From: Macrostomum lignano
Lineage: Eukaryota
Direction of reading: 5' to 3'
Length of the DNA stretch: 64,000 nucleotides
NCBI GenBank assembly: GCA_002269645.1
Contig: NIVC01001426.1
Coordinates: 62,001-126,000, forward strand
A program made the position numbers and the translations under genes. Positions within the stretch are counted from its first letter, which is position 1. Every line of letters begins with the position of its first letter. A model generated the notes under the pieces. That model searched no databases, was not told the origin of the DNA, and saw only the letters and a program-made list of their open reading frames with translations. This document shows, in pieces, positions 1 through 64,000 of the stretch.

Positions 1-269
1 ACTCTCATCTTTGCTCTCTACCCCCACTCTCTTCTGTCATCTTTACTCTCCACTCTCCTGTGTACTCTTCTCTTTCCCCTCTACTGAATCCTCTCTTCTT
101 ACTCCTCTTCTCTTCCCTCTTCTATACTCTCTCCCCTCTATTCTCTTCTCTTGTCTCTTTGCACTCTGCCCTCTCTTCCTTCATCTCTCATCTCCACAAT
201 CTCATCTCTTTCCTCTCTTCTCTTCTTCCCTTTACTTTATCATCTCTCCTTTCTCCTCTCTTCTTTCTC

Positions 270-303
<34 letters not shown>

Positions 304-600
304 TCTTATCTCCTCTCTTCTCACTCCTCTCTCCCTCTCTCTCCCCTCCTATCTCCTCTCTATTCTCTATTCTCTTCTCACTCTTCTCTACTCTCCTCTC
401 TCATCGATCCTCTGTCTCATCTCTCCCCTCTTCTCTCTTCCTCTTCTCACCTCTACTCTTTCCTCTCCCTCCTGTCTCCCCTCCTCTCACTTCCTCCTCC
501 CATATTCTCTGCTCTCTCCTCGTCCTCACCCCACTCGTCTCTCCTGTTATCTTATATCTTTTCTCTTACCCCCCTCTCGCCCTTTCTCTCTTTCTAATAG
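1..600. repeat. Degenerate CT-rich microsatellite / low-complexity tract
   Basis: Nearly pure pyrimidine (CT)n-derived sequence; the S/L/P/F-rich ORFs over it are artefacts. Confidence 0.9.
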
Positions 601-1440
601 TCTATTCCTTTTCTTTTTCACTCTCATCTGGCCCGCAGCCATGTGCCCATGACTCCATGAGCTGGATTCTTTATCTGGCCTTTGAGTTAAAAATTTACCG
701 ATCCCTGCTTCGAAAGCCAGTTTGTGGGATGTAGTACTATCATGGTTATCATTTCTCATGCTTTAATCACGTCACCTTTCTGGCCAATTAGCAGCCCTGA
801 GAGGAATTTGTGTATCTCCAGCTCCACCACCACAGTCTGCACTCTGCAGCAGTCTAACAACCAAGGAAATGCGCATTTCTTAGGAGTCATTTAAATTTTA
901 AAGTTACCCTATGCGAAACTTTATGTTAAAAGCTTCATGGTGTAACTAATTTAGTAGGTTTGCATTGTAATAAGTTATTCATTAATTTTTCGCTATTTTT
1001 ACAAACCATCCCGCATCGCCTTGATTTGCCTGTTTGCCATTCACTGTTAAACTGCTGCAGACTTGTCTATACAGAGGACAGTGGATTGAATCTCTCGCTG
1101 AAACTGTCTCTCCTCTCCACGCCTCTCCACTCGCGGGGTGCAGAGAAGGCTATTAAAAGTTATTCCAAAACACTGTACGTTGCCATGTACATTCAGCCCT
1201 ATCGCCTGACCCTTCGTCTGGGCTGGGGCAATGAGTGAGTGAGTGGCACAAACAACAGAAAAAGCAGACAAACTTCACATGCTTACAGTTTCCGTCCTGA
1301 TTGAGATACAGAGTTGAAACTTTACATTTAGATAGAGAATGAGTCAATGAAGAATTGTGTCAAGTTTAAAGTCAATCGCTTTACGTGGAGCAAACTTATG
1401 GCAGCTGAAAGTTAGTCAATTTTGAAACCCTTTTACACAT

Positions 1441-1880
1441 CTGGGCCCAGATCGGTATCGGGAAAGAGAGGCAGGCGGGCGGAGGTTGGGGTGGTTGCTA
1501 CGCTGAAAAAAACAGCCTAACTTTAAAAGTGCACAGCGGCTTTCAGGATTAACTTTGAGATTTGAAATTTTACACGATTGTGACAAAATAGTTGAAAATT
1601 GCCTGTGTCAAATTTGAAGAGAAACGGTAGAAGTGGAGCGGCGCTATGGAGGATTAAGTGAAAAAATCGCGCATTTTGAGCAGTTTTTTGCACTTTTAGG
1701 TAGGAAGACTTGAGTCTAGGAAATTAAAAGGTAGCCTAAGACATTCTCCGTAGTAAGTTTAGGGTGGGTGTAAAGTTTGGTGTAATTTGGTTGAGCGGTT
1801 TGGGAGTCCATAGCGATCAAAATTGTCCACACACAGACAGACACACACACACACAGAGTTTTGATTTTTATAGGTAGAGA
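1441..1880 (-). mobile_element. Non-autonomous Helitron-like element, 5' portion (3' end not resolved)
   Basis: Minus strand starts A|TCTCTACCTATAAAAAT, followed by a (TG)n/(TCTG)n microsatellite and a CCGCTCAACCAAATT...AAACTTT motif. The Helitron-like element at 47776 has the same layout. Confidence 0.5.
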
Positions 1881-1881
1881 T

Positions 1882-2204
1882 TAAATCTTTCTTGATTGAA
1901 AGAACGATCACTGCAACAGCTCTCTGTTGCTGCTCTCAAAATTCGTTTTCTTGCTCCTAAGTGGCATCCTCTGCGAGAATTATGGAACCGTCGATGACTC
2001 CCCAGAGCTTCCTCGCTATAAGACAGAACTTGATCTGGATCTTCCAAGTAGTCCAGTTTTCGCTTCCCAGCTTGTCGACTTGAAACTTATCATTCGCCAT
2101 TTCTTTGGAAAGTTCGTGTCGAGAACAAGCCTATTTTCCATCTGAGCGAGGCTTCTGGATCAGCTACCACTTATGCGCAGTGGAAGCATGCTGGGCCCAT
2201 AACC
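1882..2204 (-). mobile_element. Ty1/copia relic: PBS plus decayed gag N-terminus
   Basis: Minus-strand GGTTATGGGCCCAG (2191-2204) is the copia-type PBS complementary to the initiator tRNA-Met anticodon arm. ATG at 2100 reads MANDKFQVDKLGSENWTTWKIQIKFCLIARKLWGVIDGS..., with two in-frame stops, resembling the copia Gag N-terminus. Confidence 0.75.
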
Positions 2205-4000
2205 TATTGGCTTTTCAAATGCAGTAGTGTAGCTGATCAAGTATATTTCTTATTCAACGAGCAAAAGGGGAAAGTTAAGAGAGGATGAAGCCAGAGGCTG
2301 ATTTAATAGCTTTAGTTTTAGGCATAGACAAACTTTTACAGTATTGTTCTAGAAAGTTCTAAGACTTGGGGAATCTAATAAGAGTTACTATAATTAGCAT
2401 AGATACAATTTATATTACTTTTCAACAATAATTATATAAATTATGCTAAACAATCCTTTGTTATAGTAAAGTTAATTTAAAAATTATAATAATAAATTAG
2501 ATTTTCAAAAATTATACTAAAATTTTCTATAGGTACTAGCAAAAATATACCTAAATAAATAATGTACAAAGCTATTTTGTTTTATTTTACTAACTATTTT
2601 TTGTTTTTTAAATGAGATATAAGTTTTGTTTCCTTTTAGAAATTATTTTCTACATCTACTAATATAAATGACTCATTGACTATTGTTTCTATTTAAGTAC
2701 ATTTTCTAATACCATTCCCTATCCCTTTTTGATAAAAAATATTAAAAACAACTGCAAAACAAACTAGAAGATTGCTATAAGAAATAGCCAAGACAGTTTT
2801 TGTACAAAACTTGCATATTTGTATGCAAATTTTTGGCAAACTTATGCAATTCTCTTGTGCAAGGCCTTTACTAATTTTTTATTCAATGAAATCCTTGAAG
2901 CGATGGAAGAGTTTGCTCTTGAACATTCCAGATTGCAATGGGAAATTGCAGTTGTTGCTTAGTGTCACACAGTTGTCCCTTATGGTAATGTTGCACATTG
3001 TGATAGAAAAGCCACCTTGGCAGCCTTAGAAAGACTGCTTGTGTGCTCCATGATGATTCTTGTGTGTCTGTTGTGCATTAGCCTTGATGCCACATATGGC
3101 CTCCTATATGCTATAGCATGCGCCATCTTCACCATGATTGTGCTAGTTCAGCTGTCTGATTACATGACCATCTTGAATGACTCAAGCAGAGCAGGCAGAA
3201 ACAAACCTGGTGCTTCTTTCACTGCCAAAAAACTAATCAATTCGTTGGGCAGGCTTACTCTCAAATGTATAATAATAACCTTGACAGGTAGCTCAAAATT
3301 ATAAATATACAATCTGGTGGCATATCAATTCTTTGCTTGGTTGGATGCTAATGCCGACAATTAAATGTTGACTGTGTTTTCCCAGCAGCTCTACTTCTAG
3401 TCTAGCAGACTAAATACACTGCCCCTAATTATTGATTTAGTCTTGACTGAACAATCAGTCAAACAAAAAAACAAGTCAAAAGTTCTGTTGCATATATTAA
3501 CTGTATTATCTTCCATCTTTTTTATATACTCATTAGAAATTAGAATGCTCTCTACTGCTTTACTTTGTCAAAATGACCTGTCACAAAAGCATTCACTTTT
3601 CACCAAAATGTCTGTCACCTAGAATTATTTTATTAGTGTTGTAATGTATGTGTCATCTTTGTATGCTTGCCATTTGTGTTGTAAGTGTATAAGTTATGCC
3701 TATCCATTTGAACAAATTTAAAAAAAAAAAAAAATCAAGACTAGGTGTATTGCACCTATAGTAATCAGAAGTATTTTTTCGAGTATATATATATATTCTT
3801 TGTCACTAATGTAAATTTAGAGTTGACTAAAATATTAGGGTTGTTCTAAACTACTAATTAGATGACGATGTGTTTCATAATTATAAAGTCGTCATAGTTA
3901 CTCTCGCTGTTTACCAAAATATCTCATTTTTCAGACAACCATATCGAAATCGTCCCAGCCGCGGCTGGCCAACGACGGTGACGTCACCACCGACTGCGAT

Positions 4001-7000
4001 ATGGAAATCGACGCCGGCGACAGTAGGAACTTTAACGACGAAGATTTCGAACGCAACAATGTGGAAGACGACGCTGAACAAGAAGAAGAAGAAGACGGCC
4101 AAGAAGAAGATGATGAAGAAGAGCAGCCGCCTCCGGAGCTTCTGCCCGAACTGTTAGAATGGGAATCGGCCGCCAAGGAGGTCTTCAGTAATCGGCGCTT
4201 GCCCGCCAGCGTTTGGCCAGCTTTTCTAGTTGGCCGACTTGCTGTCACGGTGAACCAGCTGCCGCAGTATGTGGCGGTGCACTACGCTTGGCGAGTGCAG
4301 AGGCAGCTGGCACCGCTGGCTGAGGACAACCCGGCTGGGCATCTGGCCGATCTGATTCTCATTGAATTGCGGCTTAGCAATATGTCTGTTGCTGCCGACT
4401 GCTATCTGATGTCATTTAGTGTGAGTTCTTGTACCCCCCCCCCAGCTCAACGGTGTGCAACCCCTGGTTCGATGCCTCGCGATTGGAAAGTCAGGGCCGC
4501 TTTACACCCTGTGTGAATGTGTATAACAAGGACGACAAATTTTTGAAGGCAAGTCGTTCCTAAAAAAATACACTACGGAGATAGGAAGTTTTCATTTTCT
4601 TCAGCAAAAAATTGTTATCAAAAAATGTGAAAGCAATAACAATCGATTTTATCATTCTCAGCTGACTGTAAAACAATATGGTGCAACCGAGATGATAAAA
4701 TAGATTCATAAAACCAGAGTCGAACTGTGCCATGTATTTTTATAAAATTTTTAGGTACAAGAAATGTACGTGAAATAAAAAATTAACATTAGAATCCTAA
4801 CTTTCGGAACAAAAAGCTTTATGAATATCAATAGAGCAATAAGAAATGCACAACATATCAAAAGATAAAAATTGTTATTGCTTTCGATAGGAAGCAGATC
4901 CAGTGTTCGTGTTGAAAAAATGAACACTTCCTATCTCCATAATAGTGTATTTTTTTGGAAATACCTGCCTTCAAAAAATTTCTAAGAAATAATGTATCCC
5001 GTCCTACTACTTAAGTCGTCCTTAGTGTTAGGCTCCCGTTAATTCTTTCTAATTTTTAAATCCTCTTTGAAAACGCTATCGTGACAAAAATCGATAAAAG
5101 AGTAATTGCAAACAGCATTGCAAACATTGATTTACACTGGCCATGCGACTTACCTATGAAATAAACCCTTAGCAATTAACGCAATTATGGGTAAAAGGCA
5201 GGAGTAACTTTAACTGTTTTATTAAGGCTGAATGCCTCGTCATCTAATTAGTACTACGTCTGTATTCTTTTGGGTGGGCATTTTTGCGACTTTCACTTAC
5301 CCCTGGTCGACCACAATTTATGGTGGCGGGATCGGCCAGGTCAGTCAGCAGTTGCGCATGTATGCCTCTGTTATATTGTGAAGCCGCTAGTCCACTCTGT
5401 TAACTAATCAAGTCCTTCCAACATTTCCACAGGCCGTGTCAATCAAGCAGCACTTGGCCACTCGCCCCCTGTCGCTGTGCCTTAGCGCCTGCGCTGTACT
5501 CCGCGCCGGCTACATTCTGGGCGGCGGAGGCCTGCTCCGCGGCTGCTCAGACTCCGAGATGGCTACCAAACGATTAGAAGAAGCCATCCATTTGGCTGCC
5601 GCCCTGTCAGGCTCCGTGTCATCTGCGCTGTCATCGGCTCTGGCTATGTTGACAGGCAAACGGTCAAGCCCTGGCGGCCAACCTGCTACAGACAGTCCGT
5701 TGAACGCGCTGCGCTATCTCGAGTCTGACTGCGTGCCGCTGCTACGTCGGGCGGCTCTCCGACAGATCTGCCCAGCCGAGCTGGTTGGCGAGTCCGGCTA
5801 CGCCGATCTGACCAATGCTGGCGGTTTGAGCACTCTGATGAAAGTTGGATCGGCTGAGCACACGGCTAATCATGCCGATTGTTCAACAGCAACTGGTCGC
5901 GCTAGAGGCACTTCAATTGGCACTGGCAACTGCGGCGGTGCGGAGTCCTGGGGTCAACTGGTCAGCCTGGGTGATTATCAGCTTCGAGTGCTGCGCGAAA
6001 TCGGCCGAGGTGGCTTCGGTACGGTCAGCCTGGTGGCCTCCACTAAAGGAGAGTTCTTCGCGCTCAAGGATACTAGATTGGAAGGCGAGGGATCGATTGA
6101 GGAGCAGAAAGAGTTAAAGTATTTGCAGCTGTTGAAGGATTCTGGAAAGGTGAGACTGGCGTTTTGTTGGCTAAGCTGAAGAGAGGGTGTAGCGGAAGTC
6201 CCTGAAGTATTGGAGAGTGTAGCGGCATTCCCTGAAGTATTGGAGGGTGTAGCGGCATTCCCTGAAGTATTGGAGAGTTTAGCAGCGTTCAAATCCAAAG
6301 GGGTCCAGATCGGCATTCCCTGAGGCATCGGGGGTCCAGATCGGCATTCCCTGAGGCATCGGGGGTCCATATCGGCATTCCCTGAAGTATCTGAGAGGTG
6401 AAAATCGGCATTCCCTGAAGAATCTGAGAGTGTGAAAATCGGCATTCCCTGAAGAATCTGAGAGTGTGAAAATCGGCATTCCCTGAAGTATCTGAGAGTG
6501 TGAAAATCGGCATTCCCTGAAGAACCTGAGAGTGTGAAAATCGGCATTCCCTGAAGAACCTGAGAGTGTGAAAATCGGCATTCCCTGAAGAATCTGAGAG
6601 TGTGAAAATCGGCATTCCCTGAAGAATCTGAGAGTGTGAAAATCGGCATTCCCTGAAGAATCTGAGAGTGTGAAAATCGGCATTCCCTGAAGAATCTGGC
6701 AGTGTGAAAATCGGCATTCCCTGAAGAATCTGAGAGTGTGAAAATCGGCATTCCCTGAAGAATCTGGCAGTGTGAAAATCGGCATTCCCTGAGGCATCGG
6801 GGGTCCAGATCGGCATTCCCTGAGGCATCGGGGGTCCATATCGGCATTCCCTGAAGAACCTGAGAGTGTGAAAATCGGCATTCCCTGAAGAATCTGAGAG
6901 TGTGAAAATCGGCATTCCCTGAAGAATCTGAGAGTGTGAAAATCGGCATTCCCTGAAGAATCAGGGACTGTGAAAATCGGCATTTCCTGAAGAATCAGGG

Positions 7001-7974
7001 ACTGTGAAAATCGGCATTCCCTGAAGAATCTGAAAGTGTGAAAATCGGCATTCCCTGAAGAATCTGAGAGTGTGAAAATCGGCATTCCCTGAAGAATCTG
7101 AGAGTGTGAAAATCGGCATTCCCTGAAGAATCTGGCAGTGTGAAAATCGGCATTCCCTGAAGAATCTGAAAGTGTGAAAATCGGCATTCCCTGAAGAATC
7201 TGAGAGTGTGAAAATCGGCATTCCCTGAAGAATCTGAAAGTGTGAAAATCGGCATTCCCTGAAGAATCTGAGATTGTGAAAATCGGCATTCCCTGAAGAA
7301 CCGGTACCACCGCCGCCCACCCGCAGGTAGTGAAGCTATTCGCTCACGAAATTCGCAACAACCGTCTCCTACTACTAATAGAATATGGCGACTGCGATTT
7401 CGCTAAATTTCTGTCGGCAAATCCCGGCCTGCCGCTAAGCGGGGTGGCGTTTTACTGGGAACAAATGCTGCTTTGCGTGCAAGCCATGCACTCTGTCGGC
7501 TGCGTACACATGGACTTAAAGCCGGCTAATTTTGTCCTGTGCCGGGGCCTACCTAAGCTGATCGATCTGGGTGCCGCTCACGTGCTTGACCAATCGGTTA
7601 CTAGCGACATGCTGAAAAATGAAGTACACGCCACATTAGGTTTCATGGCTCCGGAGACTATTGTGTGGAGTCCAGATGAGAAGCCGATTTTTTCTCGCAA
7701 ATCCGACGTGTGGTCGCTTGGCTGCATCCTGTACCTGATGCTGTGGGGCAGCACTCCGTTTGCTCATCTCAAAGATTTCCCGTCGCTTGCCTATCAGTTG
7801 AGACACGGCCGGGACCCGGTGCCGCTGCCTGATTGGCTGCCCAGGCACCGGTCGGACACAGGGTTCGCCTTGTCTACCGCTTTAGCAGCCTGTCTGACTG
7901 GCTGTTTGATTCGCGATCGACCAGCCAGATTTGGCGTTAAACAATTGCTCACTGAATTGAGAAACAAGTCCTGA
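4001..7974 (+). CDS. TTK-like: Divergent Mps1/TTK-family protein kinase, about 594 aa, 3 coding exons
   Basis: Exons 4001-4420 (frame open from an acceptor at 3935), 5433-6149 and 7327-7974; GT-AG introns, both phase 0. Motifs: GRGGFGTV, ALK, alphaC Glu, HMDLKPANF, DLG, MAPE, SRKSDVWSLGCILYLMLWGSTPF. HxDLKPANF and KSDVWSLGCILY..xxG.TPF are typical of Mps1/TTK. Confidence 0.8.
4528..5023. mobile_element. MITE-like inverted-repeat element in kinase intron 1
   Basis: Terminal AAGGACGAC/GTCGTCCTT and subterminal AAATTTTTGAAGGCA/TGCCTTCAAAAAATTT inverted repeats; related sequence at about 33480-34130. Confidence 0.6.
5140..5364. mobile_element. Partial copy of the CATACATG-TIR MITE found at 40355-40652
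   Basis: Aligns by eye with 40435-40652, including the right terminus GTTGCGCATGTATG. Confidence 0.7.
6185..7300. repeat. 34-bp minisatellite (30-bp variants at the 5' end) filling kinase intron 2
   Basis: Unit GAAAATCGGCATTCCCTGAAGAATCTGAGAGTGT; core CGGCATTCCCTGA shared by all variants. Confidence 0.95.
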
Positions 7975-9254
7975 CTTTATGTGTGTTTAAATATGCTTGA
8001 TTGACCTTTCTTGTTCTGTATATTAGCGTCTTGCTTCAGTATGTTTTTCGTTTCTGTGAAGTCTTCAGATAACCAGGTTGTTTAGGTTGTACTATATCGG
8101 TTATTAAAGCGTATATTTGATGTGGTGTTCCTGACCGGTTAATCAGGGTTTTGAGCTGGTGCACCTTACCTTGTCTTTACCACAGATACTGGCATAACTA
8201 AATGGGCCACTCAGCACATTTGCGTGTAAACTACTTTCAGTTCAGTAGCAAGTTAAACTGAAGCATTTTTATGTATTTTTAAGCCAAGGTTCATTTATTG
8301 CCTCTTTCCAACCGCGCCTTTCCACACTACCACCCAATTTTTATTGCCTTTCTCGGAATTCCAGCCTAAAGCTGCAATGTACATTTCAGTGGACTGGCTA
8401 ATGTACATTATTGTTGAACCAAGGCTTCTAAACTTATCAAAGTCATTTCAGCTATCTGTAGTTTTATAAAATAGCTTCTGTATTCTTCTTTGCTACTGAA
8501 CTGAAAGTAGAAAGCTGTTTTGCTAAGTATAAATGCCTATGCCTATTTATTTTAGTATCTGTGGTCTTCACCTAACCTGCGTGTAAAAATGACCTGTTCA
8601 TTAATGCAACATTTTTTTCGTATCAGATTTGCTTTATAAATTGTTCAATTCACGTAATTGTATGACTACTTATAGTAATAATATATTAATAAATTTGTTG
8701 CTTAAAATATCCATGGACCTTTCAGTTTTGCGTTTAAAGTCAAAAAATTTTAAGTAAGCATTTTTCTGGAGAAGCATTTTCTATCTGTACTTTATAATTT
8801 GTTATTTTGTTGCTATCTTTACTTATTCTTTCATAAGGCGATATGTTTCTTGGAGTTAATTTATTTGAAAGTCGTAATAGCTCATTTTCCATGAAAAAGT
8901 TTTATAATGTTGCATATTCATTAGATTCCAATGATAATCACTTCCTTACCTGTTCATTGAATAACAAAGTAATTTTTGGATCGGCAATTACATTATACAC
9001 ACCTAGGCATTACTAACTCTGCTTATCTATAATATTGGTGCATCTGAGCGACAGTCTTAAAGATTGTTTGGTGCTGATTTCGCAAAGTTGTTGCATCTCA
9101 AATAAATTTACTGTTTCGTTTATATTTCTTTCTTTTAAAAAGGCTTAATTTGTTTATATTCTTACTGCTATTGGTTATTTTTGTGTTGATTATAGGATAT
9201 TTTTTAATTGAATGGTATTCAGTAATTATGTTTTTTTTACAATGACGCGACCAA

Positions 9255-9650
9255 TCTATCATTAATCTGACCAATCTATACAATGATCAGACCAATCTAT
9301 ACAATGATCAGAACAATCTATACAATGATCAGACCAATCTATACAATGATCAAGCCACTCTATACAATGATCAGAACAATCTATACAATGATCAAGCCAC
9401 TCTATACAATGATCAAAACAATCTATACAATGATCAGACCAATCTATACAATGATCAGAACAATCTATACAATGATCAGACCAATCTATACAATGATCAA
9501 GCCACTCTATACAATGATCAAAACAATCTATACAATGATCAGACCAATCTAAAATTAATGATCCGATCAGTCAATAGAATGATCAGGCCAATCTTAAAAA
9601 TGATTAGGCCAATCTTAAAAATGATCTGACCAATCTATACAGCTGGTGAT
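9255..9650. repeat. 21-bp intergenic minisatellite
   Basis: Unit GACCAATCTATACAATGATCA. Confidence 0.9.
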
Positions 9651-9807
9651 CTATCTATAAGTAAGTACAGTATAGATATAAATTGACATGATTCTCTTAA
9701 TTTGACACTAACATTTTATGCTGACAAGTCGAATATATCAACTACTGTCAAGCGGCCGTACTAGCAGACCACTCGCTAATTGTCACCGGCTATCGCTATC
9801 ATATAGA

Positions 9808-12800
9808 AGTGAGTGTAATTCTGCTTGCAATACACGATTCTAGAAGCTATATTGCTATTTTTAGTTTATTTTCAAAGTTAGGGGATCTTTAATTAAAAGG
9901 AAAAATTGGCATTAAATTGGTAAAGCAGGTTTACAATGAAATTAACAAATTTAAAAAGGCAAATAATTGTCTACCGATATGTAGTGTAAACTATATTGTA
10001 GAGCTAATTTTATTAGTGTCTAAAGATGTGAAAATTTCACATTGAAAAATGTTATCTTGGTTGATGCAAAAAGTTCGAGTCTATGAAACCCACCGATATG
10101 TAGTGTAATAAACTTTATTAATTAATCTAACCCGATTCTTTCACCCAGTGTCGCTGGATCCTAACAACCCAACCAGTCGGCGTCAGCGCGACGCCAAGAA
10201 GAAAGGCGTTCCTGGAGGATCAAAAGCAGATCGGAAGCAGCGGAAGCAACAGCAGCAGGCCGCCGGCAGTTGCTGGGTGGATGCTTGGACCGAGCAGCCG
10301 GCCGCCAGTGGCTCGCGTCATCCCAGCCACCTTCGCGGCCGTGACATCGGCCTATTTTACGCCAATCGTCAACGCGAGAAACGTCAGTTTGAGGATATTT
10401 TTCATGCGCCAGAATTGATTCAACTGAGCGATTCAACCGCTGTCCGATTGCAACAGTTGCTAGGCGTTGCTACAGACGCTGGTGTTGCTAGCGGCGGCGT
10501 TAGCGGAGATACCGGTTTGTCTGCGATGTCGGTTGACGAAGCTGTCGCTTGTCGTTCAGCGAATTACAAAGCTTTGAAACCGAATGCCCAACTGGATGCC
10601 AAGCTGATGAAGGAGCTGCAGCTGATGGAGAAGCGAATTTCGCCTGCGATTGCCGAATGCAGGCAGCGGCTGCCCGTGTGGCAGGCCAGGGAACGGCTGG
10701 TTGCCGCCGTGAACCGCTGCGATCAGGTGAGGGGGGGCTGTGCGATTCTTATTGGGGCCTTCTGTGTTTTATGTGCTGCCTGTCTGTGTTTTGTGTGCTG
10801 CCTGTCTGTGTTTTATGTGTTGTCTGTCTGTGTTTTATGTGCTGCCTGTCTGTGTTTTATGTGTTGTCTGTCTGTGTTTTATGTGCTGCCTGTCTGTGTT
10901 TTATGTGTTGTCTGTCTGTGTTTTATGTGCTGCCTGTCTGTGTTTTGCGTGCTGTCTGTGTTTTATGTGCTGCCTGTCTGTGTTTTATGTGCTGCCTGTC
11001 TGTGTTTTGTGTGCTGTCTGTGTTTTATGTGCTGCCTGTCTGTGTTTCATGTGCTGCCTGTCTGTCTATATAAGCGAGATACGACAAGTGTAGCTCCAAT
11101 ATCTTGGTAGTTTTTCAACACAACTTTCTGCGAATTGCCAGGTGCTGGTTATGTCCGGCCCGACTGGATCCGGGAAGTCCACCCAGATGTCGCAGCTGCT
11201 GATTGACTCAGCCATTGCAACTGGTCATGGCTCCACGGCTCGAGTCGTGGTCACCCAGCCAAGGCGCCTGGCGGCCACCGCGCTAGCTGAACGAGTAGCT
11301 GAGGAGCGGGGCGAGTGGCTTGGAGTGTCTGTTGGATACCAGGTTCGGGACTGCTGTAGCGTATATCAGCTCCAGAACCTCAGCTGCTGGGCCAGCCTCC
11401 CAGATGCTCAGTTGCTGGGCCACCAGCCTCCCAGATCATCAGTTGCTGGGCCAGCCTCCCAGATGCTCAGTTGCTGGGCCACCAGCCTCCCAGATCATCA
11501 GTTGCTGGGCCAGCCTCCCAGATCCTCAGTTGGTGGGCCAGCCTCCCAGATCCTCAGATGCTGGGCCAGCCTCCCAGATCCTCAGTTGCTGGGCCAGCCT
11601 CCCAGATCCTTAGTTGCTGGGCCAGCCTTCCAGATCCTCAGTTGCTGGGCCAGCCTCCCAGATCCTCAGTTGGTGGGCCAGCCTCCCAGATCCTTAGTTG
11701 CTGGGCCAGCCTTCCAGATCCTCAGTTGCTGGGCCAGCCTCCCAGATCCTCAGTTGGTGGGCCAGCCTCCCAGATCCTCAGTTGCTGGGCCAGCCTCCCA
11801 GATCCTCAGTCGCTAGGCCAGCCTCCCAGATCCTTAGTTGCTGGGCCAGCCTCCCAGATCCTCAGTTGGTGGGCCAGCCTCCCAGATCCTCAGTCGCTGG
11901 GCCAGCCTCCCAGATACTCAGTCGCTGGGCCAGCCTCCCAGATCCTTAGTTGCTGGGCCAGCCTCCCAGATCCTCAGTTGCTGGGCCAGCCTCCCAGATC
12001 CTCAGTTGCTGGGCCAGCCTCCCAGATCCTCAGTCGCTAGGCCAGCCTCCCAGATCCTTAGTTGCTGGGCCAGCCTCCCAGATCCTCAGTTGGTGGGCCA
12101 GCCTCCCAGATCCTCAGTTGCTGGGCCAGCCTCCCAGATCCTCAGTCGCTAGGCCAGCCTCCCAGATCCTTAGTTGCTGGGCCAGCCTCCCAGATCCTCA
12201 GTTGGTGGGCCAGCCTCCCAGATCCTCAGATGCTGGGCCAGCCTCCCAGATCCTCAGTCGCTGGGCCAGCCTCCCAGATCCTTAGTTGGTGGGTCAGCCT
12301 CCCAGATCCTCAGATGCTGGGCCAGCCTCCCAGATCCTCAGTCGCTGGGCCAGCCTCCCAGATCCTTAGTTGCTGGGCCAGCCTCCCAGATCCTTAGTTG
12401 CTGGGCCAGCCTCCCAGATCCTCAGATGCTGGGCCAGCCTCCCAGATCCTCAGATGCTGGGCCAGCCTCCCAGATCCTTAGTTGCTGGGCCAGCCTTCCA
12501 GATCCTTAGTTGCTGGGCCAGCCTCCCAGATCCTCAGATGCTGGGCCAGCCTCCCAGAGTGTCAGTTGCTGGGCCAGCCTCCCAGATCCTCAGATGCTGG
12601 GCAAGCCTCCCAGATCCTTAGTTGCTGGGCCAGCCTCCCGGATCCTCAGTTGCTGGGCCAGCCTCCCAGATCCTCAGATGCTGGGCCAGCCTCCCAGATC
12701 CTCAGTTGCTGGGCCAGCCTCCCAGATCCTCAGATGCTGGGCCAGCCTCCCAGATCCTCAGATGCTGGGCCAGCCTCCCAGATCCTCAGATGCTGGGCCA

Positions 12801-15800
12801 GCCTCCCAGATCCTCAGTCGCTGGGCCAGCCTTCCAGATCCTTAGTTGCTGGGCCAGCCTCCCAGATCCTTAGTTGCTGGGCCAGCCTCCCAGATCCTCA
12901 GATGCTGGGCCAGCCTCCCAGATCCTTAGTTGCTGGGCCAGCCTTCCAGATCCTTAGTTGCTGGGCCAGCCTCCCAGATCCTCAGTTGCTGGGCCAGCCT
13001 CCCTGATCCTCAGTTGGTGGGCCAGCCTCCCAGATCCTCAGATGCTGGGCCAGCCTCCCAGATCCTTAGTTGCTGGGCCAGCCTTCCAGATCCTTAGTTG
13101 CTGGGCCAGCCTCCCAGATCCTCAGTTGCTGGGCCAGCCTCCCAGATCCTCAGTCGCTAGGCCAGCCTCCCAGATCCTCAGTCGCTAGGCCAGCCTCCCA
13201 GATCCTCAGTCGCTGGGCCAGCCTCCCAGATCCTTAGTTGCTGGGCCAGCCTTCCAGATCCTTAGTTGCTGGGCCAGCCTCCCAGATCCTCAGATGCTGG
13301 GCCAGCCTCCCAGAGTGTCAGTTGCTGGGCCAGCCTCCCAGATCCTCAGTTGCTGGGCCAGCCTCCCAGATCCTCAGTTGGTGGGCCAGCCTTCCAGATC
13401 CTCAGTTGCTGGGCCAGCCTCCCAGATCCTTAGTTGCTGGGCCAGCCTCCCAGATCCTCAGTTGGTGGGCCAGCCTCCCAGATCCTCAGTTGGTGGGCCA
13501 GCCTCCCAGATCCTCAGATGCTGGGCCAGCCTCCCAGATCCTCAGATGCTGGGCCAGCCTCCCAGATCCTCAGTTGCTGGGCCAGCCTCCCAGATCCTCA
13601 GATGCTGGACCAGCCTTCCAGATCCTCAGTTGCTGGGCCAGCCTCCCAAATCCTCAGTTGCTGGGCCAGCCTCCCAGATCCTCAGATGCTGGGCCAGCCT
13701 CCCAGATCCTCAGATGCTGGGCCAGCCTCCCAGATCCTCAGATGCTGGGCCAGCCTCCCAGATCCTCAGATGCTTGACCAGCCTTCCAGATCCTTAGTTG
13801 CTGGGCCAGCCTCCCAGATCCTCAGTTGCTGGGCCAGCCTCCCTGATCCTCAGTTGCTGGGCCAGCCTCCCAGATCCTCAGATGCTGGGCCAGCCTCCCA
13901 GATCCTTAGTTGCTGGGCCAGCCTTCCAGATCCTTAGTTGCTGGGCCAGCCTCCCAGATCCTCAGATGCTGGGCCAGCCTCCCAGAGTGTCAGTTGCTGG
14001 GCCAGCCTCCCAGATCCTCAGATGCTGGGCAAGCCTCCCAGATCCTTAGTTGCTGGGCCAGCCTTCCGGATCCTCAGTTGCTGGGCCAGCCTCCCAGATC
14101 CTCAGATGCTGGGCCAGCCTCCCAGATCCTCAGATGCTGGGCCAGCCTCCCAGATCCTCAGTCGCTGGGCCAGCCTCCCAGATCCTTAGTTGCTGGGCCA
14201 GCCTCCCAGATCCTCAGATGCTGGGCCAGCCTCCCAGATCCTCAGCTGTGGCTATTTATATCGCCACTGGAATCATGTCTCCAATCTCACCAATTCTTCC
14301 GTCAAAGGTTCGTCTGGAGCGCAAGATGCCGCAGCGCCTGGCGGGCTCAATCGTGTACTGCACCGTTGGCATTCTGCTGCGATGGCTGGAAAGTGACCCG
14401 TCACTGGCCAGCGTCAGCCATCTGATTGTTGACGAGGTGACGTGAAATTCTTTCATATTGTACGAGTATATTATCTAGTTGGTTAGAGCGTCGGACTCAA
14501 GACTGAAATGAGATTTGACTCTGACATAGTTGCGCCTGAGCACATCCGGCCCATTATTCCAGTGCATGTACATCTGTTGACTCGTCAAACTTGTCAGGTA
14601 CACGAGCGCAGCGCGGAGACGGACTTACTGCTCGCTGAATTAAAGAGAACAATCTTGCCTAGCCGACCAGATCTCAAACTCGTGCTCATGTCTGCCACGC
14701 TAGACGCCGAACAGTTCTGCCGCTACTTCGGGCCGTCAAGCGAAAGCGCGTCAGTTGAAGGCCGCCTGTACCCGGTTAAAGTTCGCTCTCTGGAACAGTG
14801 CCTTAGCGAGTCGAATTTTGAATTCTTCTCAAAATCGGGCTCCAATTTGACCAGCCTGGCCAATAAGAATCGGCAGGCAATGCAGAATCGGCTGAGGTCG
14901 GATCGGATCGCTCCGCGCGAAGCTCGATCCCGATTGGCTGAGCGGGAACGCGAGCTCCGATTGGCTGCCAATGAGGCTGTGAAGAAGTTTCAATTGTCAT
15001 CCAGCCATGCGGATCTGCTGGTTGCTATGGGCTGCGAGGAGCCGCCCGTGGAACTGGTGGCTCACATGATTAGTTACGTGCATAGGACACAGCCGGCTGG
15101 GGCTGTGCTAGTCTTTGTGCCCGGAATGAAGCAGATTAAGGATTTAATTACGCTGCTGGTAATCAAATATTCTGTGATTTTATCTTTCATTTTTAGTATC
15201 CGAATTTAGTTTATGGACTAGCAATCTAAGTGCCCCCCTTCGGGACACTTAGGAGGAGCAAGGAGCAAAAATTAGTCATGCAAATCCATTAAAAAAGCAA
15301 ATTTTAGCAACCAATTCCTTCTTCAGCTTTATAATCACCTTATTCCAGTAAAATTGTCACGGACCAAGATGCTTGCTATGAATCTCTTTTTTTTCTAAAA
15401 GTAACTAAACGACAACATAAAAAGCCTTCACAAAGATAGCAGGCATTTCCCCTAAATAGAGAGCATCCCCCAGATAGCAAGCATCCTCCAGATAGCAAGC
15501 ATCCCCCAGATAGCAAGCATCCCCCAGATAGCAAGCATCCCCCAGATAGCAAGCATCCCCCAGATAGCAAGCATCCCCCAGACAGCAAGCATCCCCCAGA
15601 TAGCAAGCATCCCCCCAAATGGCAAGCACCCCCAGATAGCAAGCTTCCTCCGATAGCAAGCATCCCTCCGATAGCAAGCATCCCTTCGATAGCAAGCATC
15701 CCTTCGATAGCAAGCATCCCTCCGATAGCAAGCATCCCTTCGATAGCAAGCATCCCCCAGATAGCAAGCATCCCCCCGATAGCAAGCATCTGCAGATAGC

Positions 15801-18800
15801 AAGCATCCCCCAGATAGCAAGCATCCCCCAGATAGCAAGCATCCCCCAGATAGCAAGCATCCCCAGATAGCAAGCATCCCCCAGATAGCGAGCATCCCCC
15901 AGATAGCAAGCATCCCCCAGATAGCAAGCATCCCCCAGATAGTAAGCACCCCGGGCCCCCAGATAGCAAGCGTGTCCCCCCCCTACTGTGTATTGGGAAT
16001 TCCTGTAGAATACCCTGTTCCAGCTGGTTCGGTACCTTACTATTTGATTCGTAATGGGAAAATGTGGTACATAATTTCTGACAGGTACCTTACTACTTGT
16101 TTTGCAATTGAAAATTTGAGTATGTACGTAATTTTCAATTACTACTCACTATTTAAGCATTTGGGCCATAGACTAAAGGCAGCAGTTGTTTTGAGTGCAG
16201 CGCTCTGCCACTCTGGATTAAGTCAACTGCTCCTAAGCTCAAATTATAAAAATTAAGTAGGAAAATATTTTTAATACTAGGCACGTATTAACTGCACTAC
16301 TTGTAGTAGAAATCCTAGTTTTTAGCTATAAAAATTAGTCAGGACGCAATAAAACACCAAATGATATTATTTATGAACCAACCATTAAAATCGGGCAGAA
16401 CTCCGACTCCGCCTGCTCCAATGGTTGTCACGTACTGCCTCTGCACTCTCGTCTGCCCAGCCGGGATCAGCGCCAGGTATTCCTACCTGCACCAGCCGGC
16501 AAAAGAAAGGTAGTATTGGCTACTAATATTGCTGAGACTTCCCTCACCATTGACGACGTTGTGTACGTGATTGACACCGGCTTTGCTAAGCTGTCCGGCT
16601 ATCATCATTTGGCCATGTCCGACAGCCTGTCAGCCAGTCCCATCAGTCTGGACAATGCTCGACAACGCGAAGGTCGAGCTGGTCGAGTGCAGCCTGGCGT
16701 CTGCTATCGATTGTATTCGAAATTTGCCGAATCCAGAATGCCGCATAGGTTACCGCCGGAAGTGCTCAGATTGAGTCTGGAGGATTTCCTGTTGCATGTA
16801 AATCATTTTAAAATGTTTGTAATTAGACAGGGTGTCTGTGATTAGCCTGGAGTGTCTGTGATTAGTCTGGGTTGTCTGTGATTAGTCTGGGTTGTCTGTG
16901 ATTAGTCTGGGGTGTCTGTGCTTAGTCTGGGGTGTCTGTCATTAGTCTGGGGTGTCTGTGCTTAGTCTGGGGTGTCTGTCATTAGTCTGGGGTGTCTGTG
17001 CTTAGTCTGGGGTGTCTGTGATTAGTCTGGGGTGTCTGTGTTTAGTCTGGGGTGTCTGTGCTTAGTCTGGGGTGTCTGTGATTAGTCTGGGGTGTCTGTG
17101 TTTAGTCTGGGGTGTCTGTGTTTAGTCTGGGTGTCTGTGATTAGTCTGGGGTGTCTGTGATTAGTCTGGGGTGTCTGTGATTAGTCTGGGGTGTCTGTGA
17201 TTAGTCTGGGGTGTCTGTGATTAGTCTGGGGTGTCTGTGATTAGTCTGGGGTGTCTGTGATTAGTCTGGGGTGTCTGTGATTAGTCTGGGGTGTCTGTGC
17301 TTAGTCTGGGGTGTCTGTGCTTAGTCTGGGGTGTCTGTGATTAGTCTGGGGTGTCTGTGCTTAGTCTGGGGTGTCTGTGATTAGTCTGGGGTGTCTGTGT
17401 TTAGTCTGGGGTGTCTGTGTTTAGTCTGGGGTGTCTGTGTTTAGTCTGGGGTGTCTGTGATTAGCCTGGGGTGTCTGTGATTAGTCTGGGGTGTCTGTGA
17501 TTAGTCTGGGTTGTCTGTGATTAGTCTGGGGTGTCTGTGATTAGTCTGGGGTGTCTGTGCTTAGTCTGGGGTGTCTGTGATTAGTCTGGAGTGTCTGTGC
17601 TTATTCTGGATGTTTGTGATTAGCCTGGATATCTGTGATTAGCCTGGATATCTGTGATTAGCCTGGGGTGTCTGCGATTAGCTTAAGGTGTCTGTGATTA
17701 GTCTGGAGTGTCTGTGCTTATTCTGGATGTCTGTGATTAGCCTGGATATCTGTGATTAGCCTGGATATCTGTGATTAGCCTGGGGTGTCTGCGATTAGCT
17801 TAAGGTGTCTGTGATTAGTCTGGAGTGTCTGTGCTTATTCTGGATGTCTGTGATTAGCCTGGATATCTGTGATTAGCCTGGATATCTGTGATTAGCCTGG
17901 GGTGTCTGCGATTAGCTTAAGGTGTCTGTGATTAGTCTGGGGTGTCTGTGACTACCTGGGATGTCCGTGATAGTCTTCAAACGTACTTAACCTTAGTCTT
18001 AACCTTGTAGCCTTCAAATCCCCGTCGCCCAGGTAAAGCTGCTCCACCCGGACCTACCCGCCGCCGAGTTCCTGGCGCAGATGCCGGACCCGCCGCCTCA
18101 GGAGCACGTACGTCAGGCTCAACACCTGCTCCAGGAGCTCGGCGCCCTGACACCCGACGAGGAGCTCACGCCAATGGGAAGGCACATTGCTCGCCTACCT
18201 CTACCCTGCCAGCTAGCCAAGATGGTGCTGCTGGCGGTCTGTTTCTCCTGCTTGGACCCGGTGCTGACCATCGCCGCTTCTCTGTCGCATCGCACGCCAT
18301 TCGAGACACCGCTAGGCGCCGAGCAAGAAGTGAAACAGTGCAAAATGCAATTAGCCGAAGGCTGCGAGTCCGACCACCTGTTGCTCTGGTTGGCCTACAA
18401 AGCTTGGTATCGGACCAAGCGCAACAGAGGGCTGAATGCCGCCTACGATTTTGCTAGGCGAAATTATTTGTCCCCAACTGTACTGCAGACGATCGAGGAA
18501 TTGAAGGCGCAACTGACCGACCAGCTAGCCCAGTACATGTCCATGAGCGATCAGTTCTACGACGAAGAAGCTCAATCAGAGTCTTCCGTGTCTGACCAAT
18601 CTGTAAATCGGTCTGACGAATCTGTAAATCGGTTTGATCAATCTGTAAATCGGTTTGATCAATCTGTAAATCGTTCAGACCAATCTGTAAATCGTTCAGA
18701 CCAATCTGTAAATCGGTCTGACCAATCTGTAAATCGGTCTGACCAATCTGTAAATCGGTCTGACCAATCTGCAAAGCCACTCACACTTCGCCGAAGCCGA

Positions 18801-20444
18801 TCAACTCCCTCTATTCAGTTGACATCTGATCATCCGCTGTTGAATCGCAACAGTCACCGATTAGAACTGATCCGCGCCGTGGTCACCGCCGGTCTCTATC
18901 CCAATATAGTTCGCTGCAAATCCCTCAAATCGAAGAAAGCCGTCGGCAGACCCGGCGAGCCGTCTTACGAACTGCCGCAATGCAGCGTCGCCTGCGGATT
19001 TGAAGAGCCGGCCTGGCTGGCCTACTTTGAGAAATGCTTGCTGAACGACAGGCGCACAGTGTCGCTGTTTGACGCCTCCCTGACCCGGCCGATCCACCTG
19101 CTGTTCTGCTGCGCCCAGGCTCGGCACTCGCACGAATGCGGCGTTCAACTGGCCGTGCTGGACGACTGGATCCGGCTGGCTGCCACACCCGCCGCCTTCT
19201 CCACAGTGCTGGTGCGTGCTGCGGACTGGCGGGCAGACAGACAGTCATTGAGACCTCTGAGACACTCGGACACTAAGACATTTATGCATTGAGACACTAG
19301 GACATTGAGACACTAGGACATTGAGACACTAGGACATTGAGACACTAGGTCATTGAGACACTAGGTCATTGAGACACCAGGACATTGAGACACTAGGTCA
19401 TTGAGACACCAGGACATTGAGACACTAGGACATTGAGACACTAGGACATTGAGACACTAGGTCATTGAGACACTAGGTCATTGAGACACCAGGACATTGA
19501 GACACTAGGTCATTGAGACACTAGGTCATTGAGACACTAGGACATTGAGACACTAGGACATTGAGACACCAGGACATTGAGACACTAGGTCATTGAGACA
19601 CTAGGACATTGAGACACTAGGACATTGAGACACTAGGTCATTGAGACACCAGGACATTGAGACACTAGGACATTGAGACACTAGGACATTGAGACACTAG
19701 GTCATTGAGACACTAGGTCATTGAGACACCAGGACATTGAGACACTAGGTCATTGAGACACTAGGTCATTGAGACACTAGGACATTGAGACACTAGGACA
19801 TTGAGACACCAGGACATTGAGACACTAGGTCATTGAGACACTAGGACATTGAGACACTAGGACATTGAGACACCAGGACATTGAGACACTAGGACATTGA
19901 GACACCAGGTCATTGAGACACTAGGACATTAAAACATTAAAACACTGGGACATCGAGACACCAAGACATTGTGACTGTAGGCCATTGAGACTCTAGAACA
20001 TGAAGACACTAGTACAATGGGACACTAAGACATCGAGACACTAGGACATAAAGACACGAGGACACTAAAATACTAGAATATTAAGACACTATGACACCAA
20101 AACCCTGGGAACACACGGACACCAGGGACACTTGAATTAAGATATCAGGACATTAAAACAATAATTCGATCCCATCGCTGATTTAAAAATCTATTCTCGT
20201 TCTCGATAATGCATGCAAAATACAAAAGTTTTATCCCCCCACCCCTCATCAAAGCTTCACATTCCACCCCCCGACATCATTTCAGGTTCTCCGCCACCGT
20301 CTCGACCTGCTGTTGGCCGATCTGATCCACAGGCCCGGCCGCTGTCTGAAAATCTGGTCGGCCGAGGCTGCCAACGACTCTCAAACGGCTTTCGATGCTC
20401 AAATTCTGAATGCCATCGCCGATCTTCTGGCTGGTGACGAGTGA
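9808..20444 (+). CDS. DHX36: DEAH-box RNA/G-quadruplex helicase DHX36 (RHAU), apparently complete
   Basis: Exons 10149-10726, 11142-11342, 14308-14436, 14598-15158, 16399-16797, 18033-19211, 20286-20444, plus a probable upstream exon ending 9808 that supplies the A of the ATG. RSM motif [69 protein letters not shown]2 and OB-like C-terminus ending [10 protein letters not shown]. All six coding introns are GT-AG, phase 0. Confidence 0.93.
10760..11065. repeat. 22-bp minisatellite in a DHX36 intron
   Basis: Unit CTGTCTGTGTTTTATGTGCTGC. Confidence 0.9.
11375..14247. repeat. 28-bp minisatellite, about 100 copies, in a DHX36 intron
   Basis: Unit GCTGGGCCAGCCTCCCAGATCCTCAGTT; recurring variant units suggest higher-order duplication. 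Confidence 0.95.
15218..15972 (-). mobile_element. Helitron 3' end carrying an 18-bp minisatellite array (15430-15972) in a DHX36 intron
   Basis: Minus strand ends hairpin (CTAAGTGTCCC..GGGGGGCACTTAG) + ATTGCTAG|T; upstream array unit GGGGGATGCTTGCTATCT, the same family as 48604-49860. Confidence 0.65.
16830..17960. repeat. 20-bp minisatellite in a DHX36 intron, with a roughly 120-bp higher-order repeat at its 3' end
   Basis: Unit GTGTCTGTGATTAGTCTGGG. Confidence 0.95.
18591..18770 (+). repeat. In-frame 21-bp coding repeat (SDQSVNR, 8 full copies plus a partial) inside a DHX36 exon
   Basis: Unit TCTGACCAATCTGTAAATCGG within the open 18033-19211 exon. Confidence 0.85.
19255..20150. repeat. 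16-bp minisatellite in the last DHX36 intron
   Basis: Unit GGACATTGAGACACTA, decaying towards the 3' end. Confidence 0.93.
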
Positions 20445-20454
20445 CCGCTAGCTT

Positions 20455-21220
20455 GATAGGTGATGAATGGCTTGATTGATAGGTGATTGATGGCTTGATT
20501 GACAGGTGATAAATGGCTTGATTGATAGGTGATTGATGGCTTGATTGATAGGTGATAAATGGCTTGATTGATAGGTGATTGGTTGCTTGGTTGATAGGTG
20601 ATTAATGGCTTGATTGATAGGTGATTGATGGCTTGATTGACAGGTGGTTGATGGTTTGTTTGATAGGTGATTATTGCTTGATTGATAGGTGGTTGATGGC
20701 TCGATTGATAGGTGATTGATGGCCTGTTTGATAGGTGATTGATGCTTGATTGATTGGTGATTAATGGGTATTGTTTGATAGATGGTTGATGGCTTGATTG
20801 ATAGGCGGTTGATGGCTTGTTTGATAGGTGATTGATGCTTGATTGATTGGTGATTAATGGGTATTGTTTGATAGATGGTTGATGGCTTGATTGATAGGCG
20901 GTTGATGGCTTGTTTGATAGGTGATTGATGCTTGATTGATAGTTGATTAATGGGTATTGTTTGATAGATGATTGATGGCTTGATTGATAGGCGGTTGATG
21001 GCTTGATTGATGGGTGATTGATGGCTTGTTTGATAGGTGATTGATGCTTGATTGATAGGTGATTGATGGCTTGATTGATAGGTGATTGATGGCTTGATTG
21101 ATAGGTGATTAATGGCTTGATTGATAGGTGATTAATGGCTTGATTGATAGGTGATTGATGGCTTGATTGATAGGTGATTGATGGCTTGCTTGACAGGTGC
21201 TTGATGGCTTGATTGATGAA
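20455..21220. repeat. 23-bp minisatellite immediately after the DHX36 stop codon
   Basis: Unit GATTGATGGCTTGATTGATAGGT. Confidence 0.92.
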
Positions 21221-21611
21221 CAATAGGTTTTGAATAAAGTTTATTTAAACGGGTTAAAATTCTGCTTATTTTAGTTGTCAGTCTCTAGATTAGCCTTGGT
21301 ACAGATAGACATAAAATACTTTCTAATTGTTATCCACTTCTTTTTTGTTAGTCCCCAACTCTCTTAAGTAAAACGAGTAACACATGCTTATTTGTTTGCA
21401 CTGTAGTGACTGACAGCTCTTCTGACGGCAATTCTATCTGAACTGTTATTTAAAAAACATCGCTAAAATGGATTTTCATTTAATATACGAGAATATGTCC
21501 CCATCGTTTTTGCATTTTTTATTTATGCATTCTAAATAAAAAAATTATTAATCCTTAACGTTGTTACAGAATTGATACATTTCCGTCTTTTTAATTGTTC
21601 GTCTTGTCCTG

Positions 21612-22700
21612 GTGTACACTGGCTTTCCGCTGACCATCATCCCCAATGTACACTGGCTTTCCGCTGACCATCATCCCCAATATACACTGGCTTTCCCCTG
21701 ACTCTCATCCCCAATGTACACTGGCTTTCCGCTGACCCTCATCCCCAATGTACACTGGCTTTCCCCTGACCATCATCCCCAATGTACACTGGCTTTCGCC
21801 TGACTCTCATCCCCAATGTACACTGGCTTTCGCCCGACCCTCATCCCCAATGTACACTGGCTTTCGCCTGACCATCATCCCCAATGTACACTGGCTTTCG
21901 CCTGACCATCATCCCCAATGTACACTGGCTCTCCCCTGACCCTCATCCCCAATGTACACTGGCTTTCGCCTGACCATCATCCCCAATGTACACTGGCTCT
22001 CCCCTGACCCTCATCCCCAAACACTGGCTCTTCCCGACCCTCATCCCCAATGTACACTGGCTCTCCCCTGACCCTCATCCCCAATGTACACTGGCTTTCG
22101 CCTGACGCTCATCCCTAATGTACACTGGCTTTCGCCTGACCCTCATCCCCAATGTACACTGGCTCTCCCCTGACCCTCATCCCCAAACACTGGCTCTTCC
22201 CGACCCTCATCCCCAATGTACACTGGCTCTCCCCTGACCCTCATCCCCAATGTACACTGGCTTTCGCCTGACGCTCATCCCCAATGTACACTGGCTCTCT
22301 CCGACCCTCATCCCTAATGTACACTGGCTCTCCCCTGACTCTCATCCCCAATGTACACTGGCTTTCGCCTGACCCTCATCCCCAATGTACACTGGCTTTC
22401 CCCTGACCCTCATCCCCAATGTACACTGGCTTTCCCCTGACCATCATCTCCAATGTACACTGGCTTTCACCTGATCATCATCCCCAACGTACACTGGCTT
22501 TCCCCTGACCATCATCCCCAATGTACACTGGCTCTCCCCTGACCCTCATCCCCAATGTACACTGGCTTTCGCCTGACCCTCATCCTTAATGTACACTGGC
22601 TTTCGCCTGACCCTCATCCCCAATGTACACTGGCTCTCCCCGACCCTCATCCCCAATGTACACTGGCTCTCCCCGACCCTCATCCCCAATGTACACTCTC
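21612..22700. repeat. 34-bp minisatellite between DHX36 and PXMP2
   Basis: Unit CCCTCATCCCCAATGTACACTGGCTTTCGCCTGA. Confidence 0.93.
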
Positions 22701-22780
22701 ATTACCTCGCTCTCCACCCGCCCTCACCACCAATGTACGTTAATGAGCTGTCCTTACCGAGTCTCTTGAACACAGTTGCT

Positions 22781-25700
22781 ATGTCCACCAAATCTTCGCA
22801 TAGCCCAGCCCCGGGCAAGAAAGGCGGAAGCGATGGCGGTAAAGCTGATGAGTCCTTGATGGCTACTATTATGAGTCTAATTAAAAAGTACGACCGACTG
22901 CTCAACGAACGACCTTTGCTTACAAAAGCTGCGACAAGGTTGGATTATTTTTTGGATCTTATGTTATTGGACTTTTCTATATAAATATAGGATTATATCT
23001 AGGATTATAGGATTATAGGATTAGGATTATAGGATTATAATCGAGAGGGATCAGGTGACCCGTGTCAGTGAAGGTAGCAGTTAGATGAGCCCCTTTATGT
23101 AAATGTACAAGGGTCAAGATATAAATCTAAGGAATGACACTGTGACTATAGTATGCCATGATCAGTTGAGAGGGCAAGTAACCGGCCCCTTGCCAGTGTG
23201 AATTAATGATCTTAGCGTAAGAAAATAGAATCAGTGATGATGGATTTGAATCGTCAGGTGACCCGTGTCAGTGAAGGATATGAATCGGGAGGGGTCAGGT
23301 GACCCGTGTCAGTGAAGTATATGAATCGAGAGGGATCAGGTGACCCGTGTCAGTGAAGGATATGAATCGAGAGGGATCAGGTGACCCGTGTCAGTGAAGT
23401 ATATGAATCGGGAGGGGTCAGGTGACCCGTGTCAGTGAAGTATATGAATCGGGAGGGGTCAGGTGACCCGTGTCAGTGAAGTATATGAATCGGGAGGGAT
23501 CAGGTGACCCGTGTCAGTGAAGTATATGAATCGGGAGGGATCAGGTGACCCGTGTCAGTGAAGTATATGAATCGGTAGGGGTCAGGTGACCCGTGTCAGT
23601 GAAGTATATGAATCGGGAGGGATCAGGTGACCCGTGTCAGTGAAGTATATGAATCGAGAGGGATCAGGTGACCCGTGTCAGTGAAGGATATGAATCGAAA
23701 GGGATCAGGTGACCTCTGTCAGTGAAGGATACGAATCGAGAGGGATCAGGTAACCCTTGTCAGTGAAGGATATGAATCGGGAGGGATCAGGTGATCCCTG
23801 TCTGAAGTATATGAATCGGGAGGGGTCAGGTGACCCCTGTCAGTGAAGTATATGAATCGGGAGGGTCAATGACCCCTGTCAGTGAAGTATATGAATCGGG
23901 AGGGGTCAGGTGACCCCTGTTAGTGAAGTATATGAATCGGGAGGGGTCAGGAGACCTCTGTCAGTGAAGTATATGAATCGGGAGGAGTCAGATGATCCCT
24001 GTCTGAAGTATATGAATCGGGAGGGGTCAGGTGACCCCTGTCAGTGAAGTATATGAATCGGGAGGGTCAATGACCCCTGTCAGTGAAGTATATGAATCGG
24101 GAAGGGTCAGGTGACCCCTGTTAGTGAAGTATATGAATCGGGAGGGGTCAGGAGACCTCTGTCAGTGAAGTATATGAATCGGGAGGAGTCAGATGATCCC
24201 TGTCTGAAGTATATGAATCGGGAGGGGTCAGGTGACCCCTGTCAGTGAAGTATATGAATCGGGAGGGTCAATGACCCCTGTCAGTGAAGTATATGAATCG
24301 AGAGGGTCATATGACCCCTGTCAGTGAAGTATATGATTTGGGAGGGTCATATGACCCCTGTCTGAAGTATATGAATCGGGAGGGGTCAGGTGACCCCTGT
24401 CAGTGAAGAATATGAATCGGGAGGGTCAGGTGACCCCTGTCAGTGAAGTATATGAAACGGGAGGGGTCAGGTGACCCCTTCTGTGAAGGATATGAATCGA
24501 GAGGGGTCAGGTGACACCTTTGAACCAAAGAGTGTGAGATAATATAAGCTAGCAGTGAGCCGAATGGTTGCGGGTCACAAATCCAATGATTTATATTCAA
24601 GCTTCACCCCTCAACAACCATCCGTCATCTTAGCGGCACAATTTTCGGCCTAGGCGACATTCTGTCACAGCTGATCGCGCCCAAACCCGGCACTGGCGGC
24701 CAGTTCAGCCTGAGAAGCACCTTCGCTTATTCAGCCTTTGGCTTCTTTATTTCTGGCCCGTTGATTCACGCTTTCTATCGCCAGTTGGACAGGGCTCTGC
24801 CCAAGGACTCTGACCAACAGTTTGTAGCGTTGAAACGCACTCTGATTGACAGGCTGCTGTTGGCACCGCCTTACCTGCTGTTGCTCTACTATTCAGTGCC
24901 GCTGTTCGAGGTGAGACTGAGAGGTAGATGGAGATTAGTTGGATATGGTAGATAGATAGGGTAGATGGAGATTGGGTACGTAGGGATTGGGTAGATGGAG
25001 ATTGGTAGATAAGGATAGACTAGATAGGGAATGGGTAGATGGAAATTTGGTAGATGGAGATGGGGTAGATAAGGGATAGAGTAGATGGAGATTGGGTAGA
25101 TAAGGGATAGAGTAGATGGAGATTGGGTAGATAGGAATTGGGTAGATAGGGATTAGGTAGATAGGGATAGGGTAGATAGGGATTGGGTAGATAGGGATTG
25201 GGTAGATGGATATTAGGTAGATAAGGGATTAGGTACTCGTAGATAGGGATTAGGTAGATAGGGATTGTGTAGATAGGGATTGGGTAGATAAGGATTGGGT
25301 AGATAAGGGATTAGGTACTCGTAGATAGGGATTAGGTAGATAGGGATTGTGTAGATAGGGATTGGGTAGATAAGGATTGGGTAGATAGGAATTGGGTAGA
25401 TAGGAATTGGGTAGATAGGGATTAGGCAGATAGGGATTGGGTAGATAGGGATTGGGTAGATAGGGATTGGGTAAATAGGGATTGGGTAAATAGGGATTAG
25501 GTAGATAGGGATTGGGTAGATAGGAATTGGGTAGATAGGGATTAGGTAGATAGGGATTGGGTAGATAGGAATTGGGTAGATAGGGATTGGGTAGGTAGGA
25601 ATTGGGTATATAGGGATTAGGTAGATAGGGATTGGGTAGATAGGGATTGGGTAGATAGGGATTGGGTAGATAGGGATTGGGTAGATAGGGATTGGGTAGA

Positions 25701-26207
25701 TAGGGATTAGGTAGATAGGGATTGGGTAGATAGGAATTGGGTAGATAGGGATTGGGTAGGTAGGAATTGGGTATATAGGGATTAGGTAGATAGGGATTGG
25801 GTAGATAGGGATTGGGTAGATAGGGATTGGGTAGATAGGGATTGGGTAGATGTAGATTGGGACACGAATGGCTACTAATGCTAAGTAGAAAAGTGATAAT
25901 AGAGTATTTAATTCGGACAAAATCTTTAATCTCGCAGGGCCGATCCTTGGCGTTCGCGCACGCCAAAGTCAAGGACAGCTTCTTAGACGTGCTGAAAATG
26001 AACGTGAAGATCTGGTCCCTGTTCCAGTTCATTAATATCAACTATGTACCGCAAAAGGTGAGTCTTTGCTTTTGAACATTGTGTATGCATGAGTCTTTGT
26101 GAATATATATTATATATAATTTGTATTAATAATTTCAGTACCGAGTGCTGTTCATGTGCGGCCTGTCTCTTCTGTGGAATATTTACGTTGCTATTAAACG
26201 GCGCTGA
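22781..26207 (+). CDS. PXMP2: Peroxisomal membrane protein 2 (Mpv17/PMP22 family), 4 exons
   Basis: Exons 22781-22938, 24634-24910, 25938-26057, 26139-26207 (intron phases 2, 0, 0). Motifs PLLTKAATSG, GDILSQ, GPLIHAFY, IDRLLLAP, NVKIWSLFQFININYVP, YRVLF match the PXMP2 pattern. Confidence 0.9.
23040..24520. repeat. 41-bp minisatellite in PXMP2 intron 1
   Basis: Unit GAATCGGGAGGGGTCAGGTGACCCGTGTCAGTGAAGTATAT. Confidence 0.94.
24925..25862. repeat. 15-bp G-rich minisatellite in PXMP2 intron 2
   Basis: Unit GATTGGGTAGATAGG. Confidence 0.94.
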
Positions 26208-26744
26208 AAGTTTTGACAATTATTATTATTAATATTCAAATTTGATTGAATTTAACATTCTATGCTGGTAGGTGCAATATATCCGTTGTCCTAATTATAT
26301 ATTTAATTGTGAGAGAGCGATTAATTGGTGCTTAATTAAAAAACAATATAAATTACCGTGACTGCCAACCAAATTTAATGGTTACTTTTTTCTGCTCAAA
26401 TTTCAAAGTTTTCATCGAATTCCCACAATTGAACTGCAATTCTGAAGTTGCTCCTTCCCGACCCCTTGGCCTGGCCCTGTATAGAGCTGGATAGGTGACA
26501 CCCTTGTGGCTTGCAGCCCTATAGGTTTTCTGGTGGCCTGACAGGAGACTCGCCCTCGGAAACAAGCCTTCCAGACTCGCTCCAAAATGAAGCCATTTCC
26601 GAGACTTCGGCGTCTCCCCGCTCTCGGACCGCTTTTAGTAGTATTTCAAGATTTTTCCAATCTTTTTTCGCGCACTCCTGGGACTTGTCTGCCGGGTGGT
26701 GGCTTGGGTGGACTCGGTCTTAGCACCGTCTCTGGTTCCACTTT

Positions 26745-27422
26745 TGGGTTGGCGGTGTCTTAGTCCATAGGTTTGGGTTGGCGGTGTCTTAGTCCATAGG
26801 TTTGGGTTGGCGGTGTCTTAGTCCATAGGTTTGGGTTGGCGGTGTCTTAGTCCATAGGTTTGGGTTGGCGGTGTCTTAGTCCATAGGCTTGGGTTGGCGG
26901 TGTCTTAGTCCATAGGCTTGGGTTGGCGGTGTCTTAGTTCATAGGCTTGGGTTGGCGGTGTCTTAGTCCATAGGCTTGGGTTGGCGGTGTCTTAGTCCAT
27001 AGGCTTGGGTTGGCGGTGTCTTAGTTCATAGGCTTGGGTTGGCGGTGTCTTAGTCCATAGGTTTGGGTTGGCGGTGTCTTAGTCCATAGGTTTGGGTTGG
27101 CGGTGTCTTAGTCCATAGGTTTGGGTTGGCGGTGTCTTAGTCCATAGGTTTGGGTTGGCGGTGTCTTAGTCCATAGGTTTGGGTTGGCGGTGTCTTAGTC
27201 CATAGGTTTGGGTTGGCGGTGTCTTAGTCCATAGGTTTGGGTTGGCGGTGTCTTAGTCCATAGGCTTGGGTTGGCGGTGTCTTAGTCCATAGGCTTGGGT
27301 TGGCGGTGTCTTAGTTCATAGGCTTGGGTTGGCGGTGTCTTAGTCCATAGGCTTGGGTTGGCGGTGTCTTAGTCCATAGGTTTGGGTTGGCGGTGTCTTA
27401 GTCCATAGGCTTGGGTTGGCAG
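26745..27422. repeat. 29-bp minisatellite between the convergent PXMP2 and WSC genes
   Basis: Unit GGGTTGGCGGTGTCTTAGTCCATAGGTTT. Confidence 0.95.
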
Positions 27423-27901
27423 ATTCCCCTGGCCCAGACGTCAGGGTCCAATCTCGGGCTATATGCCGCTGTTAGTGCCCCTCAGCGGCAGAGCCCCTCC
27501 CAGGGCTGATCCGCGGGTAGCTCCCGGCTTCCCACTCCCGTTTAACTTGGAGAAACTTGGAGAAGCATATAACTTTTAAAGCAACAGAATATTTCAAACT
27601 AGGCTTCAACTTCATTGCTTTTTCTTCCCTCCCAATTGCTGGGCTAAAAGTCATGGATGTGCATTCAGGTGTGGCTTAGAGGAGTGTGATATACACCAGT
27701 CATTTACCGAAGTCATTTTGCAGCATTTAAGAGAGTTGATGTCATTTGGGATCAGCAGAACGAGGGATATAATGAAAATTAAAATGCAATAAAAAGAAAT
27801 AAAAAAAGAATTTCAACTTTTTGCGATTTACTTCTTTTATTTATCCGAGATTCGAGTTTCTGTTTAAACTCGCACTAGTTCACTCCGGCCTGAACTGAGA
27901 T

Positions 27902-30900
27902 TCAGGACTGTATATTCAGTTTGAACACCAGCATAAACATGTCGCTCCCGCACACTTCCATGTTGAATCTCACCCCGGGGCACTTGTACTGGCAGAAGCT
28001 CATGTCGTATTTGTTTTGCTCCCCAGATGGAATTTCGTTGCCGCAATGGCAGCTCCCTTGTGAGTCCTTTGTCATCAAGCCGAAATATTTGGTCAGATAC
28101 TTGGCACACTCACTGGCGCAAACTGACTGAGTCATGTCCGAGCTGGACAGTTTGGGTCCTCCCAGCGTTGATGAATCACTGGCAAAATAGCAGCCAACAG
28201 GATCTTCTGAAAGTTGCAATAATTAAAAATCTTTTTACTGTTTATCCATAATAACGATTCATCTTAGGCTTCAGGGTTGTACAATTTGTATGTATTTCTA
28301 TGTACTTGAGAAGGTGTTCATAGAATGACGGACCGATTAATGGACACTTACCCCAATTATGGATACTCACCCTATGGACACTTATTCCGATTATGGATAC
28401 TCACCCTATGGACACTTATCCCGATTATTGATACTCACCCTATGAACATTTACCCCGATTATGGACTCATCCTATGGACACCTACCCCGATTAATGGACA
28501 CTCACCCTATAGACACTTACTTTGATTAACGGACACCCTATGGACACTTACCCCGATTCATAGACACTCACCTGGCCGACTAACTACTTTTGGTTTCGGC
28601 AAAACGTAAATGCTGATTGCACTGCTGCCGCCGCAGACTTCCAATGGATTTCCGGGACAAGTGAGCCTGCAGCGGTCCTGCACCACTTGGGTCGTGTTGA
28701 TCGTAAATCCGCAGTAGCATTTGGTTGCGTCAAAAATTCCAAAATAGTTGGCAAATCTCAGGGTGCAAAAGAAGTAACAGTCGACTACCGTCATTTCCGG
28801 GTGGCTCCGCGGTATATCATCCAGGGCCGTCTCGGTGCCGTGGTGATTTGCGTAGCAGCCAACGAATTCAACTGCAGTTGTGCGGTTTTTATTGTTGTTG
28901 AAGCCAAAGCTTCATCAGTAACTGCAGCTCTCATTGTGCAGTCTGTGATCAGTAGAGCAAAATTAAAACAAAACATTCCACAATTCAACTTACATTCACG
29001 AACTGAAACGAAAACAAAAGTGCTTTAGAACTTGCATGTACCTTATTTTCGTTGTGTTATCTTGTCAGAGCAAAGTAGCATCTATTGACAAGATAAAGAC
29101 TGCTCACCTTTCGGCTTTGAAGTTTTAGGTGTCGTAGTGATCGATTCTGGAACTGTAAGTCATCGAAAATGTCTTTATACCAGCTAATTAATAAAGAAAT
29201 TTGAAAAAAAGATTAGTAAACTTTTTCAAGTATGCTTATTATAAAACAAAAAGTTTATCACATTTTCTAAATTCCAAACTTTCCAAACTTCACACTTTCC
29301 AAACTCCACACTTTCCAAACTCCACACTTTCCAAACTCCACACTTTCCAAACTTCACACTTTCCAAACTCCACACTTTCCAAACTCCACACTTTCCAAAC
29401 TCCACACTTTCCAAGCTCCGCACTCTCCAAACTCCACACTTTCCAAACTTCACACTTTCCAAGCTCCGCACTCTCCAAACTCCACACTTTCCAAACTCCA
29501 CACTTTCCAAACTCCACACTTTCCAAGCTCCGCACTCTCCAAACTCCACACTTTCCAAACTCCACACTTTCCAAACTCCACACTTTCCAATCTCCACAGT
29601 TTCCAATCTCCACAGTTTCCAAACTTCACACTTTCCAAACTCCACAATTTCAAAACTTCACACTTTCCAAACTCCACACTTTCCAAAACTCCATAATTTC
29701 CAAACTCCACACTCTCCAAGCTCCACACTCTCCAAACTCCAGACTCTCGCAGTTCTTGCAAGTTACTCCACACTTATTAAGCGCTAATTAAATATTTATC
29801 ACCTGACTTACCTGTCGGCTTCTCAGTTGGTGGCGGCGGTGGGACTGAAATGACATAATTATCAAGTTTATGAGTTTGATTAAGCGCTAATTAAATATTT
29901 ATCACCTGACTCACCTGTCGGCTTCTCAGTTGGTGGCAGCGGTGGGACTGAAATGACAATTATCAAGTTTATGAGTTTGATTAAGCGCTAATTAAATATT
30001 TATCACCTGACTCACCTGTCGGCTTCTCAGTTGGTGGCGGCGGTGGGACTGAAATGACGTAATTATCAAGTTTATTAGCTTGATTAAGCGCTAATTAAAT
30101 ATTTATCACCTGACTCACCTGTCGGCTTCTCAGTTGGTGGCGGCGGTGGGACTGAAATGACATAATTATCAAGTTTATGAGTTTGATTAAGCGCTAATTA
30201 AATATTTATCACCTGACTCACCTGTCGGCTTCTCAGTTGGTGGCGGCGGTGGGACTAAAATGACAGAATTATCAAGTTTATGAGTTTGATTAAGCGCTAA
30301 TTAAATATTTATCACCTGACTCACCTGTCGGCTTCTCAGTTGGTGGCGGCGGTGGGACTAAAATGACATAATTATCAAGTTTATTAGCTTGATTAAGCGC
30401 TAATTAAATATTTATCACCTGACTCACCTGTCGGCTTCTCAGTTGGTGGCGGCGACGGGACTGAAAGCCATTAATGTATAATTCGATTATAAGCAGTCGG
30501 GATAATATTGATGAGGTACTTACCGCAGGAAGTAGGATATATTCTACTTATGAATATGCCCTGTTTTCACAGTTCACACATGCTGTAAAGATTCTTTTCA
30601 TATTCGTCTCTCGCTACTCGTTATTAGACGACATTCTTGATCTGTTATCTACATTCATTTTGTTTAATTGCTAGCTGGGTGTCTAATTGCCAGCCGGGGT
30701 GTTTAATTGCTTGCCGGGGTGTTTAATTGCTTGCCGGGGTGTTTAATTGCTAGCTGGGTGTTTAATTGCTAGTTGGGTGTTTAATTGCTAGCTGGGTGTT
30801 TAATTGCTACTCGTAGCTGGGTGTTTAACTGCTAGCTGGGTGGTTAATTGCTTGCCGGGGTGTTTCATTGCTAGCTGGGTGTTTATTTGCTTGCCGGGGT

Positions 30901-33900
30901 GTTTAATTGCTTGCCGGGGTGTTTAATTGCTAGCTGGGTGTTTAATTGCTAGTTGGGTGTTTAATTGCTAGCTGGGTGTTTAATTGCTACTCGTAGCTGG
31001 GTGTTTAACTGCTAGCTGGGTGTTTAATTGCTAGCGGGGTGTTTAATTGCTAGCTGGGTGTTTAATTGCTAGCTGGGTGTTTAATTGCAAGCCGGGGTGT
31101 TTAATTACTAGCCGGGGTGTTTACTTGCAAGCCGGGGTGTTTAATTTATTGTTAACAGTGTCTGTCGATTCCATGAAATAAAAATGCTCCTTTCTTAAAG
31201 TTCCAGTGGTCAGCCATTATTTTGTAAACAATTATTTTTACCTAAACAATATTTTTACCTGGTCGTCTTAAAAGCCAATGGCTTCAGTGACGGAGATGGC
31301 TAAGGCGGTGCGGTGCACGATGGATTCTTTCTAATTTATTGATTACTTTTTTGCTTCTTTATTCAAATGGGAAATCTGTACATTTTTACATTATTTACAT
31401 TTTGTAGACCGTTACTCCACTTATATTACCTGTTTTTTTACCTGGTGTGCATACCTGTCTGGTCAGAGATTTCACCTGATCTATAACAGCATCAAACTAA
31501 TCACAATAAAACTTTAACCCACTATATATGGTCAGTAAAGCTCCCTAATTAACAGGTTCATAATAGGCACATTGCTGCACAAATATAAATTAGCTCACCT
31601 GGACCGGTGTCCTCATCGTCTGCGCCTGAAGCGGTATAGGAAGTAGAACCGTATAAGCCTTTAATTATCTTGGTTAATTTTGGTTATTGATTATTATATT
31701 ATTATTATTATTGATTACACCTGTCAAAATTTGGTAAGATGTGCAACCGACAGCTCAGCCGCAGCTATTGCGCGGCGCATCTGAAGGCTGCGTACGGCTG
31801 TTCAGTCCAAGGACTGGGGGGGGGGGGTTGCACACACGTCTTTCTCAAGGACATAAATCGTTCCAGTGAGATTGGGAATCGAACCCCTGACCTTCGAGTC
31901 GTGAGTGCGACGCTTGTGGTTTGTATAGCCTACTAGTAGTTAGAGCTTCGGACTCATGACTAAAAGGTCGGGGGCTCGATTCTCTTGAGCTACTTGGAAC
32001 AGTTTGTGTCGCGCAATATGAGCTGGCTATGAGCTGTCAGTTGCACATCTGTCGATTGGGGCAGGTGAAATCGATCTATTAGAATTATGATTATAATATT
32101 TAGATAGTAAAATGAATAAATTCATTATATGCTCACCAGAAATCGACGGTCCGAAGTTAATGACAGCTAAAATATTTTCAGTGTTTTATTTAAGCAATGC
32201 TTGAACTGTGTGTATGTAACATGACAGTGTATAATTGTGCAATTATGAATTTGCGAACGTGAAAATAATTTGCAGCTCACCAAACAACGCTTGCTCCTCT
32301 GTCAGATCGTGCAAAGCTGTTCGGACATATTTAAATACGGTGACAGTAAATTAGTGCCGGATTTATGAGTAACGCTGCTATATAAATCGAATCATTTCAC
32401 AGCTGTTTCATTCTATCTGCCCCCAGCTGTCCATCTCTACAATGTACCCTGGTATCATCATATAGTATACTATCATATACTTACTGATTGGTTTTGCATC
32501 GTTATGGCTATCAATGTCGCCGGAAATCGCTAAAAAATAGTTTGATTAAAAGTTGAGTTGGGAATGAAATAAAATGCGAATGTAGACAGGGGCATCGCCA
32601 CCGGGGAAGACAGGGGGGATGTGTCCCCCAGTAAAAGCTATGGGGGACATGCCAATGCATGCTTTGTCCCCGCCACGGCCTACCTTTTGACCCGCGTTTT
32701 ATTGCCGTTATGGAAATCAATAATTTTGTTTCACGGCGACAAAGTATAGCGCCTGGCGTCTGCGGCGCCAAAATGAGTGCCCGAGGTGCCAAAATGAGTG
32801 CCTGTGGCGCTAAAATGAGTCCTTTGGTACATGTACCATAATAAGTTCCTGCGGCGCTAAAATGAGTGCCTGCACGTGGCGCTAAAGTAAATACCTGTGG
32901 CGCTAAATGAGTGCCTGCACGTGGCGCTAAAGTAAATACCAGTGGCGCTAAAATGAGTGCCTGCAGCACCAAAAGAAATGCCTGCGGCGCCTAAATGAGC
33001 GCTGACGCACCGATTCTTAAAATGATGTGCATGTTGCAATTGTTATGTGCATGTACATGTAGATTCTTGGCTTTGTCCTCCCAACATGAATCCATGGCGA
33101 CGCCCCTGAATGTAGACATGTACATGTAAATATACGTGTACATTATGGAGCACTCAATTAACATAGTTGGCGTAGTCTGTACATGCATGCATGTCTACAT
33201 GTAATTTAGAGTGCAACTATACTTACCGAAAATTGAAGGCTCGAAGGGGTCATCCTGGGCTGCAAAATGTAATACTGTAATTAAAGCTTACGTTTGCAGT
33301 TTACTGCAGATATGTGTGAAGTTTTCTTTCAAATGTCAGGTTTTCTAGCTGGTTAGTTGGCTTTCACGCATTTAAAAACGAACTGAAGCTCGAAAAGTTG
33401 ATACTCAGCGTTTATAACAATTATTTGATAAATTAATTTTTAATAAACCTTATAATAATCAGATTTCTTTTAAAAAGTACGGAGTATGGGTTCTTATTTT
33501 TTATCACGAATATTGTTATTGCTTTTGATAGAAGTGGAGACCAACAGTTGTTCATCTTTTGATGTCTTGCGTTCTTTTCTCAATTGATTTTCATAAAGCG
33601 TGCATGTTCTGTGCCAAAAATTTATAAAATATGGCACAACTCAAGTCATTGTTTTATGAATCTATTTTTATCATTCCGTTTCATTTTGTTAAGAGCCTCT
33701 TCACGGCAATCGGTTCTAGAACCAGAATAAATTCGAGTTCTAGAACCAGAACCAGTGTAATATGAGGAGCTTCCGATCCGAACCCATTTTATGTTTGACA
33801 GTTTTTACAATTTAATTTTGTCGTTCTTTGACTTTGTTTTGCCTTGGATATGACAAAAAAACGGAATAATTATATAACAATAATAAAAACTTGACGATTT

Positions 33901-34357
33901 CAAAATATACTTTACTGTTAAAGTGTAAACATGACAGCGGTTCGATAAAATTTCTCGAACCATATTCCAGAACCAGAACCATCGATATGAAGAGGCTCTT
34001 AGTGATTAACTAAGTACTAAGAATTATAGTATAGATTCATAAAACCAATGAATTGAGCTGTACCATTCTCATAATCTTTTTTGCACAGTACATGTACGTG
34101 GGATATAAAATTACCAAAGAATCCTAATTTTCTAAACGAAAAGTTTTATGAACATCAGAGCTATAAGGCAAGACATTATTTTAATTATTGCAGACCAATA
34201 GTTATTCTTCTGAATACGAAAACTGGAGATGTGAAGACTAAGACTACTCTATCAGAAATTACCAACAGTTGATAATCAAAACCAAAAGTATTCGCTCACC
34301 AAAGCAGAGAGTGATGGCCGCCAATATTAGGAAAACAGTTAGCTTTTGGACAGCCAT
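27902..34357 (-). CDS. Secreted protein: signal peptide, micro-exon-encoded Pro/Thr-rich stalk, two C-terminal WSC domains
   Basis: Minus-strand exons 34300-34357 (MAVQKLTVFLILAAITLCF), 33227-33259, 32485-32529, 32281-32316, 32137-32166, 31599-31658, seven 33-nt exons (30428-30460, 30325-30357, 30222-30254, 30119-30151, 30016-30048, 29915-29947, 29812-29844), 29108-29152, 28572-28871 (WSC1: GCY..MT..C..FC..YFG..CYCG..C..CPG..VCGG) and 27902-28206 (WSC2 + TGA). All junctions are GT-AG, phase 1, and keep one open frame. AATAAA lies about 60 nt after the stop. Confidence 0.8.
28325..28560. repeat. About 34-bp minisatellite in the WSC1-WSC2 intron; unit contains splice-donor-like GGTGAGT/GGTAAGT on the sense strand
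   Basis: Plus-strand units contain ACTCACC / ACTTACC. Confidence 0.8.
29275..29770. repeat. 16-bp minisatellite in a WSC-gene intron
   Basis: Unit CTTTCCAAACTCCACA. Confidence 0.92.
29775..30465 (-). repeat. 7-copy, about 103-bp tandem repeat; each unit is a 33-nt exon plus an intron of about 70 nt
   Basis: Unit on minus: ...TTTCAG|TCCCACCGCCGCCACCAACTGAGAAGCCGACAG|GTGAGT...; encodes (V)PPPPPTEKPT. Confidence 0.88.
30672..31145. repeat. 19-20-bp minisatellite in a WSC-gene intron
   Basis: Unit TAGCTGGGTGTTTAATTGC. Confidence 0.9.
31737..32050. mobile_element. Head-to-head pair of tRNA-derived SINE-like copies
   Basis: Minus copy ...ACTCACGACTCGAAGGTCAGGGGTTCGATTCCC (B box); plus copy TAGCCTAC...GGACTCATGACTAAAAGGTCGGGGGCTCGATTC. 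Both end in GCTGTC(A/G)GTTGCACATCT. Confidence 0.6.
32587..33108. mobile_element. hAT-type MITE
   Basis: TIR CAGGGGC(A/G)TCGCCA, perfect 8-bp TSD AATGTAGA, internal GGCGCTAAAATGAGTGCC repeats. Confidence 0.85.
33690..34001. mobile_element. MITE nested in an older element related to 4528-5023
   Basis: 14-bp terminal inverted repeat TAAGAGCCTCTTCA / TGAAGAGGCTCTTA; internal AGAACC repeats. Confidence 0.7.
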
Positions 34358-35182
34358 CACAGAATATCTCTTTGCAATTTGATTTCAATGTCTTAAGCTG
34401 AATGCAAGCGACGAACAATGTGTTCTGTGTTTGAAAAAGTATAACGAAAACTGATTGGAGATTTTATTTATAAAACTTTGCTAACCCAACATTTTCAAGC
34501 GTTTTTTAAAGAATATAAAAAATTTCGAATTAGCCAACTTTCTTAACCAGACAGGAATGGAATTTGAAATTTGAATATTTTCAAAACTTATTGGAATTCA
34601 ACGATTCAGTTTTTTGTTTCATTTAAAGCCGGCTCAGCAAAGAAACGAAGTCAAGGACCAGGCATAGCTCGGGATTGTAAATTTGCCTTGTGACAATTTC
34701 GATCAACTGACTCGAGACATTTGAGAATGAACAAAAACTGCATGCCTTCAACTCTTTAAACCCATTTGGTATATTTGAATACATAACGAATATTAAATTT
34801 TGTTTAAAATATATTTTTTTACACAAAAACTAACAGAGACCCCAGCAACTGCTGCCATGAAATTTCATAAACGATAATTCAATGATTGCGCAATTATCAG
34901 CACAGGTGTTAACTTTCAAGTTTCACGGGCCGCTAATTGAGAAACTAAAACTTATTTATGGTAAAAGACCAGCAACTGCTTGCGCAGACAACATTGCTTC
35001 TTCATAAAAAAGCAGAATGCACAATACAAAAGCCAAAACACAACACATAGACAAGAGCAGAAAGGCAGGAGAAAAGATCGAGTTCAGTAAGTCGTATGCG
35101 AACATATATATTATGAAATCGTGTTCACTGCACAGCTTTAAAATCCTTTGCAGTCGAGCTGTGCATCAGAGTTCCTCCCGGT

Positions 35183-36288
35183 CTAATAGCCACCACGCCC
35201 GCCTGCAAAGTCATCGACACAGGGGGTTTGGCGGATCGCAAATAAGTTATTTAGTATAAAAGTGCATTTTTAACAAAATTTTATTTCACTAAAGCAAATC
35301 AACCTTGACACTCACCACGGCCACCGCGAAAGCCGCCGCCAATGCCGGCGCCGCCACGTCCGCGACCACCACCACGGCCGCCGGCGCCGTACGGCTGGAA
35401 TCGCTGCGGGCCGCCGCCGAATCCGCCAACCGGCTTGGCGGGGCCGCCAGCGTAGCCTTGGCTGCCGTAGGAGCCGAAACCGCCGCCATTGTCATAGGCG
35501 CCTTCGCCACCTTCGCTGTAGCCTCCGGCGTCGTAGCCTACGGCATCCCCGTAGCCACCGTAGCCTGCGTCACCGTAACCTCCATAGCCACCGTAGCCGC
35601 CTCCATAGCCGCCGCCATATCCGCCTCCGTAGCCACCCCCATATCCGCCGCCGCCGCCGCCGCCGCGCCCAGCGAAGCCGCCGCGAACGTTGAACCCGGA
35701 AGCTTGGCGAGCCTTCACCTCGGCCATCTGCTCTTTGGACAGGGCCTTCTTGCAGTCCACTCGCGGATTGCCGCCGATGTTGTGCGGCTTGTACAGAATC
35801 GCCTTGTCCACCGGATCGTAGTCCTTGAACGTGACGAAGCCGAAGCCGCGCGGCTTGCCAGTCTCCCGCATCACGGCAATCTCCGCTGACGCAACCTCAC
35901 CGTAGGAGCCGAAATACTCGCGCAGATCGTCCTCGGTGGTCTCCGGCTTCAGACCGCCCACAAACAGCTTCTCCACTCTCACGTGGCTCTCGTCCTTGTT
36001 CGCGTCACCCCGGGGCATCGCCCGCTTCGTGTCCACCTCCTTGTTGTCGAGCACATGCGGCCGGTTCGCCTGCGCGTCATCCACGCTCGACTCGTCCTTG
36101 TAGGTGACGAAGCCAAAGCCGCGAGACCGGCCAGACACCTTGTCCTTCATCACCACCACGTCAACAAGCTCGCCCCACTGGCCAAAGTGGCCCTTCAGAT
36201 CGTCTTCTGTCACGTTTGGCGTCAGGCCGCCAATAAACAGCTTTCTGAGCTGCTCAGTCTCCTTGTCGCCTCGGTTACCAGCCATCAT
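35183..36288 (-). CDS. HNRNPA1-like: hnRNP A/B-family RNA-binding protein, copy A (2 RRM + Gly/Tyr-rich tail, about 330 aa)
   Basis: Exon 35316-36288 (ATG at 36288) spliced in phase 1 to 35183-35202 (..GGRGGY*). RNP motifs KLFIGGL/RGFGFVTY and KLFVGGL/RGFGFVTF; KRAMPR and CKKALSK linkers. Confidence 0.92.
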
Positions 36289-38202
36289 GTTGAATTCTGA
36301 AGTCTGAAAGCAATCCAACTAGATTGGTTGGGCATTTAACAGAATGGAACCCTAGTAGGGTAGAGTTACAGACTTCAAATGATGATGACATTCTTTCAAT
36401 CACAGCCACACAAAGAACTTTCTAATGTCTGACCTTAAACGTCCTTATTGATCTAGAACACATACAGACAAGCGCTCAATCAATTCCAGATCATTGTTAA
36501 TCACATTCACGCTTCAACAATGCCCGAATAATTACATAATAATTAAATGACAACTAAGGAAACTCTTTCACGATAGAAAAAGGCTAGTTAAGCTAACGCA
36601 CGCACTGCCTCTGCTGCGAGAGCAACAATTTCGCTAGCTAGGAGCAACACCGGGCCTATTTAATAATTAGCTTTTTACAGCTTGGCCTGGCAGATTAGTA
36701 ACTCCTTTTCCATTAATAACTTATATTTCAGCCTGTCAACTCATGTTCATTTTTGATGCTAACATTGGGTCGATCAGATCAAATTATTAATCTTACACAA
36801 GCGAAATATGGAACAACAATTATCAACTAAATTAGAGTTTACCGCCTTTGATAAGTAATAAAAATAGCCCAAGCCTTGAATTTGAACAATGAAGCTACTA
36901 ATTGTGGTGAAAGTGAAGTTTTTCAGCGTGAGAAAAGTTAATTAATAACTACAAAAATAGTCACACCCGCTTACACTTACGACTATATGTATACTTATAC
37001 TACTACTAGTTATATAATAAGTTATTTTGCACCTAACTGACAACAATCATGTTCACGCAAGAGCAAAGTTGTAAGAGCAATTGACACAAAATTGCGTGTT
37101 GCCTTAAGCTTGAGGAATTCAAACAATATTTAATTAACTGGCATATTATTACAAGTGGCAGTTTTCTCAAAAACAGAACTGATAAATTACACAAGACTAA
37201 TTAGTATACAGCTTATTCATTACATATGGATAGGTAAATATGAACACTAAAAATCGACTATTAGCTGCTAAGTAAAACAGTCTTAAGTTGAGAAAATACT
37301 CGCTAGTCGCTACTAATGCCCGCCTGACACCTGAGGCTGCAGATAGTTATTCGAGCTGCAATTTAAATAATATTCCTCCCACATAGCCTTAGAACTCATG
37401 ACAAAATAAAATAAGGAATATGGGCACACTTCAGATTTATAAAAAAAATAAGTTCATAATCCCCATTTAGCAAAGAGTAATTGCACAACACATTTATTAG
37501 ACCTTGCCGTCTATGCATTAATAGTTAAGCTGGTGATTGGCTGCCTCACTGACTTCGGGGTCGAGATTTCAGTGCAGTCCGCTGAACAACCTTTTCAATA
37601 ACGTGGCTGATTCCATTACCAACATGATCTGTGCTCTCCTTTTGATTGGCTAATTATCTTAGCCCGAATTATCTCCTCACTCAGTCCATTGTCGAGACCA
37701 GGCCTGTCCTACTTACGCTATAAAAACGGTCTCAACACGCACACACAATCTCCTAGGTTGCTTAACATCTGAGTGGCCCTGCGCTTCAGACTGACTGACT
37801 GACTGGGTGTGTGTGTGTGACTTTTGCTCAACCTGAAATTAGTAGATATAAATATAGATTTAATGACTGATTCTTAAGTTAATTATAAGCACATTTTCTA
37901 GCATATAAACACCGTACACTTAACTTACAGAGAACAACTTTCTTAAAGATAGTTTGAGCTAATAAAAAATTAGCCTTGCACGCAGTTCAAACAGGCGCAC
38001 GCATACAGCAACAGATTTTAGTGAGCAATAAAAACAAAAAATTGATTAAATTTGCAATCAAACTTACCCCGAATTCCATGAGAACAGCATCCAATTGGTA
38101 AACAGACGACAGAGAGATTTAGTAGCAGGTTTTCCCCAAGACTCGAATTACAGGCAGCATAAAAGTCGATTGTGCCTTCCGTTAGTTAATCAGCCAGTCC
38201 CA

Positions 38203-39404
38203 ATTAGTAACCGCCTGCAATATTTTGTGGTGAAATTTACAAGATGAATATTAGAGCAAAAATATCTTAATCCCATATAGCGAGTTTTAATTTTGAGCGC
38301 AATTCTTTACCAGCAATTTTGCAATTGAAAATAAATGCGCCAAAAACTAAGCCAACCGGCTCGCTAACAACACTCACCACGACCACCCCGGAACCCACCA
38401 GTGGCACCGCCGCCGCGTCCGCGACCTCCACCACGGCCGCCGGCGCCGTACGGCTGGAATCGCTGCGGGCCGCCGCCGAATCCGCCAACCGGCTTGGCGG
38501 GGCCGCCAGCGTAGCCTTGGCTGCCGTAGGAGCCGAAACCGCCGCCAGCCGCTGCGCCATTGCCGTAGGCGCCTTCACCACCTTCGCTGTAGCCGCCCAT
38601 GTCGGCACCGGCGGCGTAACCTCCGGCGTAACCAGCCTCGCCATAGCCACCGCCGTAGCCGCCGTCGCCATAGCCACCAGCATAGGTCCCATTGCCGTAG
38701 CCTCCACCGTAGCCGCCTCCATAGCCGCCGCCATATCCGCCTCCGTAGCCACCCCCATATCCGCCTCCGCCGCCGCGCCCAGCGAAGCCGCCGCGAACGT
38801 TGAACCCGGAAGCTTGGCGAGCCTTCACCTCGGCCATCTGCTCTTTGGACAGGGCCTTCTTGCAGTCCACTCGCGGATTGCCGCCGATGTTGTGCGGCTT
38901 GTACAGAATCGCCTTGTCCACCGGATCGTAGTCCTTGAACGTGACGAAGCCGAAGCCGCGCGGCTTGCCAGTCTCCCGCATCACGGCAATCTCCGCTGAC
39001 GCAACCTCACCGTAGGAGCCGAAATACTCGCGCAGATCGTCCTCGGTGGTCTCCGGCTTCAGACCGCCCACAAACAGCTTCTCCACTCTCACGTGGCTCT
39101 CGTCCTTGTTCGCGTCACCCCGGGGCATCGCCCGCTTCGTGTCCACCTCCTTGTTGTCGAGCACGTGCGGCCGGTTCGCCTGCGCGTCATCCACGCTCGA
39201 CTCGTCCTTGTAGGTGACGAAGCCGAAGCCGCGAGACCGGCCAGACACCTTGTCCTTCATCACCACCACGTCAACAAGCTCGCCCCACTGGCCAAAGTGG
39301 CCCTTCAGATCGTCTTCTGTCACGTTTGGCGTCAGGCCGCCAATAAACAGCTTTCTGAGCTGCTCAGTCTCCTTGTCGCCTCGGTTACCATTGCCAGCCA
39401 TCAT
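38203..39404 (-). CDS. HNRNPA1-like: hnRNP A/B-family RNA-binding protein, copy B (about 345 aa)
   Basis: Exon 38378-39404 spliced in phase 1 to 38203-38213 (..GGY*); RRMs identical to copy A at protein level. Confidence 0.92.
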
Positions 39405-40354
39405 TTTTCTTATTTGCTCATGCAAAGAAATGTTATTTCTTTTTTAATCGAGTGCATGGCTTTTTTGTCTTTATGCTGTAAGTATAGCATTACAAAAGTG
39501 AAGATCATAGATAAATTGCTATTAATGGATTTAAGTTGATTTGATTAGTTTAACACTTCAACAGGCAATCTTATTGGAATTCTGAAAAAGCATTTACAAT
39601 TACATTACCATAAGTCCTCACTGGTTTAAAATGAGCTAAAAGCAAAAAGGCTTTGACCTTGTAGTTAGTGAGTTTGCATCTATGGTAAAAACCTTCCCAA
39701 GTAATGCTTTTCGAGGACAAGTTATTAATAGATTGGCCTTCAAATTTGTAGTTTCCCATTCCTAGTGATTTAGGTATATCATATTTTTGTTGGAATCCTG
39801 GCCTTACTATCAAATACAAGCAACACAATATATTATGACCTGACTATAATAAAATACCTAATTATATTTGTTAATTTGGCAATGTATTATTAGTTTTGTA
39901 TAACACTCTGAAAATGAAAATTGTTTTAAAAAATATAAGGTTTTAAAAATTATCCTAAAGTATTCTTAAAGGAATCAGGTTCCAAAAAAGTATAACATAC
40001 TCTACTCTATTCTAGCCTACTCTACTCTAGCACCTTTTTTATAAATGAGCACCTTGTATACTATTTCAGTTTTAGAAGACAATTATTTGGATATTAAAAT
40101 TGCCTTAAAATGATTGGGTTTCAAAAATATAGCATGCCTTGTCTTTTAGCATCTAAACCTTAAACCACTTGCACATGATGTCTAAAAAAATAGCCCTATT
40201 GCACAGAGTGACAGGCCTTGGCTTTAATTTCATACAATATGAAAAAACTATATATTACAAAATAGACTGCAATGCACACATCTTTCAAGTTAATAAATGA
40301 TTGTTTTTAATGTTGTTAGTATATACAAATAATTGTTAAATAAAGTATAGTGCC

Positions 40355-40652
40355 CATACATGTGCAACCTCCAAAATTCGGTCAGCCGTGCGACTTAGTT
40401 TTAACAAAAATGCGACATAGTTTTTGGCCAAAAATGCGACTTACATATAAAAAAACCCAAAAGCAAAATTAACGCAACTTTGGGTAAACGGCAGGAGTAA
40501 CTATGACTGTTTTATTAAGCTAAAATGCCTCGTCAGCTACTTAGTACTACTACTTCGGTTATTTTTTGGGTGGGCATTTTTGCGACTTCCTTGATTGGCC
40601 GCCAAATCGGTCGGCCGGATCGGCCGACTCGGCCGACTGTTGCGCATGTATG
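40355..40652. mobile_element. MITE with CAT...ATG termini and 8-bp TSD (P- or hAT-like)
   Basis: TIR CATACATG(T/C)GCAAC; perfect TSD ATAGTGCC; second partial copy at 5140-5364. Confidence 0.85.
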
Positions 40653-42630
40653 ATAGTGCCTTTACTTAGGACCTAGTATAGGTCCTAACTAACTTTTGCT
40701 GTTAGTTAGGACCTGTATCTATTGTAGTAAGATTCAAATACTTTGGCTATAAGCCTACAGCTATGAGATCCTATGGCAAATATAGTAAAAGTAAAGTAGG
40801 ATGGGTAATAGAAGAAGGTGCCTATAGCAACTATAGGTATGCCTATAGTAGATAGCTGCTCTTACAGCTACAACTAACAAAAATATGTTAGTTGTTGTCA
40901 TATTCCATAGATTTCTTTAGCTATAGTTAATTTTTAAATATTAAAAATAGGTAGAATAAAACAAAGATACTTTGGTAAACTATATTATAGACTTACAAAC
41001 TTATAGATTATACGTAATAAAGTACAATAAAACATTAGCAAACTCTAATTTTTATTATTATGAAAAAGTTCAACATTAGTACTTTCAGTAATGATAAAGT
41101 ATCCTTACTCTGTAAAAAGATTAAATATAATCTTACAAAGGCAATTGAGTGTTTGTTTCATTTTCTACTATAATTTGTAATTTTTAAACATTAGGTTATC
41201 TTCCTAATTTAAAATATTTTGTTTCTTAGATTTTTTGTTAAAACTATAGCTATGGCTATGAGAACTATAGGAATATGATAATTTTGGGTCCCTATAGCTA
41301 TGGAATACAGAGAATTGGAATAAGCCATACTATTGTTTTGCTTACAGCTATAGTGATAACATTTAGACCCTTATTATAGCAAAGCACTATTAAATACTAA
41401 CTATTAAAATGACTATTATTAAATTTTAAAATCAAGAAGATAGCTTTTTTCATTGCAAAATTGGCTAGGGCAGAGCAACATGTGGCAGGATAAGGTAGGA
41501 TAAGCTAAGATAAAGGCATATCAAGATAGATTTGGACAAACTAGTAAGGGCATAAGGCAAAGACAAATGCACTAAGTCAAAGATAAAATGTAGTAAAAAA
41601 TAGCAAAACAAAGTAGTTGATTAGCCAAGTAATAAAGCCTAATTATATTGACTATATATTAGATTGGCAAATATTGCAATGAAAAGATTGAAGATTTATA
41701 TTAAAATGAATTAAATCATCAAATTATTATTAAACTATCATTTATTTAAAGTGATTAAGCATAAAAACTAGAAAACTTGAAATTTATGTATAAATATTAA
41801 TTTTTCAATCTTTTGTTTTCTCAACACCAACTCCTCTATATGATTCTATAAAAGTGTATACTAGATAAGCCTATACATTCATAGGCCTACTAGTAGGACC
41901 TATTATTTTCTTAAACTTAGAAGTCATACATGCCAACTATGTACAACTAACTTTGGACATGCAAAGCCAATGAAAACCCAAATTTTTGGGCATATACTAT
42001 ATGATCCAAAATATGGCCAAGAACTAGCTGCTGCTCTAGCAACAGACCTGGATGGAATTCTTGCAGAAAAATCATAACGCGTTATGCAATTGCGCGAAAA
42101 AAATGCAATTTTGTGTCAAAAAATCTAGAAAAAATGCGTTGCAAAATTTCAGACAAAATTGCTAATTCTTAATGTATGCAAAAGTGCGCTTGAGATATTG
42201 GATTTTGCAAAAGATAATCCTACTAGCTAAGATCACGAAGAAAAAAAGAATAAAAACTAAAAACTAAAAAAGGCACAAAAGTAAAAATTTGAAAAAATTC
42301 TATGAAAAGTATGTATGAAACATTTGCCAACACTTATTAAGACACTTCTACAGACACTTTAGTTTCTGTCGTACGAATTATAGGAACAAGCATTAAATTT
42401 GTTTATTCCTTACAAACTAGCAGTAAACTACTTTATTTTAAGCTTTTTTGCTTTATTTTATTATGTATTTGGACAAAAATTCAAATCACTACATTTTCCT
42501 AGAATACATTTTTCGTTATTGTTTTATTGTTTTACCATTTTGCTATGTGCTAAGTACCAAATTAAAAAATGCAACCAATAAAAAATATTTTGCACGCCAT
42601 AAAAAATTGCATAATTCTGTTTGATTTAAG

Positions 42631-43196
42631 GGCAATCTTCAAGTTTCATTCGTTAAATTATTTTTTCAATGATTTCTGAACTATCTTGCTTTGAGATGAT
42701 TATTTTTGAGCTCTCCAGTGTCCCCAGCCCTTTCCTAGTTGAGAAAGTAGCAGTTTTGACAATATTATATATTGAATATACCGTAAAGCTGTTGGTAGAC
42801 AAGGAATGTCTATGGCCCATATTACGGTAACGTAATGATGACATGGCTTTCACTGACGTGGCATTTTAACAAAGAATGTCTATACTATAGGGAATAAAGA
42901 TGCTACTGTACGCAGCTTTAGTTAGGAGTGGCATGGAGTAATATCATGACATAAGCAGTTAATAGACAAGCATTTCTGTCTGTTTGTACTCAGCGTTACA
43001 TGTTAGCTTTGCTTGTTTGCATCTTATATTTCTGGCTTTATGGTACCTTAGAGGTTAATATTAACAAAGCTGCTACTTTCTCAGCTAGGAAAAGGCTGGG
43101 TAGCTATACTGGAGAGCTCGAAAATAATCATCTCAGAGCAAGATAGTTCAGAAATAATTGAAAAAATAATTTAACGAATGAAACTTGAAGATTGCC
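42631..43196. mobile_element. MITE-like element with long (over 100 bp) imperfect inverted arms
   Basis: GGCAATCTTCAAGTTTCATTCGTTAAATT... / ...AATTTAACGAATGAAACTTGAAGATTGCC; TSD not clear. Confidence 0.7.
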
Positions 43197-44259
43197 AATT
43201 TAAGAAATACAAGAATTCCATCCTGGGCAACAGACTAGCAGCTGAGTAATGAGTAAAATAAATTAAGAATATTATTAGACAACAAAGGCATATACTTATA
43301 GTAAGATACTATCTAATTCTTGATTGATTGGTTGGACTCTAATAGACAGGCTTAGACCTAGCCTTACAAGTTACAATGCAAGCTACACTGATATAATAGA
43401 CTACATAGTAGAAGGTAGAAAACCTACAGAATGCACGCAGCAGTGCATATCAGAATTCTTAAGGTCCTACATTGGTATGTAGGCCTACTATGTAATCAAT
43501 GTACACTAAGGCTCACCGCCTAAGTAGATTATATTGAATAGATTAAAATTTGCCTAGCCCTAGATAGGCCCTACTAATTACTAAAAAATGGTAATTAATG
43601 TAAATTCTCATGAAGAGATCGCTTAACCCGCCTCTAGGCTCTAGGTTTACAATTTTTCCCCGTTATACTATAACGTAAATATGCAGACAAAAATGTGCAT
43701 AAACATAACATTGCGGATAACAGGTGAAAAAAACTAAGGCTGAAATATAAAGGCCGGTTGATCAAAGCTGCAATCGCAATCGAACAAAAAATGAAGATTA
43801 TTATCGACTTTAACAATGATCTTATTGTTTGGTCAAATAAATTTATAAACGGTTTTAACAAATTTTTATAAAGAATAATATTAACACGTAATAAAGCTTT
43901 AACAAAAGGTCTTACGTATTTAGAAAATGTTTATACAAAAAACGTTGTTTTCTGTTTCTTATATTATTTAAACACTATTCAGAATTATTTTACAACTTAA
44001 CTTATCGCTAATATGAATTTTATAGCCATACTCTCATAATTTTTACTCATACAGTCATACATCGACATCAAATTGTAATTAAAGGTAGTTAGGTAGTAAA
44101 GCTCTAGGAAGGCTTAAGCAGTATTTACAGTTAGTATGTTTAGTTTAGTGTTTATTGTTATACTGTTTGCTTTAAGTTTTTATGTTGTATCAAGGACTTT
44201 GACATTTGTTTGTCACTTTAGTTTTATTCTAGTCACTTATCATATCATAATATATGGCC

Positions 44260-44327
44260 ACAGCCACAGGGTTGGCCACTGGCCATGCTAGGCATATGCT
44301 TAGGCACCTGGCCAACCCTGTGGCTGT
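44260..44327. repeat. 68-bp hairpin with perfect 19-bp arms
   Basis: ACAGCCACAGGGTTGGCCA ... TGGCCAACCCTGTGGCTGT. Confidence 0.75.
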
Positions 44328-45586
44328 ATCTCACTGTATGCAGATAAAATAAAAAACAAAAGCATTGCATGTGTTAGTCTAGAGTTAACCATGCAGTTAT
44401 TCCTCAAATAAAAATGTCACAATGAGTAGAATAATTCAGGCAACTTTTAGTTTGTATGGCTCATTCTTGTTGCCATAGGCTACTAGAATTGCCTTGTAGT
44501 TTTAAAGTAGCTATACTTTTACAGATAACTATAAATATACTTTTGTCTTGTATTGCTAGGGCCTGACTCATACTCATTTAGAAATTAGAATATTAGAATA
44601 AATTATAATTTTCTAACAGCCTTGAAAATACTAGTTAACAATTGAGAGAAAAGATACCAGGACAACAAATGGCTAGAATTTTGATTGATAGACCATTGCA
44701 TGAGATTTTAAATAACTTGATTAATGCATTTGCACTGCAATTATTAAATTAAAATAGAAACTTATAATTAGTCTCAAAGAATTAAAAGTCCAAACACTTA
44801 GATTAGAGTAGGCCTATGTCACTTGTGGTTGTGTTGTTTTGTACAAATATTGAAGTGAAAAAATTAGCCTTCTAAAAATTTTCTACAAATCAGTGAAATC
44901 ACAAATGTAGTATAGTAGTTTCTATGCAATAATTACTTTATTCTATTTGTTTATGATGCTCAAAATGTGCTTTAACTTAAAAGTAAAAACTATTTAATCT
45001 AGGATCATTTCTTTTTTACCTTTTTGGCTTTTTAAAATTTATGATAATTACTATGAAAGTTTTGCATTTTTGGGAAATATTTAATGCTAAATTGGTTGTT
45101 TAGCACTTATAATTTCATTTTCAAGTTCTGAAGGACTTATCAAAATGTAATTTCCATTACCCATAGTCTGGAATTCTAAAAAAGGAACAGAAAAAAAGTT
45201 CTACTTCAAAAAAGTAACTTCTAGTATTTAAAGTGCCAGAAATGCCTAAACTTTGCCCAACTTTTGCAAAAGTTAAAATTTCTAACATTTTGAAATATTA
45301 GCCTTACCTTCCTACCTAAGTCCTAGGTATTGTATAGCATATAGGCCTAGGGCCTAGTTTGGTTTAGTTCATTTTTTCTAGGCCTACTTAACTTAAGTAT
45401 AATATTACAATAATATAATGAATATATCATTAACCATTTTATTTATTTTTAAACTGTAAATAGGCTTGGCTTTTTTTCACATTGCAAAATTTTATATTAT
45501 TAACCAAATGAAGTGATAGTTACTAATTAATTAGCCTTTGCTTAACTTTGGCTTAGGCTAATAAAGTTTTGGTTCTAAGGGCTTAG

Positions 45587-46266
45587 CCATAGTCAGGAAG
45601 GTGGCCTCTAAGGGGGAAAATTCCCGCGCACACAGAGGGTCTCGGCGCACATTGGCGCACAAGCGCGGCGCACACAAAGGGTCTCAGCGCACATTGTTGG
45701 TGAACCCACACTCTGGATACACATAGTATATGCCCAAAAATTTGGGCGTGCATTGGCCTTGCCAAATTGGCCAAAATTAGGTGTGCACAGTTGGCGTGCA
45801 TCATTCTTGAGAAAAAAGTATACGTGCACACCTGGCGTGCACTTAATAGAATCACGCGTAAGAGTTATTATAAAGTAGAAAAAAGATGAAAAAAGTTCAT
45901 TTTTAGGTGCAAATTTCAAGCTTTCCGGTTTTTTTCAGCTCGTAAAAGAGTATTTAAACAAATCTTTGCGTGTATAAACTTTCTGCTGTAAATAGTACCG
46001 CCGACTTTAAAAGCAACAAAATTATCTAATAATAAGGGTCTATTACGCAATTTAAAAAAGGTCTTTTATTGTCACAATGTAAAAAAAGGTCATTTATTGT
46101 AGCAACACTGGCGTATTTTTGGAAAGGGCGTGCACTAATTTTTTTTGGCGTGCAGTTGTAATTATTCAATTTTTTAATAACGGCGCACAGATGGTGCACA
46201 GATGGCGCACAGATTGTCCCTCTAAAATTTATTCCGGCGCACACTCTGCCACCTTCCTGACTATGG
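45587..46266. mobile_element. MITE with 19-bp TIR and 8-bp TSD
   Basis: TIR CCATAGTCAGGAAGGTGGC; TSD GGGCTTAG on both sides; internal GGCGCACA motifs. Confidence 0.85.
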
Positions 46267-46686
46267 GGGCTTAGCCTATTTAAGTATAATTTTATTTCCA
46301 AAATATTTTTCATGTGAATATGCACTAATACTAAAAGATGATAATATTTGTTTTAGCAAAGAATATATCTTCTATAAGCTCTTTATGCTATCCATAATAA
46401 TGGCAATTGGCTACAATTGGGATTGTTTCTAGCTTACTACAGCAATAATGGCATTATTACAAAATTATAATACTAGCAAAAATAGTATTAGTAGTTAAAA
46501 AAGAGAAGGCTCCTTTTCTATATCAATTAGCAGTCATTATTGTTATAATGACTGTAAATAGTGAAAGTTATTTTTATAGTCAACATATTAAACAAATGCT
46601 ATCTAAATGAAGTAACAAAGTTGCAGTGCAAAAAATAATGTGGTTAAATTAAAGAAAATAAAAAACATTATTTACAAATATATTGA

Positions 46687-47405
46687 CAAGGACTACTTAA
46701 GAACATAGGACGTTACACTTGCAAATATTGACAGAATTCTAAAAGGCCGCTTTTAATGCATGTGTCTATGGTTTTAGTGGCCTTTTTGCTTAGTAATTCG
46801 CATCGCAGCGAAGCATGATACTCATAACCCATAAGTCTATGTTAGAGCACCAAGCAGACAAGATTGCAAACAGCTCACTTTATTGTGTTCTCTGGATCCT
46901 TTATTTCTTTCTTCAAATTAAATTATCAATTGAGTTATACAAGATGCCAACAAAGTGTTGCATTCTAGGCTGCACAAGCAACTACAAAAGTGGTAAAAGG
47001 TTACATACTGTATATACTTTTCCGAAACAAAAGGCTGAAATTGACTCCTGGATGAAGGCTTTGCCCATTGCAACTAAGGTAAGATAACATTTTATGCATT
47101 CTGGTATTTCCCATTTCGTCTCGAAGGATAAATTAAATCGCTCGATTCGTATTACAGCTTCGTTTTTTGTTAGACTTCTACACCCTGTTCACGATTACCT
47201 TTTAGAGAAAATATAAATATTTTGTCAGTATACATGCATATAAAAAGCTTTATTCACTAGGCTTTAATTTCTATTCATGTATTATACACATTGCTTCAAA
47301 TAGCAAAAAGGCCACTAAAACCATAGACACATGCATTCAAAGCGGCCTTTTAGAATTCTGCCAATATTTGCAAGTGTAACATCCTGTGTTCTTAAGTAGT
47401 CCTTG
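46687..47405 (+). mobile_element. Non-autonomous P-element-like transposon retaining a THAP exon
   Basis: TIRs of about 110 bp starting CAAGGACTACTTAAG; perfect 8-bp TSD TATATTGA. Internal ATG at 46944 reads MPTKCCILGCTSNYKSGKRLHTVYTFPKQKAEIDSWMKALP, followed by donor AAG|GTAAGA at 47079. Confidence 0.82.
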
Positions 47406-47775
47406 TATATTGACAGGATGATAACTTCTAGTGGTTCCTTACTCCCAAATATTTATATAAATACCAAAAATTCTGGCATACAATTTATATGAAAAATTGG
47501 TTTATGTAAAATATCTGGTATCTGAACAATCTGCTAGAAAATTGTGCCATAGAGCTAGTATATGGTATAGGCGTAGCTATTAGTAAATAAAAGACCCAAA
47601 TTTTGTAATATAAGAAAGGGTCCTATAGTCCTATATTGTTACATAACTATTAGGGATTGCAAAATCCCAGTTTCTTGTAATCCTGGGATCCCAGGATTTA
47701 ATCCTGGAATTTGGCCAATCCTGGAATAAAAAAATATTGATTTTTCAGCTTCTAGGTTGAAATTTTAGGCAAAAT

Positions 47776-50012
47776 CTATATACTAATTTCTATATACTAA
47801 TTTTGCGCTGTATTCGTGCGTGCGTGCGTGCGTGTAATTGATTTTTTCGAGAATGGCTCAACCGATTCTCTTCAAACTTTCACCATTCGATCAGAAATTT
47901 TCCTGGGATGTTGAATGCATCTTGGCTAAGAAATTGATCAATATTAAAGGGATTAAATATTCGAAAAACATGATTTTCTGCGAAGGTCAAGCAGCTCTTT
48001 CAACCTGAAATGCATTGTAAGAATGCTAGAGAAAAACCTGACTGACTGAATTTCAATTCTGATAAAGATTGCATCACAGCAAGTTGAAAACAGTGCCAAA
48101 GAAATGCACACACGACTTGATATAAATTGCGTAACCATATTTCTAACTTAAATTGAGACTGATACTGGCTGACTGAGAAATTGATTATGTCATAACTTTT
48201 TACTCTAACCGATTTGCTATAAGAATTGAATTATAAGGGCCACAATTCATGCTCTCCGATCGACAAGAGATAGCCTAGATGCTATCAGACTGGACTGCTA
48301 ATTCAGCGACCTGGGTTCAAATCTTAGTAGTGCAAAATAATTTTTTTATTAAAACATCTTAAAAACAAAATGCTGAACATAAAAGAGGCACAATGTCAAA
48401 CAAAAGTGGCACCATTTCAAACATTAAAGGCCACCATGTCAAACATATATGACTCCATGTCAAGCGTATAAGTGACTCCATGTCAGACATTAAAGAGCCA
48501 TCATTGCATACATTAAAGTGCCACCAGGTCAAACATTAAAAAGCCACAATGTCAAACACAAAACAGCTACCATGTCAAACATAAATGGGGTTCCTACTAT
48601 CTTGGAGTGCTTGCTATCTGGAGATGCGTGCTATCTGGGGGTGCTTGCTATCTGGGGGTGCTTGCTATCTGGGGGTGCTTGCTATCTGGGGGTGCTTGCT
48701 ATCTGGGGGTGCTTGCTATCTGGGGGTGCTTGCTATCTAAGGGTGCTTGCTATTAGGTGGATGCTTGCTATCTGGGGTGCCTGCTATCTTGGAGTGCTTG
48801 CTATTAGGTGGATGCTTGCTATCTGGGGTGCCTGCTATCTGAGGGTGCTTGCTATCTGGGGGGTGCTTGCTATCTAAGGGTGCTTGCTAACTGGGGGTGC
48901 TTGCTTTCTAAGGGTGCTTGCTATTAGGTGGATGCTTGCTATCTTAGGGTGCTTGCTATCTGGGGTGCTTGCTATCTGGAGATGCTTGCTATCTGGGGGT
49001 GCTTGCTATCTGGGGGTGCTTGCTATCTGGGGGTGCTTGCTATCTGGGGGTGCTTGCTATCTGGGGGTGCTTGCTATCTGGGGGTGCTTGCTATCTGGAG
49101 ATGCTTGCTATCTGGGGGTGCTTGCTATCTGGAGGTGCTTGCTATCTGGGGGTGCTTGCTATCTGGGGGTGCTTGCTATCTGGGGGTGCTTGCTATCTGG
49201 AGATGCTTGCTATCTGGGGGTGCTTGCTATCTGGGGGTGCTTGCTATCTGGGGGTGCTTGCTATCTGGGGGTGCTTGCTATCTAAGGGTGCTTGCTATTA
49301 GGTGGATGCTTGCTATCTGGGGTGCCTGCTATCTTGGAGTGCTTGCTATTAGGTGGATGCTTGCTATCTGGGGTGCCTGCTATCTGAGGGTGCTTGCTAT
49401 CTGGGGGGTGCTTGCTATCTAAGGGTGCTTGCTAACTGGGGGTGCTTGCTTTCTAAGGGTGCTTGCTATTAGGTGGATGCTTGCTATCTTGGGGTGCTTG
49501 CTATCTGGGGTGCTTGCTATCTGGAGATGCTTGCTATCTGGGGGTGCTTGCTATCTGGGGGTGCTTGCTATCTGGGGTGCTTGCTATCTGGGGGTGCTTG
49601 CTATCTGGGGGTGCTTGCTATCTGGGGGTGCTTGCTATCTGGAGATGCTTGCTATCTGGGGGTGCTTGCTATCTGGGGGTGCTTGCTATCTGGGGGTGCT
49701 TGCTATCTGGGGGTGCTTGCTATCTGGAGATGCTTGCTATCTGGGGGTGCTTGCTATCTGGGGGTGCTTGCTATCTGGGGGTGCTTGCTATCTGGAGATG
49801 CTTGCTATCTGGGGGTGCTTGCTATCTGGGGGTGCTTGCTATCTGGGGGGTTGCTTGCTGTCCTAGGATGTTTTCTTTTTGCATTGCACTTTATTTGAGC
49901 AGTTTTTCTATTGTCTATGTGAAGACTTTTTTGGCCGTCTTTTTGATACTTGTAGAGAGCCAGAGATTCTATCTAGATGCCCCCCCCCATCGGGGGGGGC
50001 GAAGATTGCTAG
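47776..50012 (+). mobile_element. Non-autonomous Helitron carrying a 17-bp minisatellite array
   Basis: 5' A|TCTATATACTAAT, (GTGC)n, AACCGATT...AAACTTT motif; 3' GCCCCCCCC-ATC-GGGGGGGGC hairpin + ATTGCTAG|T. Confidence 0.68.
48604..49860. repeat. 17-bp minisatellite array
   Basis: Unit GGGGGTGCTTGCTATCT, with an internal duplication of about 545 bp. Confidence 0.95.
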
Positions 50013-50793
50013 TATATGCTAAATGTTTTTTCATCCATTTTTTATTGTTATAGAGTTAATGATCTATTTGTAGATCAAAAACAGCATTACAAGTATCTTG
50101 GAACAGTATTTAAGTAAATAGTATAAAAGTTCTAATTAGTAATAAAGAAGCAAATCATATATAAAAACTTATATTGGAATAAATTTTAAATTTAAATCTG
50201 TGATATGGGGTTTATAAAGGTCAAAGGTGCCACACAACATTAGACAATTAACAGAAAATAATGCAGTATAATAAACTAGTTTTGGGCCCAATTATATTCT
50301 TATTATAGCACTTTTTGTAAAAATAATAACAAAAATTAGTCCCAGGATTCAAGACCCTAAATCCCAGGACTGGAAATCCTAGGATTTGGGCCTAATCCTA
50401 GGATTTCAGGATTCCGGGATCCTGGGATTGCAATCCCTAATAACTACATATTGTAGTTATATATTAAAAATAATGGAATTATTGTATTCAAATATTTTAT
50501 TATTTTATATTCACTATTAAAATCATTGCCAGGGGGGATACTAAGGACATGCCTTACCTTTTTTATTTTGCTTTTATGAATAATATCAGTGATGGATTGA
50601 TATCTTTGCCCCTCCTCCTTGATGTGAATCCTAGCTATATGCCTACTTACTATATTATACTGCCACTGTATTATACATTTTACCATATGCATTGCAAAGA
50701 TATCTTTGAAAATATATATGCCAAGGTATTAGTCTAAAAAGGCTTTACATGCTAGAATTTTTAGCAAACATTATCCTAATTGTGGCTTAGATT

Positions 50794-50869
50794 TTTTTAT
50801 TAGAGGCAGGGAGGTTGTGTGCACCCTGGCACACCAGAGCCTACGCTAGACCGCTGGGCTACAGCCCCC
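50794..50869 (-). mobile_element. Short tRNA-derived SINE insertion with poly(A) tail and 14-bp TSD
   Basis: Minus strand GGGGCTGTAGCCCAGCGGTCTAGCG... ending TAATAAAAA; flanked by TTGTGGCTTAGATT at 50780-50793 and 50870-50883. Confidence 0.75.
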
Positions 50870-53569
50870 TTGTGGCTTAGATTATAGTATTTTATCAAAA
50901 ATATAAGATCCAACTAACAATCCTATTAAAAATTAAAATCCCTTATGATAGTGTCATAACTATTCTCTATTATAAATTATTATTTAGAGATTCAGGTCCT
51001 AGGTTTTTACTTTTTAGAATTGGATAGCAAATTAGAAATATGGCATATGCACATTACAATGTTATTTTTTGGCATAATGGCATATAGTTTTACAAGTTAG
51101 ACATGTGAAAACCTTTTTAATTTCTAGTAAAAAGCTCTTAGAAACTCTAGTATATATTAAATTTTTTTCAAAAAAAAATAATTTTTGAATGTGAAGATTA
51201 AATAGGTTTATAATCTTATTTAGTATACTCGTATTTAGATTTATCTTCAACTCCAAGTTTAAGACTAGAATTATTATATATTAACATATTTAATATTAAA
51301 AACTCTATATTGATAAGTCTATAGAGAACCCTTTTTGTCTAATATCTTGATACTGATAAATTCTTTAAAGATGTACTACTTAAGTTAATGTATCTTTTTA
51401 ACTAAAAGTCAATTTGAATAGTATAATAAACATTATGATAATTTAATAGTTATAAATATAATACTTTAATATACTTTAGGCTATTTAGTATACCACAAAT
51501 TAATAATATGCCATATTGACAATATATTGTTGCAGTAATATTATAGCCTTCACTTAACTATTATATCAAGCCTATGTTTAAAATTAGCAATCATAATAAC
51601 TGTATACTAAGTTTATTTTTTGTATGATAGGGATATTATAGTATCTTGACTTTTAATATTGCATCATCAAATAAGACTTTAATTGAAATTTTGCCTCCTA
51701 GCACAAGCAAAAAGCCTAGGCAAAGTTTTTAATATACCATTAATAATATACAATATCTTGACTTTCCAAATTACATTTTGAAATTAGACATCCAATGCAA
51801 TTTTGTGTCTTAGTGCTAGTGAAAAAAACTTAGGCTGTAGACTTTGTTTATTAATTTTAATGAAAGAAAATAAAACTCTAATTTGCTTTTGTATAAGTGA
51901 AGTGACATGAGTCAAATCACTTTAAAGTTCATATATATATATTGCAATGTATAAGCCAAGTTATGATTTAGATACAAATTGTACTGTTGCTATAAGGGCT
52001 ATCAGAAAAGTTCTGCTTATTGATTCATCACTATTTCATTCATTCTTCATTCATTCAGCCTCAATTTTCTGCTTTGGCTATTAAACCAAAGTAGCAAGCT
52101 TTCAGAGTTAGCACCATTGCATATCTTCATTGTAGAACAAGTTTACAATTTTTCCTAAACTGAAATGATACAAGAATTAATACTTAGTTCAATGCCATTT
52201 AGGCAGGTAAATTGGTGTATTGATGAATAGTTGTGTATCAAATTTCAAGTCATTCTTATTAAGCTATTTTTGAATCAGCAAAATGTTTGTGCTTTACCAC
52301 ATTTCTCTTAGCCTTGTATAATTAAAATGACTTTAAATTCTTAATGACATATCCATCTAAGATACTGGTATGTCTGCATATGCAAGGGATTTGCAATATG
52401 ACTTATAGTTTAGTTGCATGAGTGAGTAGATGCAATGAACTTAGGCTACTATAGTGACTCCAAATAAAGGTGTAGAATTAAGTCTATTATATCAAAGTAA
52501 AAGTTCAATGCAATTTTGACCACTCAATTTTGTCTAAACCCTGGGATCTAATCCTTAATATTTCTATTTTTATCTTTACTATAAGCTAAGACATGACTAG
52601 AGGTAGGATAGGATCTCAATCCTAAAATTTTGGATGCTAGCAACAATTTACATTTGTCTATGTATGACATTTGTTCATCATTTATAATGAAGCAATATAT
52701 TTGTATTTTAGTTATGGGAATGTAGCAATTGATATAATGGTTTTGCATCTAATTTTAACTTTGAAAGATTTTAGAGCCTTGAAATCAGACATCAGAATTT
52801 CATAGGTTTTGTATTGTCACAGTTTTCTAATTGCTTTTTTGTAGCTTGTCTTTTATAGTTAAGATAAACTTATTGCTTGGATTGTCTAATTGCCCACATT
52901 TGACTGAATTAGCCTTGGTTTACAGTAAAGATTGTCATTCTTAACCTTCCCTGTCTTTATTTTAGGAGATTAGTATTTGAAATTCAGTCAGTTAGTAATC
53001 AGTACTCTCCCTCTAAATATTGCCTAACCTTCCTTTTTCTTCTTGTTGACCGTGGTCTATCCATGGAGATTAAAAACTTGATTATCCTGAGTTCAAGTTA
53101 ACCAAATTCTCTTAAATTAAAGGCACTATTAATCTATGCTCAATTTTTGGATAATGTCAAAACGATTAAACTGAGTTACAGTAGAAATGAATGAACTCCA
53201 AATGCTCGTTCTAGTCCTCCTTGGTCCTATCTTTTATAGGGCCGCTCTTTGATCGAGCGAGCCGCGACCAGGGCCATTGCGCAAGTGTTTTTCGATCACG
53301 TGGGTTGGGTGACGCCTCATGTGACGCCTCCTTGTCTGTTTCTTTCTGCGTCATTGCCTTCCAACTTTGTGGAACAGATGGCTCTGTAACCCCTTCTCCC
53401 CTCTCTATCGCGTTATGCCAAGTGATACAAGACACCATTCTCAGTTTGCCTTTGTCTAAGTCTAGATAATAGCATTTGGTCTGACAAGGTCTATACCAAA
53501 AGCGACTTTGTCTATGGAATTCAATGTCATTTCAGTTTTTATTTAGTCTTGTTTAGATTTTATTTTTTG

Positions 53570-54135
53570 GACCGCATATTAGCGCCCTGTATTTTCAAAA
53601 TGGCCCCTTTTTCAGAGCATAGTAGCACCCCTCCTACTCGTATATTGTAAATGGCGCCCATTTTCAGAACATAGTAGCACCCCCTATGTTGTAAATGGCG
53701 CCTATTTTCAAAACATCGTAGCACCCCCTATGTTGTAAATGGCGCCTATTTTCAAAACATAGTAGCGCCCCCTATGTTGTAAATGGCGCCCATTTTCAGA
53801 AAATAGTAGCGCCCCCTATGTTGTAAATGGCGCCCATTTTCAGAAAATAGTAGCGCCCCCTATGTTGTAAATGGCGCCCATTTTCAGAAAATAGTAGCGC
53901 CTACTATGTTGTAAATGGCGCCCATTTTCAGAACATAGTAGCGCCTACTATGTTGTAAATGGCGCCCATTTTTGGAGCATTTAGTAGCGCCTACTATGTT
54001 GTAAATGGCGCCCATTTTTGGAGCATTTAGTAGCGCCTACTATGTTGTAAATGGCGCCCATTTTTGGAGCATTTAGTAGCGCCTACTATGTTGTAAATGG
54101 CGCCCATTTTCGGAGCATAGTAGCGCCCGTGTGTT
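53570..54135. repeat. 44-bp minisatellite
   Basis: Unit ATGTTGTAAATGGCGCCCATTTTCAGAAAATAGTAGCGCCCCCT. Confidence 0.92.
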
Positions 54136-56339
54136 GTAAATCGCAACATTTACAACCTTGAACCCTTTTCAGTCTAATGGTTCCTGGTGCGGAAACCTTT
54201 AACTAAACCAACCATTGCAACAAATTGTACGCATTAGCAATATTTGAAAGGGCTATTTTTAAAGGGTATAGGGAAAGTTTTTTAGGGCAAGACAAAAAGG
54301 AATCCAGCCTAGAAGATTATAGCAAGGGTGATGATTTTGCCTTGGGATTTGGGATTTGGTAGTCAGCCAGCCTATCCGATCGTCCGTGCAATTATTGGGC
54401 AAGTAATTTCTTTGCAGCATCTCTTCATTCCTCAAGTCAGTGCAACCCTAAAAGCCGGCTTCCCTGTATTTCCCAAACTGCACCCACCTCACTCTCTCTC
54501 CATCTCTTATTCACTCTTTCTCTTGGTCCTTTAGTTTTGCAGCGTAAATGTAGTCGGTCGTGTGTATGTGTGCGCGGGTATTATTGGTAAAAAGAGAGTG
54601 GGAGAGACGGTCTGTGGGACGAGAGGAGAAATGGAAGTAGATGCCTTTTGAATCTATTAGCATATAAGGGGTGGTTTAGGGTTTGGGGATTTTTCGCGCT
54701 GGGGTTGCTTTTGGGCAGATCGGGTTGGGGGAGAGAAAGAGAGGCTTTGAAAGGAGAGGAACAGAAACTGATGACTGGGTGAGTGTTGGATGGCTTAACT
54801 TATATTCTCTCTTCTTCTTTCAGGCTTGACAGAATCTCTATCCTCCATTTACTCCACAAGCGTCATGTCTGCGGATCCTTCCTTCCCTTGCGTTGTGAGC
54901 CGAGTGGTTTTTTCGTCCCCCGTTATTTATGCCTGGATGCCTGTATCCAGGGTTAGCATTGAGATTGGGAGTTTGGGGAGCACTGTGCCCCGGGCCCCAG
55001 TGACATTTGGGAGTTTTGTTTACCTGCAATTGAGGGAGCGATACAGAGACGGTCAGAAACTATTCGATTTGTGAAGTTTTGACTAATAGGTACATTATTA
55101 GGCGGTATATTAATTTTTTGGTTTATTGTTTTTTTCTTGGTTAGAGTGTAAAAAGATGGCTGGGGAAAGTAAGGGGGACGAGGGCAATAGCGAGTGAGCA
55201 GTGGATTGGATACGCAAAAAATGAATGGAGAGGAGCGAGAGAAGAGAGACGGTAGCAAGCTTCATTGGCCTCTGGCTGAGTCGGCGGTGGGTAAGGGCAA
55301 GAAAAAAGGCTTTGAACGGCTTGGAGAGCTCGGGGAGATTTCTGGGAACTAGCTATGGTTAGACAGAAAGAAAGAGTTAAGCGTATCTTGCTAGAGAGCG
55401 AGAGAGAAGAGCGGGGAGGGCACAGGTCTGGCTGTGTGTGCAGTTGTGTGCGTGTGGACTGTAAAGGGTTAGGATGGTGTTGGGATTCGACATAGAGAAG
55501 CTGGGGGAGAGAAGTGGAACACACAAGACTCGGCCTGGTCTGTGGGAGAGAGATGAAGGAGGGCTTCACTCCGGTTGTATTAATAATGCGGAGAGGGATA
55601 GAGATTAGAAACATAGGCTAGTGGCTAATGGTGTTTATATATGGGGGATGACCAACCCCCAAGGCACAGGGAGTGTACATGCCTGAAAATTAGAAAGTCA
55701 ACAAAGCCTCTGTACGCGGTGGGAGCGTGTGTGTTATGAGTGTTATACAAGTTAAATTTTTCTTGCCATCTCTCCTGACACCATGCCAATCAGAAAATAC
55801 ACAGTGAAGCATTTTCTTTCCTAACCACTAATAAAATTCGTTGCTTTACCACTTAACTAGCTCATTCTTTGAAGAAAAAAGCTGTACACTTGAAATATGT
55901 ATATCGTCTGTCCCAGTATCTCTCTCTCTCTCTCTCTCTCGTCTTAATTCCATTCTCAGTCAAATACGTCACTCCTACTTCTGTATCTGTCGCTCTCGCA
56001 AAATACCAACTGTGTTCATTGCTTAGTTTAGTGGGTTAGGCAAGCTTTAATGCTTAATTTTGGTTAACAAAACTAAAGTGGAATGTTTTTTACTGTCCAG
56101 TTGTTCTGTGCTGCAGCACTACAGCACAATAGCTCTATTCATGTGGAAATTCGTTGCATTTTTGGTGTGAAAATTTTTCTGTTTAACAAGGTTTTGAGCT
56201 TGTAAAATGAGATGAGGTTATTAATAAGAAGGATGAGCAGAAATGATAGAAAACAGAACCGGTTGAGTAAAGGGAACAGAAAGGGAAGAGAAACGGAAGA
56301 GAAATGAAAGAGAAACAGAAGAGAAAGGGAAGAGACCGT

Positions 56340-56590
56340 AGAGAGAAGGCAGAGAAACGGCAGAGAAAGGCAAGAGAAACGGCAAAGAAAGGCAAGAGAA
56401 ACGCGGCAGAGAAAGGCAAGAGAAACGCGGCAGAGAAAGGCAAGAGAAACGCGGCAGAGAAAGGCAAGAGAAACGCGGCAGAGAAAGGCAAGAGAAACGC
56501 GGCAGAGAAAGGCAAGAGAAACGGCAGAGAAAGGCTAGATAAACGCGGCAGAGAAAGGCTAGAAAAGGCAGAAAAAGGCAAGAGAAGCGG
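56340..56590. repeat. 24-bp purine-rich minisatellite
   Basis: Unit GAGAAACGCGGCAGAGAAAGGCAA. Confidence 0.85.
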
Positions 56591-57354
56591 CATAGAATAC
56601 CAACGCAGTTAAAATTCAATGTTAAATGCCAGCAGTGTCTAGCGATGCTAGGTGCATAGGCAGCACTTGTGTGCGAATGCCCAATAAGTTAAAACACTTC
56701 AGGCTTCCAGCCCTTTTCCCGCTGCATCCCTGGCTTTCCTATTTGGCCCTAGAGAGACGCGCACCAAAGTTTGTACGAGTATGTAGTGAAAGATTTGCAG
56801 CTGATGCGCGCACATAGCATTAGCAATATATACAATATATATGCATACGTTCCACCGCTGCACCAACACCAGCCCAATAGCAAATTCTTTTTTTGGAATG
56901 CCGAAATTTACTTCTAGAAGTGGCGTGCATCTCCACTTTCTTGCATTGGGGTCTGTTGCCCTCCCTAGCTGAGTATATTAATGCGCTTTTCCTTTACAGA
57001 GATTTCTATATTTTTTCAGCTTTTAGCTACGTCTACTAAGATAGAAACTTGGGGAAGGGTTTTTTCGGTCAACGGTTTGTTTTCCGACATCTGATGGGTG
57101 CATGTGTGTTCGAGAGGATGGCAGCCGGTCTGACACAGTTATAATAATAATCGTGTGTTTGGCAGCTTTTTCCTGCTTCCAGTAGCAGTGCATTTATATA
57201 ATATGATAATGTATTTTCCCTTGTGTACATTTATCTTTCATTTAGCCTTGCTGCAATAACACTTCCAAGTTATTCTGAATTGAAGCTTAAACTTACAAGC
57301 TAGTATAGTTCTTCTAGTTCACTGATGAATGATAACTAATATAAATAGGCAAAA

Positions 57355-58860
<1,506 letters not shown>

Positions 58861-59051
58861 ACGCTTTTAAGTTACAACTATCGCATAAATAACATAAACT
58901 TGAATTCTCAGTATGCACAAGTCCTAATAATATTACTGGTAGTAGACTGATATTGGATTAAAAACACAACAAAACACAAACTCACCCGGCTAATGAAATC
59001 ATTACTACTCCAGAGAGTCGCAAACGGGCAGTCAGCAGCCATCCTACAGTG

Positions 59052-62000
59052 ATGGATCAGTCCAATGGCGGGCCATTATCCAATGGGCCAATGTCCAACG
59101 GCCCAATGTCCAATGGTCCAATGTCCAACATGTCGGCCAATTTATCCGAGAACGGTTTCGGCCAGAGAAATCGTCGCCTAGAAGACTGGCAGCTGCCTAC
59201 TATATTGTATTTCTTAGCCTTCCATAAGAAACGGTTTCGATTTCCAAGAATCCGGCTCACGGATTTGGAGCGGGTGCTGGACAACCCGGATGCTGGCGTG
59301 CTGAGAGACATTCTGGCCAGGATATTGCGAGTCATGCGAGGCGGAGATCCAAATGTGACAATGCAGAATGCTGAGCAGCAGCTGGCGTTGTACTTTCAGG
59401 TGAGTGTCTAGCTGGATACTTTGATCATTATTTACCTGCTTATTTTTCCTGAAAATTTAAATGTTTTAGTTTTACAACGCCATTTTTAGAAGTAAAGTTA
59501 TTCTATTAGTATAAGTGCCATTTCTAGGAGTAAAGTGCCATTTCTAGGGATATAGTGCCATTTCTAGGAGTATAGTGCCATTTCTATTGATATAGTGCCA
59601 TTTCTATTGATATAGTGCCATTTCTAGGGATATAGTGCCATTCCTAGGTATATAATGCCATTCCTAGGGATATAGTGCCATTTCTAGAGATATAGTGCCA
59701 TTTCTAGGAGTATACTGCCATTTCTAGGAGTATAGTGCCATTTCTAGGAGTATAGTGCCATTTCTAGAGATATAGTGCCATTTCTAGGAGTATACTGCCA
59801 TTTCTAGGAGTATAGTGCCATTTCTAGGAATATAGAATATGGTGCCATTTAAAGGAGTATAGTGCTATTCCTAGGGATATAGTGGCATTTCTAGGAGTAT
59901 ACTGCCATTTCTAGGAGTATACTGCCATTTCTAGGAGTATAGTGCCATTTCTAAGAGTATAGTGCCATTTCTGTTAGTATAGTTGGCATTTCTAGGACTA
60001 TAAGTGCCATTTCTATGGGTTATAGTGCCCTTTCTAGGAATATAGTGTCATTATTTAATTCCTGCACAACATTTCCAACATCGAATTCAAAGCCTTCCTC
60101 TGCCGCATCATTTCTAGGAAAAGCGACCGCAAATTGCCAAGCAGCTATCAGCTAGTAAACTGGACGATCTGGGCTTTGAGTCGAAAACCCGCCTATTGAA
60201 AAAGGTGATTGATTATTTAAACGACGACCTGATCCCTAACTGGGAGATGGAGATGCGCTACGACTCTCAACAGCAGGACGATTGCGGCGCTATCAATTGC
60301 GGCGCCGATCGCAGAAATCGGCGCCACTTCTATTTGGACGATCACCGATTGTATCGGCAGAGATTCGACTTAGATGACAGCATCGGCGGAGGCGGAGGCG
60401 GCTCCAGTGGCGGCCCCTGCAGCGTCGGAAGCGTCGGCAGTGGCTGCGGCGGCGGCGCCAGCCCACCGGCGTCTCAGCAGGCCTACGAGATGGTTGTCGG
60501 ACCCTGCGCTGAGGATTGGGAAAAGTTCACCAACGATATGCTGGCCTCCAAGAATGAGAACGAGCGCGATCTGGGCGGTTTCCTGCAGGTTGGTTGGATG
60601 CTGACTGAAGGAGGCTCTGAATTCCTCTGGGAATAGCCTCTTAATTCCCCTGAGAATAGCCTCTGAATTCCCCTGAGAATAGCCTCTTATCTCCTCTGAG
60701 AATAGCCTCTTATCTCCTCTGAGAATAGCCTCTTAACTCCTCTGAGAATAGCCTCTTATCTCCTCTGAGAATAGCCTCTTAACTCCCCTGAGAATAGCCT
60801 CTTATCTCCTCTGAGAATAGCCTCTTATCTCCTCTGAGAATAGCCTCTTAACTCCCCTGAGAATAGCCTCTTATCTCCTCTGAGAATAGCCTCTTATCTC
60901 CTCTGAGAATAGCCTCTTAACTCCCCTGAGAATAGCCTCTTAATTTCCCTGAGAATACGCTCTCAATTCCACTGCGAATAGGCTCTTAATTCCCCTGAGA
61001 AAAGGCTCTTAATTCCCCTGAGAAAAGGCTCTTAATTCCCCTGAGAAAAGGCTCTGAATTGCCCTGAGAATAGCTTATGAATTCCACTGAGAATAGGCTC
61101 TTAATTGCCCTGAGAATAGCTTCTGAATTGCCCTAAAAATAGCTTCTGAATTCCCCTGAGAATAGGCTCTGAATTCCCCTGAGAATAGGCTCTGGATTCC
61201 CCTGAGAATAGGCTCTTAATTGCCCTAAGAAAAGCCTCCTAATTCCCCCTGAGAATGGCCCCGAAGCAATCTAATGCTCCTCAAAGTACTGCCTCCAATC
61301 CACTGCTTACAGGGCTTCCTCCTAGACGTCGTGGTCCCCGACCTGCGCCAGGGCAGCCACATGCTCGGCAACGAGGAGCTCCTGCCCGACTGCCTGCAGC
61401 GCATGGAGCGGCTGCACTGTCGGGAACTTCGCAAAGCCCGCAACGAGCCCGTGCCACCTGAGGAGGAAGCCGAGGCTGAAGCCGCCGCCGCCGAAGCTGC
61501 CGCCGCCGCTGGCCTCGAGGACGAGCAGCAGAATCCGCCTCAGCTGCAGCATCACGAGTTGCAGCAGCAGCATCATCATTATCAACAGCCGCAGCAGCCG
61601 CACAGCTGCCCGCCAGCGCAGAATAATTTCAACAGCGGCGGCGCGCAGATCGGCGGCCCAAGAAGCGTCGGCTATCAGCCCGGTGGTTCAACTCCGCACA
61701 CGCCGACTTCGATTACTCCTGCAGCATCTTTAGCTTCGTCTGTCAATACTTCTGTTGCTGCCGCAGCTGCTCCGTCAACTCCTGTATCCGCTTCTGCGGG
61801 ATCTTATCAGCAGCAACAGAATTCTTTGTCGGCGTCTTCTGCTCCGCCTGCAACGGCTTCAATGTCTGCGCCAGCTTCTGTTGGCGGCTGTGCAGCTGCT
61901 CAGGTGCAACAGCAGCAGGCACTGATGCGCGATGCTAGGGTGAGATTTTTTGCGTTCATTCAAAATCTAGGGTGAGATTTTTTGTGTGCATTCAAAATCT

Positions 62001-63740
62001 AAGGTGAGATTTTTTGTGTGCATTCAAAATCTAGGGTGATATTTTTTGTGTGCATTCAAAATGTAGGGTGAGATTTTTTGCGTGCATTCAAAATCTAGAG
62101 TGAGATTTTTTGCGTGCATTCAAAGTCTAGGGTGAGATTTTTTGCGTGCATTCAAAATCTAGGGTGAGATTTTTTGCGTGCATTCAAAGTCTAGGGTGAG
62201 ATTTTTGCGCGCCTTCAAAATCTAGGTTGAGATTTTTTGCGTGCATTCAAAATCTAGGGTGAGATTTTCAGAAAGATTCCAAATCTGGTGTGATATTTTC
62301 AAAATATTCAAAATCTAGGGTGAGATTTTCAAAAAGATTTAAAATTTCAAATCGATTCGAAATCTAGGGTAAGATTTGCGCAAGTCAGACTGATGATCAT
62401 TTTAGTGAAATTTTTAAGTAAGAACTACACGCTAGTAATCCTAATCATTTATTTTCCAGCACCCAATGTCGCCGATGTACAATCAGCACTATCATCAGCA
62501 GCAGCTTCCCTATCAGCAGCATCACCAGACTCTTCATCATCAACAATATCCCGATTATTATTCGCAACAATCTGTCAGCTGTTATCCGGGTTCGCGTTCG
62601 GACTTACCAGATCTGTCGCAGCAGTTCGGCCCCAGCGATTGCGTGAGTCATTATCACTGTTTCTAAGAAAGGGGATTGTACACCTTGTATGAGCGCAGAG
62701 AACGCTTGATTAGCTACTGAAGCAAAGAAAGAGTAGTAAGATAAGCGCATTCCAGAAAAATCAATGGCTCGCTAATTCACTGATTTTCCGCAGTTCGCTC
62801 CGGCTTCGAATACTCGGCCATCGTATCCTCATCAGCCAGCCACCTGTCAGGCGCTTCATCCTCAGCATCACCAGTCGAGCCCGCAGCTGTACTACCCCAA
62901 CCCCAGCGGCGCGCCCGCAGTTCGAGTCTTCACCAGTCACATGGCCAACGATTGCGCCCGCCAGTGCCTGAGCTCGCCAAGTTTAAAGCCGGACAAATGG
63001 CATCAGGCCTGCGTTGAACGAATGACGTCGCAGCAGCAGGCGCCGGCAGTTACGCCTGAACAGTTGCGCAAGCGGGAAGAGAAAATTCAACGAATCAAAC
63101 AGATTGGCCAGTCTGTTGGCCTGTCAGCCGCTGCCGCTGCTGTTGAACAGCCGCCACCGCCGCCCCCTCATTCAGCGGTGTCCTCTGCTGTCCAGTCTGG
63201 AGCGGCGGCCGCAGCGGCAGCGGCAGCGGTGGCAGCGGCTGGGCTGCCGCCGCCTCACAGCGCAGACCAGGCCAGGGCCCAGCAGCAGTGGAAAGACATG
63301 GTCAGGCAGCACTATATGGATAATCCTTATTTAGCTGCCACTTATCAGCAGCATCAGCAGCCGCAGTTCATGCAGCCGCCGCCCACGGCTATGATGCCGC
63401 CACCGCCTCATCATCAGCATCCTCAGCCTCATCAGATGCAGCATCCTAATTCAGCAGCAGCAGCAGCAGCCGCTGCAGCCGCTGCAGCCGCCGCGACAGC
63501 AAACTCTTCTTCCGGTAGCAACAAGCAACAGCCAGCGGCAGCTAAACGGCCCTATAATAACAATAGTAATAATAATAATATGACTAATAACAGCGGTAGC
63601 AATGCACAGCAGATGTACCCAGGCTATCACCAGCCGTATCAGCACCATCAGCAGAGGATGCTGGCTCCGCCTGGTCATCAACCTGCTCAATATGATGCTG
63701 AGCCGATGATGATGATGTACAACCCTCCGCCACCACCACC

Positions 63741-63771
<31 letters not shown>

Positions 63772-64000
63772 GCTGCCCAGCTTCCTCCTCCCGTCCCGCC
63801 GCCGCCTCCGCCTCCGGCAGCGCCGCCAGCTGTCAAGACGACAAAGCGACGCAAAAAGGAGCCGCAGGTGCCACAGCAGCCTCCGCAGTCAGTTGAGCAG
63901 CCGCCACCGCAGCCGCCATCTGTGGTGTCTGAGCCCTGCAAACTGCCTGCCGAGTCCATGCCGCCCTTCGATCACCCGAACCCGCCGCCCCCGCAGCAGC
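59052..64000 (+). CDS. BCL9-like: Chimeric chromatin/Wnt coactivator: CECR2-like DDT-WHIM1-WHIM2/3 fused to BCL9/Legless HD1-HD2-HD3; over 945 aa, incomplete at the 3' window edge
   Basis: Exons 59052-59399, 60118-60588, 61313-61939, 62460-62642, 62794->64000; four GT-AG phase-0 introns, no stop. DDT-like WQLPTILYFL..FRFP.I.L.DLE..L...D...L.DILA.IL; WHIM1-like LDDLGFESKTRLLKKVIDYL; WHIM2 CGADRRNRRHFYL...RLYRQ; WHIM3 EDWEKFTNDML.SKNENERDL..FL. HD1 VRVFTSHMANDCARQCL (62920), HD2 VTPEQLRKREEKIQRIKQI (63049), HD3 WKDMVRQHY (63289). Basic KRRKK at 63844. The last exon is absent from the ORF track, probably because its stop lies beyond the window. Confidence 0.78.
59510..60050. repeat. 20-bp minisatellite in intron 1 of the DDT/BCL9 gene
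   Basis: Unit TAGTGCCATTTCTAGGAGTA. Confidence 0.92.
60625..61255. repeat. 23-bp minisatellite in intron 2 of the DDT/BCL9 gene
   Basis: Unit CTGAGAATAGCCTCTTATCTCCT. Confidence 0.92.
61936..62372. repeat. 32-bp minisatellite in intron 3 of the DDT/BCL9 gene; unit contains the exon-intron junction
   Basis: Unit TAGGGTGAGATTTTTTGCGTGCATTCAAAATC begins at the real donor AGG|GTGAGA. Confidence 0.9.

What the first reader, a model, noticed from the sequence alone, without database searches (positions are those of the whole stretch)
29775..30465. A minisatellite whose repeat unit is a complete exon plus intron
Seen: seven units of about 103 bp each contain acceptor, 33-nt exon (VPPPPPTEKPT) and donor. 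Differences between units spare the splice dinucleotides: TTTCAG becomes TTTTAG in two units and GTGAGT becomes GTAAGT in one, all still canonical. Inference: ordinary VNTR expansion and contraction changes exon number and so stalk length, adding allelic variation on top of exon skipping. It shows a way micro-exon arrays could be born from tandem-repeat dynamics.
Basis: partly seen in the sequence, partly recalled or inferred. Interest (0 to 1): 0.7.

Follow-up and report, generated by a model that had tools for sequence, protein, structure and literature searches.

The report
Tandem array of micro-exon-plus-intron units
In a secreted sugar-binding protein gene of the flatworm Macrostomum lignano, a 103-base repeat carrying an 11-codon exon and a 70-base intron is present 7, 8 or 11 times in three gene copies, a real and tidy example of a kind of gene architecture already known from schistosome mucins and spider silk.

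Summary
Window 29776-30466 (minus strand) is a 103-bp tandem repeat of 6.7 copies at 96% identity. It holds seven 33-nt, phase 1-1 segments, each bounded by YAG and GTRAGT.

The window is Macrostomum lignano Mlig_3_7 contig NIVC01001426.1. The array lies in gene BOX15_Mlig001594g5, which encodes a secreted protein with a Pro/Thr-rich linker and two C-terminal WSC domains. The public annotation is RNA-seq-based and splices the units as exons.

Two other syntenic copies of the gene in the same assembly carry 8 and 11 units, with differently ordered unit variants (E-E, A-A-A, and an exact 309-bp three-unit duplication). Exon number has therefore changed by repeat expansion and contraction, as the copy numbers of the gene's purely intronic minisatellites have.

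Three points remain unsettled or weak:
- The annotated proteins contain only 5, 2 and 2 units. This could be exon skipping or short-read collapse.
- "Differences spare the splice dinucleotides" is true but expected by chance (P about 0.63-0.69).
- The protein has no membrane anchor, so "linker" fits better than "stalk".

The architecture is already known from S. mansoni SmPoMuc (27-bp exon 2 repeats), spider Flag silk and vertebrate "overlapping megasatellites". This is a new, unusually compact member of a known kind.

The parts
29776..30466 (-). 103-bp tandem array, 6.7 copies; each unit = 33-nt exon + 70-nt intron
   Evidence: TRF; unit listing
30428..30460 (-). array exon 1 (gene exon 7), VPSPPPTEKPT; edge variant conserved in all three gene copies
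30325..30357 (-). array exon 2 (gene exon 8), VPPPPPTEKPT, acceptor TTTTAG
30222..30254 (-). array exon 3 (gene exon 9), VPPPPPTEKPT, acceptor TTTTAG
30119..30151 (-). array exon 4 (gene exon 10), VPPPPPTEKPT
30016..30048 (-). array exon 5 (gene exon 11), VPPPPPTEKPT; followed by the 68-nt intron
29915..29947 (-). array exon 6 (gene exon 12), VPPLPPTEKPT (C-to-T, seen only in this gene copy)
29812..29844 (-). array exon 7 (gene exon 13), VPPPPPTEKPT, donor GTAAGT
27902..34357 (-). whole gene BOX15_Mlig001594g5: 17 exons, all internal exons phase 1-1; signal peptide, acidic segment, Pro/Thr linker, two WSC domains
34300..34357 (-). exon 1 (58 nt), start codon and signal-peptide-like MAVQKLTVFLILAAITLCF
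33227..33259 (-). exon 2 (33 nt) AQDDPFEPSIF
32485..32529 (-). exon 3 (45 nt) AISGDIDSHNDAKPI
32281..32316 (-). exon 4 (36 nt) TLHDLTEEQALF
32137..32166 (-). exon 5 (30 nt) AVINFGPSIS
31599..31625 (-). exon 6 (27 nt) GADDEDTGP, last exon before the array
29108..29152 (-). exon 14 (45 nt) VPESITTTPKTSKPK, first exon after the array; its 3' end and donor weakly resemble the unit (nhmmer E=0.89)
28994..29002 (-). exon 15, 9-nt micro-exon (VRE); in two of the three annotated proteins
28572..28871 (-). exon 16 (300 nt), first WSC domain
27902..28206 (-). exon 17 (305 nt with stop), second WSC domain
29259..29745 (.). purely intronic 16-bp minisatellite just downstream of the array (30.4 copies here; 64.8 and 34.8 in the other two gene copies)
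30661..31146 (.). purely intronic 19-bp minisatellite just upstream of the array (24.5 copies here; 35.5 and 38.5 in the others)

Best explanation
This is a tandem array of exon-plus-intron units inside a protein-coding gene of the flatworm Macrostomum lignano.

Origin (inferred). A 103-bp segment was duplicated head to tail. It contained a 33-nt phase 1-1 exon, about 36 nt of the intron downstream (with the donor) and about 34 nt of the intron upstream (with branch region, pyrimidines and acceptor). The junction of two such copies makes a self-sufficient 70-nt intron, so every new unit is a spliceable micro-exon.

Turnover (mechanism inferred, outcome shown). Slippage, unequal exchange or conversion then changed the copy number. 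The same processes expand and contract the many purely intronic minisatellites of this gene and genome. The three copies of the gene in the assembly now have 7, 8 and 11 units, arranged in different orders of unit variants.

Consequence (shown from sequence). Each unit adds 11 residues (VPPPPPTEKPT) to a Pro/Thr-rich linker. The linker lies between an acidic N-terminal segment and two C-terminal WSC (carbohydrate-binding) domains of a secreted protein. It is probably extended and O-glycosylated (inferred). Because the exon is 33 nt and symmetric in phase, gain, loss or skipping of units never breaks the reading frame.

Expression. The RNA-seq-based annotation shows that units are spliced as exons. 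How many are included in mature mRNA is not settled. I expect full or near-full inclusion by intron definition of the 70-nt introns (inferred), with the lower annotated counts partly a short-read artefact.
For: - Array and seven intact AG...33 nt...GT units.
- The window is identical to NIVC01001426.1 of GCA_002269645.1.
- Annotated proteins P0001, P0002 and P0003 carry 5, 2 and 2 units joined in frame to the flanking exons.
- The annotation is derived from RNA-seq: PMC5730564.
- My 17-exon model with all seven units gives 372 aa, identical to P0001 except for two extra units. All introns are GT-AG and all internal exons are phase 1-1.
- Two WSC domains, Pfam PF01822, E = 7.9e-26.
- Three syntenic loci have 7, 8 and 11 units, and all 26 units are intact.
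- Unit-variant maps are H-A-C-D-I-J, K-E-E-A-A-A-D and L-C-F-G-B-F-G-B-M-B. Variants A, C and D are shared between loci, and g1 has an exact 309-bp three-unit duplication.
- All four intronic minisatellites of the gene also differ in copy number between the three loci.
- Unique flanks differ by about 1.3-3% mismatches plus indels, so these are distinct loci or haplotypes.
- M. lignano is a hidden polyploid and its assembly is redundant.
Against: - The annotated proteins hold fewer units than the genome (5 of 7, 2 of 8, 2 of 11), so some units may not be used.
- No long-read or junction-level RNA data could be examined here.
- Exon and intron parts of the unit are equally invariant (3/33 against 8/70 variable columns, p = 1.0). 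There is thus no sequence signature of coding constraint within the array; homogeneity could simply reflect youth or conversion.
- The homology of unit 1 with the interior units stops about 6-7 nt upstream of its exon. The proposed original 5' breakpoint (about 34 nt upstream) is therefore not directly visible.
Confidence: 0.85

Rival explanations
1. Only the edge units are functional exons: unit 1 plus one other. The interior units are silent intronic copies (pseudo-exons) that the spliceosome normally skips, so repeat number changes intron length, not protein length.
For: Two of the three annotated proteins (P0002, P0003) contain just VPS + one VPP unit, although their loci have 8 and 11 units.
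Against: Interior units have the same or better splice sites than the used ones, and than the gene's other confirmed introns. The model for the window's own copy uses five units, including interior ones. Identical 33-nt exons are exactly what short-read assemblers and BLAT mapping of collapsed transcripts under-count (method). All 26 units keep frame and splice sites, although this is weak evidence given their youth.
Confidence: 0.12
2. Regulated or stochastic exon skipping is the main source of diversity, as in schistosome micro-exon genes. One locus yields a ladder of isoforms with 1 to N units, and the annotated 5-, 2- and 2-unit forms are real isoforms.
For: Annotated unit counts are below genomic counts in all three copies. 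The unique 9-nt micro-exon is present in two annotated proteins and absent from the third, although intact in all loci. Symmetric phase makes skipping harmless. Variable repeat numbers in transcripts are documented for the analogous SmPoMuc genes (PMC2576457).
Against: There is no isoform-level RNA evidence here. Both discrepancies have technical explanations: repeat collapse for the units, and aligners missing 9-nt exons. Introns of 70 nt are expected to be removed by intron definition, which favours inclusion (established knowledge, inference).
Confidence: 0.35
3. The copy-number differences (7/8/11) are assembly artefacts of a repetitive, redundant PacBio assembly rather than real differences.
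For: The assembly is known to be redundant and repeat-rich.
Against: The arrays are only 0.7-1.1 kb, well inside long-read length. The three arrays differ in the order of unit variants, not just in number, and sit in flanks that differ by 1.3-3% plus indels. Neighbouring minisatellites differ as well.
Confidence: 0.04
4. The array is non-coding. The gene model is wrong, and the AG...GT-bounded open segments are a chance property of an intronic minisatellite.
For: The window is full of intronic minisatellites, and there is no within-array signature of coding constraint.
Against: Three RNA-seq-based annotated proteins contain the units in frame between the flanking exons. The phase is the same as for every other internal exon of the gene.
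Confidence: 0.03

Closest known systems
Schistosoma mansoni polymorphic mucins (SmPoMuc), exon 2 genomic repeats (Roger et al. 2008, PMC2576457)
   Same: A flatworm gene for a secreted protein. A micro-exon (27 bp there, 33 nt here) and its flanking intron are repeated in tandem. The introns are highly homogenised (>93-94% there, 96-98% here). Copy number differs between gene copies (1 to about 20 there, 7/8/11 here). The repeats encode a short repeat predicted there to be glycosylated.
   Different: The SmPoMuc unit is about 1 kb and units are separated by GA microsatellites; here the unit is 103 bp with a 70-nt intron and no spacer. SmPoMuc is a parasite-host interaction multigene family with transcript-level repeat variation demonstrated experimentally; here expression variation is untested. 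The host is free-living, and the C-terminal part is two WSC domains. No sequence homology was shown or sought.
Overlapping megasatellites (OVERMEGA) of vertebrates (bioRxiv 10.1101/2021.07.19.452908)
   Same: The definition is met: three or more contiguous direct repeats with a motif of 90 nt or more, overlapping exon-intron junctions. The same model is proposed there: an exon-intron segment is duplicated and amplified, and the intron parts later decay.
   Different: Described there for vertebrates and yeasts, mostly with larger units. Here each unit contains a whole micro-exon and a whole mini-intron, in a flatworm.
Spider flagelliform silk (Flag) gene (cited in PMC2576457; otherwise my own knowledge of Hayashi and Lewis 2000)
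   Same: Genomic tandem repeats composed of exon plus intron, homogenised by concerted evolution, encoding a repetitive structural segment.
   Different: Flag units are kilobases long with large exons. Introns there are more homogenised than exons; here the exon and the 5' half of the intron are equally invariant.
Schistosome micro-exon genes (MEGs) (PMC4350168)
   Same: Platyhelminth gene; signal peptide; many very small symmetric exons (14 of 17 exons are 9-45 nt, all phase 1-1), so any can be skipped in frame.
   Different: Micro-exons make up only 41% of the CDS, not most of it. Two ordinary 300-nt exons encode known domains. Alternative splicing is not demonstrated, and membership of a MEG family was not shown.
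Human LPA kringle IV-2 VNTR, and the collagen 54-bp exon amplification model (my own knowledge; LPA KIV-2 copy number also in PMC13477386 abstract)
   Same: Copy-number-variable tandem units that contain whole exons and introns and change protein length. The classic idea is that exon arrays arise by amplifying a DNA segment containing one exon.
   Different: LPA units are 5.5 kb with two exons. Collagen introns have long since diverged. Here the array is young, minisatellite-sized and still about 96-98% identical, introns included.

Membership tests
Tandem exon-intron repeat / overlapping megasatellite (OVERMEGA) | Direct contiguous tandem repeat of at least 3 motifs | tested here: met
   6.7 copies, 96% matches, no indels
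Tandem exon-intron repeat / overlapping megasatellite (OVERMEGA) | Motif length at least 90 nt | tested here: met
   Period 103; definition
Tandem exon-intron repeat / overlapping megasatellite (OVERMEGA) | Repeat overlaps exon-intron junctions of an expressed gene | tested here: met
   Units appear as in-frame exons in RNA-seq-based annotated proteins; 14 junctions lie within the array
Minisatellite / VNTR | Copy number varies between alleles in a population | tested here: inconclusive
   7, 8 and 11 units in three syntenic copies within one assembly of a hidden polyploid. Allelic versus homeologous status and between-individual variation were not testable.
Minisatellite / VNTR | Interspersed unit variants whose order differs between copies (a sign of slippage, unequal exchange or conversion) | tested here: met
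   Maps H-A-C-D-I-J, K-E-E-A-A-A-D and L-C-F-G-B-F-G-B-M-B; exact 309-bp three-unit duplication in g1
SmPoMuc-type mucin gene architecture | A micro-exon plus flanking intron forms the tandem genomic repeat, with introns kept highly similar | tested here: met
   33-nt exon + 70-nt intron, 96-98% identity; compare PMC2576457
SmPoMuc-type mucin gene architecture | About 1-kb units separated by imperfect GA microsatellites; homology to SmPoMuc exons 3-15 | tested here: not met
   The unit is 103 bp with no spacer. The C-terminal part is two WSC domains. Homology to SmPoMuc itself was not searched.
SmPoMuc-type mucin gene architecture | Transcripts with variable numbers of repeats | not testable with these tools
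   Only annotated proteins with 5, 2 and 2 units are available; these cannot separate skipping from assembly collapse
Schistosome micro-exon genes (MEG) | Most of the coding region lies in very small symmetric exons | tested here: not met
   14 of 17 exons are 45 nt or less and all internal exons are phase 1-1, but they hold 456 of 1119 nt = 41% of the CDS
Schistosome micro-exon genes (MEG) | Signal peptide / secreted product | tested here: inconclusive
   The N-terminus MAVQKLTVFLILAAITLCFAQDD looks like a signal peptide by inspection. No predictor was available. No later hydrophobic segment was seen by inspection.
Schistosome micro-exon genes (MEG) | Protein variants generated by alternative splicing of micro-exons | not testable with these tools
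   Hints only: unit counts differ, and the 9-nt exon is absent from P0002 although intact in its locus
WSC domain protein (Pfam PF01822) | Significant match to the WSC profile | tested here: met
   E = 7.9e-26, 90.5 bits against a cut-off of 27.8, two stretches. 2573 remote relatives match only the WSC region, at about 30% identity.

The most novel reading that the evidence does not exclude
The gene is a nascent micro-exon gene in a free-living, early-branching flatworm. On this reading, minisatellite-type amplification of exon-plus-mini-intron units is the general process that builds the symmetric micro-exon arrays of platyhelminth secreted proteins (MEGs, SmPoMuc). It would predate parasitism. 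Germline copy-number change and in-frame skipping together would give a length-variable secreted lectin.
Probability: 0.2. Interest if true: 0.6.

Novelty: new member of a known kind. Interest (0 to 1): 0.4.

Why it matters
This is a young example of exon-array birth. The introns are still 96-98% identical, the repeat is minisatellite-sized, and three copies in one genome already differ in exon number (7, 8, 11) and in unit order.

It links the exceptional minisatellite load of the M. lignano genome (15% simple and tandem repeats) to protein-length change.

It is also a compact, tractable counterpart of the schistosome SmPoMuc and MEG architectures, in a free-living flatworm for which transgenesis exists (PMC5730564). 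Minigenes with defined unit numbers could test how arrays of identical 33-nt exons and 70-nt introns are spliced.

It does not reveal a new principle.

Tried and rejected
- Selection on splice sites. Across 26 units there are 11 variable columns. The chance that none hits the four splice-dinucleotide columns is 0.63 (0.69 for the window alone). Exon versus intron variability gives p = 1.0. Only a weak excess appears in the last 33 nt of the intron (p = 0.035). I rejected this as evidence of constraint.
- Older, diverged copies of the unit elsewhere in the window (nhmmer). The only hit is weak (E = 0.89), at the donor end of exon 14. It is suggestive by position but not significant.
- RNA-derived protein fragments or orthologues. 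The second and third homologue searches found nothing beyond the three NCBI proteins. A full phmmer scan found only remote WSC-domain relatives at about 30% identity.
- Exact exon-exon junction scan of metagenome contigs: no match.
- AlphaFold2 single-sequence model of P0001: mean pLDDT 37.8, unusable. No fold search was done.
- RNA folding of the 70-nt intron: z = -0.3 and -1.4, no signal.
- Rfam on 27000-35000 and tRNA scan of the window: nothing. My impression of a tRNA-derived SINE near 31800-32000 is therefore unsupported.
- Literature and supplement searches for Mlig001594, WSC in Macrostomum, and MEGs in Macrostomum: nothing specific. DeMarco et al. 2010 is not held.
Full report

Yes. 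Tandem Repeats Finder reports one array at window 29776-30466 with period 103, 6.7 copies, 96% matches, no indels and score 1284. On the minus strand I located seven 33-nt segments at 30460-30428, 30357-30325, 30254-30222, 30151-30119, 30048-30016, 29947-29915 and 29844-29812. Their spacing is 103, 103, 103, 103, 101 and 103 nt.

Each segment is preceded by TTTCAG, or by TTTTAG in units 2 and 3. Each is followed by GTGAGT, or by GTAAGT in unit 7. In phase 1 they read VPSPPPTEKPT (unit 1), VPPPPPTEKPT (units 2-5 and 7) and VPPLPPTEKPT (unit 6). No ORF of 40 aa or more crosses the array on either strand, so the only coding reading is as spliced micro-exons.

**2. What organism and gene?**

The protein search returned two Macrostomum lignano proteins, and a cluster look-up added a third:

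| Protein | Accession | Locus tag | Length |
|---|---|---|---|
| P0001 | PAA68066.1 | BOX15_Mlig001594g5 | 350 aa |
| P0002 | PAA93502.1 | g18 | 314 aa |
| P0003 | PAA71100.1 | g1 | 321 aa, partial |

The locus of P0001 (L001, contig NIVC01001426.1 of GCA_002269645.1, the Mlig_3_7 assembly) is contained base for base in the reverse complement of the window, at window 44357-17902. The window's gene is therefore BOX15_Mlig001594g5.

Mapping P0001 onto the window gives a 17-exon gene on the minus strand, 34357-27902:

| Exon | Length (nt) | Content |
|---|---|---|
| E1 | 58 | start codon, signal-peptide-like MAVQKLTVFLILAAITLCF |
| E2-E6 | 33, 45, 36, 30, 27 | acidic N-terminal segment |
| E7-E13 | 33 each | the seven array units |
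| E14 | 45 | VPESITTTPKTSKPK |
| E15 | 9 | VRE micro-exon |
| E16 | 300 | first WSC domain |
| E17 | 305 | second WSC domain and stop |

All introns are GT-AG and every internal exon is phase 1-1. With all seven units the product is 372 aa, identical to P0001 apart from two extra VPPPPPTEKPT units. By inspection there is no later hydrophobic segment, so the Pro/Thr repeat is a linker between an acidic N-terminal region and two carbohydrate-binding-type domains of a secreted protein. It is not a membrane stalk.

A full phmmer scan of 1.84 billion representatives found only remote WSC-domain relatives at about 30% identity. Nothing matched the N-terminal or linker part, so the gene appears lineage-specific.

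**3. Are the units really exons?**

The Mlig_3_7 annotation was not ab initio. It was built from STAR-mapped RNA-seq assembled with StringTie and TACO, plus a BLAT-mapped de novo transcriptome (PMC5730564). All three annotated proteins contain the 11-aa units joined directly to each other and to the flanking exons. Two of them include the 9-nt micro-exon, which I take as a sign of read-derived junctions. The array's splice sites are as good as or better than those of the gene's other introns.

How many units are included is not settled. The annotated proteins have 5, 2 and 2 units, while their loci have 7, 8 and 11. Identical 33-nt exons are just what short-read assembly and multi-mapping (up to 1000 alignments were allowed) collapse. 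These counts therefore cannot separate real exon skipping from artefact.

Similarly, the 9-nt exon is missing from P0002 although it is intact in that locus. I could find no independent RNA evidence.

**4. Does repeat turnover change exon number?**

Yes, as far as one genome can show it. The three loci are syntenic: the same two upstream genes, and downstream an Mpv17/PMP22 gene in all three plus a DEAD/HA2 helicase gene where the fetched locus reaches that far (L001, L003). Their unique sequence differs by roughly 1.3-3% mismatches plus indels. M. lignano is a hidden polyploid and its assembly is redundant.

The exon-bearing array has 7, 8 and 11 intact units. Classing the units by exact sequence gives these maps:

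| Gene copy | Unit map (plus a last unit in each) |
|---|---|
| g5 (window) | H-A-C-D-I-J |
| g18 | K-E-E-A-A-A-D |
| g1 | L-C-F-G-B-F-G-B-M-B |

- Variants A, C and D are shared between loci, so they are ancestral.
- E-E and A-A-A are recent single-unit duplications.
- In g1, units 3-5 equal units 6-8 exactly, a 309-bp higher-order duplication.
- The VPS edge unit is conserved in all three copies, and the GTAAGT last unit is shared by g5 and g18. This is the usual pattern in which array edges escape homogenisation.
- g18 also holds a broken 53-bp partial unit that kept its donor but lost its acceptor.

The gene's four purely intronic minisatellites vary in the same way:

| Minisatellite period | g5 | g18 | g1 |
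|---|---|---|---|
| 21 bp | 10.9 | 14.9 | 14.9 |
| 19-20 bp | 24.5 | 35.5 | 38.5 |
| 16 bp | 30.4 | 64.8 | 34.8 |
| 34 bp | 6.9 | 40.9 | 73.9 |

The exon array therefore behaves like its neighbours. The difference is that its unit happens to be a complete exon plus a complete mini-intron.

**5. What the sequence does not show**

With 11 variable columns out of 103 across all 26 units (9 in the window alone), the chance of missing the four dinucleotide columns is 0.63 (0.69 for the window). The two variable consensus positions (donor +3 G/A, acceptor -3 C/T) are transitions that preserve the consensus automatically.

Exon and intron are equally variable (3/33 against 8/70 columns, p = 1.0). The only heterogeneity is a mild excess in the last 33 nt of the intron (7/33 against 4/70, p = 0.035). 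Homogeneity thus reflects youth and/or conversion, and coding constraint is not demonstrated.

**6. Mechanism**

Shown:
- the anatomy of the unit;
- frame-neutral symmetry;
- use of units as exons in RNA-based models;
- different unit numbers and orders in three gene copies.

Inferred:
- The array began when a 103-bp segment holding the exon was duplicated, together with about 36 nt of downstream intron and about 34 nt of upstream intron. The junction creates a functional 70-nt intron. The last unit's homology does end 36 nt after its donor. Unit 1's homology ends only 6-7 nt before its acceptor, so the 5' breakpoint is no longer visible.
- Slippage, unequal exchange or conversion then drove expansion and contraction.
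- Each unit adds 11 residues to an extended, probably O-glycosylated spacer, changing the reach between the N-terminal segment and the WSC domains.
- The 70-nt introns are removed by intron definition, which would favour inclusion of all units.

**7. Comparison with what is known**

The architecture is not new.

- The closest analogue is also from a flatworm. [quoted passage not shown] The introns are more than 93-94% identical, and the number of repeats varies in transcripts. The authors themselves compare this with the spider flagelliform silk gene (PMC2576457).
- A vertebrate survey defines "overlapping megasatellites" (at least 3 motifs of at least 90 nt across exon-intron junctions). It proposes the same birth model: amplification of an exon-intron segment, then decay of the intron parts. 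The present array meets that definition.
- Schistosome micro-exon genes share the many tiny symmetric exons and the signal peptide (PMC4350168). Here micro-exons make up only 41% of the CDS, so I do not file the gene as a MEG.
- Human LPA KIV-2 and the collagen 54-bp-exon model are older instances of the same principle (my own knowledge).

What is particular here:
- the very compact unit (103 bp, 70-nt intron);
- the near-identity of the units;
- the direct comparison of three copies in one genome;
- the free-living, transgenesis-capable host.

**8. Verdict**

The caveats are the statistics, the "stalk" label, unproven exon skipping and unproven between-individual variation. The feature is a new member of a known kind, of moderate interest.

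**Things that led nowhere**
- AlphaFold2 without an alignment (pLDDT 37.8).
- RNA folding of the intron.
- Rfam and tRNA scans.
- Search for older diverged units (best E = 0.89 at exon 14's donor).
- Further protein and literature searches.

Noticed in passing
window 28340-28572 (minus strand; intron 16), and L002 16691-18075, L003 16497-18994: The 34-bp intronic minisatellite starts exactly at the true donor of exon 16 (CAG|GTGAGT). Every unit carries donor-like GGTRAGT motifs: 7, 66 and 84 such motifs in the three gene copies. It is an array of decoy 5' splice sites directly behind the real one. The layout matches the human F7 IVS7 37-bp VNTR (PMC1557585 abstract).
   Followed up: partly
window 29002-28994 (minus strand): A 9-nt micro-exon (TTCGTGAAT, adds VRE) with canonical TTTCAG/GTAAGT sites. 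It is included in annotated proteins P0001 and P0003 but not in P0002, although it is intact in all three loci. This is either alternative splicing or a mapping miss.
   Followed up: partly
L002 14175-14274: The g18 copy has a 53-bp, 100%-identical partial duplication inside the first array intron. It is a broken unit that kept the 3' end of the exon and the donor but lost the acceptor and the 5' part of the exon. It shows that array turnover also produces dead units and a potential decoy donor.
   Followed up: partly
window 27902-34357 (minus strand): The whole gene has a micro-exon architecture: 14 of 17 exons are 9-45 nt, all internal exons are phase 1-1, and the lengths are 33, 45, 36, 30, 27, 7x33, 45, 9 and 300 nt. 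Exon 2 is also 33 nt but shows no detectable similarity to the array unit.
   Followed up: yes
window 1-64000: The window is saturated with minisatellites. There are more than 25 arrays with periods of 11-44 bp, for example 11372-14245 (28 bp x 102 copies), 48597-49859 (17 bp x 74) and (TAGA)n at 57356-58861. This fits the 15% simple and tandem repeat content reported for the genome.
   Followed up: no
window 35299-36318 (minus strand): A single-ORF gene lies immediately upstream of the WSC gene on the same strand. It encodes an hnRNP A/B-like protein with two RRM domains (PF00076, E = 1.6e-36) and a Gly/Tyr-rich tail. In all three loci it sits about 0.8 kb upstream. Because many M. lignano transcripts are polycistronic precursors, the two genes might share a transcriptional unit.
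   Followed up: no
window about 31800-32000 (minus strand, intron 5): This stretch looked by eye like a tRNA-derived SINE (GGTTCGATTCC box-B-like motif). Neither ARAGORN nor Rfam reports anything there, so it remains unconfirmed.
   Followed up: partly

What the first reader, a model, noticed from the sequence alone, without database searches (positions are those of the whole stretch)
59052..64000. Apparent in-frame fusion of an ISWI-partner module (CECR2-like DDT-WHIM) to the beta-catenin/Pygopus adaptor BCL9/Legless
Seen: five exons join through four canonical phase-0 introns with no stop. The N-terminal third matches the CECR2 DDT/WHIM1/WHIM2/WHIM3 pattern as I recall it (CECR2 WEVPAIAHF..FRLP.F.IEELE..L; LGED.SG.LYWYF..TRMYKE; EEWRQVTESF.E..S.RERQL). 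The last exon has HD1 VRVFTSHMANDCARQCLSSPSLKPDKWH (human VYVFSTEMANKAAEAVLKGQVETIVSFH), HD2 VTPEQLRKREEKIQRIKQIGQSV (human LSQEQLEHRERSLQTLRDIQRML) and HD3 WKDMVRQHY (human WLKLQQEFY), in the correct order. No bromodomain follows the WHIM motifs, unlike CECR2. Established: DDT-WHIM modules bind ISWI ATPases; BCL9 HD1 binds the Pygo PHD finger and HD2 binds beta-catenin ARM repeat 1. Inference: one polypeptide could tether an ISWI remodeller directly to the Wnt enhanceosome. I know of no described protein with this architecture.
Basis: partly seen in the sequence, partly recalled or inferred. Interest (0 to 1): 0.9.

Follow-up and report, generated by a model that had tools for sequence, protein, structure and literature searches.

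The report
BCL9/Legless gene with CECR2-like head
This flatworm (Macrostomum lignano) gene really does join a CECR2-like DDT/WHIM chromatin-remodeller-partner module to the Wnt adaptor BCL9/Legless, and the same undescribed architecture occurs in tapeworms, flukes and a ribbon worm, so it is a conserved gene family, not an assembly accident.

Summary
Five GT..AG, phase-0 exons (59052-59399, 60118-60588, 61313-61939, 62460-62642, 62794 to the window end) give 945 codons with no stop.

- **Organism:** Macrostomum lignano.
- **Architecture is conserved.** A full HMMER search with the N-terminal module found only 11 proteins. All come from flatworms (Hymenolepis, Clonorchis/Opisthorchis, Paragonimus, Echinostoma, Schistosoma, Protopolystoma, M. 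lignano paralogs) or one nemertean (Tubulanus). Every full-length model (Hymenolepis, Clonorchis, Paragonimus, Schistosoma, Tubulanus, one M. lignano paralog) has the module at its N-terminus, with BCL9-type motifs downstream in the same order.
- **BCL9 identity.** The Tubulanus protein passes Pfam BCL9 (E 1.4e-12). Its HD1 hits solved Legless and BCL9 HD1 chains. The window's own HD1 and HD2 are weak: no Pfam or PDB hit, and E 0.009 and 0.0016 only with a profile that includes flatworm intermediates.
- **CECR2 link.** The module aligns to the CECR2 N-terminus over 200 columns (hhalign 96.9%, E 1.9e-10; shuffled controls at most 0.5%). It misses the Pfam DDT/WHIM thresholds and has no Foldseek match in the PDB.
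- **No bromodomain** in the window protein or in three scanned orthologs.
- **Untested:** ISWI recruitment is inference. No transcript was seen.

Verdict: a real, conserved, undescribed variant of BCL9/Legless.

The parts
59052..59399 (+). Exon 1. It holds the start codon, an SNGPM-repeat N-terminus and the DDT-like helices (aa 46-95 at 59187-59336; the 'GDPNV...LALYFQ' block at 59343-59399).
   Evidence: The N-terminus is conserved in paralog P0004. The DDT-like region aligns to CECR2 residues 18-65. Weak Pfam KIAA2026_hel hit at aa 48-92 (E 0.023).
59400..60117 (+). Intron 1 (GT..AG, phase 0), mostly a 20-bp minisatellite of about 27 copies (59508-60052).
60118..60588 (+). Exon 2. It holds the WHIM1-like helix (60160-60228), the WHIM2-like strands 'AINCGADRRNRRHFYLDDHRLYRQR' (60289-60363; the model shows a hairpin over 'RHFY..DHRLYR'), a lineage-specific Gly-rich insert (60364-60465) and the first half of the WHIM3-like helices (60484-60588).
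   Evidence: The AF2 model shows a hairpin at these residues.
60589..61312 (+). Intron 2 (GT..AG, phase 0), mostly a 23-bp minisatellite of 28 copies (60615-61260).
61313..61939 (+). Exon 3. Its first 43 codons (61313-61441) complete the conserved module ('GFLLDVVVPDL...RELRKAR'). The rest is a low-complexity Ala/Gln/Ser linker.
   Evidence: It aligns to 'FLK..lFelV...ELxELRR' of all orthologues and of paralogs P0005 and P0013. The UniProt model P0001 skips this exon.
61940..62459 (+). Intron 3 (GT..AG, phase 0). A 32-bp minisatellite of 12.5 copies starts 5 bp inside exon 3 (61935-62329), and each unit carries a copy of the donor 'CTAGG|GTGAGA'.
   Evidence: Read-through reaches a stop ending at 61975.
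62460..62642 (+). Exon 4, a Gln/His/Tyr-rich linker of 61 codons.
   Evidence: Present in the UniProt model P0001.
62643..62793 (+). Intron 4 (GT..AG, phase 0).
62794..64000 (+). Exon 5, open at the window end. It holds HD1 (62920-63003), HD2 (63049-63117), HD3 (63280-63333), a 'KRPY' motif (63538-63561) and a basic 'KRRKK' motif (63841-63861).
   Evidence: Own profiles. The motif order is collinear with six orthologues or paralogs.

Best explanation
The five exons form one gene. It is the Macrostomum lignano member of a BCL9/Legless lineage whose proteins begin with a folded module of about 270 residues, homologous to the DDT/WHIM1/WHIM2/WHIM3 region at the N-terminus of CECR2, and which lack a bromodomain.

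Shown here: the reading frame, the homology of the N-module to CECR2, and the conservation of the combined architecture in Platyhelminthes and one nemertean.

Inferred by homology: the C-terminal half acts as in flies and humans. HD1 would bind the Pygo PHD finger, HD2 would bind beta-catenin armadillo repeat 1, and HD3 would bind Chip/LDB-SSDP.

Inferred from what DDT-WHIM modules do in CECR2, ACF1/BAZ1A and Ioc3 (established knowledge, recalled): the N-module binds an ISWI ATPase and/or linker DNA. One polypeptide would then couple an ISWI remodeller to the beta-catenin/Pygo complex at TCF enhancers.

Graded confidence: single gene and BCL9 orthology about 0.85; CECR2-type homology of the head about 0.85; ISWI recruitment about 0.4.
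For: - Frame and splice sites.
- The N-module finds only 11 proteins among 1.84 billion, from Hymenolepis, Clonorchis/Opisthorchis, Paragonimus, Echinostoma, Protopolystoma, Schistosoma, M. lignano and Tubulanus.
- In all the full-length models the module is N-terminal, and the order DDT > WHIM2 > WHIM3 > (HD1) > HD2 > HD3 > KRPY > K[KR]RK is kept.
- Tubulanus XP_074659835.1 passes Pfam BCL9 PF11502 at E 1.4e-12 (47.7 bits against a cut-off of 25). Its HD1 matches Legless 3zpv (E 2.7e-6) and BCL9 2vpe (E 1.9e-5).
- Its gene is compact, 10 coding exons in 11.3 kb.
- Two intron positions inside the module are shared by Tubulanus, Hymenolepis and Schistosoma.
- An M. lignano paralog model (P0013; 64% identity reported by BLASTP, 74% in the trimmed alignment) also carries module + HD1 + HD2. 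A 99%-identical model of this gene from another record (P0001) joins the two halves as well.
- Window HD1 and HD2 score E 0.009 and 0.0016 and are the best non-training hits in a set of about 1,430 sequences.
- HD1 keeps four of the six side-chain contact residues named by Fiedler 2008 (PMC2726290): T182 (as S), A185, N186 and A189.
- HD3 keeps the invariant W and a Y at +8 (PMC5352222).
- hhalign of the family alignment against CECR2 1-314: 96.9%, E 1.9e-10, 200 columns. Reversed and shuffled controls give at most 0.5%.
- The recalled CECR2 sequence is itself recognised by Pfam KIAA2026_hel (3.4e-10), WSD (2.4e-5) and DDT (7.5e-4).
Against: - No transcript evidence was available. All orthologues are predicted gene models.
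- In none of the three orthologue loci whose exons were mapped (Tubulanus, Hymenolepis, Schistosoma) does a single exon span both the module and HD1 or HD2.
- The window protein gives no Pfam hit to DDT, WHIM1, WSD or BCL9 at E<=10, only KIAA2026_hel at E 0.023, below threshold.
- Window HD1 and HD2 alone do not retrieve BCL9 chains from the PDB.
- With profiles from non-flatworm BCL9 only, they score E 0.22-0.56 and 0.11.
- HD1 contact residues I200 and V201 are not conserved.
- A confident AF2 model of the Tubulanus module (pLDDT 84, pTM 0.77) has no significant Foldseek match in the PDB, and neither does the window model.
Confidence: 0.65

Rival explanations
1. The head is a CECR2/KIAA2026-type helical module but does not recruit ISWI. 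It has another role in the BCL9 protein, such as DNA or nucleosome binding, autoinhibition, or docking another enhanceosome subunit.
For: The only Pfam family touched by the window is PF23450 KIAA2026_hel (E 0.023); the Tubulanus orthologue also touches WHIM1 (E 0.034). PF23450 is also the family that best matches CECR2. DDT and WSD are not detected in the window or its orthologues. There is no structural match to any solved ISWI-bound DDT-WHIM protein. Papers holding both 'BCL9' and 'ISWI' are reviews or unrelated by title (none opened).
Against: The homology to CECR2 runs through all four motif blocks. From recalled knowledge, CECR2 forms the CERF complexes with SNF2L and SNF2H through this region.
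Confidence: 0.3
2. There are two neighbouring genes: a short bromodomain-less CECR2-like gene (exons 1-3) and a BCL9 gene starting in exon 4. They happen to be in frame and are merged by gene predictors.
For: Exon 4 contains in-frame ATGs. Read-through of the exon 3 donor meets a stop after 11 codons. In Hymenolepis and Schistosoma, introns of 7.5 and 10 kb separate the two parts. Existing M. lignano models are inconsistent: P0001 skips exon 3, and P0004 and P0005 are frameshifted.
Against: Four consecutive phase-0 junctions have no stop over 945 codons. The same head-to-tail order is called as one gene by different pipelines in at least 8 species of two phyla. In Tubulanus only about 430 bp, including a small exon, lie between the last module exon and the HD1 exon. 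None of the three complete orthologues scanned (P0006, P0007, P0009) has a bromodomain or other ending after the module.
Confidence: 0.07
3. The BCL9-like motifs in the window are chance resemblances in a low-complexity tail. The gene would then be only a CECR2-like paralog.
For: No Pfam BCL9 hit. phmmer of HD2 prefers PACSIN and MBD2 coiled coils to BCL9. HD1 retrieves no BCL9 chain.
Against: HD1 and HD2 are each the top hit of 1,421 ORFs, in the same exon and in the right order. They are significant once Hymenolepis and trematode intermediates are added. The orthologue in Tubulanus is an unambiguous BCL9. Eight motifs are collinear.
Confidence: 0.04
4. An assembly misjoin between 61.9 and 62.8 kb creates the fusion.
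For: The introns are full of minisatellites, which are error-prone to assemble.
Against: An independent database model (P0001, a few substitutions from the window) and a diverged paralog (P0013) show the same join. So do orthologues in other genomes.
Confidence: 0.02

Closest known systems
BCL9 / BCL9L (B9L) / Drosophila Legless
   Same: HD1, HD2 and HD3 lie in the same order within a long, disordered, Pro/Gln-rich protein. The HD1 core 'V.VF[ST][ST].MAN..A' and the HD2 pattern 'EQL..RE..[LI]Q.[LI]..I' are kept. HD3 has the W and the downstream aromatic. The Tubulanus orthologue passes Pfam PF11502 and matches solved HD1 chains.
   Different: It carries a folded N-terminal DDT/WHIM-like module. 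By my knowledge, human BCL9/B9L and fly Legless lack this module; their N-termini are disordered and the literature lists only HD1-3 and C-terminal blocks (PMC5352222). This was not tested here. The HD1 tail (I200/V201 equivalents) has diverged. The window protein does not reach Pfam's BCL9 threshold.
CECR2 (the accessory subunit of the ISWI complex CERF)
   Same: The N-terminal region aligns block by block: DDT helices, WHIM1 helix, the WHIM2 'G.D..G..Y.Y....(L/M)Y(K/R)E' hairpin, and WHIM3 'W......(S/T)..E(R/Y).L..(L/F)L...(F/L)'.
   Different: There is no bromodomain. The C-terminal part is BCL9, not CECR2. The two are too distant for HMMER to link them in a database search: CECR2 is not among the hits.
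KIAA2026 / BRD10 helical domain (Pfam PF23450)
   Same: It is the only Pfam family giving hits to both the window (aa 48-92 against profile 2-47, E 0.023) and the Tubulanus orthologue (aa 76-108 against profile 107-139, E 0.042). It also matches CECR2 strongly.
   Different: Both hits are below the gathering score (15 bits against 27.8). No function for this domain turned up: the twelve listed titles and abstracts are unrelated to its function and none was opened.
Ioc3, Itc1, ACF1/BAZ and BPTF DDT-WHIM modules
   Same: They share the motif family (DDT + WHIM) through CECR2, by established classification recalled from memory.
   Different: No sequence-profile hit to any PDB chain. No Foldseek hit to Ioc3 or any other solved structure.

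Membership tests
BCL9/Legless | Pfam BCL9 (PF11502, the HD2 beta-catenin-binding helix) at gathering score | tested here: not met
   No hit at E<=10 for the window protein. The threshold is met by the orthologous Tubulanus protein: 47.7 bits against 25.
BCL9/Legless | HD2 helix with the conserved Arg and the hydrophobic ladder (human L363, L366, I369, L373; numbering recalled) | tested here: met
   'VTPEQLRKREEKIQRIKQIGQSV' keeps R and has I, I, I, V at the ladder positions. Own profile: domain E 0.0078 with non-flatworm sequences only, and E 0.0016 after adding flatworm orthologues.
BCL9/Legless | HD1: a beta-strand plus a helix with T182, A185, N186, A189, I200 and V201 (PMC2726290) | tested here: inconclusive
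   'VRVFTSHMANDCA' keeps the strand, S for T182, A185, N186 and A189. The I200 and V201 equivalents are P and D. Profile E is 0.22-0.56 with non-flatworm sequences only and 0.009 with Hymenolepis added. No PDB hit by phmmer.
BCL9/Legless | HD3 helix with an invariant Trp and a downstream F/Y doublet (PMC5352222) | tested here: inconclusive
This is by inspection only; no statistical test was possible for a 9-residue motif.
BCL9/Legless | Order HD1 > HD2 > HD3 in one polypeptide | tested here: met
   aa 586, 629 and 706. The order is the same in the orthologues.
BCL9/Legless | C-terminal homology blocks | not testable with these tools
   The gene runs off the window at 64000. The orthologues have these blocks.
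BCL9/Legless | Binding to the Pygo PHD finger and to beta-catenin | not testable with these tools
   Needs experiments or complex prediction.
DDT-WHIM ISWI accessory subunits (CECR2 type) | Pfam DDT (PF02791), WHIM1 (PF15612) and WSD (PF15613) at threshold | tested here: not met
   None at E<=10 in the window protein. WHIM1 scores E 0.034 in the Tubulanus orthologue, below the cut-off. CECR2 itself is only borderline for these models.
DDT-WHIM ISWI accessory subunits (CECR2 type) | Full-length homology to the CECR2 N-terminal module | tested here: met
   hhalign 96.9%, E 1.9e-10, 200 columns. Controls give at most 0.5%. BLASTP E 4e-10 for the single comparison. The target sequence was recalled from memory and validated only by its Pfam hits.
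DDT-WHIM ISWI accessory subunits (CECR2 type) | Fold similarity to a solved DDT-WHIM structure (Ioc3) | tested here: not met
   Foldseek against the PDB gave a best E of 0.49 (window model, pLDDT 67) and 0.71 (Tubulanus model, pLDDT 84). No DDT-WHIM chain was listed.
DDT-WHIM ISWI accessory subunits (CECR2 type) | Bromodomain downstream, which defines a CECR2 orthologue | tested here: not met
   No bromodomain in the window protein or in the complete orthologues P0006, P0007 and P0009. It is not a CECR2 orthologue.
DDT-WHIM ISWI accessory subunits (CECR2 type) | Physical association with an ISWI ATPase | not testable with these tools
   Inference only.

The most novel reading that the evidence does not exclude
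A CECR2-type DDT/WHIM head was fused to BCL9/Legless once, in a common ancestor of Platyhelminthes and Nemertea. The fusion would then be a rare genomic change supporting the 'Parenchymia' grouping. In these animals the Wnt/beta-catenin co-activator would carry its own ISWI-recruiting module, hard-wiring nucleosome sliding to the Pygo/beta-catenin enhanceosome that controls body-axis polarity and regeneration.
Probability: 0.3. Interest if true: 0.7.

Novelty: new variant of a known kind. Interest (0 to 1): 0.55.

Why it matters
BCL9/Legless is regarded as a disordered adaptor made of short linear motifs. A lineage in which it carries a folded, remodeller-associated domain gives a direct, testable link between beta-catenin/Pygo and ISWI nucleosome sliding. 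That link is otherwise only indirect. Flatworms are the main models for Wnt-dependent axis polarity in regeneration, and no literature describing a flatworm BCL9 was found (eight papers mention both BCL9 and planarians, none relevant by title and none opened). The orthologues are all labelled 'uncharacterized'. The restricted distribution seen so far (Platyhelminthes and Nemertea) could also be a phylogenetic marker. In practical terms, the current M. lignano gene models for this locus are wrong or fragmentary, and their UniRef names are misleading.

Tried and rejected
- Word-indexed homologue search with the HD1-HD3 segment. Poly-Ala and poly-Pro words flooded the 8,000 candidates, and even the identical database protein was missed. 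The search was wasted.
- The same tool with the family alignment returned only M. lignano proteins, so it gave no reach towards CECR2 or other phyla.
- phmmer and hmmsearch against PDB sequences, with the N-module and with the window HD1 and HD2, gave only chance hits.
- Foldseek against the PDB with two AF2 models found nothing significant. The DDT-WHIM fold could not be confirmed structurally.
- Look-ups of M. lignano loci for P0001, P0002 and P0013, and of Schistosoma P0012, found nothing on record. The paralogous M. lignano locus could not be compared at the DNA level.
- I hoped to find an orthologue in which one exon spans the module and HD1 or HD2. None does in Tubulanus, Hymenolepis or Schistosoma.
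- 'Proline dehydrogenase' names in the Schistosoma cluster looked like an alternative fusion. The sequences are unrelated PRODH proteins, so this is a clustering artefact.
- Literature searches for BCL9 with Macrostomum, planarian, CECR2, ISWI or 'DDT domain' found nothing that looked relevant by title or abstract; none of those papers was opened. The flatworm and Pygopus query was too broad to be useful.

Full report
**What is in the sequence.**
I re-read 58000-64000 and rebuilt the gene in a script. The exons are 59052-59399, 60118-60588, 61313-61939, 62460-62642 and 62794-64000. All four introns are GT..AG and phase 0. The join gives 945 codons with no stop, and the frame is still open at the window end. 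Reading through each donor meets a stop within 3 to 15 codons. All quoted peptides are present.

**Organism and existing models.**
A word-indexed search with the N-terminal 291 residues returned only Macrostomum lignano proteins.
- P0001 (UniProt A0A1I8J858, 481 aa) is a model of this gene from another record. It differs from the window translation by a few substitutions and joins exons 1, 2, 4 and 5, so a database model already fuses the two halves. It skips exon 3.
- P0003, P0004, P0005 and P0013 are models of a paralog (53-74% identity).
- P0013 contains the module, an exon-3-like segment, HD1 ('VRVFASQMANECSRQC...DQWHQAW') and HD2 ('ITAEQQRKREEKIQRIMQIGQ') in one protein.

**Direct family tests on the window protein are weak.**
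Pfam gives no DDT, WHIM1, WSD, Bromodomain or BCL9 hit at E<=10. The only related hit is PF23450 (KIAA2026 helical domain) at E 0.023 on aa 48-92, below its cut-off. phmmer of the N-module, of the HD1-HD3 region, or of HD1 and HD2 alone against all PDB sequences finds only chance matches.

**Orthologues settle the question.**
A filter-free HMMER search of 1.84 billion representative proteins with the N-module found just 11 proteins. Besides the M. lignano copies they come from these species:
- Hymenolepis diminuta (P0006)
- Clonorchis sinensis, with Opisthorchis in the same cluster (P0007)
- Paragonimus westermani (P0008)
- Echinostoma caproni (P0010)
- Protopolystoma xenopodis (P0011)
- Schistosoma species (P0012, P0027)
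- the nemertean Tubulanus polymorphus (P0009, XP_074659835.1)

E-values run from 6e-15 to 2e-9, and all are annotated as uncharacterized. In every case the match is at the protein's N-terminus (offset about 90 residues in the Paragonimus model P0008).

The long models then show recognisable BCL9 motifs downstream. Hymenolepis has 'HVMVFTTEMANDAA', 'VTQEQLENRKNKMATLERIH' and 'REIAWMQQQ'. Tubulanus has 'QIFVFSTALANKAADSILRRQCKSLIQYH', 'NLTPEQLQRREEHLASLRKIQQMLFPEQ' and 'REWYRLQCEYYDEKRR'.

The Tubulanus protein passes Pfam BCL9 (E 1.4e-12, 47.7 bits against a cut-off of 25). Its HD1 significantly matches solved Legless (3zpv, E 2.7e-6), BCL9 (2vpe, 1.9e-5) and B9L (2xb1, 0.005) chains. It is therefore an unambiguous BCL9/Legless that carries the same head.

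A motif table shows one order, DDT > WHIM2 > WHIM3 > HD1 > HD2 > HD3 > 'KRPY' > 'K[KR]RK', in all seven proteins examined. The motifs that are present always follow this order. HD1 is not detectable in the three flukes, HD3 is not matched in Hymenolepis, and several motifs are missing from the partial paralog model. The patterns were written after seeing the sequences.

**Statistical check of the window's HD motifs.**
I built profiles from non-flatworm sequences only: human BCL9, B9L, Legless and Tubulanus for HD1, and human and Tubulanus for HD2. The last exon is the top hit of 1,421 six-frame ORFs of the window for both, but with marginal E-values (0.22 and 0.11; best HD2 domain 0.0078). The HD1 profile picks up Hymenolepis at E 0.0013. 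After adding the Hymenolepis and trematode motifs, the window scores E 0.009 (HD1) and 0.0016 (HD2). It is well separated from the next non-family sequence, at 2.7 and 0.22.

At residue level, HD1 keeps the beta-strand and four of the six side-chain contacts listed by Fiedler et al. 2008 (T182 as S, A185, N186, A189). It does not keep I200 or V201 (PMC2726290). HD3 keeps the invariant Trp and a Tyr at +8 (PMC5352222).

**Is the head CECR2-like?**
An alignment of seven modules (A2) shows five conserved blocks and a lineage-specific Gly-rich insert in M. lignano. The first 43 codons of exon 3 align to a conserved helix ('FL..elF..v...EL..ELRR'). Exon 3 therefore belongs to the gene, and P0001 is mis-spliced.

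Pfam recognises it as KIAA2026_hel (3.4e-10), WSD (2.4e-5), DDT (7.5e-4) and WHIM1 (0.046). hhalign of A2 against it gives 96.9% probability, E 1.9e-10, over 200 columns, from the DDT helices to WHIM3. The reversed sequence and ten shuffles give at most 0.5% and E >= 0.12. BLASTP of the window module alone gives E 4e-10 for the single comparison.

Structure adds little. The AF2 model of the window module is mediocre (pLDDT 67). The Tubulanus module model is good (pLDDT 84, pTM 0.77): a helical bundle plus a four-stranded sheet formed by the WHIM2/WHIM3 region. Foldseek finds no significant PDB neighbour for either, and an A2 profile finds no PDB sequence.

The head is thus a remote homologue of the CECR2 DDT/WHIM region. 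Its link to solved, ISWI-bound DDT-WHIM structures is not demonstrated. Neither the window protein nor three complete orthologues have a bromodomain, so this is not a CECR2 orthologue.

**One gene or two?**
No transcript data could be reached. The comparative evidence favours one gene.
- The same arrangement is called as a single gene by different pipelines in two phyla.
- The Tubulanus gene is compact: 10 coding exons in 11.3 kb, with about 430 bp and a small exon between the last module exon and the HD1 exon.
- Two intron positions inside the module ('...RLRLQ|DL...' and '...Y.Y.D|DLRLY...') are shared by Tubulanus, Hymenolepis and Schistosoma.
- Two M. lignano loci keep the arrangement.

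Against this, no exon spans both halves in any species examined, and long introns separate them in the parasites.

**Mechanism.**
Shown: the architecture and its conservation. Inferred by homology: HD1 binds Pygo, HD2 binds beta-catenin and HD3 binds ChiLS, following PMC2726290, PMC5352222 and recalled knowledge of the 2gl7 complex. Inferred from the behaviour of DDT-WHIM modules in CECR2/CERF, ACF and ISW1a (recalled knowledge): the head binds ISWI and/or linker DNA, bringing a nucleosome-sliding enzyme to TCF enhancers together with beta-catenin. The main rival is that the head has a different, non-ISWI role.

**Novelty.**
No paper in the searchable library holds both 'BCL9' and 'DDT domain' or both BCL9 and Macrostomum. 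Papers with BCL9 and CECR2, ISWI or planarian are unrelated or general by title and abstract; none was opened. The Legless/BCL9 domain description in PMC5352222 has no occurrence of 'N-terminus' or 'DDT' and describes conserved blocks only downstream of HD2. The architecture therefore exists in databases but appears undescribed. It is a new variant of a known kind, not a new kind. Because a single-sequence HMMER search found it only in Platyhelminthes and Nemertea, it may be a lineage-specific fusion. A profile search across Metazoa is needed to establish that.

Noticed in passing
window 59508-60052, 60615-61260, 61935-62329: Each of the first three introns is filled by its own minisatellite (20 bp x 27, 23 bp x 28, 32 bp x 12.5). 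The intron 3 array starts 5 bp inside exon 3, so the 5' splice site 'CTAGG|GTGAGA' is repeated about 12 times. Only the first copy is in phase with the exon 4 acceptor.
   Followed up: partly
window 57356-58861: A 1.5-kb (TAGA)n microsatellite of about 376 copies at 95% match ends 190 bp upstream of the start codon. An 'tcctacag' acceptor-like site lies 2 bp before the ATG at 59052 and could be a trans-splice or upstream-exon acceptor.
   Followed up: no
UniProt models P0001, P0004, P0005, P0013 (M. lignano): Existing gene models of this gene and its paralog are inconsistent. P0001 skips the conserved exon 3. P0004 and P0005 are frameshifted through the module or through HD1 and HD2. The UniRef names ('Histone acetyltransferase', 'SAP domain-containing', 'Trithorax group protein osa', 'BHLH domain-containing') bear no relation to the sequences.
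   Followed up: partly
P0007 (Clonorchis), P0008 (Paragonimus), P0012/P0027 (Schistosoma): The fluke orthologues keep the head, HD2, HD3 and the C-terminal blocks, but have no detectable HD1 (Pygo-binding) motif by profile or pattern. Only a possible remnant such as 'QQLYTVD' is seen. Whether flukes have lost Pygo was not checked.
   Followed up: partly
L001 (Tubulanus), L002 (Hymenolepis), L004 (Schistosoma): Two intron positions within the head ('RLRLQ|DL' and 'Y.Y.D|DLRLY') are shared by a nemertean, a tapeworm and a fluke. They are absent in M. lignano, whose introns lie elsewhere.
   Followed up: partly
Pfam PF23450 against CECR2: The Pfam 'KIAA2026 helical domain' model matches the (recalled) CECR2 N-terminus far better (E 3.4e-10) than DDT, WSD or WHIM1 do. 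PF23450 therefore seems to overlap the DDT/WHIM1 region, and KIAA2026/BRD10 may carry a CECR2-type module.
   Followed up: no
window 35299-36318 (-) and 38364-39425 (-): Two tandem, near-identical intronless ORFs encode 2xRRM + Gly/Tyr-rich hnRNP A/B-like proteins (RRM_1 E about 2e-36 each).
   Followed up: partly
window about 4000-8000 (+) and 10148-19292 (+): There is a protein kinase gene (Pkinase E 1.3e-30 in the exon at 7330-7974). There is also a DEAH/HA2-type helicase gene (HA2 domains at 18081-19292) whose introns hold long tandem repeats that translate as repetitive pseudo-ORFs (11.4-14.4 kb).
   Followed up: partly
Schistosoma cluster of P0012: The 50% cluster mixes this protein with unrelated proline dehydrogenases (P0019, P0026). 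This is probably because some Schistosoma model fuses the two neighbouring genes. It is a clustering or annotation artefact, not a third domain.
   Followed up: yes
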